In this document: positions 1-64,000 of the stretch, one piece after another | Layout: each line of letters begins with the position of its first letter | Position numbering within the stretch: the stretch's first letter is position 1 | From: Fimicolochytrium jonesii | Lineage: Eukaryota | Assembly (NCBI RefSeq): GCF_025526975.1 | Contig: NW_026515687.1 | Coordinates: forward strand, 124,001 to 188,000 | DNA length: 64,000 nucleotides | Direction of reading: 5' to 3' | Program-made: the position numbers and the translations under genes | Notes under the pieces: model-generated | The model's input: the letters and a program-made list of their open reading frames with translations, nothing else | Databases searched by the model: none | Told to the model about the DNA's origin: nothing

Positions 1-479
1 TGGGGCCGGCGGGGAGGACTTAAAGGCATCGGAAGCAGAATTCAAGGTCTCCTGGTTTTCTGCGACTAGATGCGCTGGGTGAATCCCCTTTCCGTTCTTA
101 CGACAGAAATCACCCTGGAGACCAGATTTTGACGTACCTGTGTCGAGAGCGATGAATTAGGTCAATGTTGATGCAAAATGAGAGTGCAATGTTGTGAACA
201 GAGTGTGCGCTTAGCCTGTTTTGTTCTAAGATCTGTGCAGTCGAGTGACAAAGAGAGAGTATATATATGATACATTTGATGCTGCGGTTCGGTTGAGGCG
301 CGCTTCGGTTCAGCGGAAATGGATTTATATGGATGAGGAGAGGTTGTGCTTACTAAGCTTCTTTTCTTTCACTTGAGCGAAAATATAAAGATACAAGCTG
401 GTAGCACAAAGCTCATGAAGTCAATACCAAGGTAAGACCAGCTGGCTCTGCCAAAAATACTTTTCGAGGTCCATGCAAA

Positions 480-853
480 GCAAACATTTCTCCTGAGAAG
501 CAAACATAATGCCAGCGTGCGCAACAAAATGCAACCTTTTTCAGCCAGTTCGCACGAAACGCAAACATTTTGCCCGAGGATGTTTGAAACGCAAACATTT
601 CTTCCAAGGATCAAACATCTATTGAACCTTTCTTCCGAAGAGCAAACATTTCGCGTGTGGCGTGCATGAAATTCAAACATTTCCCCAAGGAAAAGATGTC
701 AAAAATTGTCAGCGTGCCCGCTGCGCCACATAGCGTTCCCGTCACGTGCGCTTTTACGTGTTTTATCAAACATTTCCGCAAGGAAAAGATGTCAAAAACT
801 GTCAGGGTGTCCCCTGCGCCACATAGCGTTCCCGTCACGTGCGCTTTTACGTT
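480..853. repeat. Reiterated CAAACATTT motif cluster including a ~93-bp two-copy tandem repeat (674-766, 767-~853)
   Basis: CAAACAT(TT) recurs about 8 times between 480 and 775. The unit caaacatttcc..aaggaaaagatgtcaaaaa..ctgcgccacatagcgttcccgtcacgtgcgcttttacg is present twice with few mismatches. Confidence 0.85.
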
Positions 854-1092
854 TTTTTCTTTCAACGGCGGTGGGAACTGACCATTCAGGATTTCGGCTA
901 TAGGAGCGACAGAGGAGCAGATACAAATACAGCTATACCACATTGGGACGGGGGGGATTGACAGAGGGAATACATGGTGGAATAAAGAGGGTGGAATATC
1001 GAGGGGAATATAGGCAGGGAATATGGCCGGTTAATTATGGGCGGGCTCCTAAACTGATAATTCACAGCAAGCTTGAGAAGGAGGGAGAAACG

Positions 1093-2189
1093 CTACAAAA
1101 GCCCATACGCCAAGGGTCCTTGACGATGGATTTCGGCCAAACCGTCCCAGAGGGGGCCGCCAAACGGGTTTGGGGACCGGGGGCTACCGTGCTCGTCAAG
1201 CAAGTCCGTGGGAAAGTAGAAGGTCAGCCGTTTGGAGCATGAGCTGTATTCGGGAAGCTTTTGGCCCTCATCCAAGCAAAAGAGGACGTAGATTCGCGTC
1301 GGGAATACGTGAGAACCCGTGATGGCATGGACGAAATTGTCCAGCGTCTGGTCCTTTGGAACTTCTTTCAATGCACATCGGGAGAGCTGCGCGGCGGTGT
1401 TGACGAGATCCCGGCTCATTGCAGATTTGCACGTGAATTCCAGATGGCGGGAAATCTCATCATACATGAGCAGTACAGGCGCGAATAACGACATGACGAC
1501 TCCGCATGGGACCGAATGGAGGATTCCGACAAATTCCACGCCCATCCCCTTTACCATGTCGGCCATCGGGCCATCCCTACTTGCGTACAGCACGTGGTAT
1601 TCGATCGAACGCGAATGGCGGTCGGCGTTTTCCCAGAACGTCCAGAGATCATTCCAGCTGCGGCGAAGCGGCTGCGGACGGTGTGCATCATTCACGTAAG
1701 TTGGAACATGAATAGGCACACCCAGTCGCTCAACGCATGCCCTGAGTCTACCGACGGAAGAACGGACTCGGTAAACCGTTCACTGAGGGCGGTCAAGAAC
1801 ACTGCAACGTCGAGTACATACCTGGCCTCCCATGTTTCACGCTTTGTTTTGCGGTCGATCCCCTTGTCACGCATACCCAACAGTACCTCGCCGAGTTCCT
1901 TGTCGAAGAGCTTCACCGTTTCCGCGGTGATCTGCCAATAATGGGGGAGGTGGATACCCGAGCAATTGTGGCTGTGGTGGAGGTAGTTTACAAAAGCAGG
2001 ATGGAGCGTTGTCGGAACGATTCGAGCCCAGCGATAGGCACATACAATGACCCGCCCAAGCATCTCGTACATGCCGTCCAAGCGATACGCCAAGTTGTGA
2101 GGCGATGCCACCGGTAGCAGCATATCTTCGCCTTCAAACCACGGCGTATCCTCCTTGCCGAAGTAGTGATCGATCAGGGCATGAAACTT
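1093..2189 (-). pseudogene. HECT-domain-like protein, 5'-truncated at the telomeric tract; one intron (1672-1721)
   Basis: Joining ORFs 1692..2123 and 1093..1719 through a GT..CAG intron keeps frame (SDW|PLRRSW). Motifs resemble HECT ligases: FHALIDHYF..PWFEG..LLP, YEMLGRVIVCAY..LHPAFVNYL, FVHAITGSHVFP..LPEYSSCSKRL (candidate catalytic Cys). The upstream frame runs into the telomeric repeat with no further ATG. Confidence 0.55.
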
Positions 2190-2239
2190 GGGGTTAGGGT
2201 TAGGATTAGGGTTAGGGTTAGGATTAGGGTTAGGGTTAC
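2188..2239 (+). repeat. Short interstitial telomeric repeat tract
   Basis: TTGGGG TTAGGG TTAGGA TTAGGG TTAGGG TTAGGA TTAGGG TTAGGG TTAC. TTAGGG is the canonical telomere repeat of many fungi. Confidence 0.92.
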
Positions 2240-2479
2240 AAGACCCCCTGGGTTGGGTTTTATTATTGGGTTGCCTGGAACCCTAGGGACTTAGAAATTT
2301 TCGAGTTTCTTGGTTTTGGGCAGTGTTCTACAGTTCAGATTCCAGGTTCCAAGGGGTAGGGTGCCGGGGGTGTGAGCTTTCTAGACGCCGACGAACTCTA
2401 TGGTAGTATACGTGGTGATGATGGAAAATTTATCTGTCATCATATATGTAAACGGAGCGGATAGTCACAACCAGCAATC

Positions 2480-3385
2480 ATGCGCGCGCTTGTCATCTCT
2501 TTGATCATCTTCGTGATCATTTTACTCATTGGTATCTTTGGTTGGACACAGGGTTGGTTCAAGGGCATCTTCAAGTCCGCTGCCAAGGCAGGATCAGGAT
2601 CAGGATCAGTATCTGGCACAGGATCAGGTACCAACACGCCAACACAGTGTCTCAAAACAGATACATTCCCCGTCACCGCCGTCGGCAAAACGGGCCAAGG
2701 AAGCTGCCCAGCCCCCCAGACTGGCACCGTCACAGCCATGTGTCAAGCGGATGGAACCTTCGGCCCAACCGATACATCTGGATGCGTCACCCCGAACACC
2801 ATCTCGGCTGGTGGCTATTGTGTTAACAATGGTGTCAACGTGTGGGACGAATGGCAATCAACGACGGGCAGGGCAAAATGCAACACTACAAACAACATGT
2901 GGACCGTGGAGTGCCCTGCTGGTACGGTGAAGACGAGCCTGTTCACCATGAGCAACACAGGTAGGGGCGGGGAAGGTGCGGTGTGTAGCCCAAAGGTTCA
3001 GGATGCCACAGCATGTCTGGGCGGGAAGCCAGGGATTTGGGACGAGCAAGCTCTGCCTCCGTCTGGAAAAGCCGCCTGCGACAAGACGGCCAACGTATAC
3101 GTCGGCGGCTGTCCTGCAGGAACGGAGAAGCATACCCTATTCAAGATGACGTATGGCGGTTACGGCGGGGAGGCTGCTCTTTGCGACGCTGGTACCGCCG
3201 CAGGTGGGGTGTGTTTGTATGGGGTACCTAACAGATGGGACGGTATCACAGAAACGTATGGAAACGCGAGCTGCGATAAAACTACAAATATCTATAGCGT
3301 AACCTGCCCTCCCGGGACTACCAAGATTCCAATCTACAACATGACGAATTCGAACCGTGGCGGTGAAGGGGCTATATGTGTCTGA
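2480..3385 (+). CDS. Type II membrane-anchored Cys-rich protein with a HormR/HRM-like domain and three ~60-aa 4-Cys repeats
   Basis: N-terminal hydrophobic helix, then a GS linker. FPVTAVGKTGQGSCP..GTVTAMCQADGTFGPTDTSGC resembles the hormone-receptor domain. Three repeats follow: C..WD..G.A.C..T.N.Y/W...CP.GT.K..L/I(F/Y).M....GGE.A.C. Confidence 0.8.
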   Translation: MRALVISLIIFVIILLIGIFGWTQGWFKGIFKSAAKAGSGSGSVSGTGSGTNTPTQCLKTDTFPVTAVGKTGQGSCPAPQTGTVTAMCQADGTFGPTDTSGCVTPNTISAGGYCVNNGVNVWDEWQSTTGRAKCNTTNNMWTVECPAGTVKTSLFTMSNTGRGGEGAVCSPKVQDATACLGGKPGIWDEQALPPSGKAACDKTANVYVGGCPAGTEKHTLFKMTYGGYGGEAALCDAGTAAGGVCLYGVPNRWDGITETYGNASCDKTTNIYSVTCPPGTTKIPIYNMTNSNRGGEGAICV

Positions 3386-3542
3386 AGTCCATGAATAATA
3401 GTCATGTGACCTGCCGCGTTTCAGTATGAAATTTTTTTTGGGAATCCAAAAAAAGATTTGCACCAAACGCGTATCCTCTCTTTACCAAAAAGGCGCGAGG
3501 ACACAAAGCGCGCCCCTTATACGCTCGCGAACACTACGAGTA

Positions 3543-4283
3543 ATGGCCGACCTAGAATCGCAGTACATACGAGACCGATACCTCGACAATGATCCAATGG
3601 ACCTGATAACTGAAGACGAATGCCGAGAGATCTGCTCATATATCCATCACACGCATGATGCGGACGTCGTGAGAGCCCTTCTCCGTCGTCACCCGGATCT
3701 ATGTCGGTGGCCAGAGTTCCCCTACTGCTCTCCGGTCCACTGCTGCATCCTGAACCTTCTCGTTCAAGCTGGGCTCGATCACCAGCATGCCATGACGTCC
3801 CTTAACAGAGCCGTCGTTTGGGAAGATTGGAGGGCTCTTGCTAGCCTCGCCAAGGTGAAACGCTTACCAACGACAACACTATTCGGAATCTTCCTCTGGG
3901 AAAGGGCGCTGCGGCATATTTCTCAGGACACCTTGAACTTCATGGTTACGCTTGACGATCCGTCCCCTTTCCTGCCGTCGTGTAGCTATGTGATACAGCA
4001 GAAGGCGATCACTTACGAAAACGCTGTCTTCGTTAAACCGTGGTCTGCAGAGGAAGCTGCGCTTGATATAGGAGACGTACCACTTAGTGTAGAGGATGGA
4101 TGCCGCGATGTGGATGAGTCTGATACACCTTCTATGATCAGGAGCCTTATCCGCCTTTGTCCTGACATCCTTCATGATCTCAAGCTGACCCCGCGATATC
4201 GTAGACCGTCGGTCATAGAGACACTCTCTGCTCTAGGTTGTTCCGGGCTGACGTATGAGGGCCACATCTGTGTAGACTTGTAG
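3543..4283 (+). CDS. Hypothetical protein, possibly degenerate ankyrin-like helical repeats
   Basis: Intronless 246-codon ORF from ATG 3543 (MADLESQY..). HDADVVRALLRRHPD and CILNLLVQAGLD are weakly ankyrin-like. Confidence 0.55.
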   Translation: MADLESQYIRDRYLDNDPMDLITEDECREICSYIHHTHDADVVRALLRRHPDLCRWPEFPYCSPVHCCILNLLVQAGLDHQHAMTSLNRAVVWEDWRALASLAKVKRLPTTTLFGIFLWERALRHISQDTLNFMVTLDDPSPFLPSCSYVIQQKAITYENAVFVKPWSAEEAALDIGDVPLSVEDGCRDVDESDTPSMIRSLIRLCPDILHDLKLTPRYRRPSVIETLSALGCSGLTYEGHICVDL

Positions 4284-4377
4284 CGTTTGCCTCTAGGGGG
4301 AAGGCAAAGCAGATGTAGATGGTATATAATGCAGGCCCTTTGTGCTTCTTACGCCTTACACAATCCGATACCTAAAC

Positions 4378-5046
4378 ATGAAAGACGAGGATCCCCCAGC
4401 GTACAGTCTGGACCAGCTCAATACTCGTCCTGATGCTACCTCAACCCGATTGAGCTCAGATGAGCCGGAGACGGGCAACGCGAGAACTGATCTGAGCAGA
4501 GCGGCCGCAGCTGGGCGTAAACGTACCGCGTTGTTGTGCCTGCTGTTCGTTGCTATCGCGTGCTTTTCGGCGATTGCCCTTGTCATATCTTCTCGAGCGT
4601 TGAACGGAAGGGTAGACGACTATATTGCCGCCCAGCGATCCGCTTTGGAGCGGAGACTTGACACTGAGTATGACCATTGTGGTTGCCTCCTGCTTTCTTT
4701 AGGAGACTATGACACACCGGTCAACGTAAGCGTATCATGCAGTACGGCCGTACGAAGCACCGTAACAAGATATCGCGGCCAACCTATTCCCCGCACGGAC
4801 ATAGAACAATCATGCTATTGGCCAAAGAGAGTGGATGAGCTAGTCTACTTCGGTTCTCGCGCGTCATTCCTAGAGTACGAGGAAGATTGGAGATGGAGCC
4901 GTGCACATTCGCCGGACACCGGCTGGGGACTGATCAAGGAACCAGGGCTCAAGACGCTCTTTGCTATTGGGGTTATAGCAGCTGTGCTCAATCTCTTCAC
5001 ATTCTGTTGTGTTCTATGTAGCTTAGCTCATCAAACAACTGGTTAA
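4378..5046 (+). CDS. Hypothetical two-TM membrane protein with an N-terminal PPxY motif
   Basis: MKDEDPPAYS start, two hydrophobic stretches (ALLCLLFVAIACFSAIALVIS; TLFAIGVIAAVLNLFTFCCVLC) flanking a Cys-containing loop. Confidence 0.65.
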   Translation: MKDEDPPAYSLDQLNTRPDATSTRLSSDEPETGNARTDLSRAAAAGRKRTALLCLLFVAIACFSAIALVISSRALNGRVDDYIAAQRSALERRLDTEYDHCGCLLLSLGDYDTPVNVSVSCSTAVRSTVTRYRGQPIPRTDIEQSCYWPKRVDELVYFGSRASFLEYEEDWRWSRAHSPDTGWGLIKEPGLKTLFAIGVIAAVLNLFTFCCVLCSLAHQTTG

Positions 5047-5353
5047 ACGGTTACACACACGATGGTGGCGCTGCGAGGCTCAAGCCTGTGGATTAGCCCC
5101 GGGCGTTCATTTGTGCGCTCACAGCTGTACTCGCATGTGGGGCTAGCAGCCGCGGACCTCAACATTCGCGTTGCGATACGCAAATGTGCCAAGACATAGA
5201 AACCTCTACTGTCGCAACCGTTGTTGCTTCCTTCCTCAAGCAACCGTTGTCTTGGCACGTTTAGATAAGAAGAAGGCCCGAGACGTTCCCCGCCCCAAAG
5301 TGAAAGGAAACCCGCAACGCAACACCAACCTTTCATCAACCTACCGCAGCATC

Positions 5354-5869
5354 ATGCCTGAGAAGAAAACCCTGTGGCACATCGCCCCCGACCACGCTAA
5401 GAGTTCAATCTCGACTGGTGGTCTTCGCTCCGGAAAGAAGTAAGACGTGTAACTGTATGTATCAAACTGTCTTGCACGCTAATCATCGCCGATGTGCTGC
5501 AGGGGAATGTACGGTCCAGCCGTCTATGCCACCGACAGCGTCCAATCTTCTAGCCGCAAAGCTCTCTGTGGAAACAAGCGTGTCGCTGTCAAGATTGAGG
5601 CCGATATGGGCAAGATGGCTGTGAGCACACGTGCGGACCCTAAAGGCTATCATCGCAACGCCGGATACGATAGCCTCCACGCTCCCTCCGGAACGGACGT
5701 ACGCAATTCCGAGTACGCCATCTACAACACAAAGAAGATTACCTCCTGGTCTGTGCACGAGCCGAAGAAAAATGGCGGCGGCTACAAGAAGACCGAGTGG
5801 GGCGGTACCAAGTTGGTTCAAGGGCCGGACGGGCGTACATCTCAGTATAGTCACTGGCAAGCCAAGTAG
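5354..5869 (+). CDS. H-Y-E (PARP/Gig2-like) ADP-ribosyltransferase; exons 5354-5439 and 5503-5869
   Basis: The 63-nt intron 5440-5502 has a GTAAGA donor, GCTAAT branch site and CTGCAG acceptor. The spliced product MPEKKTLWH..SISTGGLRSGKKGMYGPAVYATDS..SRKA..GYDSLHAP..NSEYAIYN shows the H, Y and E catalytic positions. Confidence 0.75.
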
Positions 5870-5889
5870 TGTAGAATACCTACGGAAGC

Positions 5890-6553
5890 ATGGATACTTG
5901 TGCTCTACCATACTTGTGCTCTACATGTACTTTACGAGCCGAGCGTCATGGCAGCTTCAGATATAGTAAACATTGTTTTGATCCTACTCCCGAGATCTAC
6001 AGCATCCACCAGCTTTGACTCTTCTGCGTTGTGGGGTGAGATATTGTTTTCTCAACGCTCAAGAAAGGCATCAGGCGGCCCTTCAAAGCCCTTGATAGTT
6101 ACATGTCACGTGAGGCAACGATTGTCTTCAAGCCGCTTGGTGAGCACGATACTGCTCTGTTACGGGAGCTCGATGCCAAATCTGAGGTTGCCCTCTACAT
6201 TGATAAGCTACGAGCGCAGATAGGGAAATCCGCAAGACAGGACAAAGCCGCCTATCGTGTGACACTCTATTGAGAGCTGCCGTGCCATGACGGACAGACC
6301 GTGTTACGTAATCGGAGACTCATAGCAGAGAAGTTGGAGCGAATCACGGCTTCCCTAGCGGAGCAACCAATCAGCCTTGATAATCTGAAGTTGTATGGAA
6401 TAGTGGGAAAACAGTTCCTACTGTACTTATCCGACGTTGATCGGCGCAGTGCCCCTTTCTCGTCATTGCTCAGTATCAGGAGGACATCAACGCGGAACAA
6501 GCACAGTTCCTTAAAAGGGTCATACAGCGGCTGGCTTTCGAGAAAAGTGTGTA
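5890..6553 (+). pseudogene. Decayed ORF of unknown function
   Basis: One reading frame from ATG 5890 is interrupted by three TGA codons (6016, 6037, 6271). A probable frameshift near 6445 leads into ..PFLVIAQYQEDINAEQAQFLKRVIQRLAFEKSV*. There is a 16-bp tandem duplication at 5894-5924. Confidence 0.4.
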
Positions 6554-6603
6554 AAGGGGGTAACCTCCTCTCTCAGTTGCCTCCGTGGCGGTTCCGCAAC
6601 ATT

Positions 6604-7014
6604 ATGTTTCAACAGGACGTACTGCGACACGTCTTTACACTGACAGACACCGATACGCTACACATCGTGCGCTTATCATGTCGTCTTGTCAAAGATCTGA
6701 TAGCCAGTGTGATCAGAGCACGTTTGATCAGGCTCGCTTTGCGGCGATGGAAAAGGAAGCTAATGCAATGCGAAGGTACAGTGTTCAGCCCGGCTGATGT
6801 TGGAATCGTAGGATGGCCGTTTGAGAAGGACATGTACAAATCCTACTCCTTTGACGTCGATAAGTTGACCAAACCAACGGGAGCGCACGTGCCACGTTTC
6901 TGGAACGGTGGCCTCATTTTGAAGGAGTACTATATGACATACGCGCCTCCTTTCAAGGTGGACATGACGGATGGCGAGTTCATCGTTGGGGTGACTGAAA
7001 AGGGTCTACGATAG
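6604..7014 (+). CDS. Small protein with an N-terminal F-box-like motif
   Basis: MFQQDVLRHVFTLTDTDTLHIVRLSCRLVKDLI matches the F-box pattern (D/E)VLxxIFxxLDxxxLxxxRLxCR. Confidence 0.55.
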   Translation: MFQQDVLRHVFTLTDTDTLHIVRLSCRLVKDLIASVIRARLIRLALRRWKRKLMQCEGTVFSPADVGIVGWPFEKDMYKSYSFDVDKLTKPTGAHVPRFWNGGLILKEYYMTYAPPFKVDMTDGEFIVGVTEKGLR

Positions 7015-7213
7015 TATCAACGCCGGGGGACAGCTCTTCGTCACTTGCTCTCTCCTCAGAGATGCTTATATAGATCCTTTGGGTTTACTGCTCCTCGTCA
7101 AACTGCCGTGGATACTTTTGAAGGCCTTGTATAGAGGCTGCTTGTATGTACATTCACTTTCATAACTTTGAATAAGCAAAGCCAGTTCATGTGACATGCG
7201 TAAGCAAAGTAAG

Positions 7214-8073
7214 TTACTCCACTGCCATACGCTTCTTTGCGAGCTCAACGTATTTGGCGTTGATCTCAAACGCAAGAAATCTGCAGCCGGGAAGCCTAGA
7301 ACAAGCCACCATCTCTGTCCCTGCCCCTGCAAAGGGAATGAGGACATTCGTTTCTATGCCTTCCTCAGTATGCATAGCGCTCTTTACAAGACGCTCGGTC
7401 AGTTGCAATGGCTTCTGAGAAGGGTGGGCAACGCCTTCCGATTTGCCGCAAGCCCCGCTCAAAGCTGAGACTTTGATGACGTCACGTGGTAACGCACCGT
7501 CCTCATGGATATTGTAGGCGGTTGCGACATTCCGCGAGTTTATACGCCCAGTAGAATCAGCAGCTCGGACCCTGCCAGGGCTGTACTTTTTGTACTCCTC
7601 AGTATAGGCTTCTCGCACTAGATCACGGTTAAACCTTGACCCTGGAAAGCGACACAAAAGGATGCTTTCATGCGATCGCTGAAAGCTCTTTGCCTTTGGA
7701 TTTGTCTTGTTCGTATCGTGCCAAACAAGCCAGTCCACTTTCCACGTGATGGCTTTGTTACCATGTATCCGGGCGTAGATCAGAGCCAACGTGGTGGACA
7801 GACCATAGATGTAACATGTACCTGTCCTCTTGAGAACACGGTGGCATTGGAGGATCCAATCCTTGCACCAAGCGAGATACTCATCCTCTCGCCTCTTATC
7901 ACTATCGTCCCAAAGTCCTTCCCAAAGTTGTACGGCGGGTCACATATGATGAGATCAGCTGACTCGGCCTGAACCGAATGGAATGCCTTTACGCAATCAG
8001 TGTGATGGACTGTATTGTCATAGGCGTACTTGACTACTACAGGTAGAGATGCAGGTACAGGAGTCTCTGCCAT
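7214..8073 (-). pseudogene. Beta-class N6-adenine/N4-cytosine DNA methyltransferase with a 1-bp frameshift near 7908
   Basis: ADLIICDPPYNFGKDFG, then after a shift DSDK..EYLAWCKDWILQCHRVLKRTGTCYIYG..VWHDTNK..FQRSHESIL..HPSQKPLQLTERLV..VLIPFAGAGT..FEINAKYVELA. The catalytic DPPY precedes the FxGxG SAM motif, which is the beta order. Confidence 0.9.
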
Positions 8074-8089
8074 GTCTGATATCAGGTTC

Positions 8090-8734
8090 CTACTTTACCC
8101 TAATCCGCGCTGGGTTGTATACGTCAATAGGAGGATCCCTACTTTTTATATCAGTCTCAACGCGGACGCATATCTGCTGCTGAGTTCGTGTATCGTCTTC
8201 CCTCCTCGCCTCCGTGACAATGACTGATTGCCTTGCGAACCATCTGAGAACTCTCCATAGTTTCAACCCCACATAGGATGTGATCCCAACTACAAGAGGC
8301 CCGTTGATGAGGACGAATGTGATGGCAAATCCCTTGATCAAGCCGCTGCTCCACACGCATTCAAAGTGTTCATCCAAGGCCACCCCAAAGGAGGCCAGCT
8401 GAAAGACGAATGTAAAGGATGCCACCACGAGGAGGCCGAGTATGACAAACGCAGCAGCAAATTGAAGGGCAGGCCACTTTTCATACGGCGCAGAATTGAC
8501 CAACGCAATAGAGGCGAGTGCAGAAACAAATATGGTAAGGTCAGCGACTCCAGAGGCGAACGGGGCGCATTCTTGCGCAGTCTTGGCGCGGATATGTTGA
8601 GCAATCGACTTGCGGGCATGAAGTAAAGCGTAACCGGTAAGGCCAATAGAGAGGGCGAGACGTAGTGTAGCAACGATGAAAGGCCAGTTAGGTCTAATGA
8701 CTTGGGCTTTGAGAGGTTTGTATGGGGTAGCCAT
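8090..8734 (-). CDS. Hypothetical four-TM membrane protein
   Basis: Intronless ORF (MATPYKPL.., alternative ATG at 8806) with four hydrophobic segments. Confidence 0.6.
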   Translation of the reverse strand: MATPYKPLKAQVIRPNWPFIVATLRLALSIGLTGYALLHARKSIAQHIRAKTAQECAPFASGVADLTIFVSALASIALVNSAPYEKWPALQFAAAFVILGLLVVASFTFVFQLASFGVALDEHFECVWSSGLIKGFAITFVLINGPLVVGITSYVGLKLWRVLRWFARQSVIVTEARREDDTRTQQQICVRVETDIKSRDPPIDVYNPARIRVK

Positions 8735-8847
8735 TTTGTGTGGGATGTTGGCAAGTAGGTAACTGCTTCTGGCTCTGCGATCGAGACGTATGTATGCTAG
8801 CACCATATCGGCTCCGTATCACGTGATTGCGCTCAATTGCGCTGGCG

Positions 8848-8863
8848 AGTTTATCGATAAACT
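8848..8863. promoter_or_regulatory. Palindromic motif AGTTTATCGATAAACT (copy 1 of TTTATCGATAAA)
   Basis: Perfect 16-bp palindrome in the short gap upstream of the minus-strand 4-TM gene. The same core occurs at 9924 and 12016. Confidence 0.5.
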
Positions 8864-9855
8864 TACGCAAGGAAGAGTGGCTGCCTGGTAGTTATCCTGG
8901 CACGACACACTGAACAAAGAGTTATTGAGTCGGCACATCGGCGACAATGGGCGTGGCCGCAGTTTAGCGCCACATTTACTCGATCCGTCAAACATACTGG
9001 GCACATGCCTATGGTAGGGGCCTCCTCCGCCTCCTCGTTGATTGCCAAGAGGGCAGCGGCCACGTCACTATTCTGACCCGGGTCCCTGTTTCTGTCTGTC
9101 ATCGCCAGGTTATCCAGATCGGTCAAGAGATCTTCCACCGGGTATCGTCTGTGAGTGTATGAAGGAGGTTTCCTCCAAAGTTTTCCTTGAAACATGGTCA
9201 GCTGTATGGAGATACCTTGGGTGTGCACACCATAGTACACAATGCGATCAAGCTGGACGACAGCGGCTAGCTTGTCTCCTGGGCCTACTAGGTCACCTCT
9301 TGGATCTGTGACCTTTGAGGGTATGAAATCTTCAATGATGTCGCTGGTGTCTCCATCTCGCATAGCAAACTTGAAACAATCGTGTGCTTCCTGAGAGCCA
9401 GGGGGTTTGTAAGGTTGCAGGATGATACTGATTTCGGGAGGGTACTCCTCCAACTCGTTTCTTTTGAAGATGCTAGTGCCGTTGAGAAGCAGGTCGGGCC
9501 GCTGTGCAGACCTTCCTTGACTCCGGATGGTCCATGTAGGATAGGCCGCGTCAATAAGAACCTTGACGCGGCGCTCGAGATCCAATAGAAATCTATGTTC
9601 GCGACTCTGTAAGACAGTCTGGGCCCTCACTTTAATCTTACCCATGGTCCTCCAGTCGGTGGTACCGAATCGGCCACCAAGAGTAGTCAAAGAGTAAGCT
9701 GGTAAAGTAAGATCTTTCAAGACAAAGGTCAGCTTTACCGCGGAGGGTCCATAGAGGACATCGTGGATGCGGCAATTCTCGAGGGTGACAAGCCGACCCA
9801 GCTGGAGACTGCTGAGATCCACAGCATCGGGTTGAAGAACTCTTAGAGCGGGCAT
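8863..9855 (-). CDS. C-terminal C3HC4 RING-finger protein with an N-terminal region resembling NCLDV ssDNA-binding OB-fold proteins
   Basis: RING: CPVCLTDRVNVALNCGHAHCRRCADSITLCSVCRARITTRQPLF. The N-terminal VLQPDAVDLSSLQLG..YPPEISIIL..FKFAMRD..LVGPGDKLAAVVQLDRIVYY..GISIQLTMFQGKL recalls gp2.5-like giant-virus SSBs. The RING is certain and the SSB call is tentative. Confidence 0.75.
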   Translation of the reverse strand: MPALRVLQPDAVDLSSLQLGRLVTLENCRIHDVLYGPSAVKLTFVLKDLTLPAYSLTTLGGRFGTTDWRTMGKIKVRAQTVLQSREHRFLLDLERRVKVLIDAAYPTWTIRSQGRSAQRPDLLLNGTSIFKRNELEEYPPEISIILQPYKPPGSQEAHDCFKFAMRDGDTSDIIEDFIPSKVTDPRGDLVGPGDKLAAVVQLDRIVYYGVHTQGISIQLTMFQGKLWRKPPSYTHRRYPVEDLLTDLDNLAMTDRNRDPGQNSDVAAALLAINEEAEEAPTIGMCPVCLTDRVNVALNCGHAHCRRCADSITLCSVCRARITTRQPLFLA

Positions 9856-9923
9856 GATTACTCCCAAAGTAGTGATCCCGAGAAGTTTTCGCACCGCATC
9901 CTGGGATACTTATAGCGGCCTTG

Positions 9924-9935
9924 TTTATCGATAAA
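9924..9935. promoter_or_regulatory. TTTATCGATAAA palindrome (copy 2) between the divergent RING and ankyrin genes
   Basis: About 70 bp from the RING ATG (9855) and about 78 bp from the ankyrin ATG (10013). Confidence 0.5.
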
Positions 9936-10012
9936 AGCATCAAATAGATGTAGATGACGAATACGTTTTGGAAGCTGTCGCCACATCCCTTTGCTCACCA
10001 TCATACAACGAT

Positions 10013-10969
10013 ATGGCTTTCCCATTCCATCTGCTCTTAGCGCATTGCAAAGGAGAAGTCGTGGTGAATCTTCTCTGCATATCCAGTGTCTATAGAATGG
10101 TTACCCACGCCGACGTGCTAAGGGCCTACCCAACCGGTCAAGATATCGCCAAGTTGCCGAGGCCTCTATGGACAACGTACATCCGCCTCGGCATGGCAGA
10201 CATGCAGAACGCGATAGAGAAGGCAGCGGAACATGCTCATCTGGATGCGATGAAGCTTCTTCTCCGGCCTTGTCACGATGCAACTTACGCCACCCTTTTG
10301 AATAAAGTTGGTCCCCTTGAGTGCTTGGACGATGATGGTGAGATTGAAACCATTCTCGAGTCTCCGCTCGCACACGCTAGCCGCTTGGGTAATCTGGATA
10401 TGATCAAGCACCTCATATCCATTGGAGCCGACGTGAACAGTGACCCGTATGCATTCCGGGACGCATGCACTTATGATCACTTGAACGCTGTCGAGTTTTT
10501 TGTGCGCATCGGCGTCAATGATGACGCAAAGCGATCGGGATTCCTATTCGCTTGTTTTGAAGGACATCTGGACGTCATACAACATCTCGTAAACAAGGGC
10601 TGCCGGGTAGACGCCGAGTGCATTGGCTGGGCAGCACAACGCGGGAAGTTCAGCAAGAAGAATTCCCTTCAGATCATCAAGTATCTCGTTTCTTTAGGGG
10701 ATTGTTTAGCCTTTGATGACATCCTAACAGACGCCATAGAAAGTGAAGCCGATCTGGAGACGATCAAGTATCTAGTATCGCTTGGCGCACAAAAAGACGA
10801 GATGGGCCTTATTGCTGCATGCGCGATGGGTGATACTGAGAAAGCTCAATTCTTCGCACTGCGTATACGGAGGGCCGAGACGCTAGTGGAAGCTGCGAGG
10901 CTGGCGCGTTCTCAGAATTGTGATGATATACATGATTACTGCATGAAGGTAGCGCGCCTGTTTGCGTGA
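10013..10969 (+). CDS. Ankyrin-repeat protein (giant-virus style)
   Basis: Repeats AAEHAHLDAMKLLL, ASRLGNLDMIKHLISIGADV, ACTYDHLNAVEFFV, ACFEGHLDVIQHLVNKG, IIKYLVSLG, TIKYLVSLGA. Intronless. Confidence 0.88.
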   Translation: MAFPFHLLLAHCKGEVVVNLLCISSVYRMVTHADVLRAYPTGQDIAKLPRPLWTTYIRLGMADMQNAIEKAAEHAHLDAMKLLLRPCHDATYATLLNKVGPLECLDDDGEIETILESPLAHASRLGNLDMIKHLISIGADVNSDPYAFRDACTYDHLNAVEFFVRIGVNDDAKRSGFLFACFEGHLDVIQHLVNKGCRVDAECIGWAAQRGKFSKKNSLQIIKYLVSLGDCLAFDDILTDAIESEADLETIKYLVSLGAQKDEMGLIAACAMGDTEKAQFFALRIRRAETLVEAARLARSQNCDDIHDYCMKVARLFA

Positions 10970-10994
10970 GAAAGTATCCGATTCTTTTGTACCA

Positions 10995-12005
10995 ATGCTT
11001 CCACAGAACATGATTCTTTCCGGAACGCTACGAGACCGGCTACTGGGTTGTTTCATCGGCGGCATCGTTGGTGACTCCTTTGGTGCTGCATACGAGTTCA
11101 AAGAACGTGACAGCTATGAAGTGTCTCCCAACATGGAAACCACTGTATTCAATATGCCACCGGGTTCATTTACTGATGATTCGTCCATGATGCTATGTCT
11201 AGCTGCATCACTTATTGAAACGGGTACCTTTTCCCCTACAGATCAGATGGAAAGATATGCACGGTGGCGAAAAGAAGGTTACATGTCCTCAGACGAAAAG
11301 AAAGGATGTTTTGATATCGGGGTCACAACGAGCAGGGCGATCGCACGTTTCCTTTTCAACCAAGAGCTCCGCGAGCGGAAAAGAGAAGCCGCAGAAGCCC
11401 CACCTTTGACCGAGTATCATGGCCTGTCTGACGAGAATGATAGTGGTAACGGCGGGATCATGCGACTAGCGCCGGTACCCATCTTCTATCATAGGGACAT
11501 AGGAAGGGCCGGCTACTATTCTGCACTCTCCTCTAAAGTAACTCATGCGTCTCCAGAGTGCATCGAAGCAGCGGGTGTACTCGGCAAAATCATAGCAAGC
11601 CTTCTACAAGGAGTTTCAAAGGTACACGCTGTAGTAGAGCTACCTGCATCTCTCGTAAGCGGATTGACGTGTGAAAAGGTCATACACATCTGCCAAGGTA
11701 CATTTCTCCGGAAGCAGCGAGACGAAATCAAAACAAGTGGGTATGTCATCGACACGTTGGAAGCAGCGCTGTAGGCTTTCTCTGTGACAGATTTCTATGA
11801 GCAAGGAATGCTTCTTCTGGCCGGTATGGGCTGCGATGCGGACACCGTGTGCGCCGTATATGGCCAGATCGCAGGCGCCTATAATGGTTATGAGGCCATT
11901 CCGAAACGGTGGGTAAACGCGCTCCAGCGAATGTCACTGATAGCGGAGATTGCGACAAGATTGCTTGAAGTTACCGAAGTGATGTCTACGGCGTTGGGGC
12001 GGTGA
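10995..12005 (+). pseudogene. ADP-ribosylglycohydrolase (DraG/ARH family) with a single in-frame TAG at 11772-11774
   Basis: GDSFGAAYEF, FTDDSSMMLCLA, GCFDIGVTT, SGNGGIMRLAP, SKVTH, GYVIDTLEAAL*AF and DADTVCAVYGQIAGAYNG..IPKRW all lie in one frame. The stop replaces the Trp typical of LEAALW (TGG>TAG). Confidence 0.9.
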
Positions 12006-12015
12006 GCGGTTTGAG

Positions 12016-12027
12016 TTTATCGATAAA
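12016..12027. promoter_or_regulatory. TTTATCGATAAA palindrome (copy 3)
   Basis: Intergenic, about 90 bp upstream of ATG 12118. Confidence 0.5.
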
Positions 12028-12117
12028 GAGGGGGTGTATGCATACGTATAGCAATGTGTCGCGTCGCTTTGCAATCATCCTCGCACCTACTCACATCAAC
12101 AAGATCCCCTTGCAGCT

Positions 12118-12675
12118 ATGTCCGGCGATGAAAGCATCGAATGGAACATTCAGAGCATCGCTGCAGCCCGAGGGCGGTTGTTGGAAAGTACCGGACCAAC
12201 GCACATATTGTTTGCGAAACTCCTTTGGCGAACTGCGGAGATCAGTTTGATGAGATGCCAGCTTCGTTCCGGATGCATTCGTTGGACAAAGGCCGACGGG
12301 GGAGAAACAATCATGGCTATATCAGCACGTGCCCTGCAGCAAACTTACGAGAGGATTCGGACCGATGTGGGCATTGCAAAGGAAAACGACATGGAGTCGG
12401 AGGTGGTGTCTCAGGATAAGCAGGATGATACATACGACATCGAGAAGCAACTCTATTGCCTGACAGAGTTCCTGAACAGCCTCTTTGCAGGCGACTGTTT
12501 CGCATTGGTTGGCAAGACCTTTCTCGCTGACACCGTGGCAGAATGGTACAGCAAGTTGACCTTCATAGTCGCTACCATGGTGCGTTCCGTTATTGTGTAC
12601 CAAGTCCTAGAACTGGGCTTTCCCCGCAAAGCGGACGACCAGGAAAAGCTCGCGCGCAGAGCGATGTCCGAATAA
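12118..12675 (+). CDS. Hypothetical protein, 3' end truncated by retrotransposon pol sequence
   Basis: Intronless ORF. Its last codons (from ~12661) are the antisense of RT thumb sequence (FVQGYSDIA). Confidence 0.5.
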   Translation: MSGDESIEWNIQSIAAARGRLLESTGPTHILFAKLLWRTAEISLMRCQLRSGCIRWTKADGGETIMAISARALQQTYERIRTDVGIAKENDMESEVVSQDKQDDTYDIEKQLYCLTEFLNSLFAGDCFALVGKTFLADTVAEWYSKLTFIVATMVRSVIVYQVLELGFPRKADDQEKLARRAMSE

Positions 12676-14360
12676 CCTTGCACGAAGTCGAGGAAGTAGT
12701 TCGTGAACCCGAGAAAGCTTTGAACTCCTTTTGTTGACTTTGGAGTAGCCCAATCCTTAATAGCTTGGATTTTCGAGGGCGCGATGCAAACACCATGTCT
12801 TCACAATATGTCCACACCATTCGAGTTCTTCTTTAGCCCATATGCACTTTGAAGGCTTGATGAAAAGGGCGTGTTCTTCAAGTTTCTTCAGGATACAATC
12901 GACGTGTTCCCGATGATCGGCTAAGGTCTTGGAGAAAATGAAAATGTCGTCCAGGTAGGTAGCAAGGAAATCGTCGTAATCTTTATGGAAGATCTTATTC
13001 ATAGGACGTTGAAATGCAGCAGGTGCGTTGGTAAGTCTGAACGGCATGACCAAATACTCGAAATGTCCGAAGCGAGTTCGTATTGCCGTTTTTTCTCGAT
13101 CTTGTTTTCGTATAAGAGGACAATGGTATGCTTCTCGAATATCGATAAGCGTAAACCATTTACAACCTTGAATGCGATCCCTCATCTCACGGATATTGGG
13201 TAAAGGAGTGCAATCTTTCTTGGTGACAGCGTTGAGACCTCGGTAGTCCCAACAGATGCGTAATCCCCCATCTTTCTTTTTCGCAAAGACGACACTAGCT
13301 CCCCAGGGACTTGAGGAGTGTTGTATCCATCGTTTTTCGAGCATCGAACTGATTTGTTTCTTATGTTCAGCGAGTTCTTCTTTGTTCATGTGCCGAAGAG
13401 GTTGCCAAACGGGGTCAGCACCTTCAGTGAGTTCGATCTTGAACTTATCTTCTCGCGATCAGGGGGTAAACCTTTCGGTTCCTTGAAGAGCGTATTGACG
13501 TATTTATTTAGGATATCTTTAAGATGTCCTGGATTTCCTTTAAGCTCTTGAGGAGCATCCAGTATTTCGTTAAGAGCGAGGCGACAGACCGTGTCTTTTT
13601 CAAACTTGTTCCGTCGCCAAGCCTTATCGAATCGCTTAGAAGTCATTTCTGTGACTTGAGGATTGCAAAGGGCATTGGCTTGAGCGAATCAAGAAACATA
13701 ATGAGGTGCAGCTTGTAGAGGACGTGTATCCACAGGTTTAATGATCCGAACAGGTCGAACAGGTCTTTTATCGTAGACCGGATCTTGTTGTACATCGAAG
13801 TAAGGGTTGTTGTGTTTCGGGATATATTCGACATCTTCCCAGTTTCTTGAAGTTCTTTTGCATTTGATGGTGACAGACTGCGGTGCGTTTGGTATAGGGC
13901 CATGATTGGTCCAGCAAAGGATAGGTAAGGTACTCATCGAGAATTGTTCAGCGTAATTAAAGAAACGTCAAAAAGGCGTTCCAATAATAGCGTCGTAAGC
14001 CAGATTACTGACTAGCCAGGAGAGTTGTCCAACTAAGAAAAGCGACTGAGATTCAAGATCCCATAGATCTAACTTTTCCGAAACGACCGTGTTGAGAATC
14101 ATGTAGGATTCTTTGTCGGCCAGCCATATCTGCTTTGGTTCAATACCTTTCTTGGAAAATTTGTGCTTTTCGACGAATGTCTTGTCAAGAAATAACCCAG
14201 TTGCGCTGCTATCGAAAAGAACACGAGCAAACTTGTTTCCGATGCGACAATGAGAGACCCAGAGTCCAGCAGACAGTGGTTCGAAGGCAGGTTTGTCGGT
14301 AGGATCGTATGTTGTAGGCCGAGCAGAGCTACCGAGGGGCTCTATCGACCTTGGAAAAAA
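12661..14360 (-). pseudogene. pol (aspartic protease + reverse transcriptase), frameshifted
   Basis: RVLFDSSATGLFLD (DSG mutated to DSS), SSPWGASVVFAKKKDGGLRICWDYRGLN, VMPFRLTNAPAAFQR, YLDDIFIFS, KPSKC, VQSFLGFTNYF. Several frameshifts. Confidence 0.92.
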
Positions 14361-15679
14361 CTCAAAGATTGATTTGTAGTAGTATTCGTAGTATTCGCAG
14401 AGTTGACGGCGTCATCGAGAATTTCCGTAATGCGTGACCCAGCATCAACCTGCTTGGCTGAACCTTGTTGTTGATTAGGTTGGCGACTGCGCTGCGGAGT
14501 CTGAGCGCCACGACCGCGCTGTCGAAAACCACCGCGTCGGTTCTGGGTTTGCGAGCCTTGCTGTTGATTTTCAGGATTTGACCAGCATTCAACTCTCCAA
14601 TGTCCCATTTTGTTACAAAGGGGACAAGGAGTCGTTGGACGTTGACGAGGAACATGAGTAGTTTGCCATTGTCCACGTCGACGAAAGGGTTGTCGACACT
14701 GGTAGGGAACTTGACCTGCAGTGAGACGGCTCACTCCAGGGGGATAGTATGACGTACCGAGGGCATTGAGCCCAAAGGTCATATCATCTAAGTCTTGCTC
14801 GAATTCCGTAATTTGAGGATTGGTGTAAGGGGCGAATCGTCCGCCACAACCACCGCCACGACTACCTCGACCGCGGCTGGCTCCATGGCCTCCACAAGCA
14901 CTCGATGCCGAGGCAATTGGACGAGGCGTATTGGCTTGGTTGCCATCAGTGAACCCGTGAGCCACATGAGCACGACGAGCTGCAGTGATAGCTTGATCGA
15001 GAGTGATAGCGGTGTTGATATTGGTAGTGCCCGAGACTTCGAAGTTCGTCACGGCTTCAGCAAGATAATGACCGATTACCGTATTCTTGAGAAGACCGGC
15101 CTTGAAGTATCGAATCTGATTGATAAGGGGAATGGTGCCTTGAGTGTTATCGAGACGATGAGCGGCTTCAAGCTCATTATTGGTGTCCCGAAACTCCTTG
15201 ATATATTTTTCGAGAGAGTCACCAAGCTTAAGACCGGAGAGCTTGAGCTCAATAGTATTACGCAAGTTGCGAGGATAAAAGTGAGGGACAAGAGCCGTTT
15301 CGAAAGCTGTCCAACTTGCGGGAGCGCCAGAGGTGTAAGTCGTATTGTACCACTCAAGAGCAGTACCCTTGAGATAGGTAGTGAGCGTAGGGGCATACTC
15401 TGCCATAGTAAAGGGTATGGCGTTGGCAGCTCCAGTACCGTCTGATCCAGCTTGTACAGCCGGGACAGTAAGAGACTCGAGAAAGTTGTGGTGAGACGTA
15501 ACGAACTCTTCGATCTTTTTGGCAGCTTTGGCGCCATCGTATTCGACGAGCTTGTTCTTGCGAGCGTCCATAAGAAGTCTGAAACGTTCGGCTTGTTGGA
15601 CATCCTGCGTAACAGCACGCTCCCAAGTAGCGAAAGCAGCTGCGACAGCCGCAACGATAGCTTGAGTTTGTTGGTCCAT
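14342..15679 (-). CDS. Gag (capsid + CCHC zinc knuckle)
   Basis: YLKGTALEWY..SWTAFETALVPHF capsid motif, CPLCNKMGHWRVEC knuckle and RG-rich segments. Confidence 0.88.
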   Translation of the reverse strand: MDQQTQAIVAAVAAAFATWERAVTQDVQQAERFRLLMDARKNKLVEYDGAKAAKKIEEFVTSHHNFLESLTVPAVQAGSDGTGAANAIPFTMAEYAPTLTTYLKGTALEWYNTTYTSGAPASWTAFETALVPHFYPRNLRNTIELKLSGLKLGDSLEKYIKEFRDTNNELEAAHRLDNTQGTIPLINQIRYFKAGLLKNTVIGHYLAEAVTNFEVSGTTNINTAITLDQAITAARRAHVAHGFTDGNQANTPRPIASASSACGGHGASRGRGSRGGGCGGRFAPYTNPQITEFEQDLDDMTFGLNALGTSYYPPGVSRLTAGQVPYQCRQPFRRRGQWQTTHVPRQRPTTPCPLCNKMGHWRVECWSNPENQQQGSQTQNRRGGFRQRGRGAQTPQRSRQPNQQQGSAKQVDAGSRITEILDDAVNSANTTNTTTNQSLSFFQGR

Positions 15680-15760
15680 TCTTGCTTGTGAACGAGTGTA
15701 AGGGGGACGTCCGGTAGAGGGGCAACGTTGACGAGGAATGTCTTGGTGATGCTAGCGGTA

Positions 15761-15773
15761 GGTGGTGCTACCA
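15761..15773 (-). other. Primer-binding site, tRNA-iMet-like
   Basis: TGGTAGCACC immediately follows the LTR end ..TTACA and is close to the Ty1/Ty3 iMet PBS TGGTAGCGCC. Confidence 0.65.
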
Positions 15774-16276
15774 TGTAACGTCAGAGGAAACGTAGATGAT
15801 ATTGGGCTTTTCTGAGAGGGCTGAGAGCAGTGTATTGTAGTGAAGAAAAAAGTAAGAAGCTCTTCGCAGCGGCCGCTCGGCTGACAGCTTTATATATGCG
15901 CTGCCAGTGGGGCTTGCGTGGCTTTAGTGAGGCTTGGCGCCTTATGTAATGTATCACCGAGAGCTCGGGTGGCCAGCCCGGGTCTCGGATGAAGTAGAAG
16001 TAAAGAGATATAATATGAAATACAAGTGGAGATGAGATATCCCCGACACTGAGAGCAGTGTATTGTAGTGAAGAAAAAAGTAAGAAGCTCTTCGCAGCGC
16101 CCGCTTGACTGACAGCCTTATATATGGGCTCTCAGTGGGGCTTGCGTGGCTTCAGTGAGGCTGGGCGCCTTATGTAATGTATCACCGAGAACCCGGGTGG
16201 CCAGCCCGGGTCTTGGATCAAGTAGAAGTAAAGAGATATAATATGAAATACAAGTGAAGATGAGTTATCCCCGACA
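15774..16276 (-). repeat. 5' LTR (15774-16048) plus a tandem partial LTR copy (16049-16276)
   Basis: The minus strand starts TGTCGGGGAT and ends CGTTACA. The 228-bp block 15821-16048 is repeated at 16049-16276 with about 15 substitutions, and each copy has a TATATAA. Confidence 0.88.
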
Positions 16277-18573
16277 ACCTACGCCGACCCCAGTAACGAA
16301 TTCGGGTTGTCTACCTTTGATCACACTACGGCGCGCGCAACAGCAACAGGGACGTCTCCGATGCTGTCTGCGATGCTTAGTGACGGGTCGGGTAATGCTG
16401 ATAATGTTTATCAGCGGATCGAGACCCATTTTGGCACACTTGCACGTAAGTTACAAATGGTTCAGTTGCCTTTGTCCTCATGTAGCCGGCCACTAATGTG
16501 TGGTATTATAGAAACATGCCCCAAACGCCGCATGTACTTTACCTCCAGGGAGGATGTCGTCGCGTTTGTCAAAGAACGCTACAATCAGGCATTCATGAAG
16601 GAGTGTCACCAAACACGTTTTCGCGAGATATCGGCCTTCCATGAGGGATCCATACTTTGCGGCGCTGGCCAAAGCAAAAATGGATTAAGGTCAGCGAGAC
16701 ATGTGGGGAATGTATGCCCCTTACCTGGAATTCAAGTGGCGCAAAAAGGGGCAGAAGCTGTCTCTAGGTAAGGTGACCGGACCGTGTTCCCGCATGCATT
16801 GACACAGCGCACTCATCTATGTATTATAGACGACATTTTTGCTCCGGTTCTCCCAAATGACCCTCTCGCTATGCGGCCCGGGGCGCGGATCCACCAGTTT
16901 GTTGACAAGGCTGCATGGGCACAGAACCGGGACGGAGACCACCAGCCCACACCAACACCTGGCCCAACCCACACTACCACACCCAGCGCCATCTCAAACC
17001 CCAACATTGGCTTTGCTTTCGGCGGAGTTGACGACGGCGGCGGTGGAGTTGAAACCATGGTGGACAGCGGCGGTGGAGTTGAAATCATGGCGGACAGCGG
17101 CGGTGGCAGTGGAGTTGAAATCATGGCGGACAGCGGCGGTGGCGGTGGAGTTGAAATCATGGCAGACAGCGGCGGTGGAGTTGAAATCATGGCAGACAGC
17201 GGCAGTGGAGTCGAAACCATGGCAGACAGTGGCGGCGGTGGTGGCAGCGGCGGCGGTGGAGTTGAGGGAGTTGACAAGGACCAGGCGCGACAGATGATGA
17301 AGACTACCTATGATGAAAAGCGGCTGCTAGATTTCGTTGCGCAAATGGCAGAGACCATCAACACACTCCGCACCCAGACAGATGACTTGGCAGCTCAGCT
17401 CTCTTCGGCAGCTCAGCTCTCTTTGGCAGAGCCCAACATCGAACCAGTTGAACCCGTCGAACCCGTCGCAGCCGCCACTACTGAATCTCCTACGCACGGG
17501 CGCGTCAACAATGAAGAGCTAAACCCCGACCCCTCTGCAATGAATATAGACGTTGACGGTTGGTGGAACCGGCCGCCGGCAATGTGGAAAGGCGAGCCGT
17601 GGCCAAAGGTGGATGAAAAGCAAAAATATGCCGGTGGACCAGTGGGCTCTCGGTTGCGGCAGAAAGGAAGGAGAAGGAGACCTGAGGATACCGGCAGGGT
17701 CGTCGATCATCGAACCCGCTATCATTCGGCGGATTGTCAAAACCGATTGCTGGCTGAACGATCAAGCTGTCAACAGGTCCGTTCCCGCTTTCCCGTGCGA
17801 GTGTGTGTCATTGTTGTCACTCACTGATGCTTGTCTCTGGATATATAGGTGGTGCGCGTTGTTACAAGCCAGGTCATCACGGCGCCCAACCATTTATCCG
17901 CCACTGCTAGCCGTTGGATCCACTTGGCTCCAAAGTGTCAAAATGGCACGGACATCCAATGTCCCTATTCGGCTTGTTCCGGTAAGAAAAGTTACTTAAC
18001 CGTACCGTACTTAACTAAACTAACTTTCCTTTTTTGTTTTATGTTAAGCGGTCGATCAACGTTGCAGAGTACAACATACTGCTATTCCCATCAAACCCAG
18101 ATAATCTGCACTGGGTCCTGTTCCCAATACTTGTCGCGGTGCCGGCGCCCAAGTCCGCAAAACCCCTGGGCCCCCCTGGTTCGCCATTAACCAGACACGA
18201 AAACGTATTCCTCGTTTTATTTGACTCAAAGCCTCGCCCGAATGATGACGACTACGTTGATAAGATGGCCAATATCGGCTCCCTCTTGTGGGATTGGTAC
18301 ATTACGGCCACTGAAGCCCCGCTCAATCACACACCGACACCGACGGTTGATGCCCTCTTCACGCCTCGACAGACCGATGACCAGAACTGCGGTACATTTG
18401 TGTGCATGATGGCTGATGCCATTGCCCGTGGTGCGGTGGGTGAGGCCTCGGAATCATGGGCCGATACGCAGACCGCCGTCAATGCCCGCCATAATATCGC
18501 TCTGAGCATCGTTTTGGCGACGTTTCTTAATGATGGGGATGCTCATCAGTATATGAATGTGACGAAGTGCTAG
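16277..18573 (+). pseudogene. Multi-exon Ulp1/C48 SUMO-protease-like gene (transposon-associated type), 5' end abutting the LTR
   Basis: CWLNDQAVN (~17750), LHWVL, VLFDSK and PRQTDDQNCGTFVC give the H-D-Q-C C48 signature. GTAAG donors and frame breaks lie upstream. Confidence 0.7.
17020..17270 (+). repeat. Coding minisatellite, 27-33-bp units (GGAGTTGAAATCATGGCGGACAGCGGCGGT..)
   Basis: About 7 units encoding GGGVEIMADS repeats. Confidence 0.9.
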
Positions 18574-18737
18574 ATCTCTGGTGACTGTAGCCGTAGTCCC
18601 TTCAACAGCATCATTGTACAGCAGTAGTCAAAATGCCGTACAAACATCCGGCACAAAATGGAGGGGCTTGCCATTGACAGTGGAATGACAGGAGGGGGTG
18701 AGGAGGCCCACGCCACGCTCTGCGACTGCTTGCGCGA

Positions 18738-19085
18738 GTGACCTTGGGACGACAAACCCCCACAAACGGACATGGCGAACGTGTTATCGACGAACAAGCT
18801 CTTATTGTTCCAGCCACCGACAGGCATAACGCAAGCAATGCCGTAGAAACCTCCGCATCTTTCAACGCCGTCTGGACCGCCACCATGAATACCGACATCG
18901 GGGCCTCCAGCTTTCGCGCCGGAGGGGCCACCCACCTCGCGATACTCGGTTACGACACACTGTGGATCCAACGCTGGGGTCGCTGGTCTTCAGACGCGTT
19001 CGAACGATATATCCGCACACATCCTAGCGTTCACCTCGCGGTGCGGCAGAATTCCGCTCCTATTACCCGCCCTGTTGTATACTAG
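18738..19085 (+). pseudogene. Tyrosine recombinase C-terminal fragment (DIRS/Ngaro or Crypton type)
   Basis: SSFRAGGATHLAILG..IQRWGRWSSDAFERYIR corresponds to the (H)SxRxGGAT..GRWxSxAxxxY motif. The N-terminal part is degenerate. Confidence 0.8.
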
Positions 19086-19182
19086 ATCTATTTATCTGTG
19101 GCTCATCTCCGCCCATCTCTTCATGTATATTTGCCATTTGCTCAATACAATGCCAACCTGGCCATCTTTATCTTACATACGG

Positions 19183-19376
19183 GCACTCCCCGGCTTGACG
19201 TGCGGGGGCCAAATTTCTCCCCAAAATCCATTGATGGCTGACTAGTACAGCGTGGGGCGAAAATTGGTCCCCCGACGCGACGCACTTTCCGGTTTGACGT
19301 GCGGGGGCCGAATTTCTCCCCAAAATCCATTGATGGCTGACTAGTACAGCGTGGGGCGAAAATTGTTCCCCCGACG
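19183..19376. repeat. 99-bp two-copy tandem repeat
   Basis: gcact..ccgg.ttgacgtgcgggggcc.aatttctccccaaaatccattgatggctgactagtacagcgtggggcgaaaattg.tcccccgacg occurs at 19183 and 19282. Confidence 0.9.
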
Positions 19377-20178
19377 GCGTCGCGGCAATGCGATCTCATA
19401 TTCGCTCTACTTCACATCTGCGTATCCGGCAACTTGCCCTGGCATCTCACCTCTCATATCGCCGCCATCTTTGGGTCGGACCGCGCACGGGGCTCATTTC
19501 TCGAACGCATATCATCTCTCATATCGTCATATGCATCTCATTTACCATATCGCCGAAGTCGGGTCTCGCCGTGCGCGATCCGGCGTCGTTGGGTCCAAAG
19601 ATGTGCTGGATCATATGTATTTATTATCGTTGTTAATATACGTGTACGCCCGCGAAGGTCGCTCGCTGGCTCTTCCCAAAGGGGGGAGCCCAGTGGAGCG
19701 ATCAAACCTCTTCCCCTCTTTTCTACTCCGAAGCGCATGAACCTAGCCCTATCACAACTAGGAGCTCGGCACAGCACCCTTCTCCACCTCCTCCTACGTC
19801 GACATCTCTGCACCTCCTCCTACGCCGACATCTCTGCACCTTCCATCTCCGCACCTTCCACGCAAAAGTGGGATGTATTCCCCTTCCGTTGGCAAGATTC
19901 GCAAAGTGAAACCGGGCATTTCTCGCACTTCGCATCCACCATATCCCCTTACCCATCGCCACATATGCACACTGGCGATACCAAATACATTGCATAATTA
20001 AGCGTTTGAAGATTGTTAAACGGTTCCGGTTGACAGAACTGTGGTTGAAAGGGATGAACTTTGAGAACACTGACATGAATTTGAGATAGTGTCTGAGGCG
20101 TTTATTCTACATAGTGAGTCTAGATGTCTGAATGCTCTATATACTGAATGTCCGGGGAACAGTTACTCGGCAACGACA

Positions 20179-21273
20179 CTACTTCCTCTTCCAGACAGCC
20201 AGCTTCTCGCCATACTCCTGGCGCGTCCGACTTTCGAAAGTCTCAAGAACATCCTCCATGAAGAGTTTCTCAAACTCCGTCGACAGAAGCGAGTCGTACA
20301 CCTCCACCGACAGCGCAAACGGAGGCCCACCCTCATGGTCGCTCAACGGGTACATGTACGTGATCAAATGCCCACCGGGCGCGATGATCTCCGCCATGCG
20401 TTTGCCCCAGTCCTTGCGGAGGGTGGGCTGCAGGGCGCAGAGGAAGGTGTGGTCGTACACCACGTCGAATTTCGTGCCGAAGGGGTGTACGAAGAAGTCG
20501 CCGGCGAGGAATTGGGCTTTTTGCGGGGAGATGGATTTTTCGTCTCGGAGCTGGATAATGTTTATCGGGTAATCAGTTATATCCTCTTCTTTCCGTGCGA
20601 GTAAGCCTCGTGGTTGAACTAGTGTATGATGTTGTCAAACCTTCTCTGCTTTCTGCATCGCGACGGGCGAAAGGTCCAGTCCGAGGGCATACTCGCACCC
20701 AGGCGATTGAGCGAAGAGATGAACGTCGTATCCGCCTCCACATCTGGTGATTCATCAGGATACATCGTCAGTCAACCATCAATCATCAACCATCAACCAT
20801 CATCCGTCGACCATCAACCCAACATGAAGCATGATGCGTGTGTAAAAGAACAAGCTCGCCTTCGCATTCCTTCGCTTCGCTCACGCGAATCAAGCTTAAG
20901 CATTCTCCTCGCTATCGCTCGGATCCTCAAGCATTTCTCCTGGTCCTTATGGCCCAGTAAGCCTCGCTATCGCTCGAAAGACATACCCAGGAACGAGAAT
21001 CTTGCCCTTTGTGAGCTCGGGGTACTCGGGGGAAGCGAGTAGGGACCTGAGTGCGGGTGTTGAGGCCGCGTGGTCCCAAGGGGTCAAACCGAGGTCCCAA
21101 GCGTTCTTCCAAGTCCCAGGTCTCACCAGGGCCTCTGTGGTGTGTGTGTCGGGGGTGGGAAGATTGGTCAGTGATCGTGCTGGGAAGGTGCGGGATAGAG
21201 ATCAGGCAGACATACCGTGCAGGGTGGACCAAGCGACGGGGTCGTTTTGGTGGTGGAGAGTGTCCTGTGTCAT
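20179..21273 (-). CDS. TPMT/HOL-family SAM-dependent thiol/halide methyltransferase (multi-exon)
   Basis: Exons give W..AWDLGLTPWD, KILVPG|CGGGYDV, LGLDLSP, GDFF, VYDHTFLCAL and GGPPFALS. Confidence 0.85.
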
Positions 21274-21731
21274 GGCGGAGATCTCTGTCTGCCTCTGGGT
21301 TTGGGGTGAGATTGCGGGTCTCTCCGTTGCAGTGGTCATCAGGAAGTGGAACGAGCCGCAAGCCAAAGTTCTAAAGATTTTTGGGTGCCTTTGGGGGCCC
21401 GCGGGGGGTTGGGACCCGACGGACGCGCTTGCGAGTGAGTAATGGAATGATATGGCAATTTGGCCAAGCCGCGAGGGATGGATGAGGCAAGGGCGCAGGA
21501 ACGCGTCAAAAGGCAAGCAACTGATGAGAGTGCGCTGCCTGTATTCCCCAGATTCCCCCTCCTGTCCGAGGCCGTTATGACGTTTGCGGAACCGCAATCT
21601 TATGGAGCCACGACGTTCTCCACTCTCCACACAGCCAATACTGTAAGACCGTCTCCGCACTCGTCAGCCGCTCCAGCGTACAGTACAGTACAGTTCTTCA
21701 AGCCTCCACATCCACATGGAGGGAGTAAGAG

Positions 21732-22876
21732 ATGGAGATCCCACCTTCCATCCCCGCAGTGTCAAAGAGAATCAAAGCAAAGTCGCAACGAAAACGCACT
21801 GACGTGCAAGCCGTATTCGCCTCGCCGCCGCCATCTGTCCACGAACCCGAAACTGAACAAGCCCCTGCGCCCACTGAACCCGTCCTCGCCCCAAACACGA
21901 CGATGGCATCTTACGAGCAGCAACAACCACCGGAAAATGACGCCGACGTGGGTCCCAAACACTCTAGCTATGGCTCGGCATCTACTACTACTCGCAGCGG
22001 AAACACCGGCGGCAGCAGCGCCCTAGCCGCTGCAGCCTCTAACAGCTCCGTCGCCGCCTACAAAGCGGAGCAAGACGGTATTCTCGAACGCGCCATCGCA
22101 GCCCGATCCCCATCCCACAAAACCTCCACCAACAACGTCAACACCCGCGGTCTCACACCTCTCCAAAAGCACGTTGGATTCTGGGACCGCAACAAGGACG
22201 GTGTTATCTGGCCTTGGGAGACCTATGCTGGGTTTTACGCGCTCGGCTTCAACCCCATCATCTCTTTCACCTCCGCGCTCGCCTTCCACATCCTCCACGT
22301 CTCATACCCCACCCACGACTCATGGGTCCCCAATCCCTTGCTGCCCGTTACAATCGCCAACATCCACCGCGCGAAACATGGCAGCGACACAGAGACGTAC
22401 GACACCGCCGGCCGTTTCGTAAACGAAAAGTTCGAAAACACGTTCGAGGCTTACTCCAGCAGGCCCAAGAAGGATGGTCTCACGTTCAGCGACATCACGA
22501 CCATGTGGGGCGGCAACAGGAATGTGTTTGACTTTGTAGGCTGGAGCTTTCAGTTCTTCCTGTGGACGTTCTTGTGGGCGCTTGCGGCGGATCCGGTCAC
22601 TGGAGTCTTGAGCAAAGAGGATGTCTTGAAGCAGTATGACGGGTAAGGGTCTCCCTCCTCCGATGTCTTTTACTTATCGAACACCTACTGACATTTTTCC
22701 ATAGTACACTCTACTACGAACTCGAAGACCGCCGCAAAACCACAAAGCTGCCCTGGTACCGCGGCGGCACTGGGTTCGGTAGCCCCGCGTCCACGCCCGG
22801 AGCGACCAAAATCAAGCATACCGCGCGTAAAGTCGCTCAGGACGTCAAACAGGGCGTTGGGTTGAAGGCTCAATAG
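21732..22876 (+). CDS. Caleosin/peroxygenase (EF-hand, proline knot); intron ~22643-22703
   Basis: LQKHVGFWDRNKDGVIWPWETY..LGFN, SYPT..SWVPNP, NIHRAKHGSDT..YD..GRFV, YDGTLYY. The start could be ATG 21903. Confidence 0.9.
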
Positions 22877-23795
22877 ATGCTCTTGGTGTGGCAGAGTGGA
22901 TGAGCGCGCGGAAGGGAAGGGGAACGCGAGGGAAATACATTACTGGGAGAGGAGAGGAGGAAAGGGAGGAATGGGAATGCGCCAAAACAGGACGGGCAAG
23001 GTCTGCAGGATTGGGTGGAGAGCAGGCTCGGAGGCTTGTCGATATGGATGCACTACTTTGAAATCATATCTGTACTATATTTTTTCTTCACTCGTGCGAC
23101 CACCCCGCTTGCGAGCAGGAGGGGTCTGGCATGGCACAGCTTTTGTATCATTTACAATATGTTTTTTTTCGTATTCGAAGCGGCTAAAATGAAACACTGG
23201 GAATTGAGTGCATATCACTTGGGGAAAACACGCTGTTAAAACTGCCTACGTAATACTCGCGATCGTCAGGTCATGCACCTCCGCCCTTCCAAGCACTCAG
23301 GGCAAATATGCAGAGATCCCACCGGTACAGATGGCCATCAACCTATTGTCCGCGCGCCTAATTGAACACTTCTATGTTGGGTTGGGGGATCAACATAACT
23401 GTAGCGCCAAAGCAAACATCTTCAGGACATTCGTGCCACTCGCATCCCTTAATATTGCCATCCTGCATTCAGTTCGAGCTCCGAGGCGCTTGGTTTTCGC
23501 GCGAGATATTGTACGATTTATGGAATAGGCGGCGCCCGCACGAAACAAATCGAACGCCAGGTCTCGCTCTCGCCCACCGCGCGTTGGCGTCTCCATCGGG
23601 ACAAGTTAACTTTCTGCGTCGAAACGTGAGGGAATTTTAGGTGCGGCTCTCGATGATTTTGATTTGTCAGCTCCCATCTACACTCCCCACATCCAGGCAT
23701 CCAGGCTCTCACTAAAACCCAAAAAGCTCCCCAGCAGTCTTCTCCATCCCATCTTCCAGCCACCCAACCGCACGGCCCACTTCACCGCACAGGCC

Positions 23796-26119
<2,324 letters not shown>

Positions 26120-26577
26120 AAAGGGTTTTTCCCGACACCCGGCTTCGTCAACGATATACCTTGTTCTCTGCTGTATTAGTATGCTCAATGTAAGCTCATA
26201 TAAATATCGGGCCATGAATGATGCTGTTGGGGTTGTTGGGACACGAAGCATACCAAGAAGCCGAACTAGGAAACACTCTCTGCAAATGGACAACGGTGTT
26301 GATGTCAACTTGATGTATTGAAACCCAGAAAATGCCAAAAAATTATGTGGTGGTATCTACAAAGGTATTTGGATGAAGGAGAGGGTTGCAAAAATCCCTT
26401 CGACGCATCCCTACGATGCTGCTGTCCCATTGAAGGAAAACACAAGCATGGACGCGAACCGAACGCTGGTAAGAATGAGGCTCGTAATGATCGACACCAG
26501 AATATGCCTAAGATAACAAAGGATGCATTTCAGTATTTCGTGACCGGAATAGTGCTGCGAAAGAAAGCATCAACTAC

Positions 26578-29500
26578 TCACAGTATCGAAAACGCATTCA
26601 TGGCCGCAATCTCGTCCAAAAGTGTCGGTGGTATCTGAGCAGCGAACGGCTCGCTGAAGGTTGAAAAGTCCGGAAAGTCCGTCGGCAGGTATGACTGCAG
26701 AGATACAGCCGAGTCATACACCATCTGGCTTAGCCCTTTCGCTTTGATGTCGCCGCTAAGACTCCCATCTAATGACGATCCTCCCGTGCCCTTGTCCCCC
26801 CGGCGTTGATTAATCTCGCGATCAGAGGATCCGCCCTGTCGGCCTTTTCCCGACCCGGAAGCTCCCTCACCGGATGAGCCGCCACTCACGATCTCTCGCC
26901 ACGCACTGTCCCCACTAACTTCGCAATACAGCTCTCTCAGGATGAAGAGAGCGCTGTCCGGGTCGGACCAGTAGTTCATGTGAACCCCGAGAGCCGATAT
27001 ATAGGGGTTCTCCAGCACGCCTTCCTGCAGAACGTAGTCGATTCTGCCTCGTGGATTCAGAAGCTCCACGTCGGTCGCGTTCTCTGGTGATGGTCGGACG
27101 ATTTCGTGCATTTCGACCGACGACGCTGGCGCTGTTGCTGGCAGGGAGTCGTTGCTGTTCAGATTTGAGCCGGAGGATGCCAGTCCGGCTCCGTGAAGCT
27201 CAGCCTTGATGTCGCTCGAGGCACTCGACGCTTCTGCGGTGTAGGCCGGGGCTTTGAAGGCATTTACCATCGTTACGACCCGCCCGACATGGGCAGTAAA
27301 CCCACTAGTTATCCCCGCCGTGGTGGACGTAAGTCCCGCTCTCGCGGCTTCAAACATGCTCCGACCGCGATCTGCTATCCCCGTCCCAAGGTCCTGGATC
27401 CCGACAATGGTTCCTTTGAGCCCTCCTTTGGTATAGGGTATAGGGACGGGCTTCAATAACGCCAAGTCGCGGTTAATGACGGGCTCGATGCGGTAGGCTA
27501 CCGGATCGTGCGGGTGGAAGATGTTGTAAAGCGCCTTTACGGCAGGGCGGGCTATGCCGTCTCCGGCTAGAGAGGGTGTGGAGTTGTCGAAAGCCTGAAG
27601 TTTCTCTCCTTTTAGGAGGAGAAACAAGCCGACTGGTGATCCTACGACTGGAATAGCAAATATGTTAGCGACATTGATGAGACAATGAAACGCGGGAGCG
27701 CAAACCTTAACTAACCGAAAAGACGATCAACAGTGAAGTCGAGATGCCCATACGTCATACTGGGCCGTTCCATCATCCCCTTCACTTTGGTATCCTTCGT
27801 TTCCCCATCGCTCGCCCGGTGCAAAAATTCCGTCAAATCCACCTCAGTCGCCTTCCTAGGCGAACTCGGGGCATCCGCACTCGCTTGCTGAATCGGATTC
27901 TGCGCCTGATTGCACAGAATATCAAAGGAGAGCAGGCTTCCCAGCGAATGCCCCACGATGGAAACTTTTCCATTAAACTTTGGGTTACGTTGGATGAAGA
28001 GATGGTATATCCGGTTCAGCTCTTCTGTGACGTGCTGAATCATTTCTTGCCGATATCGTGGCGTCATGTATAGCAGCACGTCCAACACCACGTCCGACAC
28101 CAATTGCCGGATCCCGGGCACTCCATCTAACGTGATATCCTCCAGCACAGTCTCCACGTCTTTCTCGTCGTCGGCGGCGCCTTCAGCGTTTTGATCTCGA
28201 GGAGGCTTCTCCTTTCGTGCCAGACCGAACTGAATCTTTTGCCGCCATTGGACTGGTAAGATCTGCACACCTCCGTCGTCGGGAATGCTGATCAGGCCAG
28301 CTCTTTTGCTTTGCTTCAGTTGATCCTTTGCTGTCGCATATTGCTGTGACGCGTTTTTGATCGTCCGGCGGAGTAAATTACAGTCTAGAGAATAAGAAGC
28401 TTTAAGCGATGTGCATCCCGCGAAAGAGTCTAAGTTTACCGTGACATACCATGGACGAAGTTGACTGCTTCCACCCTTTCGCCCAATTTCTGACCAATCC
28501 CATGAATCACGAGCACAAGGTGGTTGATAGTTCGATCCTCATCATCCGTTTCCTTATAATCCTCAGTTTCCTGCTTTTCTTGCAGATTTTCCGCTTGCTC
28601 TCTCGTGAGGGTGCCCGTCGAGCTCCCAGGGGCGATGTCCGAAATCAACGAAGAGAGCGACACCCCGTTAGCCGCACTCAAGGCCGAATCTGTTTGTGGG
28701 GACGGCGCAGCTTCTGATTTTCCGGTAGGTTTCCCATCACCAGTCTCCTTCGCCTTTTGATTTTCCTTCTTCTTTTCCTCGGCAGCTTGCGCCTTTGTCT
28801 TTGTCCGCAGCTTTTCGACCTCATCCCATCCCCGAATCAGTCTCGTTCCCCCAATGTTCATCACGGCCCTCCCGATTTTGCTTCCAAAGTCATCTGAGAA
28901 TTGCGTCGCGGAGTGCGCCCCGTCGTAAACGATGAACTGGTTCATGTAGGGCCCAAGTAAAGCCCATCGCTAAGGTGGCAATGTACAAAATCGTGATTAG
29001 CTATCTGCGAATCAGTAATGCGCAACGATTGTAAAATAGCCCTGCGATTGTTACCTGCTCAGTCGTAGGTGGTTTGGTAGGGAACTGACCCGGCGAGGCT
29101 GCCGAGCCCGACGTTTGCCCAGACAGCCATGGTTGAAATTTCCTGATACGCAGTTTGTGAGATGAGAGACTGAAGGTGGGTCTGCGGAAGAATGATACCC
29201 TACATGTATCCATCTTCAGCCTGCCTTGAGAGATTCTCATCGCACGGAATATAGTTGCCGCCAAACGCTGCGTAGAACCACGTCCCTCGCCGAATATCGT
29301 ACGCTGGCCCATTCCAGTATACGGGGTACGTCTCCATCTTCTCAATATCCGCCTCAAACAACTGATCTTCATTGACGGGCACCATGCCGTCCGGGCCCAG
29401 CGTGATCGCGTTCTTCTCATCCCCACTTGCAGCCAGCCTCCTTTTTCTCTGAGGCTTCGTTTTCCGATATGCGACTTCCAGCTTTGCGGAGTCCTTTTCC

Positions 29501-29711
29501 GAGAAGGCCTTCCATGTTGCTGGAACCTTCTGCGTGGTGGCCGCGGACGCTACTCGAAAGGGTGAGTCGTCTCGCTTCGGAACATCGACGGCGTGAAACC
29601 AGCTGTGAGAGTAGTTTGAGTACTTTGGGAGAGTTGAAGTTCACTCAAGCCCTGGGGCCACTGCCGTACTTACCGGACTTTCAATGGTGGGCTGTGGACA
29701 TGCGTAGACAT
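26578..29711 (-). CDS. DDHD-domain phospholipase A1 (PA-PLA1/Ddl1-like, multi-exon)
   Basis: WFHAVD, PVYW.G..YDIRRGTWF, HLVLVIHGIGQ, LPVQWR, GHSLGS, GSPVG, YNIFHPHDPVAYRIEP, GRIDYVLQ, HMNYW. Confidence 0.92.
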
Positions 29712-30382
29712 GGTCGCTACGAGACCGACCTCAATTTCAGCCCTGAGCCAGCGGAAGCGGTCGTTGAGTGAGTCAAGGTAAAGCTGTTAAGAGACCTGAA
29801 GCACGGTCGGAAACGTTGTTCGAATGAAGGAGGTAGTCCACAAAAGTCGCGGAGTTCTGTACAAAGTTGTGTTCTGTGATCTGCACCAAATGACGTCGGA
29901 AATGAGGTGGTGTTGCTGGACAAAGTTCGCGGGAAAGCTTCCTCTCGTCCGTCTCTGGTTCTTTGAGTCGTTTCTGAAGTCGCTGGTATGCAAATACAGT
30001 ATTTGGTTGTGGGTGCTGTTCTGGAAGGCACTGCCACTTGTCAACTGGGGGCAGGTGCACAAGCGACTCTGGTGGAAAGTTGCCTGAAATTGCTCTCATC
30101 ACGCCGCCATCCAGGCGGATCAATGACATACCGCGCCAAGTCACGTGGACCAAGTCAAACTTCATTTGTGACATTGTCTGACTGTCAAAACACAGTTGAT
30201 TTGAGGCACTCCTCCGACCCCGCTCCGAATTCAGCGCCAGCAATATGGTCTGCATATAGTCATCATATATTTGTATCATTATTTCGAACCATACAACTAG
30301 ATTCACAAGCTGTAAACTAGCGGCGCGGGTGCCGGCATGCCTCGCTTGACGGGAAGCTTGAAAAGGAGAGCGGCAATCTAAT

Positions 30383-33012
30383 TCACGCGGCAACGACGAA
30401 AGCATTGGTCGCTCCAGAGTGAGAAGTGGTTGAGAATAGCGTCTTCGCTCTAGGAGTGTTGGTGAAGTCTCACAGTGAGGAAAGCATCTCGAAAGACGTG
30501 TCTGAAGAAGTTGGACATACCTCCCCAAATAACGCAACCGGTATGTTCCCGGGGCTGCGGCTTCCGATCCACCGACTTTCCATTCAACGATGCATCCTGC
30601 AGAGAAACGAGAGGACGAGGCAAACATCAGCAAAAGGACTTCTACATCCCATAAGCGTTTCCAAATGCAAGGAACGACATCCAAGCGTTGCGAATTCGAC
30701 TCAACTGCTCTCTGTGGAAGACTCACTGCTTTCAGCCACTCCATTCCTCCTCCACGAGTACTTGGTATCCCAGCTCGCGTCGTCCAACACTATCTCCCAC
30801 TGCGAAGCGCCGACTTGTCGCTCAACCGTCATGAACGTTGTGGGAGCGCCTCCGGGGAGAGCCGCAACAGGTTTGACGCCATTGGCAACGATAGTTTTCG
30901 CGTCAGATCCACCATTGCGCGGATGCGCGCAGACGAACTCGGCGGACACTCTTTCGCCTTGCTTGAATGGGCCTGCAGCCGGTTGGACAGTCACGCTGCC
31001 GAAGCCTTGTCCTATAGGGGCAGTGTCGAGCACGACGGGGGTCAGGAAGTTGACCTCATTCGGGTTAGGTGGGGCCGCCACGACTGGGAAGGCCGGGCTC
31101 GCGGGTGGGACCGTGGCTGCTTTGAAGGAGCCCGCCAACGTCTTGAAGACCTGGACATGCGCCGCGAGAGTGTTGGGACCATATGCCGTCGACCCGCCCT
31201 CGTAGCGCTGGACTTGGTATTCTTCCTTGGTAGTGATGTAGCTGGAGTACGAGTTGGTAAGACCCGACACGATGATCTCAGCGTCGGCATCGGCGGTTCC
31301 GTCGGCGACCAACTGCGCGAGCACGCCCGCGCGCATGCGGCGGCCGGACATGGTGGAGATCTCGCCGGGAACCCCCATGATGGCGAGTTTGCGGGTGATG
31401 AGGAAGAGGGTGTATGGGAGCTGGTTTGATTGCCAGTCATACGGCGCCTGTTCGGACAATCCAACGCGTCAATGCCAGAAACATAGTTGCTCCAAGTCCA
31501 ACACATAAACGCACCGTCATCTCCCCAGTAGCTAACAGGATAACCTTCGGGGCCTGGCAAGTGATGAGTTCTTGCGATGGCGGCTTCAACAAATTCCTCA
31601 CAAAGTTCCAGAAAGGCTTGTTGGACGCATTCGGATCATTGTCCCCCTGCCAACTGATCCCAGTCGCAGGTTTGTCCGTTGTTCCCGCAGAGAAAGAGTA
31701 TCCCATCGCGGCTTTGCACACCGGACCCGTCTCTCCAGCCAGCTTGATATCGGGAAGGCTGACCCAGGAGTGGCGGTAGTCGACCACGCCGCCCGTCAAG
31801 GTCTTGGTGGCGCTCGTGGTCAGCTGTTGGGCTTTGTCTAGTTGTCGCTTGCCGATGATTTCGGTCGACAGGATGTCCCCGCCGATTTCGTAGCCGGGGC
31901 CGCGGCCGAGGCACTTGGTGATGTCTCCGCCGCAGGAGTCTTTCCCGCCGTCGCATGGGGCGCCAGTGTCGATGCAGTGAGCTCCTTCGGTATTGGCGCT
32001 GACATCACCCTATGAAATAGAAGCTCAATATGAACTCTGAGCGAAAACAGACTTGGCTCAATAGGAACCCACAACTTACCGCATTCGTCTGTGCAAAGGC
32101 ACCCACAAAAGTAGGGTTTCCAGCAGCCTTCTGCTGCAATTCCCAAAGGTACGACGCATAGCCCTTGTTATCCCCCGAAACAAGATGATTCGAGGCATTC
32201 ATGCTAACAGGATGAACAGCGAACCAATTCACCGTCCCCCTCAACCTGCCCGTCGCCGGATCCTTTACCGACAACAAAACCATGTCCCGGTCCACATCGT
32301 CCGTGTACTGTGCGCGCTCGCTTGCGGGGTTGTTGAGGTAGGCAGTAGGGGAGCGGTTGATGGACGCGTTCTCGAGTCGGCCTTTGTTGATGTTGACCGT
32401 TGCGGGGGAGAAGTTTGTGTGGGCCTCGACGATGGCTTGTGAGATGCCTTCTGCGATTGCCTCACGGGCGCCGGGGGTTAGGCCGAAGTTCGTAACCTGG
32501 GTAAGACTGCGGGAAAGATCGTTAGAGAGATGTTTGCGGAATACATCGCAACATGGGACAATCACATACAAGTTGTCCTGGTAGCCCCCAACCCCCGAAT
32601 GCGTGTGGGTAGCCGACATCATGATATTCTCCACGGAATACAGCGCAGCGTCCGCGGCGGACAGCTTGGCCCGCAAGCTCGTCACAACCATCTTCAGCGT
32701 GCGGTACGAAGGCCATCCCACATCGGTGGACACATACACCACGCGCCGGGCGGGGTTCGCTTGCGATGCGAAGATGAACGCGCGGGCTTTCAGGCGTAAG
32801 TGGATGCCGTTTGCTTTTTGGCTAAGGTCGGCGTACCCGCCCATGGTGATCTCGCCGATTGGGCCTGTGACGTCGGCTTTGCCGACGCCTACGAGGAGGC
32901 TGGGGCTTTGCCGCTTGGCGTGGATGGGAGAGGCGGTGGCGAGTTGAAGGACATGGTGGAGTTGGCAAAGGAGGAGGGCGGCGATGAGAAACTTGTAGAC
33001 GGTGGACGACAT
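30383..33012 (-). CDS. Neutral/alkaline ceramidase, secreted (multi-exon)
   Basis: Signal peptide, GVGKADVTGP, ATHTHSG, INRSPTAY, WFAVHPVSM, GDNKGYAS, AAMGYSFSAGTTD, PGEISTMSGRR, NSYSSYITTKEEYQVQRYEGGST. Confidence 0.95.
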
Positions 33013-36000
33013 CTTGTCGGATTACTCAGACGTACAACCGCAAGGGAGATATATTCGAGGGGCGAGAACTGGACCCAGGCTTCCCGATGCCCGCTCTCAT
33101 ACTTATAGACTTTGATACCCCGTCGCGGAGAACATTCCCCGTTGTACTGTTTTGCTAGCCTGCTAGTGGAGTCTCGACTCAGGAAATGGGTACTGTAGGC
33201 ACCTGTTGGATCTCGTGCTTAATAACCCCTGGGATTCCGTTGAAGCACATGAACAGGGCGGTTTTAGCGCACGATAGACGGAGGGATAGTGATAGGGCTG
33301 CATAGGACATCCGCCATCGTGACCTAGGGTCCCATCAGGAGTCCGGACCGGTGTTGCTCCCCCGGGTCCCGACGTTTCCTAAAATGCCCCGCATCATGCA
33401 CAATCAGGATGAGAGACCTACAGGATGCATTGAGCATCCGAATGTACAGATGTATGTATGGGGATGAGATAGGCCGTCGAATGAAGCGGGGAGATTCATC
33501 CGGTGCGCCGCAGATCCGATGCCATCATGCCGAAGTCTCAACGTCCTATATTGAGATATCCCAGTCAAGGGTTCAAGGTTCCCCGACGCACAACTTTGTT
33601 GCACGGAACAGCGGAACAAGAATTCCGTGATCGCGGCGGCGCAGCTAAATTGACGCCGGGCCTGTTGTATGCCGTCAGTGATCAAAAAAGCATCCGACTT
33701 ATGCACAAAGTATGTAATTGCTCCTTCATATTGCATGGCTGCATCCTGTCGGTGGGTTAGCGGTGGGTGAGAATCTGGTCCAGGGGATGTCCCATACTAT
33801 CAATCAGTCCAATGTCTGTCACTGCGTCCTCATCACCTCCTCACGACTCCTCCCGCTCCTCAGTTCACCCGCGCTCGCGTCCCAACTTGTGAGATCAGCG
33901 TGAGGAGGAGCCTGGCAGCCTGACTCAGGGGCCGGGGTTGAACTTCGGATCGCTTCAGAAGAATCATCGGAACTCAATCATACGCATCCCTGATTCGCCC
34001 GTCCCACCTCTTTGCCTCTTTGCGCAAGTCCGCTGCCGCACTCGGGGCGAACCTCATCGTGAAGCAAATGCTGCCCGTGACAGGAGGGATGGAAGGGGAA
34101 CAGAGTCAAAAAAAGTAAACCGAGTTGAGAGGGGGTTTTAAGGGTGCGTTCGTTATACGGGTTGAGACGTCCAAAATGCACCCGCGACCTCGGATTGAGG
34201 CCTGTGTGAGCGAATCACGTAAGCTCACCTTACGTGTGGCGTAGTCGCTGTCCCACCGCAAAAGAGTTTGTACCACCCAGCGCTCCTCTGCCTCGCGAGT
34301 ATAAAAGGCCAGCACCTTCGGCCTCCCCTCTCAGATTTTCTTCATCCGCCCACGGAGTTTCGACTGAACAAATAAGGGATTCGCCTTTTACTAACCCCTT
34401 CTGAGCCGGAGCTTCACCCAAAGTGGGTTAAACCCAATTTTTTGTCAACCCTCCTGCTTCCTTACGAGGAATGGGAACCCCGTATAAAAGAGGAAGAAAA
34501 TATGAGTTGCAAATGTGAGATGAACTCCAAAGAGGGGGAGAGTGAAACGTACTCTCAAGACGAGGTCGTTGTATGGGGGGAATCTTCACCCAAACCTGTG
34601 TGAGAGGAATGGGATATGCATCAAATACAGACAGACGAAAGTTGTAAGGGCTACGGGTGTGAGGATGTGAGATTGAGCGCTTTCATTAGCGACCTGTTGT
34701 GGTAGCATGGCTTCTGGTCTGGGCATCATCGTGTCAGGCGGGCGAAAACGAAGTCTGTCCAGAAGAGATGGTGTTGGAGCGATTGTGCGTGATCGCCATG
34801 CAGTCGGTTTGTCCGAGAGTGCTTCGATTAGTGCCATCTTTTCGCATCGATCTACTTTGATAATACGTAGCTTGGTCCCTCCTCAAGCCGGCGTCGGAGA
34901 GTGCGCCGGGCAGGATGCTGGGCAGGAATGCATGTTCTTTGGAGGCCGCTACGATCATCAGGAACACCAGGTCCTGTGGCTTTCTGCCGCAAAACTACCT
35001 AAAGGGCGAGGGCATTCGCTCCTGCTATATTATATACTCTCTCGGCCGGACGGTTACGCCGTCGCAGGCCCTATCCAATATGATCCAATATCACCCTATT
35101 TGACGAAAGCCTGAAAGATTTGCTTCCCATTCCCCCAATCCTGCAAACCAATAATGTGTACCATTATTTCAATCTCAGGTATCCTTTTCTCTGGAGGGCC
35201 CTTTTCCGGGAACAACGATGCCACGGGGGACCGCTGATGTTCAAAAGAAGTTCCATGGACGGAACGCAGAAAGCAGCAGTAGGAGAGGTGGCAGGACTTC
35301 TTGCCGTACAGTATGTCACATTCGAGGAAGGTCTTCTGTCATAGAAGGTGTCTAGAGTGTCTCCTCTTGTGCGGTTTGACCGTCTATGCGCAATCACTCT
35401 CATAGTCCGCACCTCCTGCCCATCCTTCTCGTCGATATCCGCCCCAGCACTACCCGGCTTGCAAGCTACGCAGCGTCAAGCGGGCCTCCGAGCGTTGAGC
35501 CACACGCGAGCATAAAATCCTACTGCCGTTTCATAGGAGGATGCTCTTGCTGGCGATGAAAAGATGGGTCTCCGAGTACAGCAGCCTGCAGTTCGAGTCG
35601 GTGGGTGAGGTTGAGCGAGGATATCGATGACCCAACCTACATCCTGGACTTCCTTGGTGAACAGTGCACAACATGGCCCTCCTTGCCCTTCCCGTACCCT
35701 CCCACCCGTCCCGTCCTCGGCTCTATGCACTCCCAATCCGGAACCTCTCTTCATTCGCGACGTGAACTCGCGCAGGTCGAAGTGCTCACTCCTATATCAG
35801 TCGAGTGCCCACCCGTAGGTCAGAGTGCCCACTCTTTCGAACTTTGTGACTCCTCGCAATGCAGATAGGGAGGGATATAGCTCGATGCGCCGGACAGACG
35901 TACACTGAGACTCGGTATGTCGTGTCGGGAACTGGATGAGCCGACTGCCCCGACATAACATATCAAGCAACCACCAGTTCCCAGCCCGTAACCCGGGCGC

Positions 36001-36509
36001 CTAGCTTTCATAGCGAGAGGCTCTCCGCCTCCCTGAAGCCGACCCTGCGCGACCCTGACCTCCGTCGCCGCACCCGTTTCGCTTCAACAATCTGCGGTGT
36101 CGTGTCCGAAGGAACGACGGCCGTTTCGGGTCGGGTTGCGAGTTTTTCAAAGTTGTCGCTGGCCAGACTACAAGCGTCTCCAAGGGAGGCATCGAATTGG
36201 CGTGTTGGCAATGACCTTCTGTAGGATAGAGAACTGACATCTGATAATGGAAATCGCTTCGGTTTTCTGGGCAAGCATGGGCCTTCGTCTGGGCTCTGTG
36301 GGCGGCTGCTCAGGGAAGTTAGGGAACGCGTCGTCGGCCTCCGTCGGCTCAGCGGCGAGAGCTGAGAGCGGCGGCCTGCCAAGTTGTCAATTGGCCCAAT
36401 TGAACCACGCAAGTTGCAACAGTTTCCACGTCAACAGTACTGTACTTACCTATACAGACGTATGTAGGCAGCACCATTCAGAAACAGCCAGATTCACGCA
36501 AGCAATAAC

Positions 36510-37472
36510 ATGCTGCAGGAGGTGACGTCCGTGCAGGTTAGTAGTTAAAATGGAGGCGGCGCGGTCTCAAGATGGCATTTTTACAAAACTTCCAGAAATT
36601 GATACCCCTCTCCCGTCTGTTTCGTAGTTCACAGTCGGGAAGGTCGACGCTGGTGTAGCTATGTTGTTGTCACCGCACCACCACCTGCTAGAGTTCCCAT
36701 CACAGATCCTACCGGTATGTCTCACTGCCAAGTGAATTTACCCACCGCAGATGGTCCAATACTAACGCGAAATCCCCTCTAGGACGGCATCAAAACCGGC
36801 TCAATCGTAAACTTCACCATCGAACGCAACTTCGACGAAGAACGCCGCCAACAAGAAGACTTCCTCTCCCTCCAGGAAGAAATCTACCTCTCCTTCTCCC
36901 AACCGCCCAAAGAACCCATCCTTTCCCTCAAATCCATCACTCAAACCTCCGCCATCATCCACTGGGAACCCTTGGTGCTCCACGCCGCCGATCTGCGTGG
37001 GATCGACGTGTACCGTAACGGTCAGCGGTTAAACATTACGGTTGCGCCCAACGCGACATCGGCGAAGTTGTCGGGGTTGGATGTGAATCACGAGTACGAG
37101 GTGTGGATTGATGTGCGGACGTCGGCCGGGGTATTGCAGAGCAACAAGATCCGGATCACAACCCATGCGATGGAGAATCTGACGGGGATCAATGTGTCGT
37201 TTGGGACGTTTACGAATCCGCATGATATCGAGCCGCTGATGGATTTGTTGGGGAGGATGGGCGCCAATTTTACCGATGAGCTGACGACGGATAACACCCA
37301 TTTGGTGTCGACTGTGCCGAGGGGTCCGAAATACGAGAAGGCTGTCGAGTGGAACATCCCAATCGTATCGCCGGAGTTCTTGAAGGCGTGCCACGCACAA
37401 GGCAAGATACAGCCAGCGACGGCGTTCTACGTGAATAACCCAAATCCGCCGAAGACCAGTGTGGACAAATAA
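36510..37472 (+). CDS. CHS5: Exomer subunit Chs5 (FN3 + BRCT), multi-exon
   Basis: [38 protein letters not shown], then an FN3 region ([15 protein letters not shown]) and a BRCT region ([21 protein letters not shown]). Confidence 0.9.
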
Positions 37473-37694
37473 TGAATGTCAGAAATGATATTAGTCTCCC
37501 TATTCTGTATATTAACAATCTGAAGAGCATATCTGCGTAATAAAGTCCCTCTTCAAGCCCGGGTCAGATAACCATTCATGTTGCCGCCTCAGAATATCCT
37601 CCCCCTACAGTACATGGCAAAAGTGGTTCCCCCCGAAATCATCATTGGTGTTCGTTCGGTCGTCCTGGACCCAAACGCTTCCGTTGCGCTGCCG

Positions 37695-40381
37695 TCAAGA
37701 AAGCCTCACTGGTGAGTTCCACCGCACAATAATCTCGCGTGTGCAATATAGGCACACATACCAGAGCTCTGTGGCGTAAGCCTCTCATGACCAACATGCC
37801 GAAACTGCATCAAGTGCTGCTTGAAATTCTGGCAAAAAGGTAGTCAGTACATGCCCTACACCTCGCTCATGGAACCGAATTCATTCTCTGCACCAACCTC
37901 ATGCGATTCCGTCAATCGTTCCCCTATACCATGCGCGACCGGCCCCTTTCGGAACACACTTGTCGGAAACGATGGCCTTCGGTGCGTGGTGTTTTGTGAA
38001 AGCCGTGAGGTCAACGGTCCTGGGGTGAAGATGGCGGTCGTATTGACAGATTCGTGTAGAGCCACAGGTGTCGTAGCCTCGCGAGTTGTCGGTGACGATA
38101 GGGCGTCCGATACCTTTGATCCCGTGGCCTCATCAGGGAGCATGCTATCAGTTTGAACGGCCGGCGTATTCACGACGGGTGGAAGATCATCACTAGGCGC
38201 AGACTTTCTTCGCTTAGGCGGAGATCCCGTCGCCGCTAAATCTCCCCCTTTACTGCCCGGCAAATAGATCTTCTGCATCCCAGCCGCGACCTTTCTGAAC
38301 GACGCCAGACGCTCGTCACAAGAGGAAGAAGAGTCCGAATCATGCGGCCGTTTCGAGGGAGACAAGGAAGCAGACGGCCTGGGCCGCGGTGAGTTTTGTT
38401 GGGGAGGATTTGGCGGGGTTTCATCCGATGGTCTGGGTAATGATGCCCTAGGAATGACGAGTTGATCAGGTGGAATGTTCTCCTTGTTGTGGCCATCGTC
38501 GGGATCTTTCTCACTGGCATTCGATGGCTTGCTTTGCATCCGTAATTCCAATGGAGACAAAGGGGTGCGATGTCTGTGATTGTCTCCACGCAAATCCGAA
38601 AGCGAGGTGAAAAAGCGAGAGACGCTCGCCGTCTTCTTCGGGGGGTGCGTGAATTTTGCAGGTGGTGGTCCACGCGAGGAGCAATTTAGTATTCGATGTG
38701 GTGCTTTCGCGTGCGGGGGATTGAAAAACCTGCCGGGTAGAGCTTGCATTGACGGACTAGCTACAGGTGGTCTGTAATGATTCTTCCCTGGTTGGGATCG
38801 CGGTCGCGGTGGTGAGAGCGTCCTGGCATGTGGAACAGGTGCGGAGGAAGATCCTCGATTCGTGCCAGGATGGAATTGCGGTCGTACCGGGCTCTTCGTC
38901 TGTGCGTGCCGAGGCGTTGAAGAAGAGCTTTCGTGATGCCTGCCAACCCGGGATTGCGATTGAGCTTCGGTGTGCGTGCGTTCTTGCAGAGCGGGTGGCG
39001 TGGAAATGGTCCAGACTGGCAGTGCTGTCGCTGGAGGTATGGGAATGGATTTTGGCACGGGGGTCTGGCTTCGTTGCGGGAACAAGAAAGAGTCGGATAA
39101 TATTCCCGCCGGCGGCGTACTTTCGGCATCTGGGGAATCTTGTTCCGTGGTGTCCAACGATCCAATCGCTGCGATCTCCTCCGCTTCAACGATTGCTTCG
39201 ACTGTGGCTTCGATGCCGGCTGAAGTGGTTATTTCGACGCTCGAAGAGCTTGCTTCGGTGGGCACGGATTGATGGTTTAGGAACAAGGAGATGTCCAGGG
39301 TATCATCGAACGGGCGCTTGGTTTCTGGGTCAATCAATCCATTCGCTACCCCTTTAGCCAGATGTGGAGGAACATGCCTAAAGGATGCGGATTCAGTACC
39401 GTGCAAACCGCAGGAGAATGGTGACTGCCGCGTAACTTACGGTCCCAAGAACGTCATAGCTTCTGAGCAGTCTCTCAGATCGGACGGTAATGGCTTCAAA
39501 TGCACCAACTCCTCGGTTTTTGGATCATACACACGTTGATGCATGAATGTGAGTTCTGCCATGCGGAAGAGCTCTTCGTAACCGTCGGGCCGCTTTGGCG
39601 CATTGGCAGCCCTGCCCCACTTCCACAGTTTCATCACTTCTTCGGCGCTCTTGTGTCGTAACAGAGTGTAAGCAGTCTTCAACCCGATCCCTTTTGGCGA
39701 TTCCAGGTAATCGCAACCTGCCATGATGCACATTTGACGGAACCGGCGATGGGACCAGCTCTCCATTCCAGGCACGTTCCCAAAGTCGATCAGCTTGAGT
39801 TCTACCCCGTTTCCATCCTTGTCCAGTTTGTAGATGACCCTCTCGCAGCCAAACACCAGCAAATCCGAATCTTCTGTGATTGCCGCACTGGCAAATCCCT
39901 TGTCCAACAGATATGCGATCTGCGCGTCGGCTTCGTAAGGAGCTACTATGCATTCGATGTTCTCTTTGCGCAACAGTTTGATAAGCTCAGCGGCCATTCT
40001 CGGGGTGACATCAACACAGCTTTGAAACTGCTCGTATGCTTTCGTCTTTTGCCCGTTCCGAAGGTACTGCTGTGCGCGTCGTTTTCCCTCCTCCCTTCGC
40101 TTGTGTCTCTCTCGCTCAGTTCCAGCCTTCATCGGAAGGCAATCGCCGTCAAACACCATCAGAGGCTTGACGCCGTTGCTGATCAGCATCGATACCATCT
40201 TCATACAGTAGCTCAGGTATTTGGCTGTCGGCGTTCCCAGTCCAAGCTCCACCGCACAGGAGAAGGCCCCTCGATGAAGCCACACATACGAGTCGACAGC
40301 GACGGTTTGACCTTTGAACTTGCTTATATGTACATGTCTCTGAATATCCTTCAAAAAGGGGAAGAGACCGGGTATGCCCAT
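37695..40381 (-). CDS. EXO1: Exonuclease 1 (XPG/FEN family) with a long disordered C-terminus; 3' end approximate
   Basis: MGIPGL..VAVDSYVWLHRGAFSCA, VFDG, APYEADAQ, ITEDSDLLVFGC, MCIMAGCDYL..GIGLKTA, TFMHQRVYDP. Confidence 0.93.
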
Positions 40382-41197
40382 TTCTCGGAATAGTAATATC
40401 AGTCGAAGGTGGAAATGGCTCGAATTGTTCGGCGTTCGTGGGAGTCAAGGCTCAGAGTGTAAACTGGCTCCAAGGTTGTCAGGGTTTCGTACAGCTCAGT
40501 GCCTTAGCGCGCGTCCCGGCTGTTTTCCAGCGCACTCCTCGCGGCGAAAAAACGTAATTCTCTCACACCCGCATGCAAATAGAAAGCATCGTCCTTCTCA
40601 GTTAGTTGAGTTCGTGATTGGCGGTGTCCGGGGAGTCGGACGCGGTGTGATATCGGCGGTGAGTGGTGCCCCTTCGGCCTTCGTAATCTTGAGATCGTAC
40701 CTCAGTGGTGTCGGTGCTGTCGTGGCGTGAAAAGAAGGGTCTGTGGAAAAAAGAGCATGGGTTTCCGGGCTGTGGCGGGGGATCCTCGCTCGGGGCGGGG
40801 AAGAAGGGGAGACGCGCCATCAAGGTACGGGTTTCGGACATTTCGGACACAATTCATGCGATTTCGCGTCGGAGACAAATCACGGCGGCGTTGACAACTT
40901 GACAACGATACATCCAAACGACCATCGTTCTCCTCCAGAGTACAGATATATACACTAGGGGTTGAGCACTGAGGTGGAAGCTACACGCGGAACATATGCT
41001 CACTGTTTCTACATGGCGTCGGCCCAATAGCCACAATCGTGCGAAGACACGAGAAGCTCTGGGCACCAAATCGAGAGGCAATGGAAGTTTCGTTGGCGGG
41101 GTATATGTCCCATAATAGGTCGAACGGATACGGGAATACGCCGCCGTATGGTGTCCCACTTGTGTAGCAGCTGGCGAGTGCGGTGCGATTAACGCAA

Positions 41198-42435
41198 TCA
41201 CATTTTCAGTGGGTCATCGTTGATGTTGAGCCCTACCATCTCATCGGTTTCAATGCCCACCGTCTCCTATAGTCAAAGGAAGTACCGGCAGGTCAGCTAG
41301 GAAGAAAACGACTTTCAAACGTCCCGAGCGCTCTAACTTACTCTGAACTCTGCCAGGTTCCCCTGGATGCTCTCGGTCACCGTTCCCCACATCTCGTTAA
41401 ACATCCTCTTTCGAATCCGCCAGTGTTTACGCATGGTGTCCAAGTCGCGATCGAGCTTTGCCCGATCCTCGACGCTCATATTACTGACGGCCGCGCCAGA
41501 ACGTAAAGTTGATAACCGCGATTCATATGATTCATTCTGGGAAAGGTGCTGAGTGTCACTACCCTCTTTCCGTGAGGACGCCAAACAGGGATAGATTACA
41601 TACCTCAGCTTCTACTGCCTTCAGCTTTGCTTCTATCTGATCAGTCGTCAAAGAGCTTGAGATGGTACTCAGCTCTGTAGAAGTCCAAGTCAAATCATGT
41701 GCGGCAACAGTAATACGAAGCCTTTCCCACTGCCTCACCTGCTTGTGCTTGTTTGATCTAGAATGCATTGGAGGAAGCCCTTGTCAGAAGGGATTGCTGC
41801 GTCAACGGAGGTCGCGTCCAGTCGAGGTACACACCTCATCTCGTGCAATAAATACACGCTCCTTCAGCTCTGCGATCTTCACATCCATGGAATCCAGCTC
41901 TTCTTTCGATGGCACCTCGAATTCATCCTGCTTCGCCACGTACACCCATTGCTTTCCTGTAAGGAACGTCAGCTTCCACTCTCACCAATGACTGCGCTTG
42001 AATTCAAAAGGGCCGTCTAAAGTACCAAAAAGTTTCCCGTGTATTTGTTCTGCGAAGATGGGCTGTTTGAGTTAAGGTTCCTAGGTTCTGACGCGTGGGA
42101 ACCGCCGGCGTGGGTTGACTTACGCTCTTCTACCATCGTCGTCAGTGCTTTTACAACGTTTGTTTTCCCAACTGCCCCACTGAGGTTGTTGAATACATCT
42201 ACTGCGCTATATGGTCTGGATGGCGTCCTTCGTCAACATTCGAAAACTGCATATTTCTACGTTACTTTGCAAGCACCTACCTATTCTGCTTCCGAAGGTA
42301 TTTCATTACAATGTCCGAGGCTGTTATAGCTCGAATCCATTAGCAAGCTAGAAAGCGAAGAATGTCCGAGATACACAACCCACCTTCGTCGCCCTTGACC
42401 GGTGCGGCCTTCTTCTCTTCCTTCTTCTTCGCCAT
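41198..42435 (-). CDS. HOP2: Hop2/TBPIP homologous-pairing protein (multi-exon)
   Basis: RPYSAVDVFNNL..VGKTNVVKAL, GKQWVYVAKQ, a coiled coil, KHWRIRKRMFNEMW and VGIETDE. Confidence 0.85.
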
Positions 42436-42838
42436 TGTTGGTCGCGATGAACACAGGCTTGAACTTCCCCGAAGATGATGTATTCCGGGCTATCTGAGCG
42501 CAAGAATTCTCAGCGGTCTCGCTCGAACAAGAGTGGTGGATTTTTTTTTAGGAAAACGAGAGCAGTATCTTCCGCCGTTACACACTTGAAGCAACTAACG
42601 GGCCGCTGGGCTTCGAGAAGAGCTGGGAAGACAAAGATGATAATACTGTACTGTACGCACAAAAAGTTGAGGAAAAGCAAGGACGCGCTGCTGTCACAGG
42701 AATCATCTCAGAGCTCTCAGAGCTGATCTCAGAGGAAAAGCCACCACTCGGAAACTCACAAAGGCCATGACAATGGAACTCCTAAACATGCAACAATAGT
42801 CACTGTAAACTGCGAGAGCCAACATATAGCGGCTGCCC

Positions 42839-45303
42839 ATGAAGTCGAGTATTTGCCGGCTGCGCTCTCCGTCGAAAAGTACTTCGCTAACATTAGCGAC
42901 GAAATTGCGGCAAGCTTCGCAAATATCCGTCGGACGCAGAGGAGGACTATTGTCGAAAGGGCAACCAATAGACATTGGAAGAGGGCCTACTGTCCCAAGC
43001 ATAAAGGTGTTTGGAAGACCTTTGGCTTCGGCTCCATCCAGTAACGGAATGATGGCGACCTTAGCAAACAGGACCCACAAAATAGACTTGACCGCAGAGG
43101 AGGAGCAGTTGTTCGATGTCCTGAGAGCATGTGCAGAGTCATTACACCAACGGAACCCTGGAGCTGCACCGGTAGAGCTGCGGGTAGCTGGAGGATGGGT
43201 TCGGGACAAGGTGGGTGCCATTTGAACCAAGGACGGCGGAATATGGGAGCTGATCTATTGACCGACTTCGGGCATATCATAGCTTCTAGGAAAGGAGAGC
43301 GATGACATAGACATCGCGATAGATACGATGAAAGGAGAACCATTCGCACACGCCGTCAACCACTATATGCAGGAGCAGGGGCTCCAGATGGGCCACATTG
43401 CTGCCATCATGTCCAATCCCGATAAGTCGAAACATTTGGAGACGGCAAATGCCCGGGTCTTCAACTACTTGGTGGATTTTGTGCATCTGAGGACCGAGAC
43501 CTACAATGAGGATAGCCGGAATCCGGAAGTGGTGAGACATCACTACGTGGCGCTGTACTGCTCGTCCCGCAGCCTCACCGACTCTCACCTTTAGGAATTC
43601 GGAACGCCATTAGAGGACGCCCTGCGACGAGACATCACTATCAATGCGCTCTTTTACAATCTGCGTACGCGTGAGATTGAAGACTTCACGGGAAATGTGC
43701 GACTCCTGAAATCTTGTTCTTACGTGAGAGCTGAGACTCATGCCATACCTTGGCTCCTAGGGGTTAGACGACCTTGCGCATGGGTTCATCAGAACGCCCT
43801 TACCCGCCGCGCAAACCTTCATGGACGACCCGCTACGGATCTTGCGTGTGATACGATTCGCGACTCGATTTGGCTATACTATCGATGAAGACATCATTAC
43901 CGCCGTTCGAGACGAGTATGTGAAGGTGAGAGGCCGTAGGCACCATCATGCCAATTGTGACTATCCTGATACCGCTCGTTGAGCAGGATGCCTTCAAGAG
44001 GAAGATCACCCGCGAACGTATAGGTGTCGAACTGCTGAAGATGATCAAAGGGCCAAATCCAGTCCGAGCATTGAAGATCATTGATGACATCGGCTATTAT
44101 CCGCTCGTGTGGGAGACGCCAGCGGACATGTGTGTACCAATTCCTCCAGGCCTGGTGGTGCGGTACGCCGAAACCGTTGCGAGGTGGGAGTGTGCTCCAA
44201 ATGGAGGTGCAGCAATGCGGAGGCTGATCGTATCCAATAGCATGATCGGCTCGCAATCATTGCAAGAGATGCTCCGCCCGTTCACGCGGATACAATGCGA
44301 TGCGGACGACAAGAAGATTCTGTACCTCGCCTCCAGCGTCGTTCCATTTCGGGGTTATGTAGTATCCAACCCAAAGCGAGACAGTCCTCTTTCCAGAGAG
44401 GTCGGCTTGACGGCCATCAAGGTCCGTAGTGAGCGCATCTGGTTCAACGGATGGGTACTAACCTCTTTCCTTAACTCATTCAGCTCAGCTTGTTCGACGC
44501 AGAGGCCTCATCCAAGCTAGTAGACGTCGTTGACAGCGTTCGCAAGATGGTAGCGGACAACTCGCAAACGGCCGAAGGCATCGATCGCAGGACTTTAGGT
44601 AAGCCTTTCCTATCTCTCATCACGCGTGAGTGCAAGCGACGCTGATCATGTCTTGTACTTTCGAATGCGTGCAGGCATGTTCATTCGAGAACTAGGCACC
44701 AAACCGCTCTTTGCGAAATGGTACCTCACGATCCTTTTCGGCTGGGTATCCGAAATCGTAGAAAGTGCAAGTACAGCGGGACAATCTTTTGACGGTATGA
44801 AAGGTCAATTTCGCTCAATGTCCCAAGGATTCGTTTCTCATCTCCGTGCGTGCCGCAGACCCGGCGTTCCGAGACATCTCCAAAAAGTATATCAAGTTCA
44901 TGCATGACATCCGACGGCTTGGCTTAGAGGACGTGCAGGACTTCCGGGCGCATCTCAATGTGAGTTCCACTTCCCTACTCCAAGGACTATCCGGTCATGC
45001 GCGTCAGGAAATTAAAACATAAGCATAAAACAGGGAAAAGAAATAACAGCAATGCTCGGCATGAAGAAGCCCGGACCCGCGATAGGCGAGTACATCAGCA
45101 AGCTTGTAGAATGGCAACTAGGCCATCCAGAAGCCTCTAAAGAGGAGTGCACTCAGTGGGTAGCGGCGTATGCTCAAGGTACAGTTTGCCTAAGTTTGTT
45201 GTGGTGTATTTCATCTGCCAGGTGCTCATTCTTTCACTTACGTGCAGAGCATCCTCCACACTCCATACAACCTCCGCCAACGAAGAAACTGAAGAGTGGA
45301 TGA
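42839..45303 (+). CDS. CCA1: CCA tRNA nucleotidyltransferase (multi-exon)
   Basis: LRVAGGWVRDK, SDDIDIAID, SKHLETA, DFVHLRTETY..DSRNP, EDALRRDITINALFYN, DDPLRILRVIRFATRF, ITRERIGVEL. Confidence 0.95.
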
Positions 45304-45573
45304 CCTTTGATCGACTGCAACCCTCATTCATGTGCATAGCGGCGTTTTCCATTATGGGCGTTTGGGCGTATAAGGCCCTCCCCTCACTGCCACATATCTT
45401 ATCATTGTATATCACGTAATCGTTCGACTTGGGGAGGCATGCCGAAAGAATAGAAAAAATGTAGCTCAGATGCATGTCAACGGCATTTCAACACGAGCAT
45501 GTATGTACATCGCATCCTCGGACAGAGTTGGTCCCATATCGGCGCTCCACGAATCAAAAGCGCGATTGCTCTC

Positions 45574-48500
45574 TTAGCTGTGATATGGCGCTATGGAAGG
45601 ATGAGGATGTCGGCTTGGCAGGTTCAGGTTCATCGCCACATCGAAGAGATTGAGGATGTTGGGTCGCTGCAAAGAGAAGCAACCTTCGTCAGAAACATTC
45701 CCAAAATGACAACGGCGGGGGGATACATCAATCCTCACCTTCACAGAACCCTGATGAACATTATACCGCCCACCCCACGGCGAACTAACACCTTGCTGCG
45801 ACCACGTATCCCTATGCCGCGCCGTCACCGGCACATCGCCAGGCATGGGCATAAACTCCGCAGGCAACCGGGGCCCCGCACCACTACGACCGCCCTGGCC
45901 GTTGTCGCCCGAAAGAAGCCTGTATTGGGCCAATCGCTCTTCGTTGGCGGCCAGCTCGATTCCGTGGAATTTGTCGTGGATCTCGGTGCGTTTTTGGAGC
46001 TTGAGCTCGGTGTACCAGCGGAGGCGGTCCATAAACTGTTATGGAGAGCGGGATTAGAGACCGAGACATGGTGAGATTTCGCAAAGCCTGAGATGGTCCA
46101 CGAATGTTACTCACCGACATCGTAAATGGAGCGCTGTGGAACACCGGTTTGTGCTTCGACTGCATATGATATGCAATGTCAATAACCTTCTAGCAAAACT
46201 CTGCCCAATAACACATTCCTTACCTTCGCCCGCTTCCCATGCCTCGAGAGCAATATGATCGGCGTCTTCGGCTTTTTCTTCGCCGTTTGCCTACTACTCT
46301 GCCGACTCGTCACCCCACTCCTACTCTTACTCCGACTACTCTTCGACGCCCCCCGCCGCCCGCCCGCGGGCGTAGACGCAAGACTCTCGGTGCCGGCGGT
46401 GTCGGACACTTTCGTGTCTTGCGTGGCCGGTCTCGTCACCTGCGCTTTGGCTGCGCTGGCTTCTTTTGCTTGGACTTGGTATTCGTGGGCGATTCGTTTG
46501 GTGCGTTCTTGGAGGGCGTGGAGGGCTTTCTCGTAGTCTTCGCATTTGTCGGCGTGGACGATTTGTTGTTGTTCTATGGCTGTTGTTAGTTTTTCGAGAC
46601 GGCCTCTGGGTGAGTGAGAAGAGGGGAGCGTCAATGTGGATCAGGTAAGCATCGAGATAATGGCGATGGCTGATGCACTTACTCAAACTCGAACTGGAGC
46701 AGCTGCATTTGTTGCGCGTGAAGCATCGTCAATTCCATGACCTCCTGCAGCGAGAAGCTCTTTTTCTTCTCTCCTTCAAACTCCCCAGCATCTATCCTGT
46801 GAACGGGCAGATGTCTGAGTTTCTGTTGTATGACGATGTACGCTTCTTCTGCACGTACCCCTCTGCTTGTTCCATCGAAACCATTGGACGCTCTTCCATG
46901 AATCTATTGACGGTTTCCCGGATCTCGTCCTCGTCAAAGTCTTCCAGCATGTACTACAAATCCTACACATCAGTCTGCATTCCCTCCCAATGTTGTCCAC
47001 ATTCCACACACCTTAAGATCCATAGAATCGTCCACATCAGACATCTCGTCCTCGTCGTCAGACTCGGTCTCATCACCAGACCCTTCATCCATCTCTGCCG
47101 GATGAACACGTTCCGGAACAGGCCTGTCCGCGATCTCACGAAACGGTCTGAGCAGCTTCCAACCCTGTCGAAGATGATCCAGTGCGCCAACACTATTCGA
47201 CCGCGTCAACAAGGTCCGTCTATGTGTCGTCTGTGCATCATCTTCCTCGAATTCCGCACGGCGCAGGTCGATCATTGACCAGGACGGTCGGATGTAAGCT
47301 TTCCGTCGTGTCTTTGCGGCCACCGAACCCATGTGGAGGGAGTAGTAACCCGGTTTGGCGTTGCGGATGAAGGGATGCCGGTGTAATGTGCCGAGGATTC
47401 GGAACGCATCAGGGTGGTGCTTTCGCAGGAGAGTTTGGAATTGGTGAACTAGCTCTTTGGCTTTCGCCTTCCAACTAGGGCGGTCTTCGATGATGTAGTC
47501 TCGGATCTCGCCTGAAACGTTTAATAGGGTCAACATTCAGTCCCGGTTATGGACAGAGTGGAGACTTGATCCAAAACCTTTCCAGTCATATATTTTCTCA
47601 GGCTCCCGCCGATCCGCATGGTCCCCAGCTCCTCTGAACTCCTTTCCTTTCGACCTCTCTCTAGTTCGAGCGGAGCTCTGCCGGGTGGAGCTGAACCCCG
47701 ATCCACTTGACTCTTCCACTTCCTCCAGATTGTTCGTGCTGACCCTCACGGACTCGATAGGTTCCACTGCTTCGCTTTCTGATCGCTCGACAGGTGCTTC
47801 TTCCGGCTCGTCTTCCTCAAGACTAGGAATGTGATTAGAGATGGAACTGACGCGGCGGGCGGAGAAGCCAATCTTACATGGTGTCTGCATCCACAAATTG
47901 TCCCGAGCTTTCCAGGAAGTGATGCTGTATGCGGGTTCCTTAGAAAAATGACTGGAAACGGGAAGATTTCGAGACAACGTTGCACTTACGATGACTTTAC
48001 GTGCCAGCCTTTCCCACAGCGCTACTCGCTTTTCGCTACGGATCGTGGCAACCTTTTGGTCGCGTGAGTTCAGCTTTAGGGAGCGATACCGATAGGACGC
48101 AAGGGACCTACCTGCAGCTGCATCTGCTCCATCTTCCTGATCGCCACATCGACCATATGGCACTGTCTACGAAAAATGTCTGCATTAGCTCCTCCGTGGT
48201 TGCCTCAAAATTATCATCATGCGTCTGCCGCACCTTTGATAATCCTTTTCGAGCTCTATTAGCGCTTCTCGCTTGTTAAGCCATGGCCGAGAGAACATCT
48301 TGACTTGCTTCACCAACTCGAAAACAGGCTCGTGAAGATCAGACTTGCTGACAACCATGGGTCAGCTGCTCGCGCATCAGCGGAAATGGGACCAGTCGAT
48401 GCTTCCGACAGTACCTTCGAAACAGCCTCGCAAAGAGTAACGTCAACTGCAGCTTGATGTTTGACGGAACGGTCTGTCGTAGAAAGTCATCCTTCCACGT

Positions 48501-49190
48501 CGTCATCTCCTCCAATGACGTTTCGAATTCTCCCAGCACGTTCAGCAGCTCGTTACAGAGCTCGTCAAAGTCTGTCTGAGATTCTCGATCGTACGGATCA
48601 GGTATCACGTCCAAAACCTTTCCCGGATGATTTGCGGCTCGCCCATAGGATCCGATTTGAGATATCGAGGAGTTGACGGACAGTTGTGACGCTTGAATAA
48701 ACGACTTGATGTCGTCCGACTCCTCGTCCGTCCATAAAGATGTGTTTTTCTTGTTTGGAGGCACGCCGCCCATGCCAGGACCTGCCTGTGGGACGCGGTA
48801 CATCGACGGTGGTTGCACGTACACCGAGGTGCTTGATCTCATGTTGGCTTCCCTGCGATCATCATTCTGCTGGACGGCGCGAAGAGTAGTCATGGCCTCA
48901 TATCTACCCATGTTTTTGCTCGAAGATGTGCGCCTGCTTCCCAACTCGTAAGCGGATGCATTGAAGTCTGGCAGCGGGTCAGTCAAGGACGGCTGCCTGA
49001 ACACTCCCGAGGTAGCCCCTCCTGGTCTATTTGACGGGTCCGGCGGAAGGCCCATAGCCGACAAGCGGCGATGTTGAGACGACGCCATGACCGCTTGTAA
49101 GCTCATCCTTCGTCCTCCGGGTGCTCCAGGAACGAGAAGACCCGGCCTTTCGGTGGCTAGACCTCCTATCCGACGGTCGTCGCTTGCCAT
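45574..49190 (-). CDS. Uncharacterised large multi-exon protein with coiled-coil and low-complexity regions
   Basis: A series of minus-strand ORFs (48339-49190, 47537-48163, 46970-47536, 46179-46634, 45574-46032) bounded by GT/AG sites. No family was recognised. Confidence 0.6.
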
Positions 49191-49722
49191 TTTTTCTGTC
49201 TGGTTGAATCCTGAGCGGGGGAAGCTCACCCGCGCTAGTATATCAGCTATTATTGTCAACGTCAAGTTTGGGTGGGCGTTGATGCAGTGTCGAAGACCCC
49301 AAAAAACATGGTATGGGGGCGTGCAGCGACGGAAACTTCCCGACGATGACACACCGCGTTAAGAACGCGTCGACCTTTGCGAGGATCAATTCCCCAAGGC
49401 CTCAACCCCAGGCAAAGGAACGGTGGATTTAGACTTGCAATTCACCCAAAACCTGTGACTGCGACCGTTCTACAACGAATAGTACTGCACAGCTGGAATT
49501 TGCAGAATCTCTTGCGGATCACCTTTTCTCGAAGTCGGGTTTCCTCGGCTCCCGAAGCACTCTTTGCCAGCATCCAGTTCCCGGTCTTTTTCCAACGAAC
49601 CTCTGGACAAACTCTCAAAGTCCGAGGCTCAGACATTCATCACCACCACGTTATCTCGACGGGCCTCATTTGCGAGTGCCATACTCTAGGCTGATCCAAG
49701 TCCTGGGTTTGGTTGAGCAACG

Positions 49723-52257
<2,535 letters not shown>

Positions 52258-52864
52258 GCGGAGCATTTGGCCGTAGATCAGCAGTCGCAGAAATCTATGT
52301 GGCTTCGGCGCAGTCCGTACTTTTTGGCAGCGAGCGGGACGTAGAGTGCAGCGGTTCCGATTGGGAAATCTACCCATCACAAACTTTAAGAGAAATGGAC
52401 ATCACCGCGTGGGTTTTGGCTGGCATTTTGGGCTTGTTCCACGGCTCGCCTTCACTATTGTATATGTGTGTTTTTGAAGAGCCAAATGGCCTATCTCTGA
52501 GCACAACGTCTGAGCAAAGGTACCTTCGCCGTAAGCAGCGCACCCGACTTGCTCCATAAATCTTCCTGAAATGCCACAAGCGCCACCACGGGGCGCCTTT
52601 GAAGCCTTGGAGTATAACATTATTGAGATACTGCACATTTACGAACTACAAATTTACATGAACACAACATGCGCTCAAGCGTAGTTTATGAATAGGAAGA
52701 GACTGACGGGGAAAATAGGCTATGCGGGACTACTGCCGAGCTTAAAGGGATTTCACATATGAACTACGACGTGCGGTACTGATGCACGAAGAAACGGTGC
52801 TACTAAGATCTACTTCAAAGATTGATGGACGAATGCTAACAGCAACAAAAGCTTGGGAGGCTAG

Positions 52865-53644
52865 CTAGTGCTGCAACTCAACCGATCCTGAATTTGAACC
52901 GGAGCGACCGACTGCAACTGGGCCTACGAAGCAGGTGATGCTAGATTGCGCGGGTAATCGGAGGGAAACCGGTAAGTGAATATGACGATCGAGATCTGCA
53001 ACGAATGCGAGAGCATAAAATGAAAGAATATCTACAATGGCATCAACTTACGGCGACCCATCCCCATTAATAGCCCTAACCGTCACCAGATACGTAATCT
53101 CCGGAATACCATTCGGCACCGGACCATCCAACACCCAATTCTGCTGACCCGCCGCAATCGGGCACTGTACACCCCTAGCCGCGAACGCATCACACATGCT
53201 CACAGCATCCGAGAACAGCGCCGGGGAACCACCTGGAAAACCGACGGAGAAGATGGCTCGCGCTCCAGGGGTGATCGGGCGGCTGGTGGTGCCTTGGATC
53301 GTGAAGGTGGCGTTCTGCCCGGGGACGACCGGGTTGGGAGAGAGGTTGACCGCTGAGACTTGGAGGACGTCGGCGGCGGTGGAGTTCGGGCAGAGAGAGA
53401 ATTGGCCGGGGGTGGTGCTTATGCCGCCGTTGGCGCCGCCGGCGCCGCCCTGATTACCGCCGCCTTGATTACAGCCTTGGCCACCGTTTTGTCCGTTCTG
53501 TCCGTTCTGATTGCCCTGGTCGTTCTGACCATCCTGACCGTCCTGACCATTCTGGTCGCCCTGATCGCCGAACTGCGGGGCGGGACGCGCGAACACCGTC
53601 ACCGGGAGGAGGAGAAGGAGCGTGAGGAGTGCGGTGAGGCGCAT
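52865..53644 (-). CDS. Secreted ML-domain (NPC2/PG-PI transfer-like) protein with a Q/N/G/D-rich linker; one intron
   Basis: Signal peptide, FSLC..LQVSAVNLSPNPVVPGQNATFTIQG, MCD..VQCPIAAG, P..IP..Y, then ITCF in the last exon. Confidence 0.8.
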
Positions 53645-54580
53645 TGCTAGGTTTTTTTCTTTTCTTGTAACGTTCGCGGAATGGTTGTCTTTTCTGTTTT
53701 GAAGGTCGCGAGATGATGATTTGGCGGTTTGAATCTTCAGGTTCCAAGTTGCTTGCCAACAGGGGCGCCCGTCAGCCCTATGCTTTATATCCCATCACCG
53801 ACGGTTTCTCGGCTGACCCCATCCTCCACATTCCACTTTCTTGGCATGAAGTTACTGCATCCACTCTCTCATTTCCCCCGTTTCATACGCCCGCGTCGAC
53901 CGCGCCAAGGCTGCGTGAAGTGATGATGCAAAGGCGCATCACTATCAGGAAATCTGGGCGGTTCGGTGGTTCACATTCCATCTATCGAACTATGTGGTAG
54001 CAGTATCAAGTGCTGGAAGGAACGGGGGAGTTTGTAGTAGTGGCTGCAACCAGGTGAAGTTCTCCACGGCCCGAAATTGACAGTCTATCGACAGGGGTTC
54101 TGCCGGATTTGACAGTTTCTGTGAGGTCATCGTCGCGACTGGCTTTTTCCGAAGCAGAACCAGCGCACGAAGATGGCTGACCCAACTTGCGGTCCATCAT
54201 GATTTCATGGATATTCAATACGGTAGTATTGAGACGACAGAAAGCCGATAGGCAGTTCAAAAAGGTAAAAGATACAAGAAAGACAAAAACGACCCAGCCG
54301 AACAAAAACGGGAAGTCAGCAGACGAAGGGAACGGCGAAATGATAAGACAGACAGGATACTAAGGTATGAAGGGGACTATAAACGCAAATGCTCGACAGT
54401 ACTACCAGGTCATAACATTAGTCGCAGTACGTATCCAGAGAACGGACGATCGAGGTATATATCGAAAAAAGCGGAATTTGTCCGCGAAGTGTCGGCGGAT
54501 GCTTTCAGCCGGCCAGGCAGGACGATACGATGCATGCGGTTCGCTGGAACGGCGAGGCATGCGTTTTCACTAGGATGGGA

Positions 54581-57500
54581 TCACATGTAGTACATGGTGT
54601 GTTGATCCATGGTGGCCTGGACTTTACGCAGCGAGACAGGGATCTCTTGGGACGTTCCGCTGAGGGCCGATGCGGCATCTGACCCGAAATCGCCTTCGAG
54701 GAACATTCGGCCGTCTGAAAATCACCATCCATCACATATTAGTAAATGCTTCGTGGAAGTTTCCTCAACGTGATTCCCTAATACTCACAGTACGCAGCCA
54801 AATGCGCCCGGTACGCCGGGGCTACCATGTTGATACTCCGGGTAGCTCTCTCGGCCAAAAAGCACAGGTTGTAGCAAAGCTGCTGCAGGTTGTCGGACCC
54901 CATCTGGATCTCATCCCATATGACGTGGTAGAGGGTCGGACGTGAGGTGCCCTGCAAACCGGCGTGGGATTGTAGGATGAAGTTGAACTCCGTTGGGTGG
55001 GTGATGACGGTGTCAATCTGTTTCCATTCAAAAGCCAACGAAATAGTTAGTATCACGATCTCGACCACAGAATACATGCGAGAAAATTCAACGTACGGTG
55101 GTACCCGGCAAACAATTGCCCGACTTGTCCTGATGGTTGTCGTTCGGGAACAAACGGATGTGATGTCTTTTCTGGACAATGATGAACGTCAACTGCACAT
55201 TGTTGAGTTTCCGTTTCGCCAGAGCTTTCTTGATAGCGGCGATCTCCGTCTCGCGGACTTCCTTGAATTGTCCACTGGAGACACCGTCACGGAAAAAGAT
55301 GATTCGGGCAGGCGGTGTGCCCTGGGCGGCCACGAATGCGCCGATGGCGTCGACCATGATGCGCTCCATGTCTTGGATGATCTCCACCCGCGAGGGCTGG
55401 GCGGAGAGAAAGGTGCGGTACTTTGTAGCAGAGCGATCGGTTGAGGTGACAACGGCAGCCACAGAAGGGGCCGCTGAGCCGGCGTGGGCGTGGGTGACGT
55501 CTGCACCGCATATCAGGGTCGGTTTGTCCATCATGGGGAGCTTGTCGACGAAGTTTGTAGCACCACCCATCTTAACGTTGACCTGCAAGAGAGTACGATT
55601 CAGATGATGGAGCTCCGGATATCGAACTCCGAGAGGGAACATACCTTCAAAGCAACGTTCTCAGAGTACTTGGCGTTGAGTTTAGCGAGATTCACTTTGC
55701 CAATGTCCATGCACTGCGACAGCACGTCCATGTCGGTCAAGGTGATCCTCTTAATTTCCTCATACAAGACTCGTGTCCCGCCGTCAATTTTGATTCCCTT
55801 GGGAACAATGCAAAAGATAATCTGGCAGCGGAACTTGTACGTCTTGGAAGCTTCCGTGGCCAACTGCACCAGACATCGGCGCACATTTTGAGAATCTTCG
55901 GGGTTCTGGATCTTCAACGGCGAGTCCTCCATTGAGCCGAACTGGATGCCGGTGCGTTGGAAGACGTCCAGGAGTTGGTCCCGGATGTCGCGGGCTTCGC
56001 CTTCAGATATGCGAGTGAAAAAGGCAAACGCGTAACTATTGATTTTCGAGGGCTTCGCGAGGGCCTTGCCGAGCCTCCAATATCCTTCTGTACCCTTAAA
56101 AGCTTGGTTGGCGCCAAAGACGACGTTCGGCGCGTTGAGAATTCGGGCCGGAATCGTCATGGGAGTGGGGTCGACAACGAGACCGAAGGACTTCAAGAGA
56201 TCGTTGTTCTGGTACTTGAGGGTACCATTGACTGCATTGGCGATCTTCTTCTCACGATCCAACGGGCGCTGAACAGTGGCACGAATCATATCAGATGTTT
56301 GATCCCCGTTCAACTTCTTCTTGAACCTCTGTGAAGGGCTCATCTTCAGGAACTCAATGGGGAACGCCGATTTGCCGTTTGACTGCAAGTAATGAAGTAG
56401 GATCAGTATATGAAGGGCACCTGGGGATCCCAGAGAACCGAGAGTCTCACCTTCAAGGCGACAGGCAAGAAAGGGTATTGCAACTTCATGTTGTACTGGG
56501 ACTGGAAGTACTGTGCGACAGAGACCTTCTTGCCCCCAACCTCAAACAGATAAGTGTCTGCCGAGTCGCGAGAGAAGCTTCCGATGTTGAATCGTTGTTT
56601 CATGTCGGGACGGTGGGTGGTCACAACATTGGCGCCCTTGAACTCGCTCGTAAGCTTCGATCGGAGAGCAACAGGACCGATGTTTTTGATCAAGGCTTGG
56701 AGATCGTTCATATCGCGAGCGCGGAAGGCATTTTGGAGAAGTTCGAGGAGCGAGACTTCTCCTTGACGGAAGACCGTGGCAGCCACATCGACGTTGACGC
56801 CTAGATGACCCGCCATCATGACCCGGATACTCTGGTGGTATCCCCTCCAGATTTCCAGGCCTCCTGAAATGTGCGTGCGATCTTCGGGGCTGTAGAAGTT
56901 AGCACCTGCTGTCACGAAGGTCAAGCCAGGAACGTGGCGAAGGACAGTGCTCAACGCGGTGGTTGCGTGTAAAGCAGTCTCGTCCTCCGGTCCTTTCTTG
57001 GTCATGAAGAGCAATAGCGAATGGAAATCAATCTTGGCCACCTACACATGCGGACGAAGTTGGAAGCGTGAGAACAACGTCAAGTTGTGGGTTAAAACTG
57101 GCCCATTTAATGCAAAGTCTAATAGCTATACACACCTGCTTGATGACAATCTTGACCTCCTCAGTCTGCGATGGGCGCTTAACGGCACCCGCGGCGGGCC
57201 CTTTTGCTTTCGCGGGCGGACCGGCGGTCACAGGCCGAGACATGACGGGCGAGAACCCTCCACGCGATCCTCCGCGGCCACCTCGGCTTCCACCTCTGCC
57301 TCCACGCCCTGAGCTACCACCCTGAGGTTGCTCTGGCATTGGAGGGTAGTATTCCTCCTCATCTTTATCGACGGTGACCGTGACGGTGAGATTTGTGAAT
57401 TCCTGCGTGCTGAACGCATTCTTTTTCCCATCAAAAGCGATGAAGGATTTCTTGTTGCCGTCCCTGAACGTCTCTTGAGCTACACGCCAGGCACGTTTGG

Positions 57501-57837
57501 CCAAAGCGGGAACCTCAGGGGTCATCACGACATCATATTGGTACGCAACCGTCTCTGCAAGCAGTCTATGGAAGATAGACAATCAATGAGCTCCTTATCC
57601 GTGTTCGATTCGACAATCTTCAGAACAGTGGAACATGCCTTAATGGAAAGATGTTGCACCTGACCTAAAGAGGGAACTGGACGTATCAGAACAGATTCAT
57701 GAACGGGATTCAAATCAACTCGAATAAAGAGTATCTTCCAGAACGACCATTTCACCCACCTTAATGGGCTTGCCTTCCTTCCCAGGGGTAGGTCGGAGCG
57801 GAAGATCGGTGAGCTTGACCGGACTCTGTTGTGACAT
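54581..57837 (-). CDS. Argonaute (N, PAZ, MID, PIWI; multi-exon)
   Basis: RPTPGKEGKPIK, YQYDV, FDGKKN, GGLEIWRGYHQSIR, SVAQYF..Y..L.YPFLP, PIEFL, VLSQC, VNVKMGG.N, CGADVTH, FFRDGVS.GQF, VQKRHHIRLF, GNCLPGT, SHAGLQGTSRP, APAYRAHLAA. Confidence 0.97.
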
Positions 57838-60800
57838 TTCCAGGGGTGACGGAATTCTGGAAAAGCGTCAGGTGTCAGTAAACAGAGCCCAAAGTGAACC
57901 GCTGCGCCGTCATACGACCGGCCGCGACCGGGAAAGGGAAAACTGAAAGCCATTACTGGCGATCATTACAATTATTTGGGAGCCAGAATATGCACCGTCT
58001 GACGATACGTGTATGTAGCGGTATACGCGCGAAGGCTCTATGAGGTGGGAAATTCGAAAGACCGTGAGAAAATGAGACAGGCATCAACATGCCTTGCTCC
58101 AAACTCCGCGCGGTGCTCCAGTGACACCATGGCCCCATGCGAACGTCGCTGGGGACGTGAAAGTGACCGGTCATGCCTCCTTCCGCAGCACCGTTCAAAC
58201 TCGCGCGCTGTCGAACGCGGCGTGTAGGGAAAATGCAGCAGTAACACGGACATGATCTCCAGACCTGCATGTTTTAGAGGCCAGCGACGAGCACTTCAAT
58301 GCCAAGGTTGCGGTAGGCGGGGTAGCCAGTCACAGCCGGACTTATCCCACGCTCCGGTGCGTCATGCCCACGTGGTGGGAATTTGGACAGCAAACAGTGG
58401 CACCCTTCCCTTCACTCACGTTGAGGCTCTCGCGACTGAAGCAGGTTAGTTGCCGTATGGAGTGAGAAGTAAATGCACTTCTGGTCTCGTTGACGGTAGT
58501 GGTGGTTGGGTGCGATAATGCAGGAGTGTGCTGGCTGTCTTCGTAACGTACGGAGGGGGGAATTGGACGTGGGAATGTTGTTGTTGTGGAGGTGCGGAAG
58601 GGCAACCTTATGTGGGGGTGGCCTCTGGCGTGTGATCTCCTTGCGACGCTCCATTGTTGCCGGGCTGTGAGATGCTGTGATGATTTAGGCCGATGATTAA
58701 GCTGATGTCAGACTGCCTTCGATCCTTCTTATCTTCCAAGTACCCCTGGATGGAAGTCACCGACTCCTCTCCGTCGCCCCCTGTGCCGCGTCTTTTGTCT
58801 TGCCGCGCTCACTCACGCGTCAGCCTAAGAAATGTCATATTGTTTTTTTTTTGGAACTCTAACAGGCTGAAAACTTAAAAGCGTCGGAAAGACGACAGAC
58901 CCTTGCCTTCGGCGACAGGCTTATGTATTCCATCGCTTACATTGTTATCACATATGTATACTAGTGGGCAGTCGTGGCCGCCATCCGGAAGCAGCCGGCA
59001 AGCAAGGCTGGAGAGCCACCACCATGCCGGCTATCTTTCCTCGCCAATATGATCAATATAATCACGTATTCCGCTCGAAATGGGTGCTCGTTCTCGTTGC
59101 AACTCGATGCGGTCCGTTAGGGGCGTGAATTTCCGCGCCTATTTGAACGACTCAAAAAGACTGCGTGGTGGGATGAAGTCAAAACTCTGGCGGTGGTAGG
59201 ACACTCGGAAGCGAGATCGTAAGCCCAATTGGCTCCACCCCGTTCCACAATCGTTGCGCGTTGCGCCCTAATTGGACGCGGCCGACCAGCACCTGCTTCG
59301 AGAAAAGCGTCTTGCGGAAAAAGTGCTTTCGTACCAGTCTGGGAGATGGGAACAGGTTTCGCTCTCCGGGATGTCTTCTGTGTCAGCAAAACGTCGCATG
59401 GGAGTACCTCTACCTCTCTCGCTCCTGCGCGTCTGATGGGGGATGATCAGGAGTCTCGTCAACTTTGGAATCTGTCCTCCCTAAGAGTCTTTTTGTCCGT
59501 GACTGTTGGAGCAGGCATTGCAGCGGAGGATGTGCCGATGTGCAAAAGGACAATGGGTAGGGTGCTGAAGCTCGTCCTCGTGACTCGGACCTCGTCGCCC
59601 TTCTGTATGGACATTCATCAGGTTCCGCGAGATTCTGCGTCTCCCAACTTGCTGCTCTGCCAAAAACCGGCTATTTCAGCGGTACAAGAAGCCTCACAGT
59701 CTCCGACGTTTGCACCTTCTCGTCGCCAAGCCCGTTTGCTGCAGGGGGGGCTCTCCTGTCATTTCCACCAAACTCGCAAACAAGTTGGGTATGCAATATC
59801 CGACTTTGCCCTTGGCACTATATACTGGATGATAGCACGTTTGCGGACATTTAGTTCAGATATAGAATAGACGTATATAGGTAGCCAGGCTTGTCGTGAC
59901 GGAATGTAGCTTTGGGTTCATGGGTCTGAAAAGATCAAGGGAGAGTGATGTCAAATACCTGGAATTGACCCGGGATGAGAGCAAGAGAGGACGATCCCGA
60001 GCGTTTCGATAGACTAGATTTCTGGTGCCTCTTGCCAGCACGCGCCCCTCAACGTCTACCCAGGGTCGTCTGCGCTCATCGCGCGTCGTTTGCTCGCTTG
60101 GCCCGCTAGTCTTGATGGTGATACAGCTTTGGAAGAGCTTCTCCCGTACTCCAGGTCAATTCCTGTTCCTCTTTTCCAGTGGGGTTACACATAAATCATT
60201 ACAGGTTGGGATAAGTCAGCGTGAAGGTGTGTCCGACTACTCAGTGAAACTCCGACGCGTATTCCGGGTGATGATGCTCGAACTGGAAAAGACCCTAGGC
60301 ATCCTTCCAGACATGCCTGCCGAAACAAACCAGAATGTTTGTCACTGACGCTGCGCCGCCATCGCTTTGCTTGTATCACTCCACGCTTATCGAAGATATA
60401 TTTGAACTGCCAAAACCACGTATCCGCTCAAAGGTGAACTTCATCCCCGCAAACATCTCCCCACCCAGTAATTCAAACTCAACGAAATACTGTATCCGTG
60501 TGGTCTTTCATCCTCGGTTTGTGTGAGGAGCGGCCGTGTGCATGTTCCTGTTGCAACGTTGGGAGAGTTGCTGCTGCTGGGGGGGGTCTTTTTTTGCGAA
60601 TGCACTTGCGAGGTAAGGCTTTCGGAGGTGTCGGAGCCCAAAAAAGTGCTTACATCACGCGTTCCTCTTTCCGTGTCCGTCCTCCAAGTCCACACAAACA
60701 TGCAACACGCCGTAAAAGCATCGGTGCATATTCCATAGCCTCTTTGCTGGCTAGCTGGCAACCTCCATATATATACATACTCACTGCTCAATCCAATATA

Positions 60801-60931
60801 GAGTAGTCGGTAAAATATTCACTGCGTGCGCATCATCCTCAAAGAAGCCCTGAGGCCCTGATCAGCAACCATCTTCCCTCACTTTTCGAAAGACCCTCGC
60901 TTCTGTTGAACTACTCCTTAGCGGGCACAAG

Positions 60932-63900
60932 ATGTCACCGGTGGTGGAAGATGTACGGGGCAAACGCATTCGCGTCTTCCGGAATGGAGACATGTACGAT
61001 GCCGGCAAGCGTCTTGTCATCAATCCGAGAGTGTATCGTAACTACGAGCAGGTATTGGCTGGTTATTCGTAGTGATGCCGCCTTCATCCAACGTAGCATA
61101 CTGCCAACGGAAAAACTCATCACCCCTGTAATCTCGCAGTTCCTCTCCCGCATCACAGCAGAAATCAACCTCGTAACAGGCGCCGCCCGCCGCGTCTACA
61201 CCCTCGACGGCCAACCCCTCCACACCCTCGACGACATCAAAGACGGGTCCATCTACGTCGCCACCTCCGGCGAGCACCTCAAACGCATCCCTTACCTCAT
61301 CACCACCGACCCAACCCTCGCCGCCATCTCCTCCAGCAACATACGCGGCGGCCCTGGGCGTGCGAGTGGAGTTGGGGTGCGTGATCGAGGGTTGAGCGTT
61401 GCGGCGTCGGATGTGGATGAGGATGAACGCGCGGCGACGGAGGCGGCGCAGAGACCGGCGTACCTCCGTGCGTCGTATTCGAGGAAGAGGCCGTCGGCAT
61501 GGGGTGCCGGGGCGGTGAATCAGCGGTTTGGGACGAGTCGGGTTGTGAAGGCGGCGGATGAGGGGAAGCAGGCGGAGAAGGAGAGGCCGTTGTTTGGCCC
61601 TACGGTTCGTGACTTCTTTTTGCTGAGGCGGACATCTTCCCCCCACTGCAAGGATCATCAAGCTGACATTTGTTGTTTCATGTAGAGCAAGGCATATAGA
61701 GTAACAGTCTTCGTCAACGGCGAAGCAACAACCCCCGGCACCAGCCTCGTCCTGAACTACCGCAACTGCAAAACATACGAGCAGGTACAAGCCTTCTCCT
61801 TCCAATCCCCTTTTCCCATCCCTCACGCTAACCCTCGTCCCTCTAATCCATCGCCAGCTCCTCCGCAACCTCACCGACAACCTCCAAATCAGCGTCCGCA
61901 AGCTCTACGACGCCGAAACGGGCCACCGCATCAGCAGCCTGCGCCAGCTGCACGAGCACCAGAACATTGTCGCGTCCGTTTCGGACGGGTTCAAGCCCGT
62001 TGCGTATTTGATTGAGCATTTCAATCGGGGGAAGGATCCGAGGGGAGAGGATGAGGTTCGTAGTTGAACTTGATGGGGCATTTGTGGGTCGACATTGTGG
62101 GACTTATATATTTCTTGAATCTTGCGTAGGGGCAAAGGGTAGTGACATTTTTCCCGAACGGAGACACTCTCCATCTCGGGCAGAACGTCACCGTCACCCG
62201 GAAAATGTTTCCTACTTTGCAAAGGGTAAGGCCAAAAACATGTTATTGTCCACTCACTCCTCCCCACGCCAACGCATCTCACCCTCAAACCCCCCCTCCG
62301 CAGCTGATCGACCACCTAAACCACAAAATCCGCCTCATAACCGGCTCCATCCACAAACTCTACACCCTCTCCGGCGAACGCATCACCACCATCGACGCCC
62401 TCGAGCACCAGCACGGCTACGTCGTCGTCGCGAAAGACGACCCCTTCATTCGCGCACAGTATAACCTGAACGCGATTGTGCCGTTGGAGCATCCGGAAAG
62501 AAGTGTGGCTGGGAGTGCGGCGGTGAAGAAGATTAGGAGACGGAAGGGTGAGGAGGGAAGTGCGGGGGGCAGTCGGGTTGGGAGTGAGAAGGGTGAACGA
62601 AAGGTGAAGAGGAGGAAGAAGAAGGTGAAGGCGAAGGAAGGCCATATTGAGGAGGAGGAGCATCAACATGAGCCGGTGCATGAAGAGGGACATGCAAAGT
62701 CGCCACAACAACATAGGGAGGAGGATCACCCACCGGCTGAACGTAAGATCGTGTACACAAAACCGACCATCAAACCAGCCGTCGCAGCCGCCCCCGTGGT
62801 TCCCGCACCGGCGCATGCAGGCACTACCTTCCTCACTGAACCCGCACACCCACCGCAACCACAGTACTCCACCCGCGACCTCCCCATCGTCGCCCCGCCT
62901 CCTGCGCCGCAGCATGAACTGAAACCCACCGCCGAGCACCGCGACATCAAAGAACATGCGCACCACGCGGATACGGATGGAGATGGGGATGAACCACCCC
63001 CACAGGGCTTCTTCCGGCACCTTGGCCAGAAAGTCGACCAGATGCTTGACGGCGACGACTCCCCATCTCCCGTCCATGGGGAGAAGAAAGCTCAGAATCC
63101 CCAGGATCGCAAACATCGTAAGAAGCGACCCGATACCGATCAGGAATACGACAGTGGTGACGAACCCCCTTCCTCGGACCATGCGGAAAAAACAAAAACA
63201 ACAACCAAGAGCACCCAAAAACTAAACACGACGCTCGCTAAATCCCGCGACGAGATCCGCGCGGACGCAACAGAGAGCGTACGTAAATCCCGGGCGGCGT
63301 TGCGATCCGGCGGGAGTGGGGGTGATCACGAGTCTTCCACAACAACTCACACCACCACCGCCAAACTCGCCACTACCCGCAAACCCACGAAAACTGAGAG
63401 CAAGAGGCATCATAGGGCATCTTCGGTCCCCTCCTCCGATGGAGAGGATAACAGGGATAGCAGGAAGGATGAGGTAGAAACCGACCCCGAACCAGATGAC
63501 GCAAACGAAGTCTACGGCGACTCGCAGCTGCGGGAGCTTAAATCGACTACGGGGGGGAAGACTGTAAGGAGGGTGAGGAGGGTCAGGCGGAAGGGCGGGG
63601 ATGATGAAGGCGAGGAGGAGGAGGAGGAGGGCGAAGAGGTGGAGGTGGGGCAGAGTGAGGGTGGTGGGAAGACCGGGAAAGTGACGACGACCCGAAAAAT
63701 CCGTGACGGTCGTCGACGCACTACCCGAAAACAGGGCGGTGGCGGTGCTTCCGACGACGACGACAACGATGAAGAGGACGCTAGCGACACCGACCCCCGC
63801 ACTCACGCCAAATACACAACAACGACAACAACGCGCACGGAGACGAGTACACCTAACAGTAAACTCCCCGGCGCGGCAAAGGGCAAAAACGGGTTCCGGT

Positions 63901-64000
63901 TATTCGGGGGGAAGAAGAACAATAACGAAGGGAGCGGGGTTGAGAGTGGTGATGAAGGGAGGAGTGTTGGGGGGAGTGAGTATGATGGGGAGGAGGGGCG
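60932..64000 (+). CDS. Doublecortin-domain protein with three DCX repeats and a long charged tail; runs off the window end
   Basis: DCX1: KRIRVFRNGD..FLSRIT..GAARRVYTLDG..DGSIYVA. DCX2: VTVFVNGE..VRKLYDAETG. DCX3: VTFFPNGD..IHKLYTLSGERI..GYVVV. Confidence 0.88.

Follow-up and report, generated by a model that had tools for sequence, protein, structure and literature searches.

Short internal tracts of telomeric repeats have been described in fungi, in mammals and next to viral DNA, and these systems provide the closest points of reference for the locus presented here. In Pyricularia oryzae, the sections on telomere relics in Rahnama et al. 2021 (PMC8381367) report that telomeres eroded below about 10 units are repaired by DNA capture and thereby become internal, and that tracts with at least three units number about 10 per genome (PMC8381367). 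Mammalian break sites receive insertions of such tracts, about 46-81 nt long and seeded by 1-5 nt of homology, according to the corresponding part of Nergadze et al. 2007 (PMC2246262). TTAGGG is given as the usual fungal telomere repeat outside yeasts in the relevant lines of PMC7857110, and our literature search gave no report on the telomere repeat of chytrids. On the viral side, the account of HHV-7 integration places arrays in both terminal repeats and gives the junction a repeat stretch of about 1.5 kb, with the virus terminal and telomere-capped (PMC13170970). Viral fragments in Acanthamoeba are described near canonical and degenerate telomeric repeats, without terminal repeats and invaded by host transposons, in the portion of PMC12210455 concerned with them. 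For fungi of the kind studied here, the cited part of PMC13533422 describes Mycodnaviridae of about 350 kb and reports a lone capsid gene in Fimicolochytrium jonesii. Finally, passages on phaeoviruses mention a recombinase and a telomere resolvase, and a mirusvirus is placed in a subtelomere between rDNA arrays (PMC13236599, PMC12606086, 10.1101/2023.06.15.545109). Our literature search found no report of telomere-repeat integration by fungal viruses or elements.

Here we analyse a telomere-type tract in the chytrid F. jonesii, in a stretch of 64 kb which we call the window. The tract stands between a truncated gene and a block of foreign-looking DNA:

1093..2189, minus strand: divergent HECT-like gene without its 5' part, recognized by Pfam, the ESM Atlas, alignments and gene model P0003.
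2188..2238, plus strand: telomere-type tract of 51 nt, made of TTGGGG, five TTAGGG, two TTAGGA and a terminal TTA.
2239..2425, no strand: G/T-skewed spacer between the tract and the first independent sign of the island.
2426..12660, no strand: virus-like island of about 11 genes, mostly without relatives, starting about 187 bp past the tract.
12660..16276, minus strand: Ty3/gypsy element cut in the RT thumb, which forms the right junction of the island.

We propose, with a probability of roughly 0.6, that the tract is the scar of host telomerase at a DNA break in this copy of the HECT-like gene; this value and the gradings of the other readings are judgements and were not computed. Of the two options raised in an earlier note on this DNA, it corresponds to the second, ligation at a telomerase-healed break, which turned out to be the best-fitting one. 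On this reading the tract would have no function in its present state.

Read in the TTAGGG register, the units start at 2188 (TTGGGG), at 2194, 2206, 2212, 2224 and 2230 (TTAGGG), at 2200 and 2218 (TTAGGA) and at 2236 (TTA), and TRF returned a period of 6 with 8.0 copies and a period of 18 with 2.7 copies, at 100%; both confirm the eight telomere-like units at the gene break that had been noticed from the letters. Matches to three consecutive units number seven in the window, all overlapping at this one site, against 0.02 expected and none in 100 shuffles, and the 64 kb hold no second telomere-type tract. The first four bases, TTGG at 2188-2191, stand in register with the TTAGGG repeats, and the C-rich strand carries an AATAAA some 20 nt ahead of the tract. 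The G-rich strand is directed from the HECT-like gene toward the island, so that the polarity left flank-(TTAGGG)n-island is as claimed earlier. The earlier note had also described TTAGGA at every third position; the spacing of three is there, between two units, and the third TTAGGA of an 18-bp series would sit at 2236, past the end of the tract. Two variants among eight units fall three apart in 18% of random placements. We infer that one G-to-A substitution and one 18-bp slip produced both TTAGGA units, and since these two events suffice for a periodicity of two units, the templated, element-encoded array previously preferred loses its main argument.

The gene on the left carries two predicted introns:

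1783..1821, minus strand: predicted GT-AG intron of 39 nt, in frame, from model P0003.
1672..1721, minus strand: predicted GT-AG intron of 50 nt, from model P0003, which resolves an apparent frameshift.

Because the model implies these two introns, host-type is a fair label for the gene. Its minus-strand frame KFHALIDHYF starts at 2189 and matches the Pfam HECT domain with E values of 0.02-0.026 for the frame and 0.02-0.07 for the gene, below the curated cut-off, whereas the ESM Atlas gave feature scores of 0.93 and structural TM scores of 0.51-0.66 to HECT clusters; structure prediction of P0003 yielded no usable fold (pLDDT 33). P0003, a protein named as F. jonesii's on a 573,532-bp contig, has a 91% identical paralogue, P0004 (KAI8827294.1), on another contig of 2,244,513 bp. 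Neither among 1.84 billion representatives (50% identity, any length) nor among 7,996 scored candidates of 107-518 aa was there another genuine relative; a further candidate, P0005, was rejected as a spurious repeat match. Both gene models begin at the same internal Met, a weak hint that P0004 is incomplete too. With two copies and no outside relatives, the HECT-like gene may be the cargo of a repeat. Downstream of it, at 430-860, a CAAACATTT core recurs in short repeats, and there is a tandem pair of 93 bp. These resemble the subterminal repeats of DNA transposons, for which reason the gene may be the cargo of one.

The position of the break relative to the HECT domain was deduced from alignments. 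Reference domains were fetched with the familiar HECT motif pattern, 26 of 92 loci were kept (by eye and phmmer), and the 14 long enough were aligned pairwise. In the four best-scoring of the 14 (best z 3.8), Lys 2189-2187 falls on the Glu of the D-x-G-G-x-x-R-E motif, and the remaining 10 had no sound register; no frame upstream of the tract restores the full motif. Since the best alignments set this Lys on the motif Glu, the tract appears to start where the conserved core motif of the gene, at its Arg-Glu position, should be. The description of a HECT-like frame cut at 2189 thus holds for the HECT-like part, which does start there, but the tract does not stop the frame: it continues through eight Asn-Pro units and then 15 codons to a TAG. 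The motif search also returned HECT-motif genes in prokaryote genome bins (L129, L145, L147, L157, L188, L189, L203 and others). Several are probably eukaryotic contamination, and those in Chlamydiota and Verrucomicrobia bins, which are long uninterrupted ORFs, may be real bacterial HECT-like proteins.

According to the scar reading, the HECT-like gene would have been interrupted at the Arg-Glu of the motif, the G-rich strand pointing away from the surviving part as a telomere seated on it would. Telomerase would have extended the broken 3' end from the TTGG seed, adding about seven repeats; because of the polarity of the tract the repeats must have capped the gene side, a condition needed by every model. 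Two continuations can be envisaged. In the first, to which we give somewhat less than an even chance, the new telomere eroded to fewer than 10 units and was repaired by capturing unrelated DNA, leaving a "telomere relic"; the captured DNA would be the spacer together with 10 kb from a virus-like element that had integrated earlier. In the second, which we consider doubtful, the end was rejoined to its own partner, the tract being a 44-nt insertion; the first codons of the spacer would then still belong to the HECT-like gene and the real island junction would lie between 2290 and 2425.

We prefer the scar because the start of the tract coincides with the missing HECT motif, in a gene with eukaryotic GT-AG introns. 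The length (51 nt, eight units) and the polarity match those of fungal relics and of mammalian break-site insertions. The other end of the island is a cut too, with no repeat common to both ends, which also supports a scar, and the relic variant may gain from the second copy of the left flank, since relic flanks often have one. Three observations weaken the reading: an Asn-Pro frame with a silent variant runs through the tract, the HECT match stays below the Pfam cut-off with most alignments out of register, and the G/T skew of the spacer differs from both the exons of the gene and the island.

The spacer deserves a closer description, and includes one candidate coding segment:

2240..2290, minus strand: 17 open codons ending Gly-Gly-Leu at the tract, a candidate continuation of the HECT-like gene in another frame.

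Over its 187 bp the spacer has a G+T content of 0.63 and eight GGG runs, confirming the G-run-rich sequence reported past the tract. Skew and G-runs of this kind occur in 2 of 1005 island windows, and the skew alone in 7% of 4282 host windows. No second copy was found in the 64 kb, no RNA family in Rfam and no protein family, its 41-codon plus-strand frame included, and its predicted fold is weaker than that of shuffles (z +1.02). A degenerate telomere array was considered and rejected (three one-mismatch hexamers, shuffle p 0.16). The tract had been placed exactly at the junction; on the gene side this is true, but the earliest independent sign of the island comes only at about 2426, and its ORFs begin at 2480. 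The spacer may either have been captured or, with lower probability, represent the remaining part of the HECT-like gene. For the latter, and for rejoining to the original partner, speaks the Gly-Gly-Leu, which ends one base from the tract on the minus strand: removing 44 nt of the tract would bring it two codons before Lys-Phe, as the HECT motif is spaced. A triplet so placed arises by chance at 1.3% of window positions and in 0.2% of spacer shuffles, in a test picked post hoc. The rejoining variant is weakened by the whole 14-residue HECT motif, which scores at background in the spacer (-19.8 versus 33-42 in true domains; p 0.13-0.30).

Beyond the spacer, the genes of the island take up 89% of 2480-12675 and leave 16-308 bp between them. 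They comprise a DNA methyltransferase with a frameshift, an ADP-ribosylglycohydrolase interrupted by an in-frame stop, genes of ankyrin, RING, PARP-like and F-box-like type, and orphans. The features needed below are:

2480..3385, plus strand: first island ORF (ORF1), 301 aa, with an N-terminal hydrophobic stretch and Cys-rich repeats.
5354-5869, plus strand: PARP-like gene (PHROGs E 6e-4).
8863-9855, minus strand: RING protein gene, whose 240-aa N-terminal part is common to one Logan protein.
8850, 9924 and 12016 (span 8850..12027), no strand: palindrome TTTATCGATAAA, 12 bp, three exact copies between island genes.

That the island is virus-like we infer from its architecture, since searches with Pfam, PHROGs and NCBIfam, which include no giant-virus profile library, gave no capsid, polymerase, integrase or reverse transcriptase in it. 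ORF1 has one relative among 2,911 candidates, P0002, which is 74% identical and lies on a 321,979-bp ENA contig, and the RING protein has one among 6,110 candidates, the Logan protein, at 32%. Structure prediction of the RING protein gave no usable fold (pLDDT 31); its N-terminal part may be a viral single-strand-binding fold. The PARP-like gene contains a 63-nt in-frame GT-AG intron candidate (5440-5502) with a stop and a branch-like word, of spliceosomal type in otherwise intronless island DNA. Within the window the palindrome TTTATCGATAAA occurs only in the island (0.12 copies expected, 0 of 100 shuffles) and is possibly a promoter or terminator signal of the parent element; a palindrome scan returned chance single matches. 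Tetranucleotide composition separates island from host weakly.

Only one sequencing run, the soil metagenome X1, matches the window, and no RNA run is listed. Its contigs fall on 13 of 16 bins between 2002 and 12673, the leftmost starting near 2426, and the eight pieces listed for the island measure 210-390 bp and are about 88-99% alike. On the host genes at 21001-41000 there are 12 records, the eight listed being 33-38 bp long. The X1 contigs leave 641-2425 and most of 12700-20000 bare and 2184-2243 was skipped as repeat, so that these gaps were not counted as evidence. Viral contigs contained no relatives of the ADP-ribosylglycohydrolase, ORF1 or ankyrin genes and gave a RING-domain match alone, on one giant-virus bin. 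No ORF1 relative was found in metagenome contigs, where a bacterial match to the island gene 3543-4280 was set aside as chance; PDB sequence searches gave no match and phage records none. The X1 matches and the relative on the 322-kb contig suggest a living large element of these chytrids.

At its right end, the island runs into the gypsy element, which provides the last codons and the stop of the island ORF 12118-12675. This element keeps tandem 228-bp repeats at its 5' end (15821-16276, two copies, 93%) and has lost its 3' half. From 16277 to 19760 there follow a protease of Ulp1-like type (Pfam E 4e-7), an ORF with Gly-rich repeats and 99-bp tandem repeats, and a fragment near 18850-19030 may resemble the C-terminus of a tyrosine recombinase; together they look like a nest of further mobile-element remains. 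Host genes occupy 21-64 kb (at least 43 kb); they are intron-bearing and eukaryotic, and include caleosin, protein kinases, an XPG-family nuclease and Argonaute. No terminal repeat and no repeat common to both island ends was found in the window. Both ends of the island are cuts, and the fragment is in decay.

The best surviving alternative, which we regard as unlikely, is that a mobile element brought its own telomeric repeats and that its terminus is what we see as tract and spacer. Either the parent virus of the island entered a telomere or a break in herpesvirus-like fashion, which seems to us highly improbable, or a truncated host retroelement of the telomere-targeting MoTeR/Coprina type came first and its broken end captured the island later, which we hold to be improbable. 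The polarity is that of HHV-6/7 junctions, as the integration sections of PMC13170970 depict them, and of MoTeR relics, the spacer is G-rich on the same strand as the tract, unlike ordinary island DNA, the AATAAA lies shortly before the tract on the C-rich strand, and the island has a close relative elsewhere than in this genome. The herpesvirus-type polarity argument of the earlier note is correct, but it does not separate the options. Its suggestion of element-encoded termini finds little in the window: neither a second tract nor a terminal repeat was found in island and spacer, nor any gene for an integrase, capsid or reverse transcriptase, and beyond the island come host genes and no telomere. 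The tract has 51 bp against the about 1.5 kb of HHV-7 junctions in the cited description, and Mycodnaviridae, as far as they are described, carry inverted repeats of 9-34 kb and also encode an integrase. Nevertheless, the original right end of the island is lost, and its parent element may differ from the fragment in terminal arrays.

When viral contigs were scanned for five TTAGGR units, at least 126 loci came up, 79 of those listed having long flanks. None of the 126 listed array-bearing loci encodes a relative of the island or of the HECT-like gene, and neither viral nor prokaryote contigs contain the compound array in its exact form. Among the listed long-flank loci, Asn-Pro frames of at least 150 codons occur in six of seven mixed arrays versus 13 of 52 pure TTAGGG arrays (p 0.003); since mixed viral arrays are thus mostly Asn-Pro coding, the TTAGGA variant is no marker of a viral terminus. 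In 11 hand-picked viral loci with long or repeated arrays, TTAGGA was once among the commonest in-register variants. The boldest form of the element reading, a long shot in our view, is that the island is the left end of a chytrid giant virus of about 320 kb, present in soil today, which enters telomeres or healed breaks via telomeric termini. If this were true, a herpesvirus strategy would have been found independently in a fungal virus, and telomere-repeat integration would extend outside herpesviruses.

A reading less probable than the element terminus, and quite unlikely, takes the tract for a plain microsatellite belonging to the HECT-like gene, as an Asn-Pro linker or as a short intron, the island having broken the gene within 2283-2425. 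The intron would read:

2187..2239, minus strand: tract as a candidate 53-nt intron, with GT at 2239 and AAG at 2189-2187, both weak signals.

The coding version stays alive because the tract sits in an open Asn-Pro frame (15 codons upstream, 16 in the tract, 165 downstream) in which the TTAGGA variant is silent, as are 4 of 18 single changes; by the 150-codon criterion the tract belongs to the coding class, to which the mixed viral arrays mostly belong. The intron version profits from the 53-nt distance between a GT and an AG, close to the lengths of the gene's other predicted introns, and from CTAAC branch-like words inside. AAG acceptors are rare in fungi, which we counted against it. Its donor GTAACC is not enriched among the GT hexamers of the host region (rank 203 of 256), and the 50-nt intron has a donor that is not enriched either (rank 243); the output of an intron finder, applied to obtain splice statistics of the host, had too much noise to be of use. 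Either version would leave the HECT domain without its conserved Arg-Glu or without the whole motif, and the search of 50% representatives of any length and of the 107-518 aa candidates showed no longer, intact paralogue of the gene.

An assembler joining a real chromosome end to another contig via telomeric repeats is very improbable: foreign-looking DNA lies on both sides of the tract, in a repeat-rich 21-kb stretch, but the tract is just 51 bp with internal variants, spannable by any read, and contigs of 573,532 and 2,244,513 bp suggest a long-read assembly.

Returning to the scar, we can now compare the locus with the known systems, within what the cited portions of these reports describe. 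With HHV-6, HHV-7 and MDV it shares the polarity host-(TTAGGG)n-foreign DNA as the only common feature (PMC13170970); unlike theirs, the tract is about 30 times shorter, the island is cut at both ends, and no terminal direct repeats, second array, distal telomere or herpesvirus gene were found at it. As in Mycodnaviridae and giant EVEs, the island, in a zoosporic fungus, is densely packed with a mosaic of genes, some orphan, some of bacterial and some of eukaryotic type, unlike the host DNA. It differs from the Mycodnaviridae of the cited account (PMC13533422) as a fragment without hallmark gene, 9-34 kb inverted repeats or integrase. MoTeR/Coprina relics, as reported, leave a short 3' end by a telomeric vestige, repeated at other telomeres, and their parent encodes a reverse transcriptase; the spacer is single-copy in the window with no RT or Rfam match. 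The Acanthamoeba viral fragments can be compared as well: here too the island adjoins telomeric repeats, has no terminal repeats and is met by a host transposon, and a scar agrees with the idea that regions with unstable telomeres are where viral fragments come to rest.

The nearest counterparts are the repaired breaks. With three mismatches to TTAGGG in eight units, the tract falls within the criterion used for short interstitial telomeric sequences (at least four units, with fewer mismatches than units), and compared with the insertions of Nergadze et al., as excerpted, flank continuity is hinted at here by three codons only. Unlike the Pyricularia relics described in the sections cited, the tract lies in a chytrid and inside a gene, the captured DNA is virus-like, and the chromosomal position is known from the window alone. 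As a scar it would add another telomeric-repeat tract at a repaired break, here in a chytrid beside virus-like DNA, with little new mechanism. Finally, it resembles those relics, to the extent of that account, in a vestige below about 10 units (eight here), in the polarity interior-(TTAGGG)n-captured DNA, possibly in a duplicated flank, for which the second HECT-like copy is a candidate, and in transposon-rich surroundings.

What the first reader, a model, noticed from the sequence alone, without database searches (positions are those of the whole stretch)
2190..12660. Telomere-repeat-bounded, giant-virus-like gene island embedded in a chytrid-like fungal chromosome
Seen: about 12 compact, nearly intronless ORFs start right after a TTAGGG tract and end at a retrotransposon junction, unlike the intron-rich genes from 20 kb onward. 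Established: ankyrin repeats, F-box and RING proteins, orphan beta-class DNA MTases, ARH enzymes and gp2.5-like SSBs are typical Nucleocytoviricota accessory genes, and giant-virus relics occur in zoosporic fungi. Inference: this is a terminal or accessory segment of an endogenised large DNA virus (or another giant element), focused on manipulating ubiquitin and ADP-ribose signalling. No capsid, PolB or A32 ATPase is visible in the window.
Basis: partly seen in the sequence, partly recalled or inferred. Interest (0 to 1): 0.85.

Follow-up and report, generated by a model that had tools for sequence, protein, structure and literature searches.

The report
Giant-virus fragment in a fungal chromosome
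A 10-kb, 11-gene piece of what is most likely a giant DNA virus sits broken and decaying in a fungal chromosome, with close relatives in soil; the telomere-like repeat beside it is probably not part of the virus, but a repeated palindrome and a DNA methylase predicted to recognise its core hint at how the virus controlled its genes.

Summary
The island is real: 11 compact genes (84% genic) at about 2371-12660. Viral origin is well supported. The SSB-RING protein folds like ASFV CP312R (Z 13.6), and all 47 named hits among its top 50 viral-structure hits are Nucleocytoviricota. The methylase family is mostly giant-viral. Two soil metagenomes hold mostly 80-95% identical contigs along the island but not its immediate flanks, and they lack two of this copy's three gene breaks.

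"Telomere-bounded" is not supported. There is one 48-bp tract, on the left only. It points into the island and reads in frame as Asn-Pro in the flanking HECT-like gene. Both island ends look like mid-gene breakpoints, not viral termini.

New here: a PARP-like ADP-ribosyltransferase with a spliceosomal intron, paired with a hydrolase; a small SSB-RING fusion family; and a palindrome, TTTATCGATAAA, found three times between genes and nowhere else in the window. Its TCGA core is strongly avoided in viruses carrying this methylase family (median observed/expected 0.13 against 0.74). No capsid or polymerase gene is present, so the family (Mycodnaviridae or other) is unassigned. Verdict: a new, decaying member of a known kind, with testable regulatory leads.

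The parts
1096..2189 (-). Left flank: HECT-like ORF remnant, not part of the island; in frame with the repeat tract
   Evidence: Pfam HECT only weak, E 0.02-0.04, below cut-off; no PDB support; no soil coverage 668-2001
2191..2238 (+). Telomere-like tract (GGGTTA GGGTTA GGATTA)x2.7; on the minus strand it reads (Asn-Pro)8 in frame with the HECT-like ORF
   Evidence: the variant unit is a synonymous change in that frame (read from the sequence)
2239..2370 (+). G/T-rich spacer with 8 G-runs; not found in the soil contigs; no significant hairpin
   Evidence: 0.4% of equal-sized windows have as many G-runs; fold z -0.49
2371..2423 (+). Likely left breakpoint: 53-bp piece that in a soil contig lies inside other sequence on both sides, apparently a cut gene
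   Evidence: X1 record 1 (131-bp contig, 1 difference, loose ends on both sides); open frame across it read by eye
2480..3385 (+). g1: Cys-rich repeat protein with an N-terminal hydrophobic anchor, 301 aa; probably surface or secreted
   Evidence: no Pfam or NCBIfam family; annotated in the source assembly
3543..4283 (+). g2: orphan, 246 aa
   Evidence: no family; soil contigs cover it
4378..5046 (+). g3: orphan with two hydrophobic segments, 222 aa
5354..5869 (+). g4: predicted PARP-like (H-Y-E) ADP-ribosyltransferase with one spliceosomal intron (5440-5502)
   Evidence: WH / YGPAVY / SEY motifs, GTAAGA donor, CTAAT branch, CAG acceptor, in-frame splice; Atlas: 25 of 30 hits fall in a set with PF00644 on 11% of members, score 0.93, recognition below threshold; no Pfam hit; one 95% homolog
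6103..7014 (+). g5: weak F-box-like protein, broken by a stop at 6271
   Evidence: F-box E 0.05-0.08; soil contigs in both runs differ at 6271
7214..8073 (-). g6: beta-class (DPPY) orphan DNA methyltransferase, frameshifted near 7907; family predicted to recognise TCGA
   Evidence: an X1 contig has one more base at 7907
8090..8734 (-). g7: small multi-hydrophobic-segment orphan
8850..8861 (.). Intergenic palindrome TTTATCGATAAA, copy 1 (just after the g8 stop, 116 bp before g7)
8863..9855 (-). g8: Nucleocytoviricota-type gp2.5-like single-stranded DNA-binding domain fused to a C-terminal RING finger
   Evidence: AF2 model pLDDT 57.5; VIA: ASFV CP312R Z 13.6, 195 aligned, rmsd 4.1; T7 gp2.5 Z 8.2; BFVD; Pfam RING
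9924..9935 (.). Palindrome copy 2, in the divergent g8/g9 gap
10097..10969 (+). g9: ankyrin-repeat protein
   Evidence: Ank_2 E 8e-19
10995..12005 (+). g10: ADP-ribosylglycohydrolase (Tri1/DraG-like), broken by a stop at 11772-11774; TDD and DADT motifs present
12016..12027 (.). Palindrome copy 3 (10 bp after the ARH stop, 91 bp before g11)
12118..12660 (+). g11: orphan, likely cut at its 3' end; its stop codon (12673-12675) lies in retrotransposon-derived DNA
   Evidence: the Ty3 pol frame runs on to about 12660
12660..16276 (-). Right flank: Ty3/gypsy retrotransposon with its 3' part missing (gag, RT, tandem 228-bp LTR-like repeat)

Best explanation
This is likely an internal ~10.3-kb fragment of a large DNA virus of the Nucleocytoviricota kind, integrated in a fungal (probably chytrid) chromosome, cut at both ends by later rearrangement and now decaying. 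Shown: viral-type SSB fold, giant-virus-type methylase, dense genes, close soil relatives along the island but not its flanks, three broken genes. Inferred mechanism of the source virus: it integrated as a provirus and used the host nucleus and spliceosome for at least some genes (intron in g4, also present as DNA in the soil contigs). It carried host-control genes: an ADP-ribose writer/eraser pair, a RING ligase on an ssDNA-binding domain, and ankyrin and F-box adaptors. It methylated TCGA in its own DNA, and kept TTTA-TCGA-TAAA palindromes 70-160 bp upstream of genes as probable promoter or transcript-end signals. Inferred fate: deletions fused it to a truncated Ty3 element on the right and to a HECT-like remnant on the left. 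The TTAGGG-like tract is either a healed-break scar of that left flank or a coding Asn-Pro repeat, not a viral end.
For: g8: ASFV CP312R Z 13.6, next T7 gp2.5 Z 8.2, among 48,161 PDB chains; 47 of the top 50 BFVD hits are named and all are Nucleocytoviricota by my knowledge of the names, best E 2e-11. g6: 376 relatives in IMG/VR, 37 of the best 80 named GVMAG, with capping-enzyme and Rpb2 neighbours, against 4 loci (all MAGs, 39-45%) in 185,579 prokaryote genomes (different peptide patterns). The window row lies in a 32-row clade (100/99) in which 16 rows come from viral contigs. Its closest named relative is an 88%-identical fragment in the chytrid Fimicolochytrium jonesii, a species reported to carry a giant-virus capsid gene (PMC13533422 Results). 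Soil run X1 has depth in all 16 bins from 2002 to 12673, 0 at 668-2001 and 0.37 or less at 12674-14674. Palindrome: 3 exact copies in the island, 0 elsewhere, 0.0002 expected. TCGA observed/expected: median 0.13 (30 of 41 loci under 0.35) at methylase loci against 0.74 (14 of 58) at Rpb2-fetched giant-virus loci. Of 4 complete bins, the 2 with the enzyme score 0.03 and 0.0 and the 2 without score 0.91 and 0.70.
Against: No MCP, PolB, A32 or integrase among the island genes, and the rest of the genome could not be searched. g4, g8 and g9 have no relatives in IMG/VR. The ARH's IMG/VR hits are only 26-31% and phage ARHs reach 38-41%, so that gene is of bacterial type. The exact nesting of the methylase among GVMAG rows is weakly supported (82/71, 90/89) on a long branch. 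GC is close to the host's. TCGA depletion in the island itself is mild (0.69, z -2.3) and was noticed post hoc. The window enzyme is only ~50% identical to the family members tested, and relatedness was not corrected. The SSB model is of moderate confidence. No contig bridges either junction.
Confidence: 0.78

Rival explanations
1. The source is another large nuclear DNA virus (mirusvirus- or herpes-like) that integrates at telomeric repeats, the tract being the viral or junction repeat.
For: Spliceosomal intron in g4. The tract's G-strand points into the element, as in telomere-integrated herpesviruses (recalled). The G-run-rich spacer next to it is unusual. A mirusvirus is integrated subtelomerically in Aurantiochytrium (bioRxiv 2023.06.15.545109, passages).
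Against: One intron in 11 genes. No second tract. Soil contigs start at 2371 and 2427, with a loose end unlike the spacer. The tract is in frame with the flank ORF. A scan of IMG/VR for the 24-mer gave 2 hits: one a coding Pro-Asn repeat, one a short intergenic tract. SSB and methylase point to Nucleocytoviricota.
Confidence: 0.08
2. It is cargo of a non-viral giant transposon or linear plasmid that picked up virus-derived genes.
For: No structural genes. It lies among transposon remains, including Ulp1 (E 5e-7) and a tyrosine-recombinase-like C-terminus at 18-19 kb (by eye). Most genes have no IMG/VR relatives.
Against: No terminal repeats or shared ends in the window. The Ulp1/YR piece is 6 kb away behind a Ty3 element and is barely covered in the soil runs that hold the island. 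Coherent viral-type SSB, methylase and a shared motif.
Confidence: 0.09
3. It is a misassembly or co-cultured virus DNA joined to host sequence.
For: No read-level test of the junctions was possible.
Against: Three genes are broken, and at two of these sites the soil relatives differ. The right junction truncates both partners inside reading frames. The proteins are annotated on a ~0.57-Mb assembly contig. A truncated relative sits on a 1.8-Mb chytrid contig.
Confidence: 0.04
4. It is a cluster of native fungal or bacterially acquired genes.
For: The ARH is of bacterial Tri1/DraG type; ankyrin, RING and F-box domains are common in fungi.
Against: CP312R-like SSB, giant-virus methylase family, density, private palindrome, and soil relatives without the flanks.
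Confidence: 0.01

Closest known systems
Mycodnaviridae endogenous elements of zoosporic fungi (PMC13533422; abstract, Results, Discussion read)
   Same: Gene-dense viral mosaic inside a zoosporic-fungus chromosome; eroded relics are reported in chytrids, including the species that holds the closest methylase fragment.
   Different: No MCP, PolB or integrase here, so family membership is untested. The Allomyces proviruses are ~350 kb with 9- and 34-kb inverted terminal repeats; this is a 10-kb internal piece. The main text has no occurrence of 'promoter', 'motif', 'methyltransferase' or 'ADP-ribos'.
Degraded giant-virus insertions in Acanthamoeba (PMC12210455; passages read)
   Same: Partial, non-mobile, transposon-colonised viral fragments, often near canonical or degenerate TTAGGG repeats, with no terminal repeats.
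   Different: Fungal host; close relatives still detectable in soil; position relative to a chromosome end unknown here.
Nucleocytoviricota gp2.5-like SSBs (ASFV CP312R, ranavirus P31K, EsV-1-76)
   Same: Same fold over 195 residues.
   Different: Fused to a C-terminal RING. The family has 8 other members found, 6 with the RING, none in IMG/VR.
Orphan m6A methyltransferases of giant viruses (PMC7253447, PMC8919816; passages read)
   Same: Solitary methylase with no nuclease gene recognised beside it; TCGA methylation is reported for one Phycodnaviridae MAG.
   Different: Here a beta-class family is tied to TCGA by genome-wide avoidance, and the island's three ATCGAT sites are all in the conserved intergenic palindrome.
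Telomere-integrated herpesviruses (HHV-6/7) and the Aurantiochytrium mirusvirus integrant
   Same: Viral DNA next to telomere-type repeats.
   Different: The tract is 48 bp, one-sided, internal, not shown to be viral, and possibly coding.

Membership tests
Endogenous Nucleocytoviricota fragment | Genes whose nearest relatives are Nucleocytoviricota genes | tested here: met
   SSB fold; methylase family. 2 of 11 genes are diagnostic; the rest are generic or orphan.
Endogenous Nucleocytoviricota fragment | High gene density and few introns relative to host | tested here: met
   84% genic, one intron seen in 11 genes
Endogenous Nucleocytoviricota fragment | Hallmark genes (double-jelly-roll MCP, PolB, A32, VLTF3) linked to the segment | not testable with these tools
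   None in the 10-kb piece; both ends broken; no genome held; no long contig of a close relative retrieved
Endogenous Nucleocytoviricota fragment | Physical integration in a host chromosome | tested here: inconclusive
   Contiguous with host genes in the assembly and decayed, but no reads across the junctions
Mycodnaviridae | Placement in the MY_02 clade by concatenated core-gene tree | not testable with these tools
   No core markers in the window
Mycodnaviridae | Long inverted terminal repeats and integrase | tested here: inconclusive
   None in the window, but the fragment lacks its ends
Mycodnaviridae | Zoosporic-fungus host | tested here: inconclusive
   Host genes are eukaryotic and fungal-looking; nearest named relative of g6 is from a chytrid; host not placed on a tree
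Mirusviricota | HK97 capsid, portal, terminase | not testable with these tools
   None in the fragment
Mirusviricota | Intron-rich genes (title and abstract start of PMC12768974) | tested here: inconclusive
   One canonical intron in 11 genes; no transcript data
Telomere-integrating element (HHV-6 type) | Telomeric repeat arrays carried at both ends of the element | tested here: not met
   One tract only; in frame with the flank ORF; not seen in soil contigs, although repeats were skipped and human-like reads are filtered
Starship-type giant transposon | Tyrosine-recombinase 'captain' as first gene (recalled) | tested here: not met
   First island genes have no such domain; only a YR-like C-terminal piece 6 kb outside
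H-Y-E (PARP-like) ADP-ribosyltransferase | H-Y-E triad in the ART fold | tested here: inconclusive
   Motifs in the right order across the intron; Atlas PARP lead; no Pfam or PDB sequence hit; not folded

The most novel reading that the evidence does not exclude
The fragment comes from an undescribed, still circulating soil giant virus of chytrids that runs its genes in the host nucleus by writing the host's own 'active' mark. Its TCGA adenine methylase would put 6mA on the ApT of ATCGAT in the upstream palindromes, the context that marks expressed genes in chytrids and that the host AMT1 complex is suggested to maintain from hemimethylated sites (PMC12695648, passages). An SSB-RING ligase and an ART/ARH pair would disarm DNA-damage or antiviral signalling on viral ssDNA.
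Probability: 0.12. Interest if true: 0.8.

Novelty: new member of a known kind. Interest (0 to 1): 0.5.

Why it matters
Giant-virus relics in chytrids are already published, so the headline is not new. What this piece adds is a handle on a virus whose close relatives (mostly 80-95% DNA identity) are in present-day soil yet missing from IMG/VR searches, plus three testable leads. These are a candidate regulatory palindrome for a fungal giant virus, a predicted target (TCGA) for a widespread giant-virus methylase family, and an SSB-RING fusion with an ADP-ribose writer/eraser pair. If the methylase-palindrome link holds, it would be a case of a virus mimicking the 6mA activation mark of early-diverging fungi.

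Tried and rejected
Whole-genome search for sister copies or MCP/PolB: no genome held.

IMG/VR scans with the single methylase, the SSB-RING alignment, the ankyrin and the ART found no relatives. The ARH scan gave only 26-31% hits. The one JGI metagenome scan returned distant methylases, no close contig. No other island gene was found in the 168 loci then held, apart from generic ankyrin and ARH hits.

AF2 on a 2-sequence alignment failed (pLDDT 31). A terminal hairpin in 2239-2372 was rejected (z -0.49). CpG depletion: none. The palindrome with up to 2 mismatches is not enriched window-wide (4 seen, mean 1.7 expected); only the exact form is.

No RNA holder listed, so there is no evidence on expression either way. 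Left junction not bridged by soil contigs; repeats were skipped there. HECT identity of the left flank could not be firmed up. Foldseek against the PDB did not run. Atlas answered only for the ART. Earlier findings of this scan: nothing returned.

Literature: no paper with 'giant virus' + ADP-ribosyltransferase + ADP-ribosylglycohydrolase. None among the 20 listed of 316 for TATCGATA + virus + promoter concerned a giant virus, judged by title. 0 papers and 5 listed of 7 for the TCGA methylase question. Six of the supplementary files of PMC13533422 could not be read and may bear on gene content and on which chytrid contigs are already described.
Full report
Observation. The window holds 11 compact genes from 2480 to about 12660, covering 84% of 2371-12655. 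Pfam gives ankyrin, RING, ARH, N6_N4_Mtase and a marginal F-box; five genes (g1, g2, g3, g7, g11) match no family above cut-off in Pfam, PHROGs or NCBIfam. A sixth, at 5354-5869, has a canonical 63-nt intron whose removal joins a WH motif to YGPAVY and SEY motifs, the order of an H-Y-E ADP-ribosyltransferase. The Atlas gives a PARP lead (PF00644 on 11% of members), but Pfam and PDB sequence searches do not, so this is a prediction. Exons tested beyond 20 kb are ordinary eukaryotic genes (9 tested). GC differs little and CpG is not depleted; codon usage differs in pooled counts.

Viral origin. The N-terminal 230 residues of g8 have no Pfam match. Searches found 8 relatives, all unnamed. A model from that alignment (pLDDT 57.5) matches ASFV CP312R at Z 13.6 over 195 residues, then T7 gp2.5 at Z 8.2, among 48,161 PDB chains. 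In BFVD, 47 of the top 50 hits are named and all are Nucleocytoviricota by my knowledge of the names (this library holds only viral proteins). The methylase has close relatives at 78% and 68% in environmental data and an 88% fragment in the chytrid Fimicolochytrium jonesii. It has 376 relatives in IMG/VR, 37 of the best 80 named GVMAG (my count), against 4 loci, all MAGs, in the prokaryote genomes. In a tree of 40 rows that I picked (every third GVMAG locus, all 4 prokaryote loci, top proteins, distant outgroups), the window row groups with P0090, P0003 and P0004 (100/99) inside a 32-row clade (100/99) in which 16 rows come from viral contigs; the finer nesting is weak. The ARH is of bacterial Tri1/DraG type, a mosaic origin that is common in such viruses but not diagnostic.

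Independent existence and decay. Two soil metagenomes of one study hold contigs along the island; of 57 laid in X1, 1/5/26/25 are 99+, 95-99, 90-95 and under 90% alike. X1 has depth in all 16 bins from 2002 to 12673 (the first partly from a repeat match), none at 668-2001, and almost none at 12674-14674; small matches occur in gag and in a GGC repeat. These contigs differ at the stop in g5 and have one more base at the methylase frameshift; the ARH stop is covered but its row was not shown. They also run through the g4 intron with no joint.

Ends. On the right, the Ty3 reverse-transcriptase frame continues to about 12660 and supplies g11's stop codon, while the retrotransposon lacks its 3' part: a deletion joint. 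On the left, soil similarity starts at 2371 with a 53-bp piece that in one short contig sits inside other sequence, read by eye as one open frame: probably another mid-gene cut. The 48-bp tract is the only tandem telomere-type run in the window. Its G-strand points into the island, the polarity of a cap on the left-hand DNA, not on the island. On the minus strand it reads (Asn-Pro)8 in frame with a weak HECT-like ORF, and its variant unit is synonymous in that frame; the same 24-mer occurs in IMG/VR as a coding Pro-Asn repeat. From recall of HECT structure the repeat sits where a conserved motif should be, which favours a healed break, but HECT identity is weak. Either way the 'telomere-bounded' label is not supported. 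Viral fragments near canonical or degenerate TTAGGG are already described in Acanthamoeba (PMC12210455, passages).

A motif and a methylase target. TTTATCGATAAA occurs three times, always between genes and 69-162 bp before a start codon (two copies also follow a stop codon directly), and nowhere else in 64 kb; 0.0002 copies are expected. These are the island's only ATCGAT sites. I first noticed fewer TCGA sites in the island (23, against 41-67 in 7 overlapping host windows; observed/expected 0.69, z -2.3) and then tested the family. Loci over 15 kb carrying this methylase have median observed/expected 0.13 (30 of 41 under 0.35), against 0.74 (14 of 58) for giant-virus loci fetched by Rpb2 (p 9e-8, relatedness uncorrected, a few records shared). 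Of 25 control records 11 could be searched: of 4 complete bins, the two with the enzyme lack TCGA and the two without do not; two incomplete records are depleted without a match. The family therefore probably recognises TCGA; that the window's diverged enzyme does so is an inference. In ATCGAT the methylated A would lie in ApT, the context of 6mA that marks expressed genes in Spizellomyces (PMC12695648, passages). This suggests, without showing, a promoter-marking role.

Comparison and verdict. Giant-virus insertions in zoosporic fungi are published as Mycodnaviridae (PMC13533422; abstract, Results and Discussion read; six supplementary files unreadable), and that paper notes at least five clades of fungus-associated giant-virus polymerases. 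Without core genes this fragment cannot be assigned. It is a new, decaying member of a known kind (confidence 0.78 for a Nucleocytoviricota-type source), interest 0.5, with the methylase-palindrome link as the lead most worth following.

Noticed in passing
L005-L084 versus L169-L248 (IMG/VR loci): A widespread giant-virus beta-class methylase family (PF01555) goes with near-total TCGA avoidance (median observed/expected 0.13 against 0.74); three prokaryote-MAG loci with the enzyme (L165-L167) also have no TCGA. This predicts the family's target.
   Followed up: partly
window 16277-19400: Degenerate mobile-element remains: glycine-rich repeat ORF (16871-17827), Ulp1 protease (E 5e-7), a tyrosine-recombinase-like C-terminus (18702-19082, by eye) and 99-bp tandem repeats at 19183-19376.
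   Followed up: no
window 430-860: Array of CAAACAT words (8 copies at 481-767) and a 93-bp tandem repeat, resembling subterminal repeats of a DNA transposon downstream of the HECT-like ORF.
   Followed up: no
window 15821-16276: The Ty3 element's LTR-like end is a tandem pair of 228-bp units, 93% identical.
   Followed up: no
L249:3001-3024: A 24-bp telomere-like tract lies between genes in a 102-kb IMG/VR contig that looks like a giant virus (next to an ABC-type, eEF3-like gene by eye).
   Followed up: partly
P0090 (Fimicolochytrium jonesii annotation): A second chromosomal copy of the methylase, 88% identical over the matched part and ending mid-domain, on a 1.8-Mb contig: related viral fragments may be scattered in chytrid genomes.
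   Followed up: partly
window 3402, 7187, 8819: TCAYGTGA (E-box-like) words in three intergenic gaps of the island, one more inside the start of g5 (6106), and one copy outside (26976).
   Followed up: no

Follow-up and report, generated by a model that had tools for sequence, protein, structure and literature searches.

A predicted spliced PARP-fold gene and a disrupted ADP-ribosylglycohydrolase gene in a likely giant-virus fragment of a chytrid-like fungus

Do two ADP-ribosylation genes that lie near each other in the genome of the chytrid-like fungus Fimicolochytrium jonesii form a functional pair? In the window, the 64,000-nucleotide stretch of contig NW_026515687.1 analysed here, a preliminary description had recognized a hidden transferase gene and, about 5 kb downstream, an ARH-family hydrolase gene with a nonsense codon, and had read them as the writer and eraser of a toxin/antidote or counter-defence module. 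Both genes are indeed contained in one foreign island, as had been proposed, extending over about 2240–12700 (Table 1). We consider it likely that this island is a decaying giant-virus fragment, and that the PARP-fold transferase and the hydrolase are independent viral accessories that are not matched to each other.

Table 1 Features of the island and its right-hand border.
Feature	Positions	Strand	Remarks
(GGGTTA)x8 telomere-like tract	2191–2238	+	Likely left edge of the island
Three ORFs without family	2480–5046	+	2480–3385, 3543–4283, 4378–5046
Transferase exon 1	5354–5439	+	28 codons plus 2 nt; first strand with triad His, first helix
Predicted spliceosomal intron	5440–5502	+	63 nt; donor GTAAGA at 5440, branch-site-like GCTAAT at 5478–5483, acceptor CAG ending at 5502; three in-frame TAA
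Transferase exon 2	5503–5869	+	Triad Tyr and Glu, then basic 33-aa tail
ORF of no known family	6040–6273	+	Ends in TGA 6271–6273
F-box-like ORF, weak	6604–7014	+	PF00646, E 0.08, under cut-off
N6/N4 DNA methyltransferase, in two frames	7214–8073	-	Pfam-type family match
Multi-pass membrane-type ORF	8090–8734	-	Hydrophobic stretches in translation; no family above cut-off
DUF5871/DUF2738-like domain (Nucleocytoviricota-type) fused to RING finger	8863–9855	-	
Palindrome TTTATCGATAAA, three copies	8850, 9924, 12016 (span 8850–12027)	.	All intergenic
Ankyrin-repeat protein	10013–10969	+	Family match
ADP-ribosylglycohydrolase, Tri1/DraG-like, giant-virus/chytrid clade	10995–12005	+	336 codons, internal TAG 11772–11774
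Last island ORF	12313–12675		Adjoined by Ty3-type retrotransposon
Truncated Ty3-type retrotransposon	12453–16276	-	gag, protease, RT; 228-nt tandem beyond gag

The transferase gene runs from an ATG at 5354 to a stop codon at 5867–5869. The intron predicted between its two exons has a length in frame, and its removal would give a product of 150 aa, which contains all four motifs listed in the preliminary description (LWH, GMYGPAVYA, GYDS and NSEY). Against a profile of distant relatives only, the score rises from 70.4 to 87.2 bits once exon 1 is added, a value reached by none of 500 shuffled exon-1 peptides and by none of 1,000 random stop-free 28-mers from the window. The splice originally proposed is also the best of the six frame-compatible GT-AG choices scored (runner-up 58.1). 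The 21 intron codons align with a gap in all five distant relatives, and the intron position falls in a low-confidence stretch of the structural model (pLDDT <50 at residues 29–45). In a soil contig across 5447–5878, all five gap letters are within the intron and none in exon 2. A host kinase intron near 24360–24425 has a matching GCTAAT...CAG build. However, the intron pattern alone is unspecific, with five matches within the first 13 kb, one of them inside the methyltransferase coding sequence, so that the case for the intron is carried by homology. Exon 2 alone matches no Pfam family and no PDB sequence, and viral and metagenome contigs yielded no locus related to it; the unspliced read-through, with the stops as X, likewise matches no Pfam family, and the transferase by itself stays under the Pfam PARP detection level.

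The AlphaFold2 model of the transferase (pTM 0.69; pLDDT 79–96 in the core blocks) is predicted to adopt the split beta-sheet fold of ADP-ribosyltransferases (ARTs), with PARP catalytic domains as the top structural matches. PARP1, PARP2, PARP13 and PARP3 superpose at Z 9.3–9.7 (PARP1 at 9.7) over 117–124 residues with an rmsd of 2.9–3.4, and Foldseek matches a PARP catalytic domain at E 5e-6. Diphtheria toxin (Z 7.0) ranks under the PARPs. The family profile of the transferase matches PARP4 at E 3e-17 with the His, Tyr and Glu in register, and in relatives with a residue at the respective position the triad is invariant (His 45/45, Tyr 55/55, Glu 53/53). The H-Y-E, PARP-clade identity suggested earlier is thus borne out by the predicted fold. 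The fold is common to the ARTD clade (human PARP1/2/3/4/13, tankyrase), of which the transferase corresponds to a 150-aa catalytic core lacking regulatory, WGR and BRCT domains. At the second Tyr of PARP4 the transferase has Lys, as do 38 of 54 relatives. It is a single domain with a charged N-terminus; of the parts of an A-B exotoxin, neither a signal peptide nor translocation or receptor-binding domains are present in its 150 aa.

Among 1.84 billion representatives, just one (P0001, 95% identical) is closely related to the transferase. The other relatives are mostly eukaryotic or unlabelled, the nearest being small PARP-like proteins of rotifers, corals and a foraminifer. Two matches (E 5e-5 and 5e-4, 26–30% identity) we take to be fish Gig2, an interferon-induced PARP-like family of fish and amphibians that resembles the transferase in size class and motif order. 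The Gig2 family is marked by a conserved C-terminal block and by its origin in non-amniote vertebrates, as reported in PMC3617106. The transferase belongs outside it: the block, which in the two matches reads DTAW..PP...EE/QQ.C.WD/YD, is replaced, the gene is not from a vertebrate, and unnamed protist and invertebrate proteins are closer relatives. The fungal PARPs covered by a recent survey (bioRxiv 10.64898/2026.07.25.740670) are described there as PARP1 and PARP-Ubc types, unlike the island protein. The best viral structural match is 100L of Invertebrate iridescent virus 6 (E 3e-7, TM 0.56), likewise a small nucleocytovirus protein in which the PARP fold stands alone; in contrast to 100L, to which it is 20% identical, the transferase has a predicted spliceosomal intron and sits in a fungus.

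The hydrolase is an ADP-ribosylglycohydrolase (ARG) that matches PF03747 over its whole length (E 7e-64), in accordance with the family and approximate distance first given for it. With the stop read as X, the motifs TDD, D, GNG, TH and DxDT are kept. The nonsense codon, also correctly noted before, occupies a column with Trp in 17 of 17 homologues. As codon 260, it lies ahead of the last metal ligands, D281, D283 and T284, and the copy is predicted to be dead. An intron removing the TAG was ruled out, as the frame is collinear with the 17 homologues. RNA editing of stop codons is known from filamentous ascomycetes; we set it aside here, since editing would not cure the other broken genes of the island. 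Among solved structures, Tri1 is the closest (6DRE, E 9e-50), followed by DraG (E 1e-22). The alignment begins at residue 66 of Tri1 and residue 10 of the hydrolase, which indicates that the blocking N-terminal extension of the Tri1 type is absent. Dozens of homologues were found at 44–69% identity, the nearest named ones from chytrid and blastoclad assemblies. A quick tree of 65 of the 120 listed homologues (locus L021 left out) places the hydrolase in a 54-row clade with an SH-aLRT of 100, together with Thoreauomyces and Sorochytrium proteins, a 327-kb virus record (L002) and a locus that also encodes a major capsid protein, A32 and VLTF3 (L001). A locus search with the N-terminal part of the hydrolase as a single protein gave no match.

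A second gene of viral affinity is that of the RING protein, for whose N-terminal part the closest clusters are 93–100% viral (scores 0.91–0.94), with Nucleocytoviricota the commonest. Genes of nucleocytovirus affinity are thus found in a gene-dense, intron-poor island. This resembles the foreign islands of the Mycodnaviridae, the giant viruses of zoosporic fungi and their fossil remains, with Nucleocytoviricota-type genes (PMC13533422); unlike those, our island has no marker gene for placement. Neither the hallmark genes for capsid, polymerase and packaging ATPase nor the VLTF3 marker occur within it, so that the virus assignment rests on two genes plus gene density. The main text of PMC13533422 contains neither 'ADP-ribos' nor 'PARP', and its searchable supplements neither 'ribosyl' nor 'PARP'; other gene tables may hold these genes. 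At least three island genes are broken: besides the hydrolase, these are the methyltransferase, where a soil contig differs by one base in length near 7907, and the ORF at 6040–6273, whose TGA is missing from two soil contigs. A locus search with the methyltransferase as a single protein gave no match. Among the ORFs without family, that at 2480–3385 has Cys-rich repeats and that at 4378–5046 is of membrane type. The palindrome TTTATCGATAAA occurs in 120 scattered stretches of viral contigs, and none of the 80 contigs listed is enriched for it. The soil run has no cover at 900–2111 and 12616–13000; these gaps fit the island edges, though missing cover proves nothing. To the right of the island follow intron-bearing host genes (kinase, DDHD, ceramidase, FN3-BRCT, Argonaute, doublecortin). 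On sequence grounds, the island is likely a decaying piece of Nucleocytoviricota DNA in a chytrid-like fungal genome.

A dedicated viral module, in which the hydrolase reverses the mark of the transferase and the two serve addiction, superinfection exclusion or a timed take-over of the host, appears unlikely. The two genes share strand and island, and one soil run has contigs that cover both at about 90% identity, unlinked there, and so they co-occur in this lineage at least. ARTs occur in about 10% of NCLDVs and ARGs sporadically, which makes their co-location within 5 kb somewhat notable, and ART-ARG toxin-antitoxin pairs predicted in Aeromonas phages provide a precedent (PMC9503650). Against this, the genes are not adjacent, with 5,126 bp and six ORFs (three on the opposite strand) between them, and their spread is strongly asymmetric: the hydrolase clade is broad, including giant viruses and chytrid genomes. 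The transferase profile found no relative at any of 96 hydrolase loci, of which just three independent own-clade loci have enough upstream DNA for a gene 5.7 kb away and which exclude the genomic context of the closest homologues (P0003–P0007). No ART family was detected among 68 ORFs scanned in the five closest hydrolase loci, and no transferase relative in the whole 327-kb record G001, in a search run without a positive control. In Tre1/Tri1 of Serratia proteamaculans and in DraT/DraG, whose metal and catalytic motifs the island hydrolase keeps, the writer beside the eraser is of the R-S-E type; here it is of the H-Y-E type and six genes off. PMC8120803 gives arginine-ADP-ribose as the substrate of Tri1 and DraG and classes Tre1 and DraT as R-S-E enzymes. 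Works cited there report that the ARH-family enzyme ARH3 can reverse PARP-made serine marks, and the chemical argument against a pair is therefore not absolute. The persistence of a copy with a whole writer and a dead eraser also speaks against a pair. General decay accounts for the loss of the hydrolase, since several genes of the island are broken. Our literature search found nothing joining ADP-ribosylglycohydrolase, giant virus and ADP-ribosyltransferase, and titles and abstracts on chytrid PARP or ADP-ribosylation and viruses named no such genes. A general role in an ADP-ribose conflict between virus and host thus survives from the preliminary description, while a dedicated pair finds no support. 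Bolder still, and in our view very improbable, would be a fungal giant virus that expresses an intron-bearing PARP-like toxin during latency together with its own eraser, a DraG/Tri1-type enzyme switched to PARP-type marks, for addiction or superinfection exclusion.

The transferase could instead be a host antiviral gene with a Gig2-like role, located among or captured into viral DNA, with the hydrolase as a loose counter-measure; this we regard as improbable. The host-type intron, the small eukaryotic PARP-like proteins among the nearest relatives and the Gig2-like matches point in this direction, zebrafish Gig2 being reported to protect cells from virus (PMC3617106). However, named fungal relatives are lacking among the 6 whole-library and the 58 profile-search matches, and island ORFs flank the gene on both sides and are present in the soil run too. 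Introns also occur in latent giant-virus genes, in 61 of 506 for punuivirus according to PMC13692296. That report describes a host-type GT-AG intron in an integrated giant-virus gene, as predicted here, although its virus is intact and inducible in a green-algal host and ours is a decayed fragment. The eukaryotic or unlabelled relatives and the host-like intron may indicate that the virus captured a eukaryotic gene. It is also quite doubtful that the transferase has lost its function by now or never had catalytic activity in this lineage, being a PARP-fold binder in an island of inert debris. Two residues after the triad His it has Ala in place of the Thr found in 45 of 45 relatives, and thus lacks the His-x-Thr/Ser NAD+-binding motif; after the triad Tyr it has Ala-Thr, where 54 of 55 relatives have Phe and Ala. 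The Thr-to-Ala difference may be a sign of an inactive enzyme, and the breakage of at least three other island genes would fit. Of the earlier statement that the transferase looks intact, frame and triad therefore stand while the NAD+ site is in doubt, leaving intactness unproven. Yet the reading frame, the splice signals and the triad are all undamaged, and the 95%-identical relative, with 6 differences in 120 aa, keeps the Tyr, the Glu and the full basic tail.

If the two genes are independent viral accessories, as we favor, the host nucleus would transcribe and splice the transferase gene, as its GT-AG intron and host-like branch site suggest. The product would be a basic protein that lacks a signal peptide and may bind NAD+ via its H-Y-E triad. 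Within the infected cell it would likely carry out mono- rather than poly-ADP-ribosylation of a protein or nucleic acid that belongs to the host or to the virus. The hydrolase of the intact virus, of a family presumably within the Nucleocytoviricota, would remove ADP-ribose from macromolecules on which host defence had most likely placed it. The present copy has probably lost this function, as has the nearby frameshifted methyltransferase.

An addiction module, if true, would give eukaryotic DNA viruses their first writer/eraser pair; as giant-virus ARTs and ARGs are already known, the advance is modest unless the pairing is real. The repertoire of fungal giant viruses gains a small PARP-like gene that is invisible to gene callers. 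That such a gene has a predicted spliceosomal intron, which a soil relative also carries, is in keeping with latency or a stage in the nucleus for these viruses. Together, our data suggest an ADP-ribose conflict between chytrids and their viruses.

The transferase frame starts at ATG 5354 and runs for 28 codons to a donor, GTAAGA, at 5440. The predicted 63-nt intron contains GCTAAT at 5478, ends in CAG at 5500–5502 and has the same build as an intron of the host kinase. As 63 is divisible by three, the reading frame continues across the intron once its three stops are replaced by X, and the gene was searched and folded in that form. In alignments, none of the five distant relatives has residues opposite the 21 intron codons. 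A profile built without the window sequence scored exon 2 at 70.4 bits and both exons, with X at the junction, at 87.2 bits, a value that no peptide among 500 shuffled ones and 1,000 drawn at random from the window attained; five other frame-compatible splice choices gave at most 58.1 bits. The predicted splicing of 5440–5502 restores the transferase, as the preliminary description proposed. A contig from the soil run X1 spanning 5447–5878 differs at 30 letters and in addition has 5 gap letters. The gaps all fall within the intron, which indicates that the soil relative also has it and that it is non-coding there. P0001, the sole close protein relative (95% identity), is called from a Met inside exon 2, where an intron-blind gene caller would be expected to start.

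Searching the whole library yielded six proteins at E ≤0.001: P0001 and five at 26–39% identity, four with weak to strong PARP matches and one with a weak Tox-ART-HYD1 match. Another 58 proteins came from a profile search. PF00644 is present in many of them, and those with a name belong to corals, a rotifer and a foraminifer. This search also brought out a so far unnamed group of small PARP-like proteins of eukaryotes (P0130, P0131, P0132, P0127 and relatives), in which H-x-T, Y and E do not vary and the second-Tyr place is mostly Lys; one member is fused to a ubiquitin-like domain. Against the PDB, the transferase family profile matched PARP4, PARP3, tankyrases and PARP1/2 (best E 3e-17). Both exons are modeled confidently, with intron and tail disordered. 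The PARP2/PARP1 match (Foldseek E 5e-6; Z 9.7, rmsd 3.4 over 124 residues) outranks RES-type toxins (8.4), diphtheria toxin (7.0) and DarT (5.8); iridovirus 100L is the best viral structural match. This ranking and an invariant triad (His 45/45, Tyr 55/55, Glu 53/53) support the proposed ADP-ribosyltransferase (ART) fold and H-Y-E triad. The enzyme had also been described as intact, which holds for frame and triad, but Ala stands at the second residue past the His, where 45/45 relatives have Thr. Where PARPs have their second Tyr, this protein has Lys, as do 38 of 54 relatives. The Lys with which PARP1 builds chains is absent, so single-unit ADP-ribose transfer is the likelier chemistry. The protein is basic (exon pI 9.7–10.0) and lacks a signal peptide, and would therefore act intracellularly.

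The hydrolase matches PF03747 over its full length and keeps all metal and catalytic motifs. The nonsense codon reported earlier is confirmed: codon 260 is TAG where 17 of 17 homologues have Trp, and its place upstream of the DxDT ligands predicts a dead product. A quick tree (75 rows) puts the gene in a 54-row clade (SH-aLRT 100) separate from bacterial rows, sister to the homologue P0003 (96) and close to a Thoreauomyces protein; named homologues come from Thoreauomyces and Sorochytrium. The clade includes the giant-virus loci L001 and L002, the former with capsid, A32 and VLTF3 genes. In L001 (9998–13534), the same-clade hydrolase lies between the A32 packaging ATPase and major capsid protein genes. 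Parts of PMC9503650 describe ADP-ribosylglycohydrolases (ARGs) as sporadic in mimiviruses and algal viruses.

Features of the probable viral island and its flanks
Feature	Position	Strand	Remarks
HECT ubiquitin ligase-like ORFs	1093–2168	−	two, overlapping, degenerate
Telomere-like tract (GGGTTA)x8	2191–2238		interstitial; probable left edge of island
Cys-, Gly-, Thr-rich protein	2480–3385	+	N-terminal hydrophobic stretch; three similar repeats ending GGEG/GGEA
Unassigned ORF	3543–4283	+
Transferase	5354–5869	+	exons 5354–5439, 5503–5869
DNA methyltransferase	7214–8073	−	in two frames
Palindrome TTTATCGATAAA	8850–8861, 9924–9935, 12016–12027		perfect; intergenic
DUF5871/DUF2738-like domain (Nucleocytoviricota) fused to C3HC4 RING finger	8863–9855	−
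Hydrolase	10995–12005	+	TAG 11772–11774
Ty3-type retrotransposon	12453–16276	−	truncated after RT; joined straight to last island ORF near 12660
Ulp1-like protease ORF	18019–18573		beyond retrotransposon
Protein kinase, DDHD lipase, neutral ceramidase, FN3-BRCT protein, XPG-family nuclease, Argonaute, doublecortin protein	from ~20 kb		intron-bearing

The island is a 10.5-kb run of tightly packed ORFs from the telomere-like tract to the truncated Ty3 element; its GC content does not mark it off (51% vs 54%). The tract may be the trace of a healed break or telomere-linked integration; one piece of the HECT-like ORFs to its left has a Pfam E of 0.026. From ~20 kb onward the window carries eukaryotic genes with introns, the FN3-BRCT protein being presumably of fungal Chs5 type. 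Together with the Thoreauomyces and Sorochytrium homologues of the hydrolase, these genes suggest a zoosporic fungus as the host. The N-terminal part of the RING protein, which we take to be of single-strand DNA-binding type, is nearest to Nucleocytoviricota clusters, and the methyltransferase, ankyrin and F-box-like genes fit a viral origin. The Cys-rich protein, without a family match, could be a viral surface protein. The palindrome is absent from the other 53 kb of the window (0.12 expected by chance) and may be bound by a dimeric factor of the virus or the host; the core is similar to the Drosophila DRE element. The island holds no hallmark giant-virus gene, so the label 'Mycodnaviridae', from parts of PMC13533422, would follow from the host.

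Of X1, 42 short contigs map to the island, most at <95% identity. In the soil sequences the TGA at 6271 is missing, and near 7907, at the methyltransferase frame change, there is a one-base difference in length. In that gene 12 of 18 listed differences from a soil contig are silent, indicating selection until recently. For the ORF at 3543–4283, all seven listed differences from soil contigs change amino acids, five at second codon positions; either selection is relaxed or the frame is wrongly assigned. At least three genes are therefore broken in the window copy, and general decay is enough to account for the predicted loss of the hydrolase.

A dedicated writer/eraser or toxin/antidote pair, as first suggested, now appears improbable. 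The two genes share strand and island and both occur in X1, with no contig joining them, but 5,126 bp and six ORFs separate them. The transferase profile, which would miss other ART clades, found no relative across the 96 hydrolase loci, which total 883 kb and include some duplicates, and among which only L001, L002 and L017 of the hydrolase's own clade have sufficient upstream DNA. ART families were absent from all 68 ORFs of five close hydrolase loci, and a search lacking a positive control found no transferase relative in the 327-kb virus record G001. Their spread is also unequal, with dozens of clade members for the hydrolase against one close relative for the transferase. According to parts of PMC8120803, Tri1 and DraG target arginine marks from R-S-E enzymes, whereas the transferase is H-Y-E, and Tri1 blocks its toxin by an extension. 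Tri1 is the best solved match of the hydrolase; the alignment begins only at Tri1 residue 66, and the hydrolase lacks that extension. ARH3, of the same fold as the hydrolase family, can reverse serine marks made by PARPs. This chemistry, and the ART–ARG pairs predicted in phages in sections 3.3.1 and 3.7.1 of PMC9503650, leave some probability, though a low one, for a dedicated pair.

Giant-virus ARTs and ARGs, chytrid viral fossils and introns of latent giant-virus genes are each already in print separately. Our literature search turned up no published fungal virus with this transferase family, and a term search of bioRxiv 10.64898/2026.10.11.758280 found no mention of PARP or ADP-ribosylation. 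Beyond the gene structure and the fold, we infer every step of how the two enzymes would work. In the parent virus, host RNA polymerase II would transcribe the transferase gene, with splicing in the nucleus, as parts of PMC13692296 report for latent punuivirus genes. PARP1 is kept in 10 of 11 chytrids, according to parts of bioRxiv 10.64898/2026.07.25.740670. The transferase would attach ADP-ribose to a macromolecule of the host or the virus, and the hydrolase would strip marks set by the host's own PARPs.
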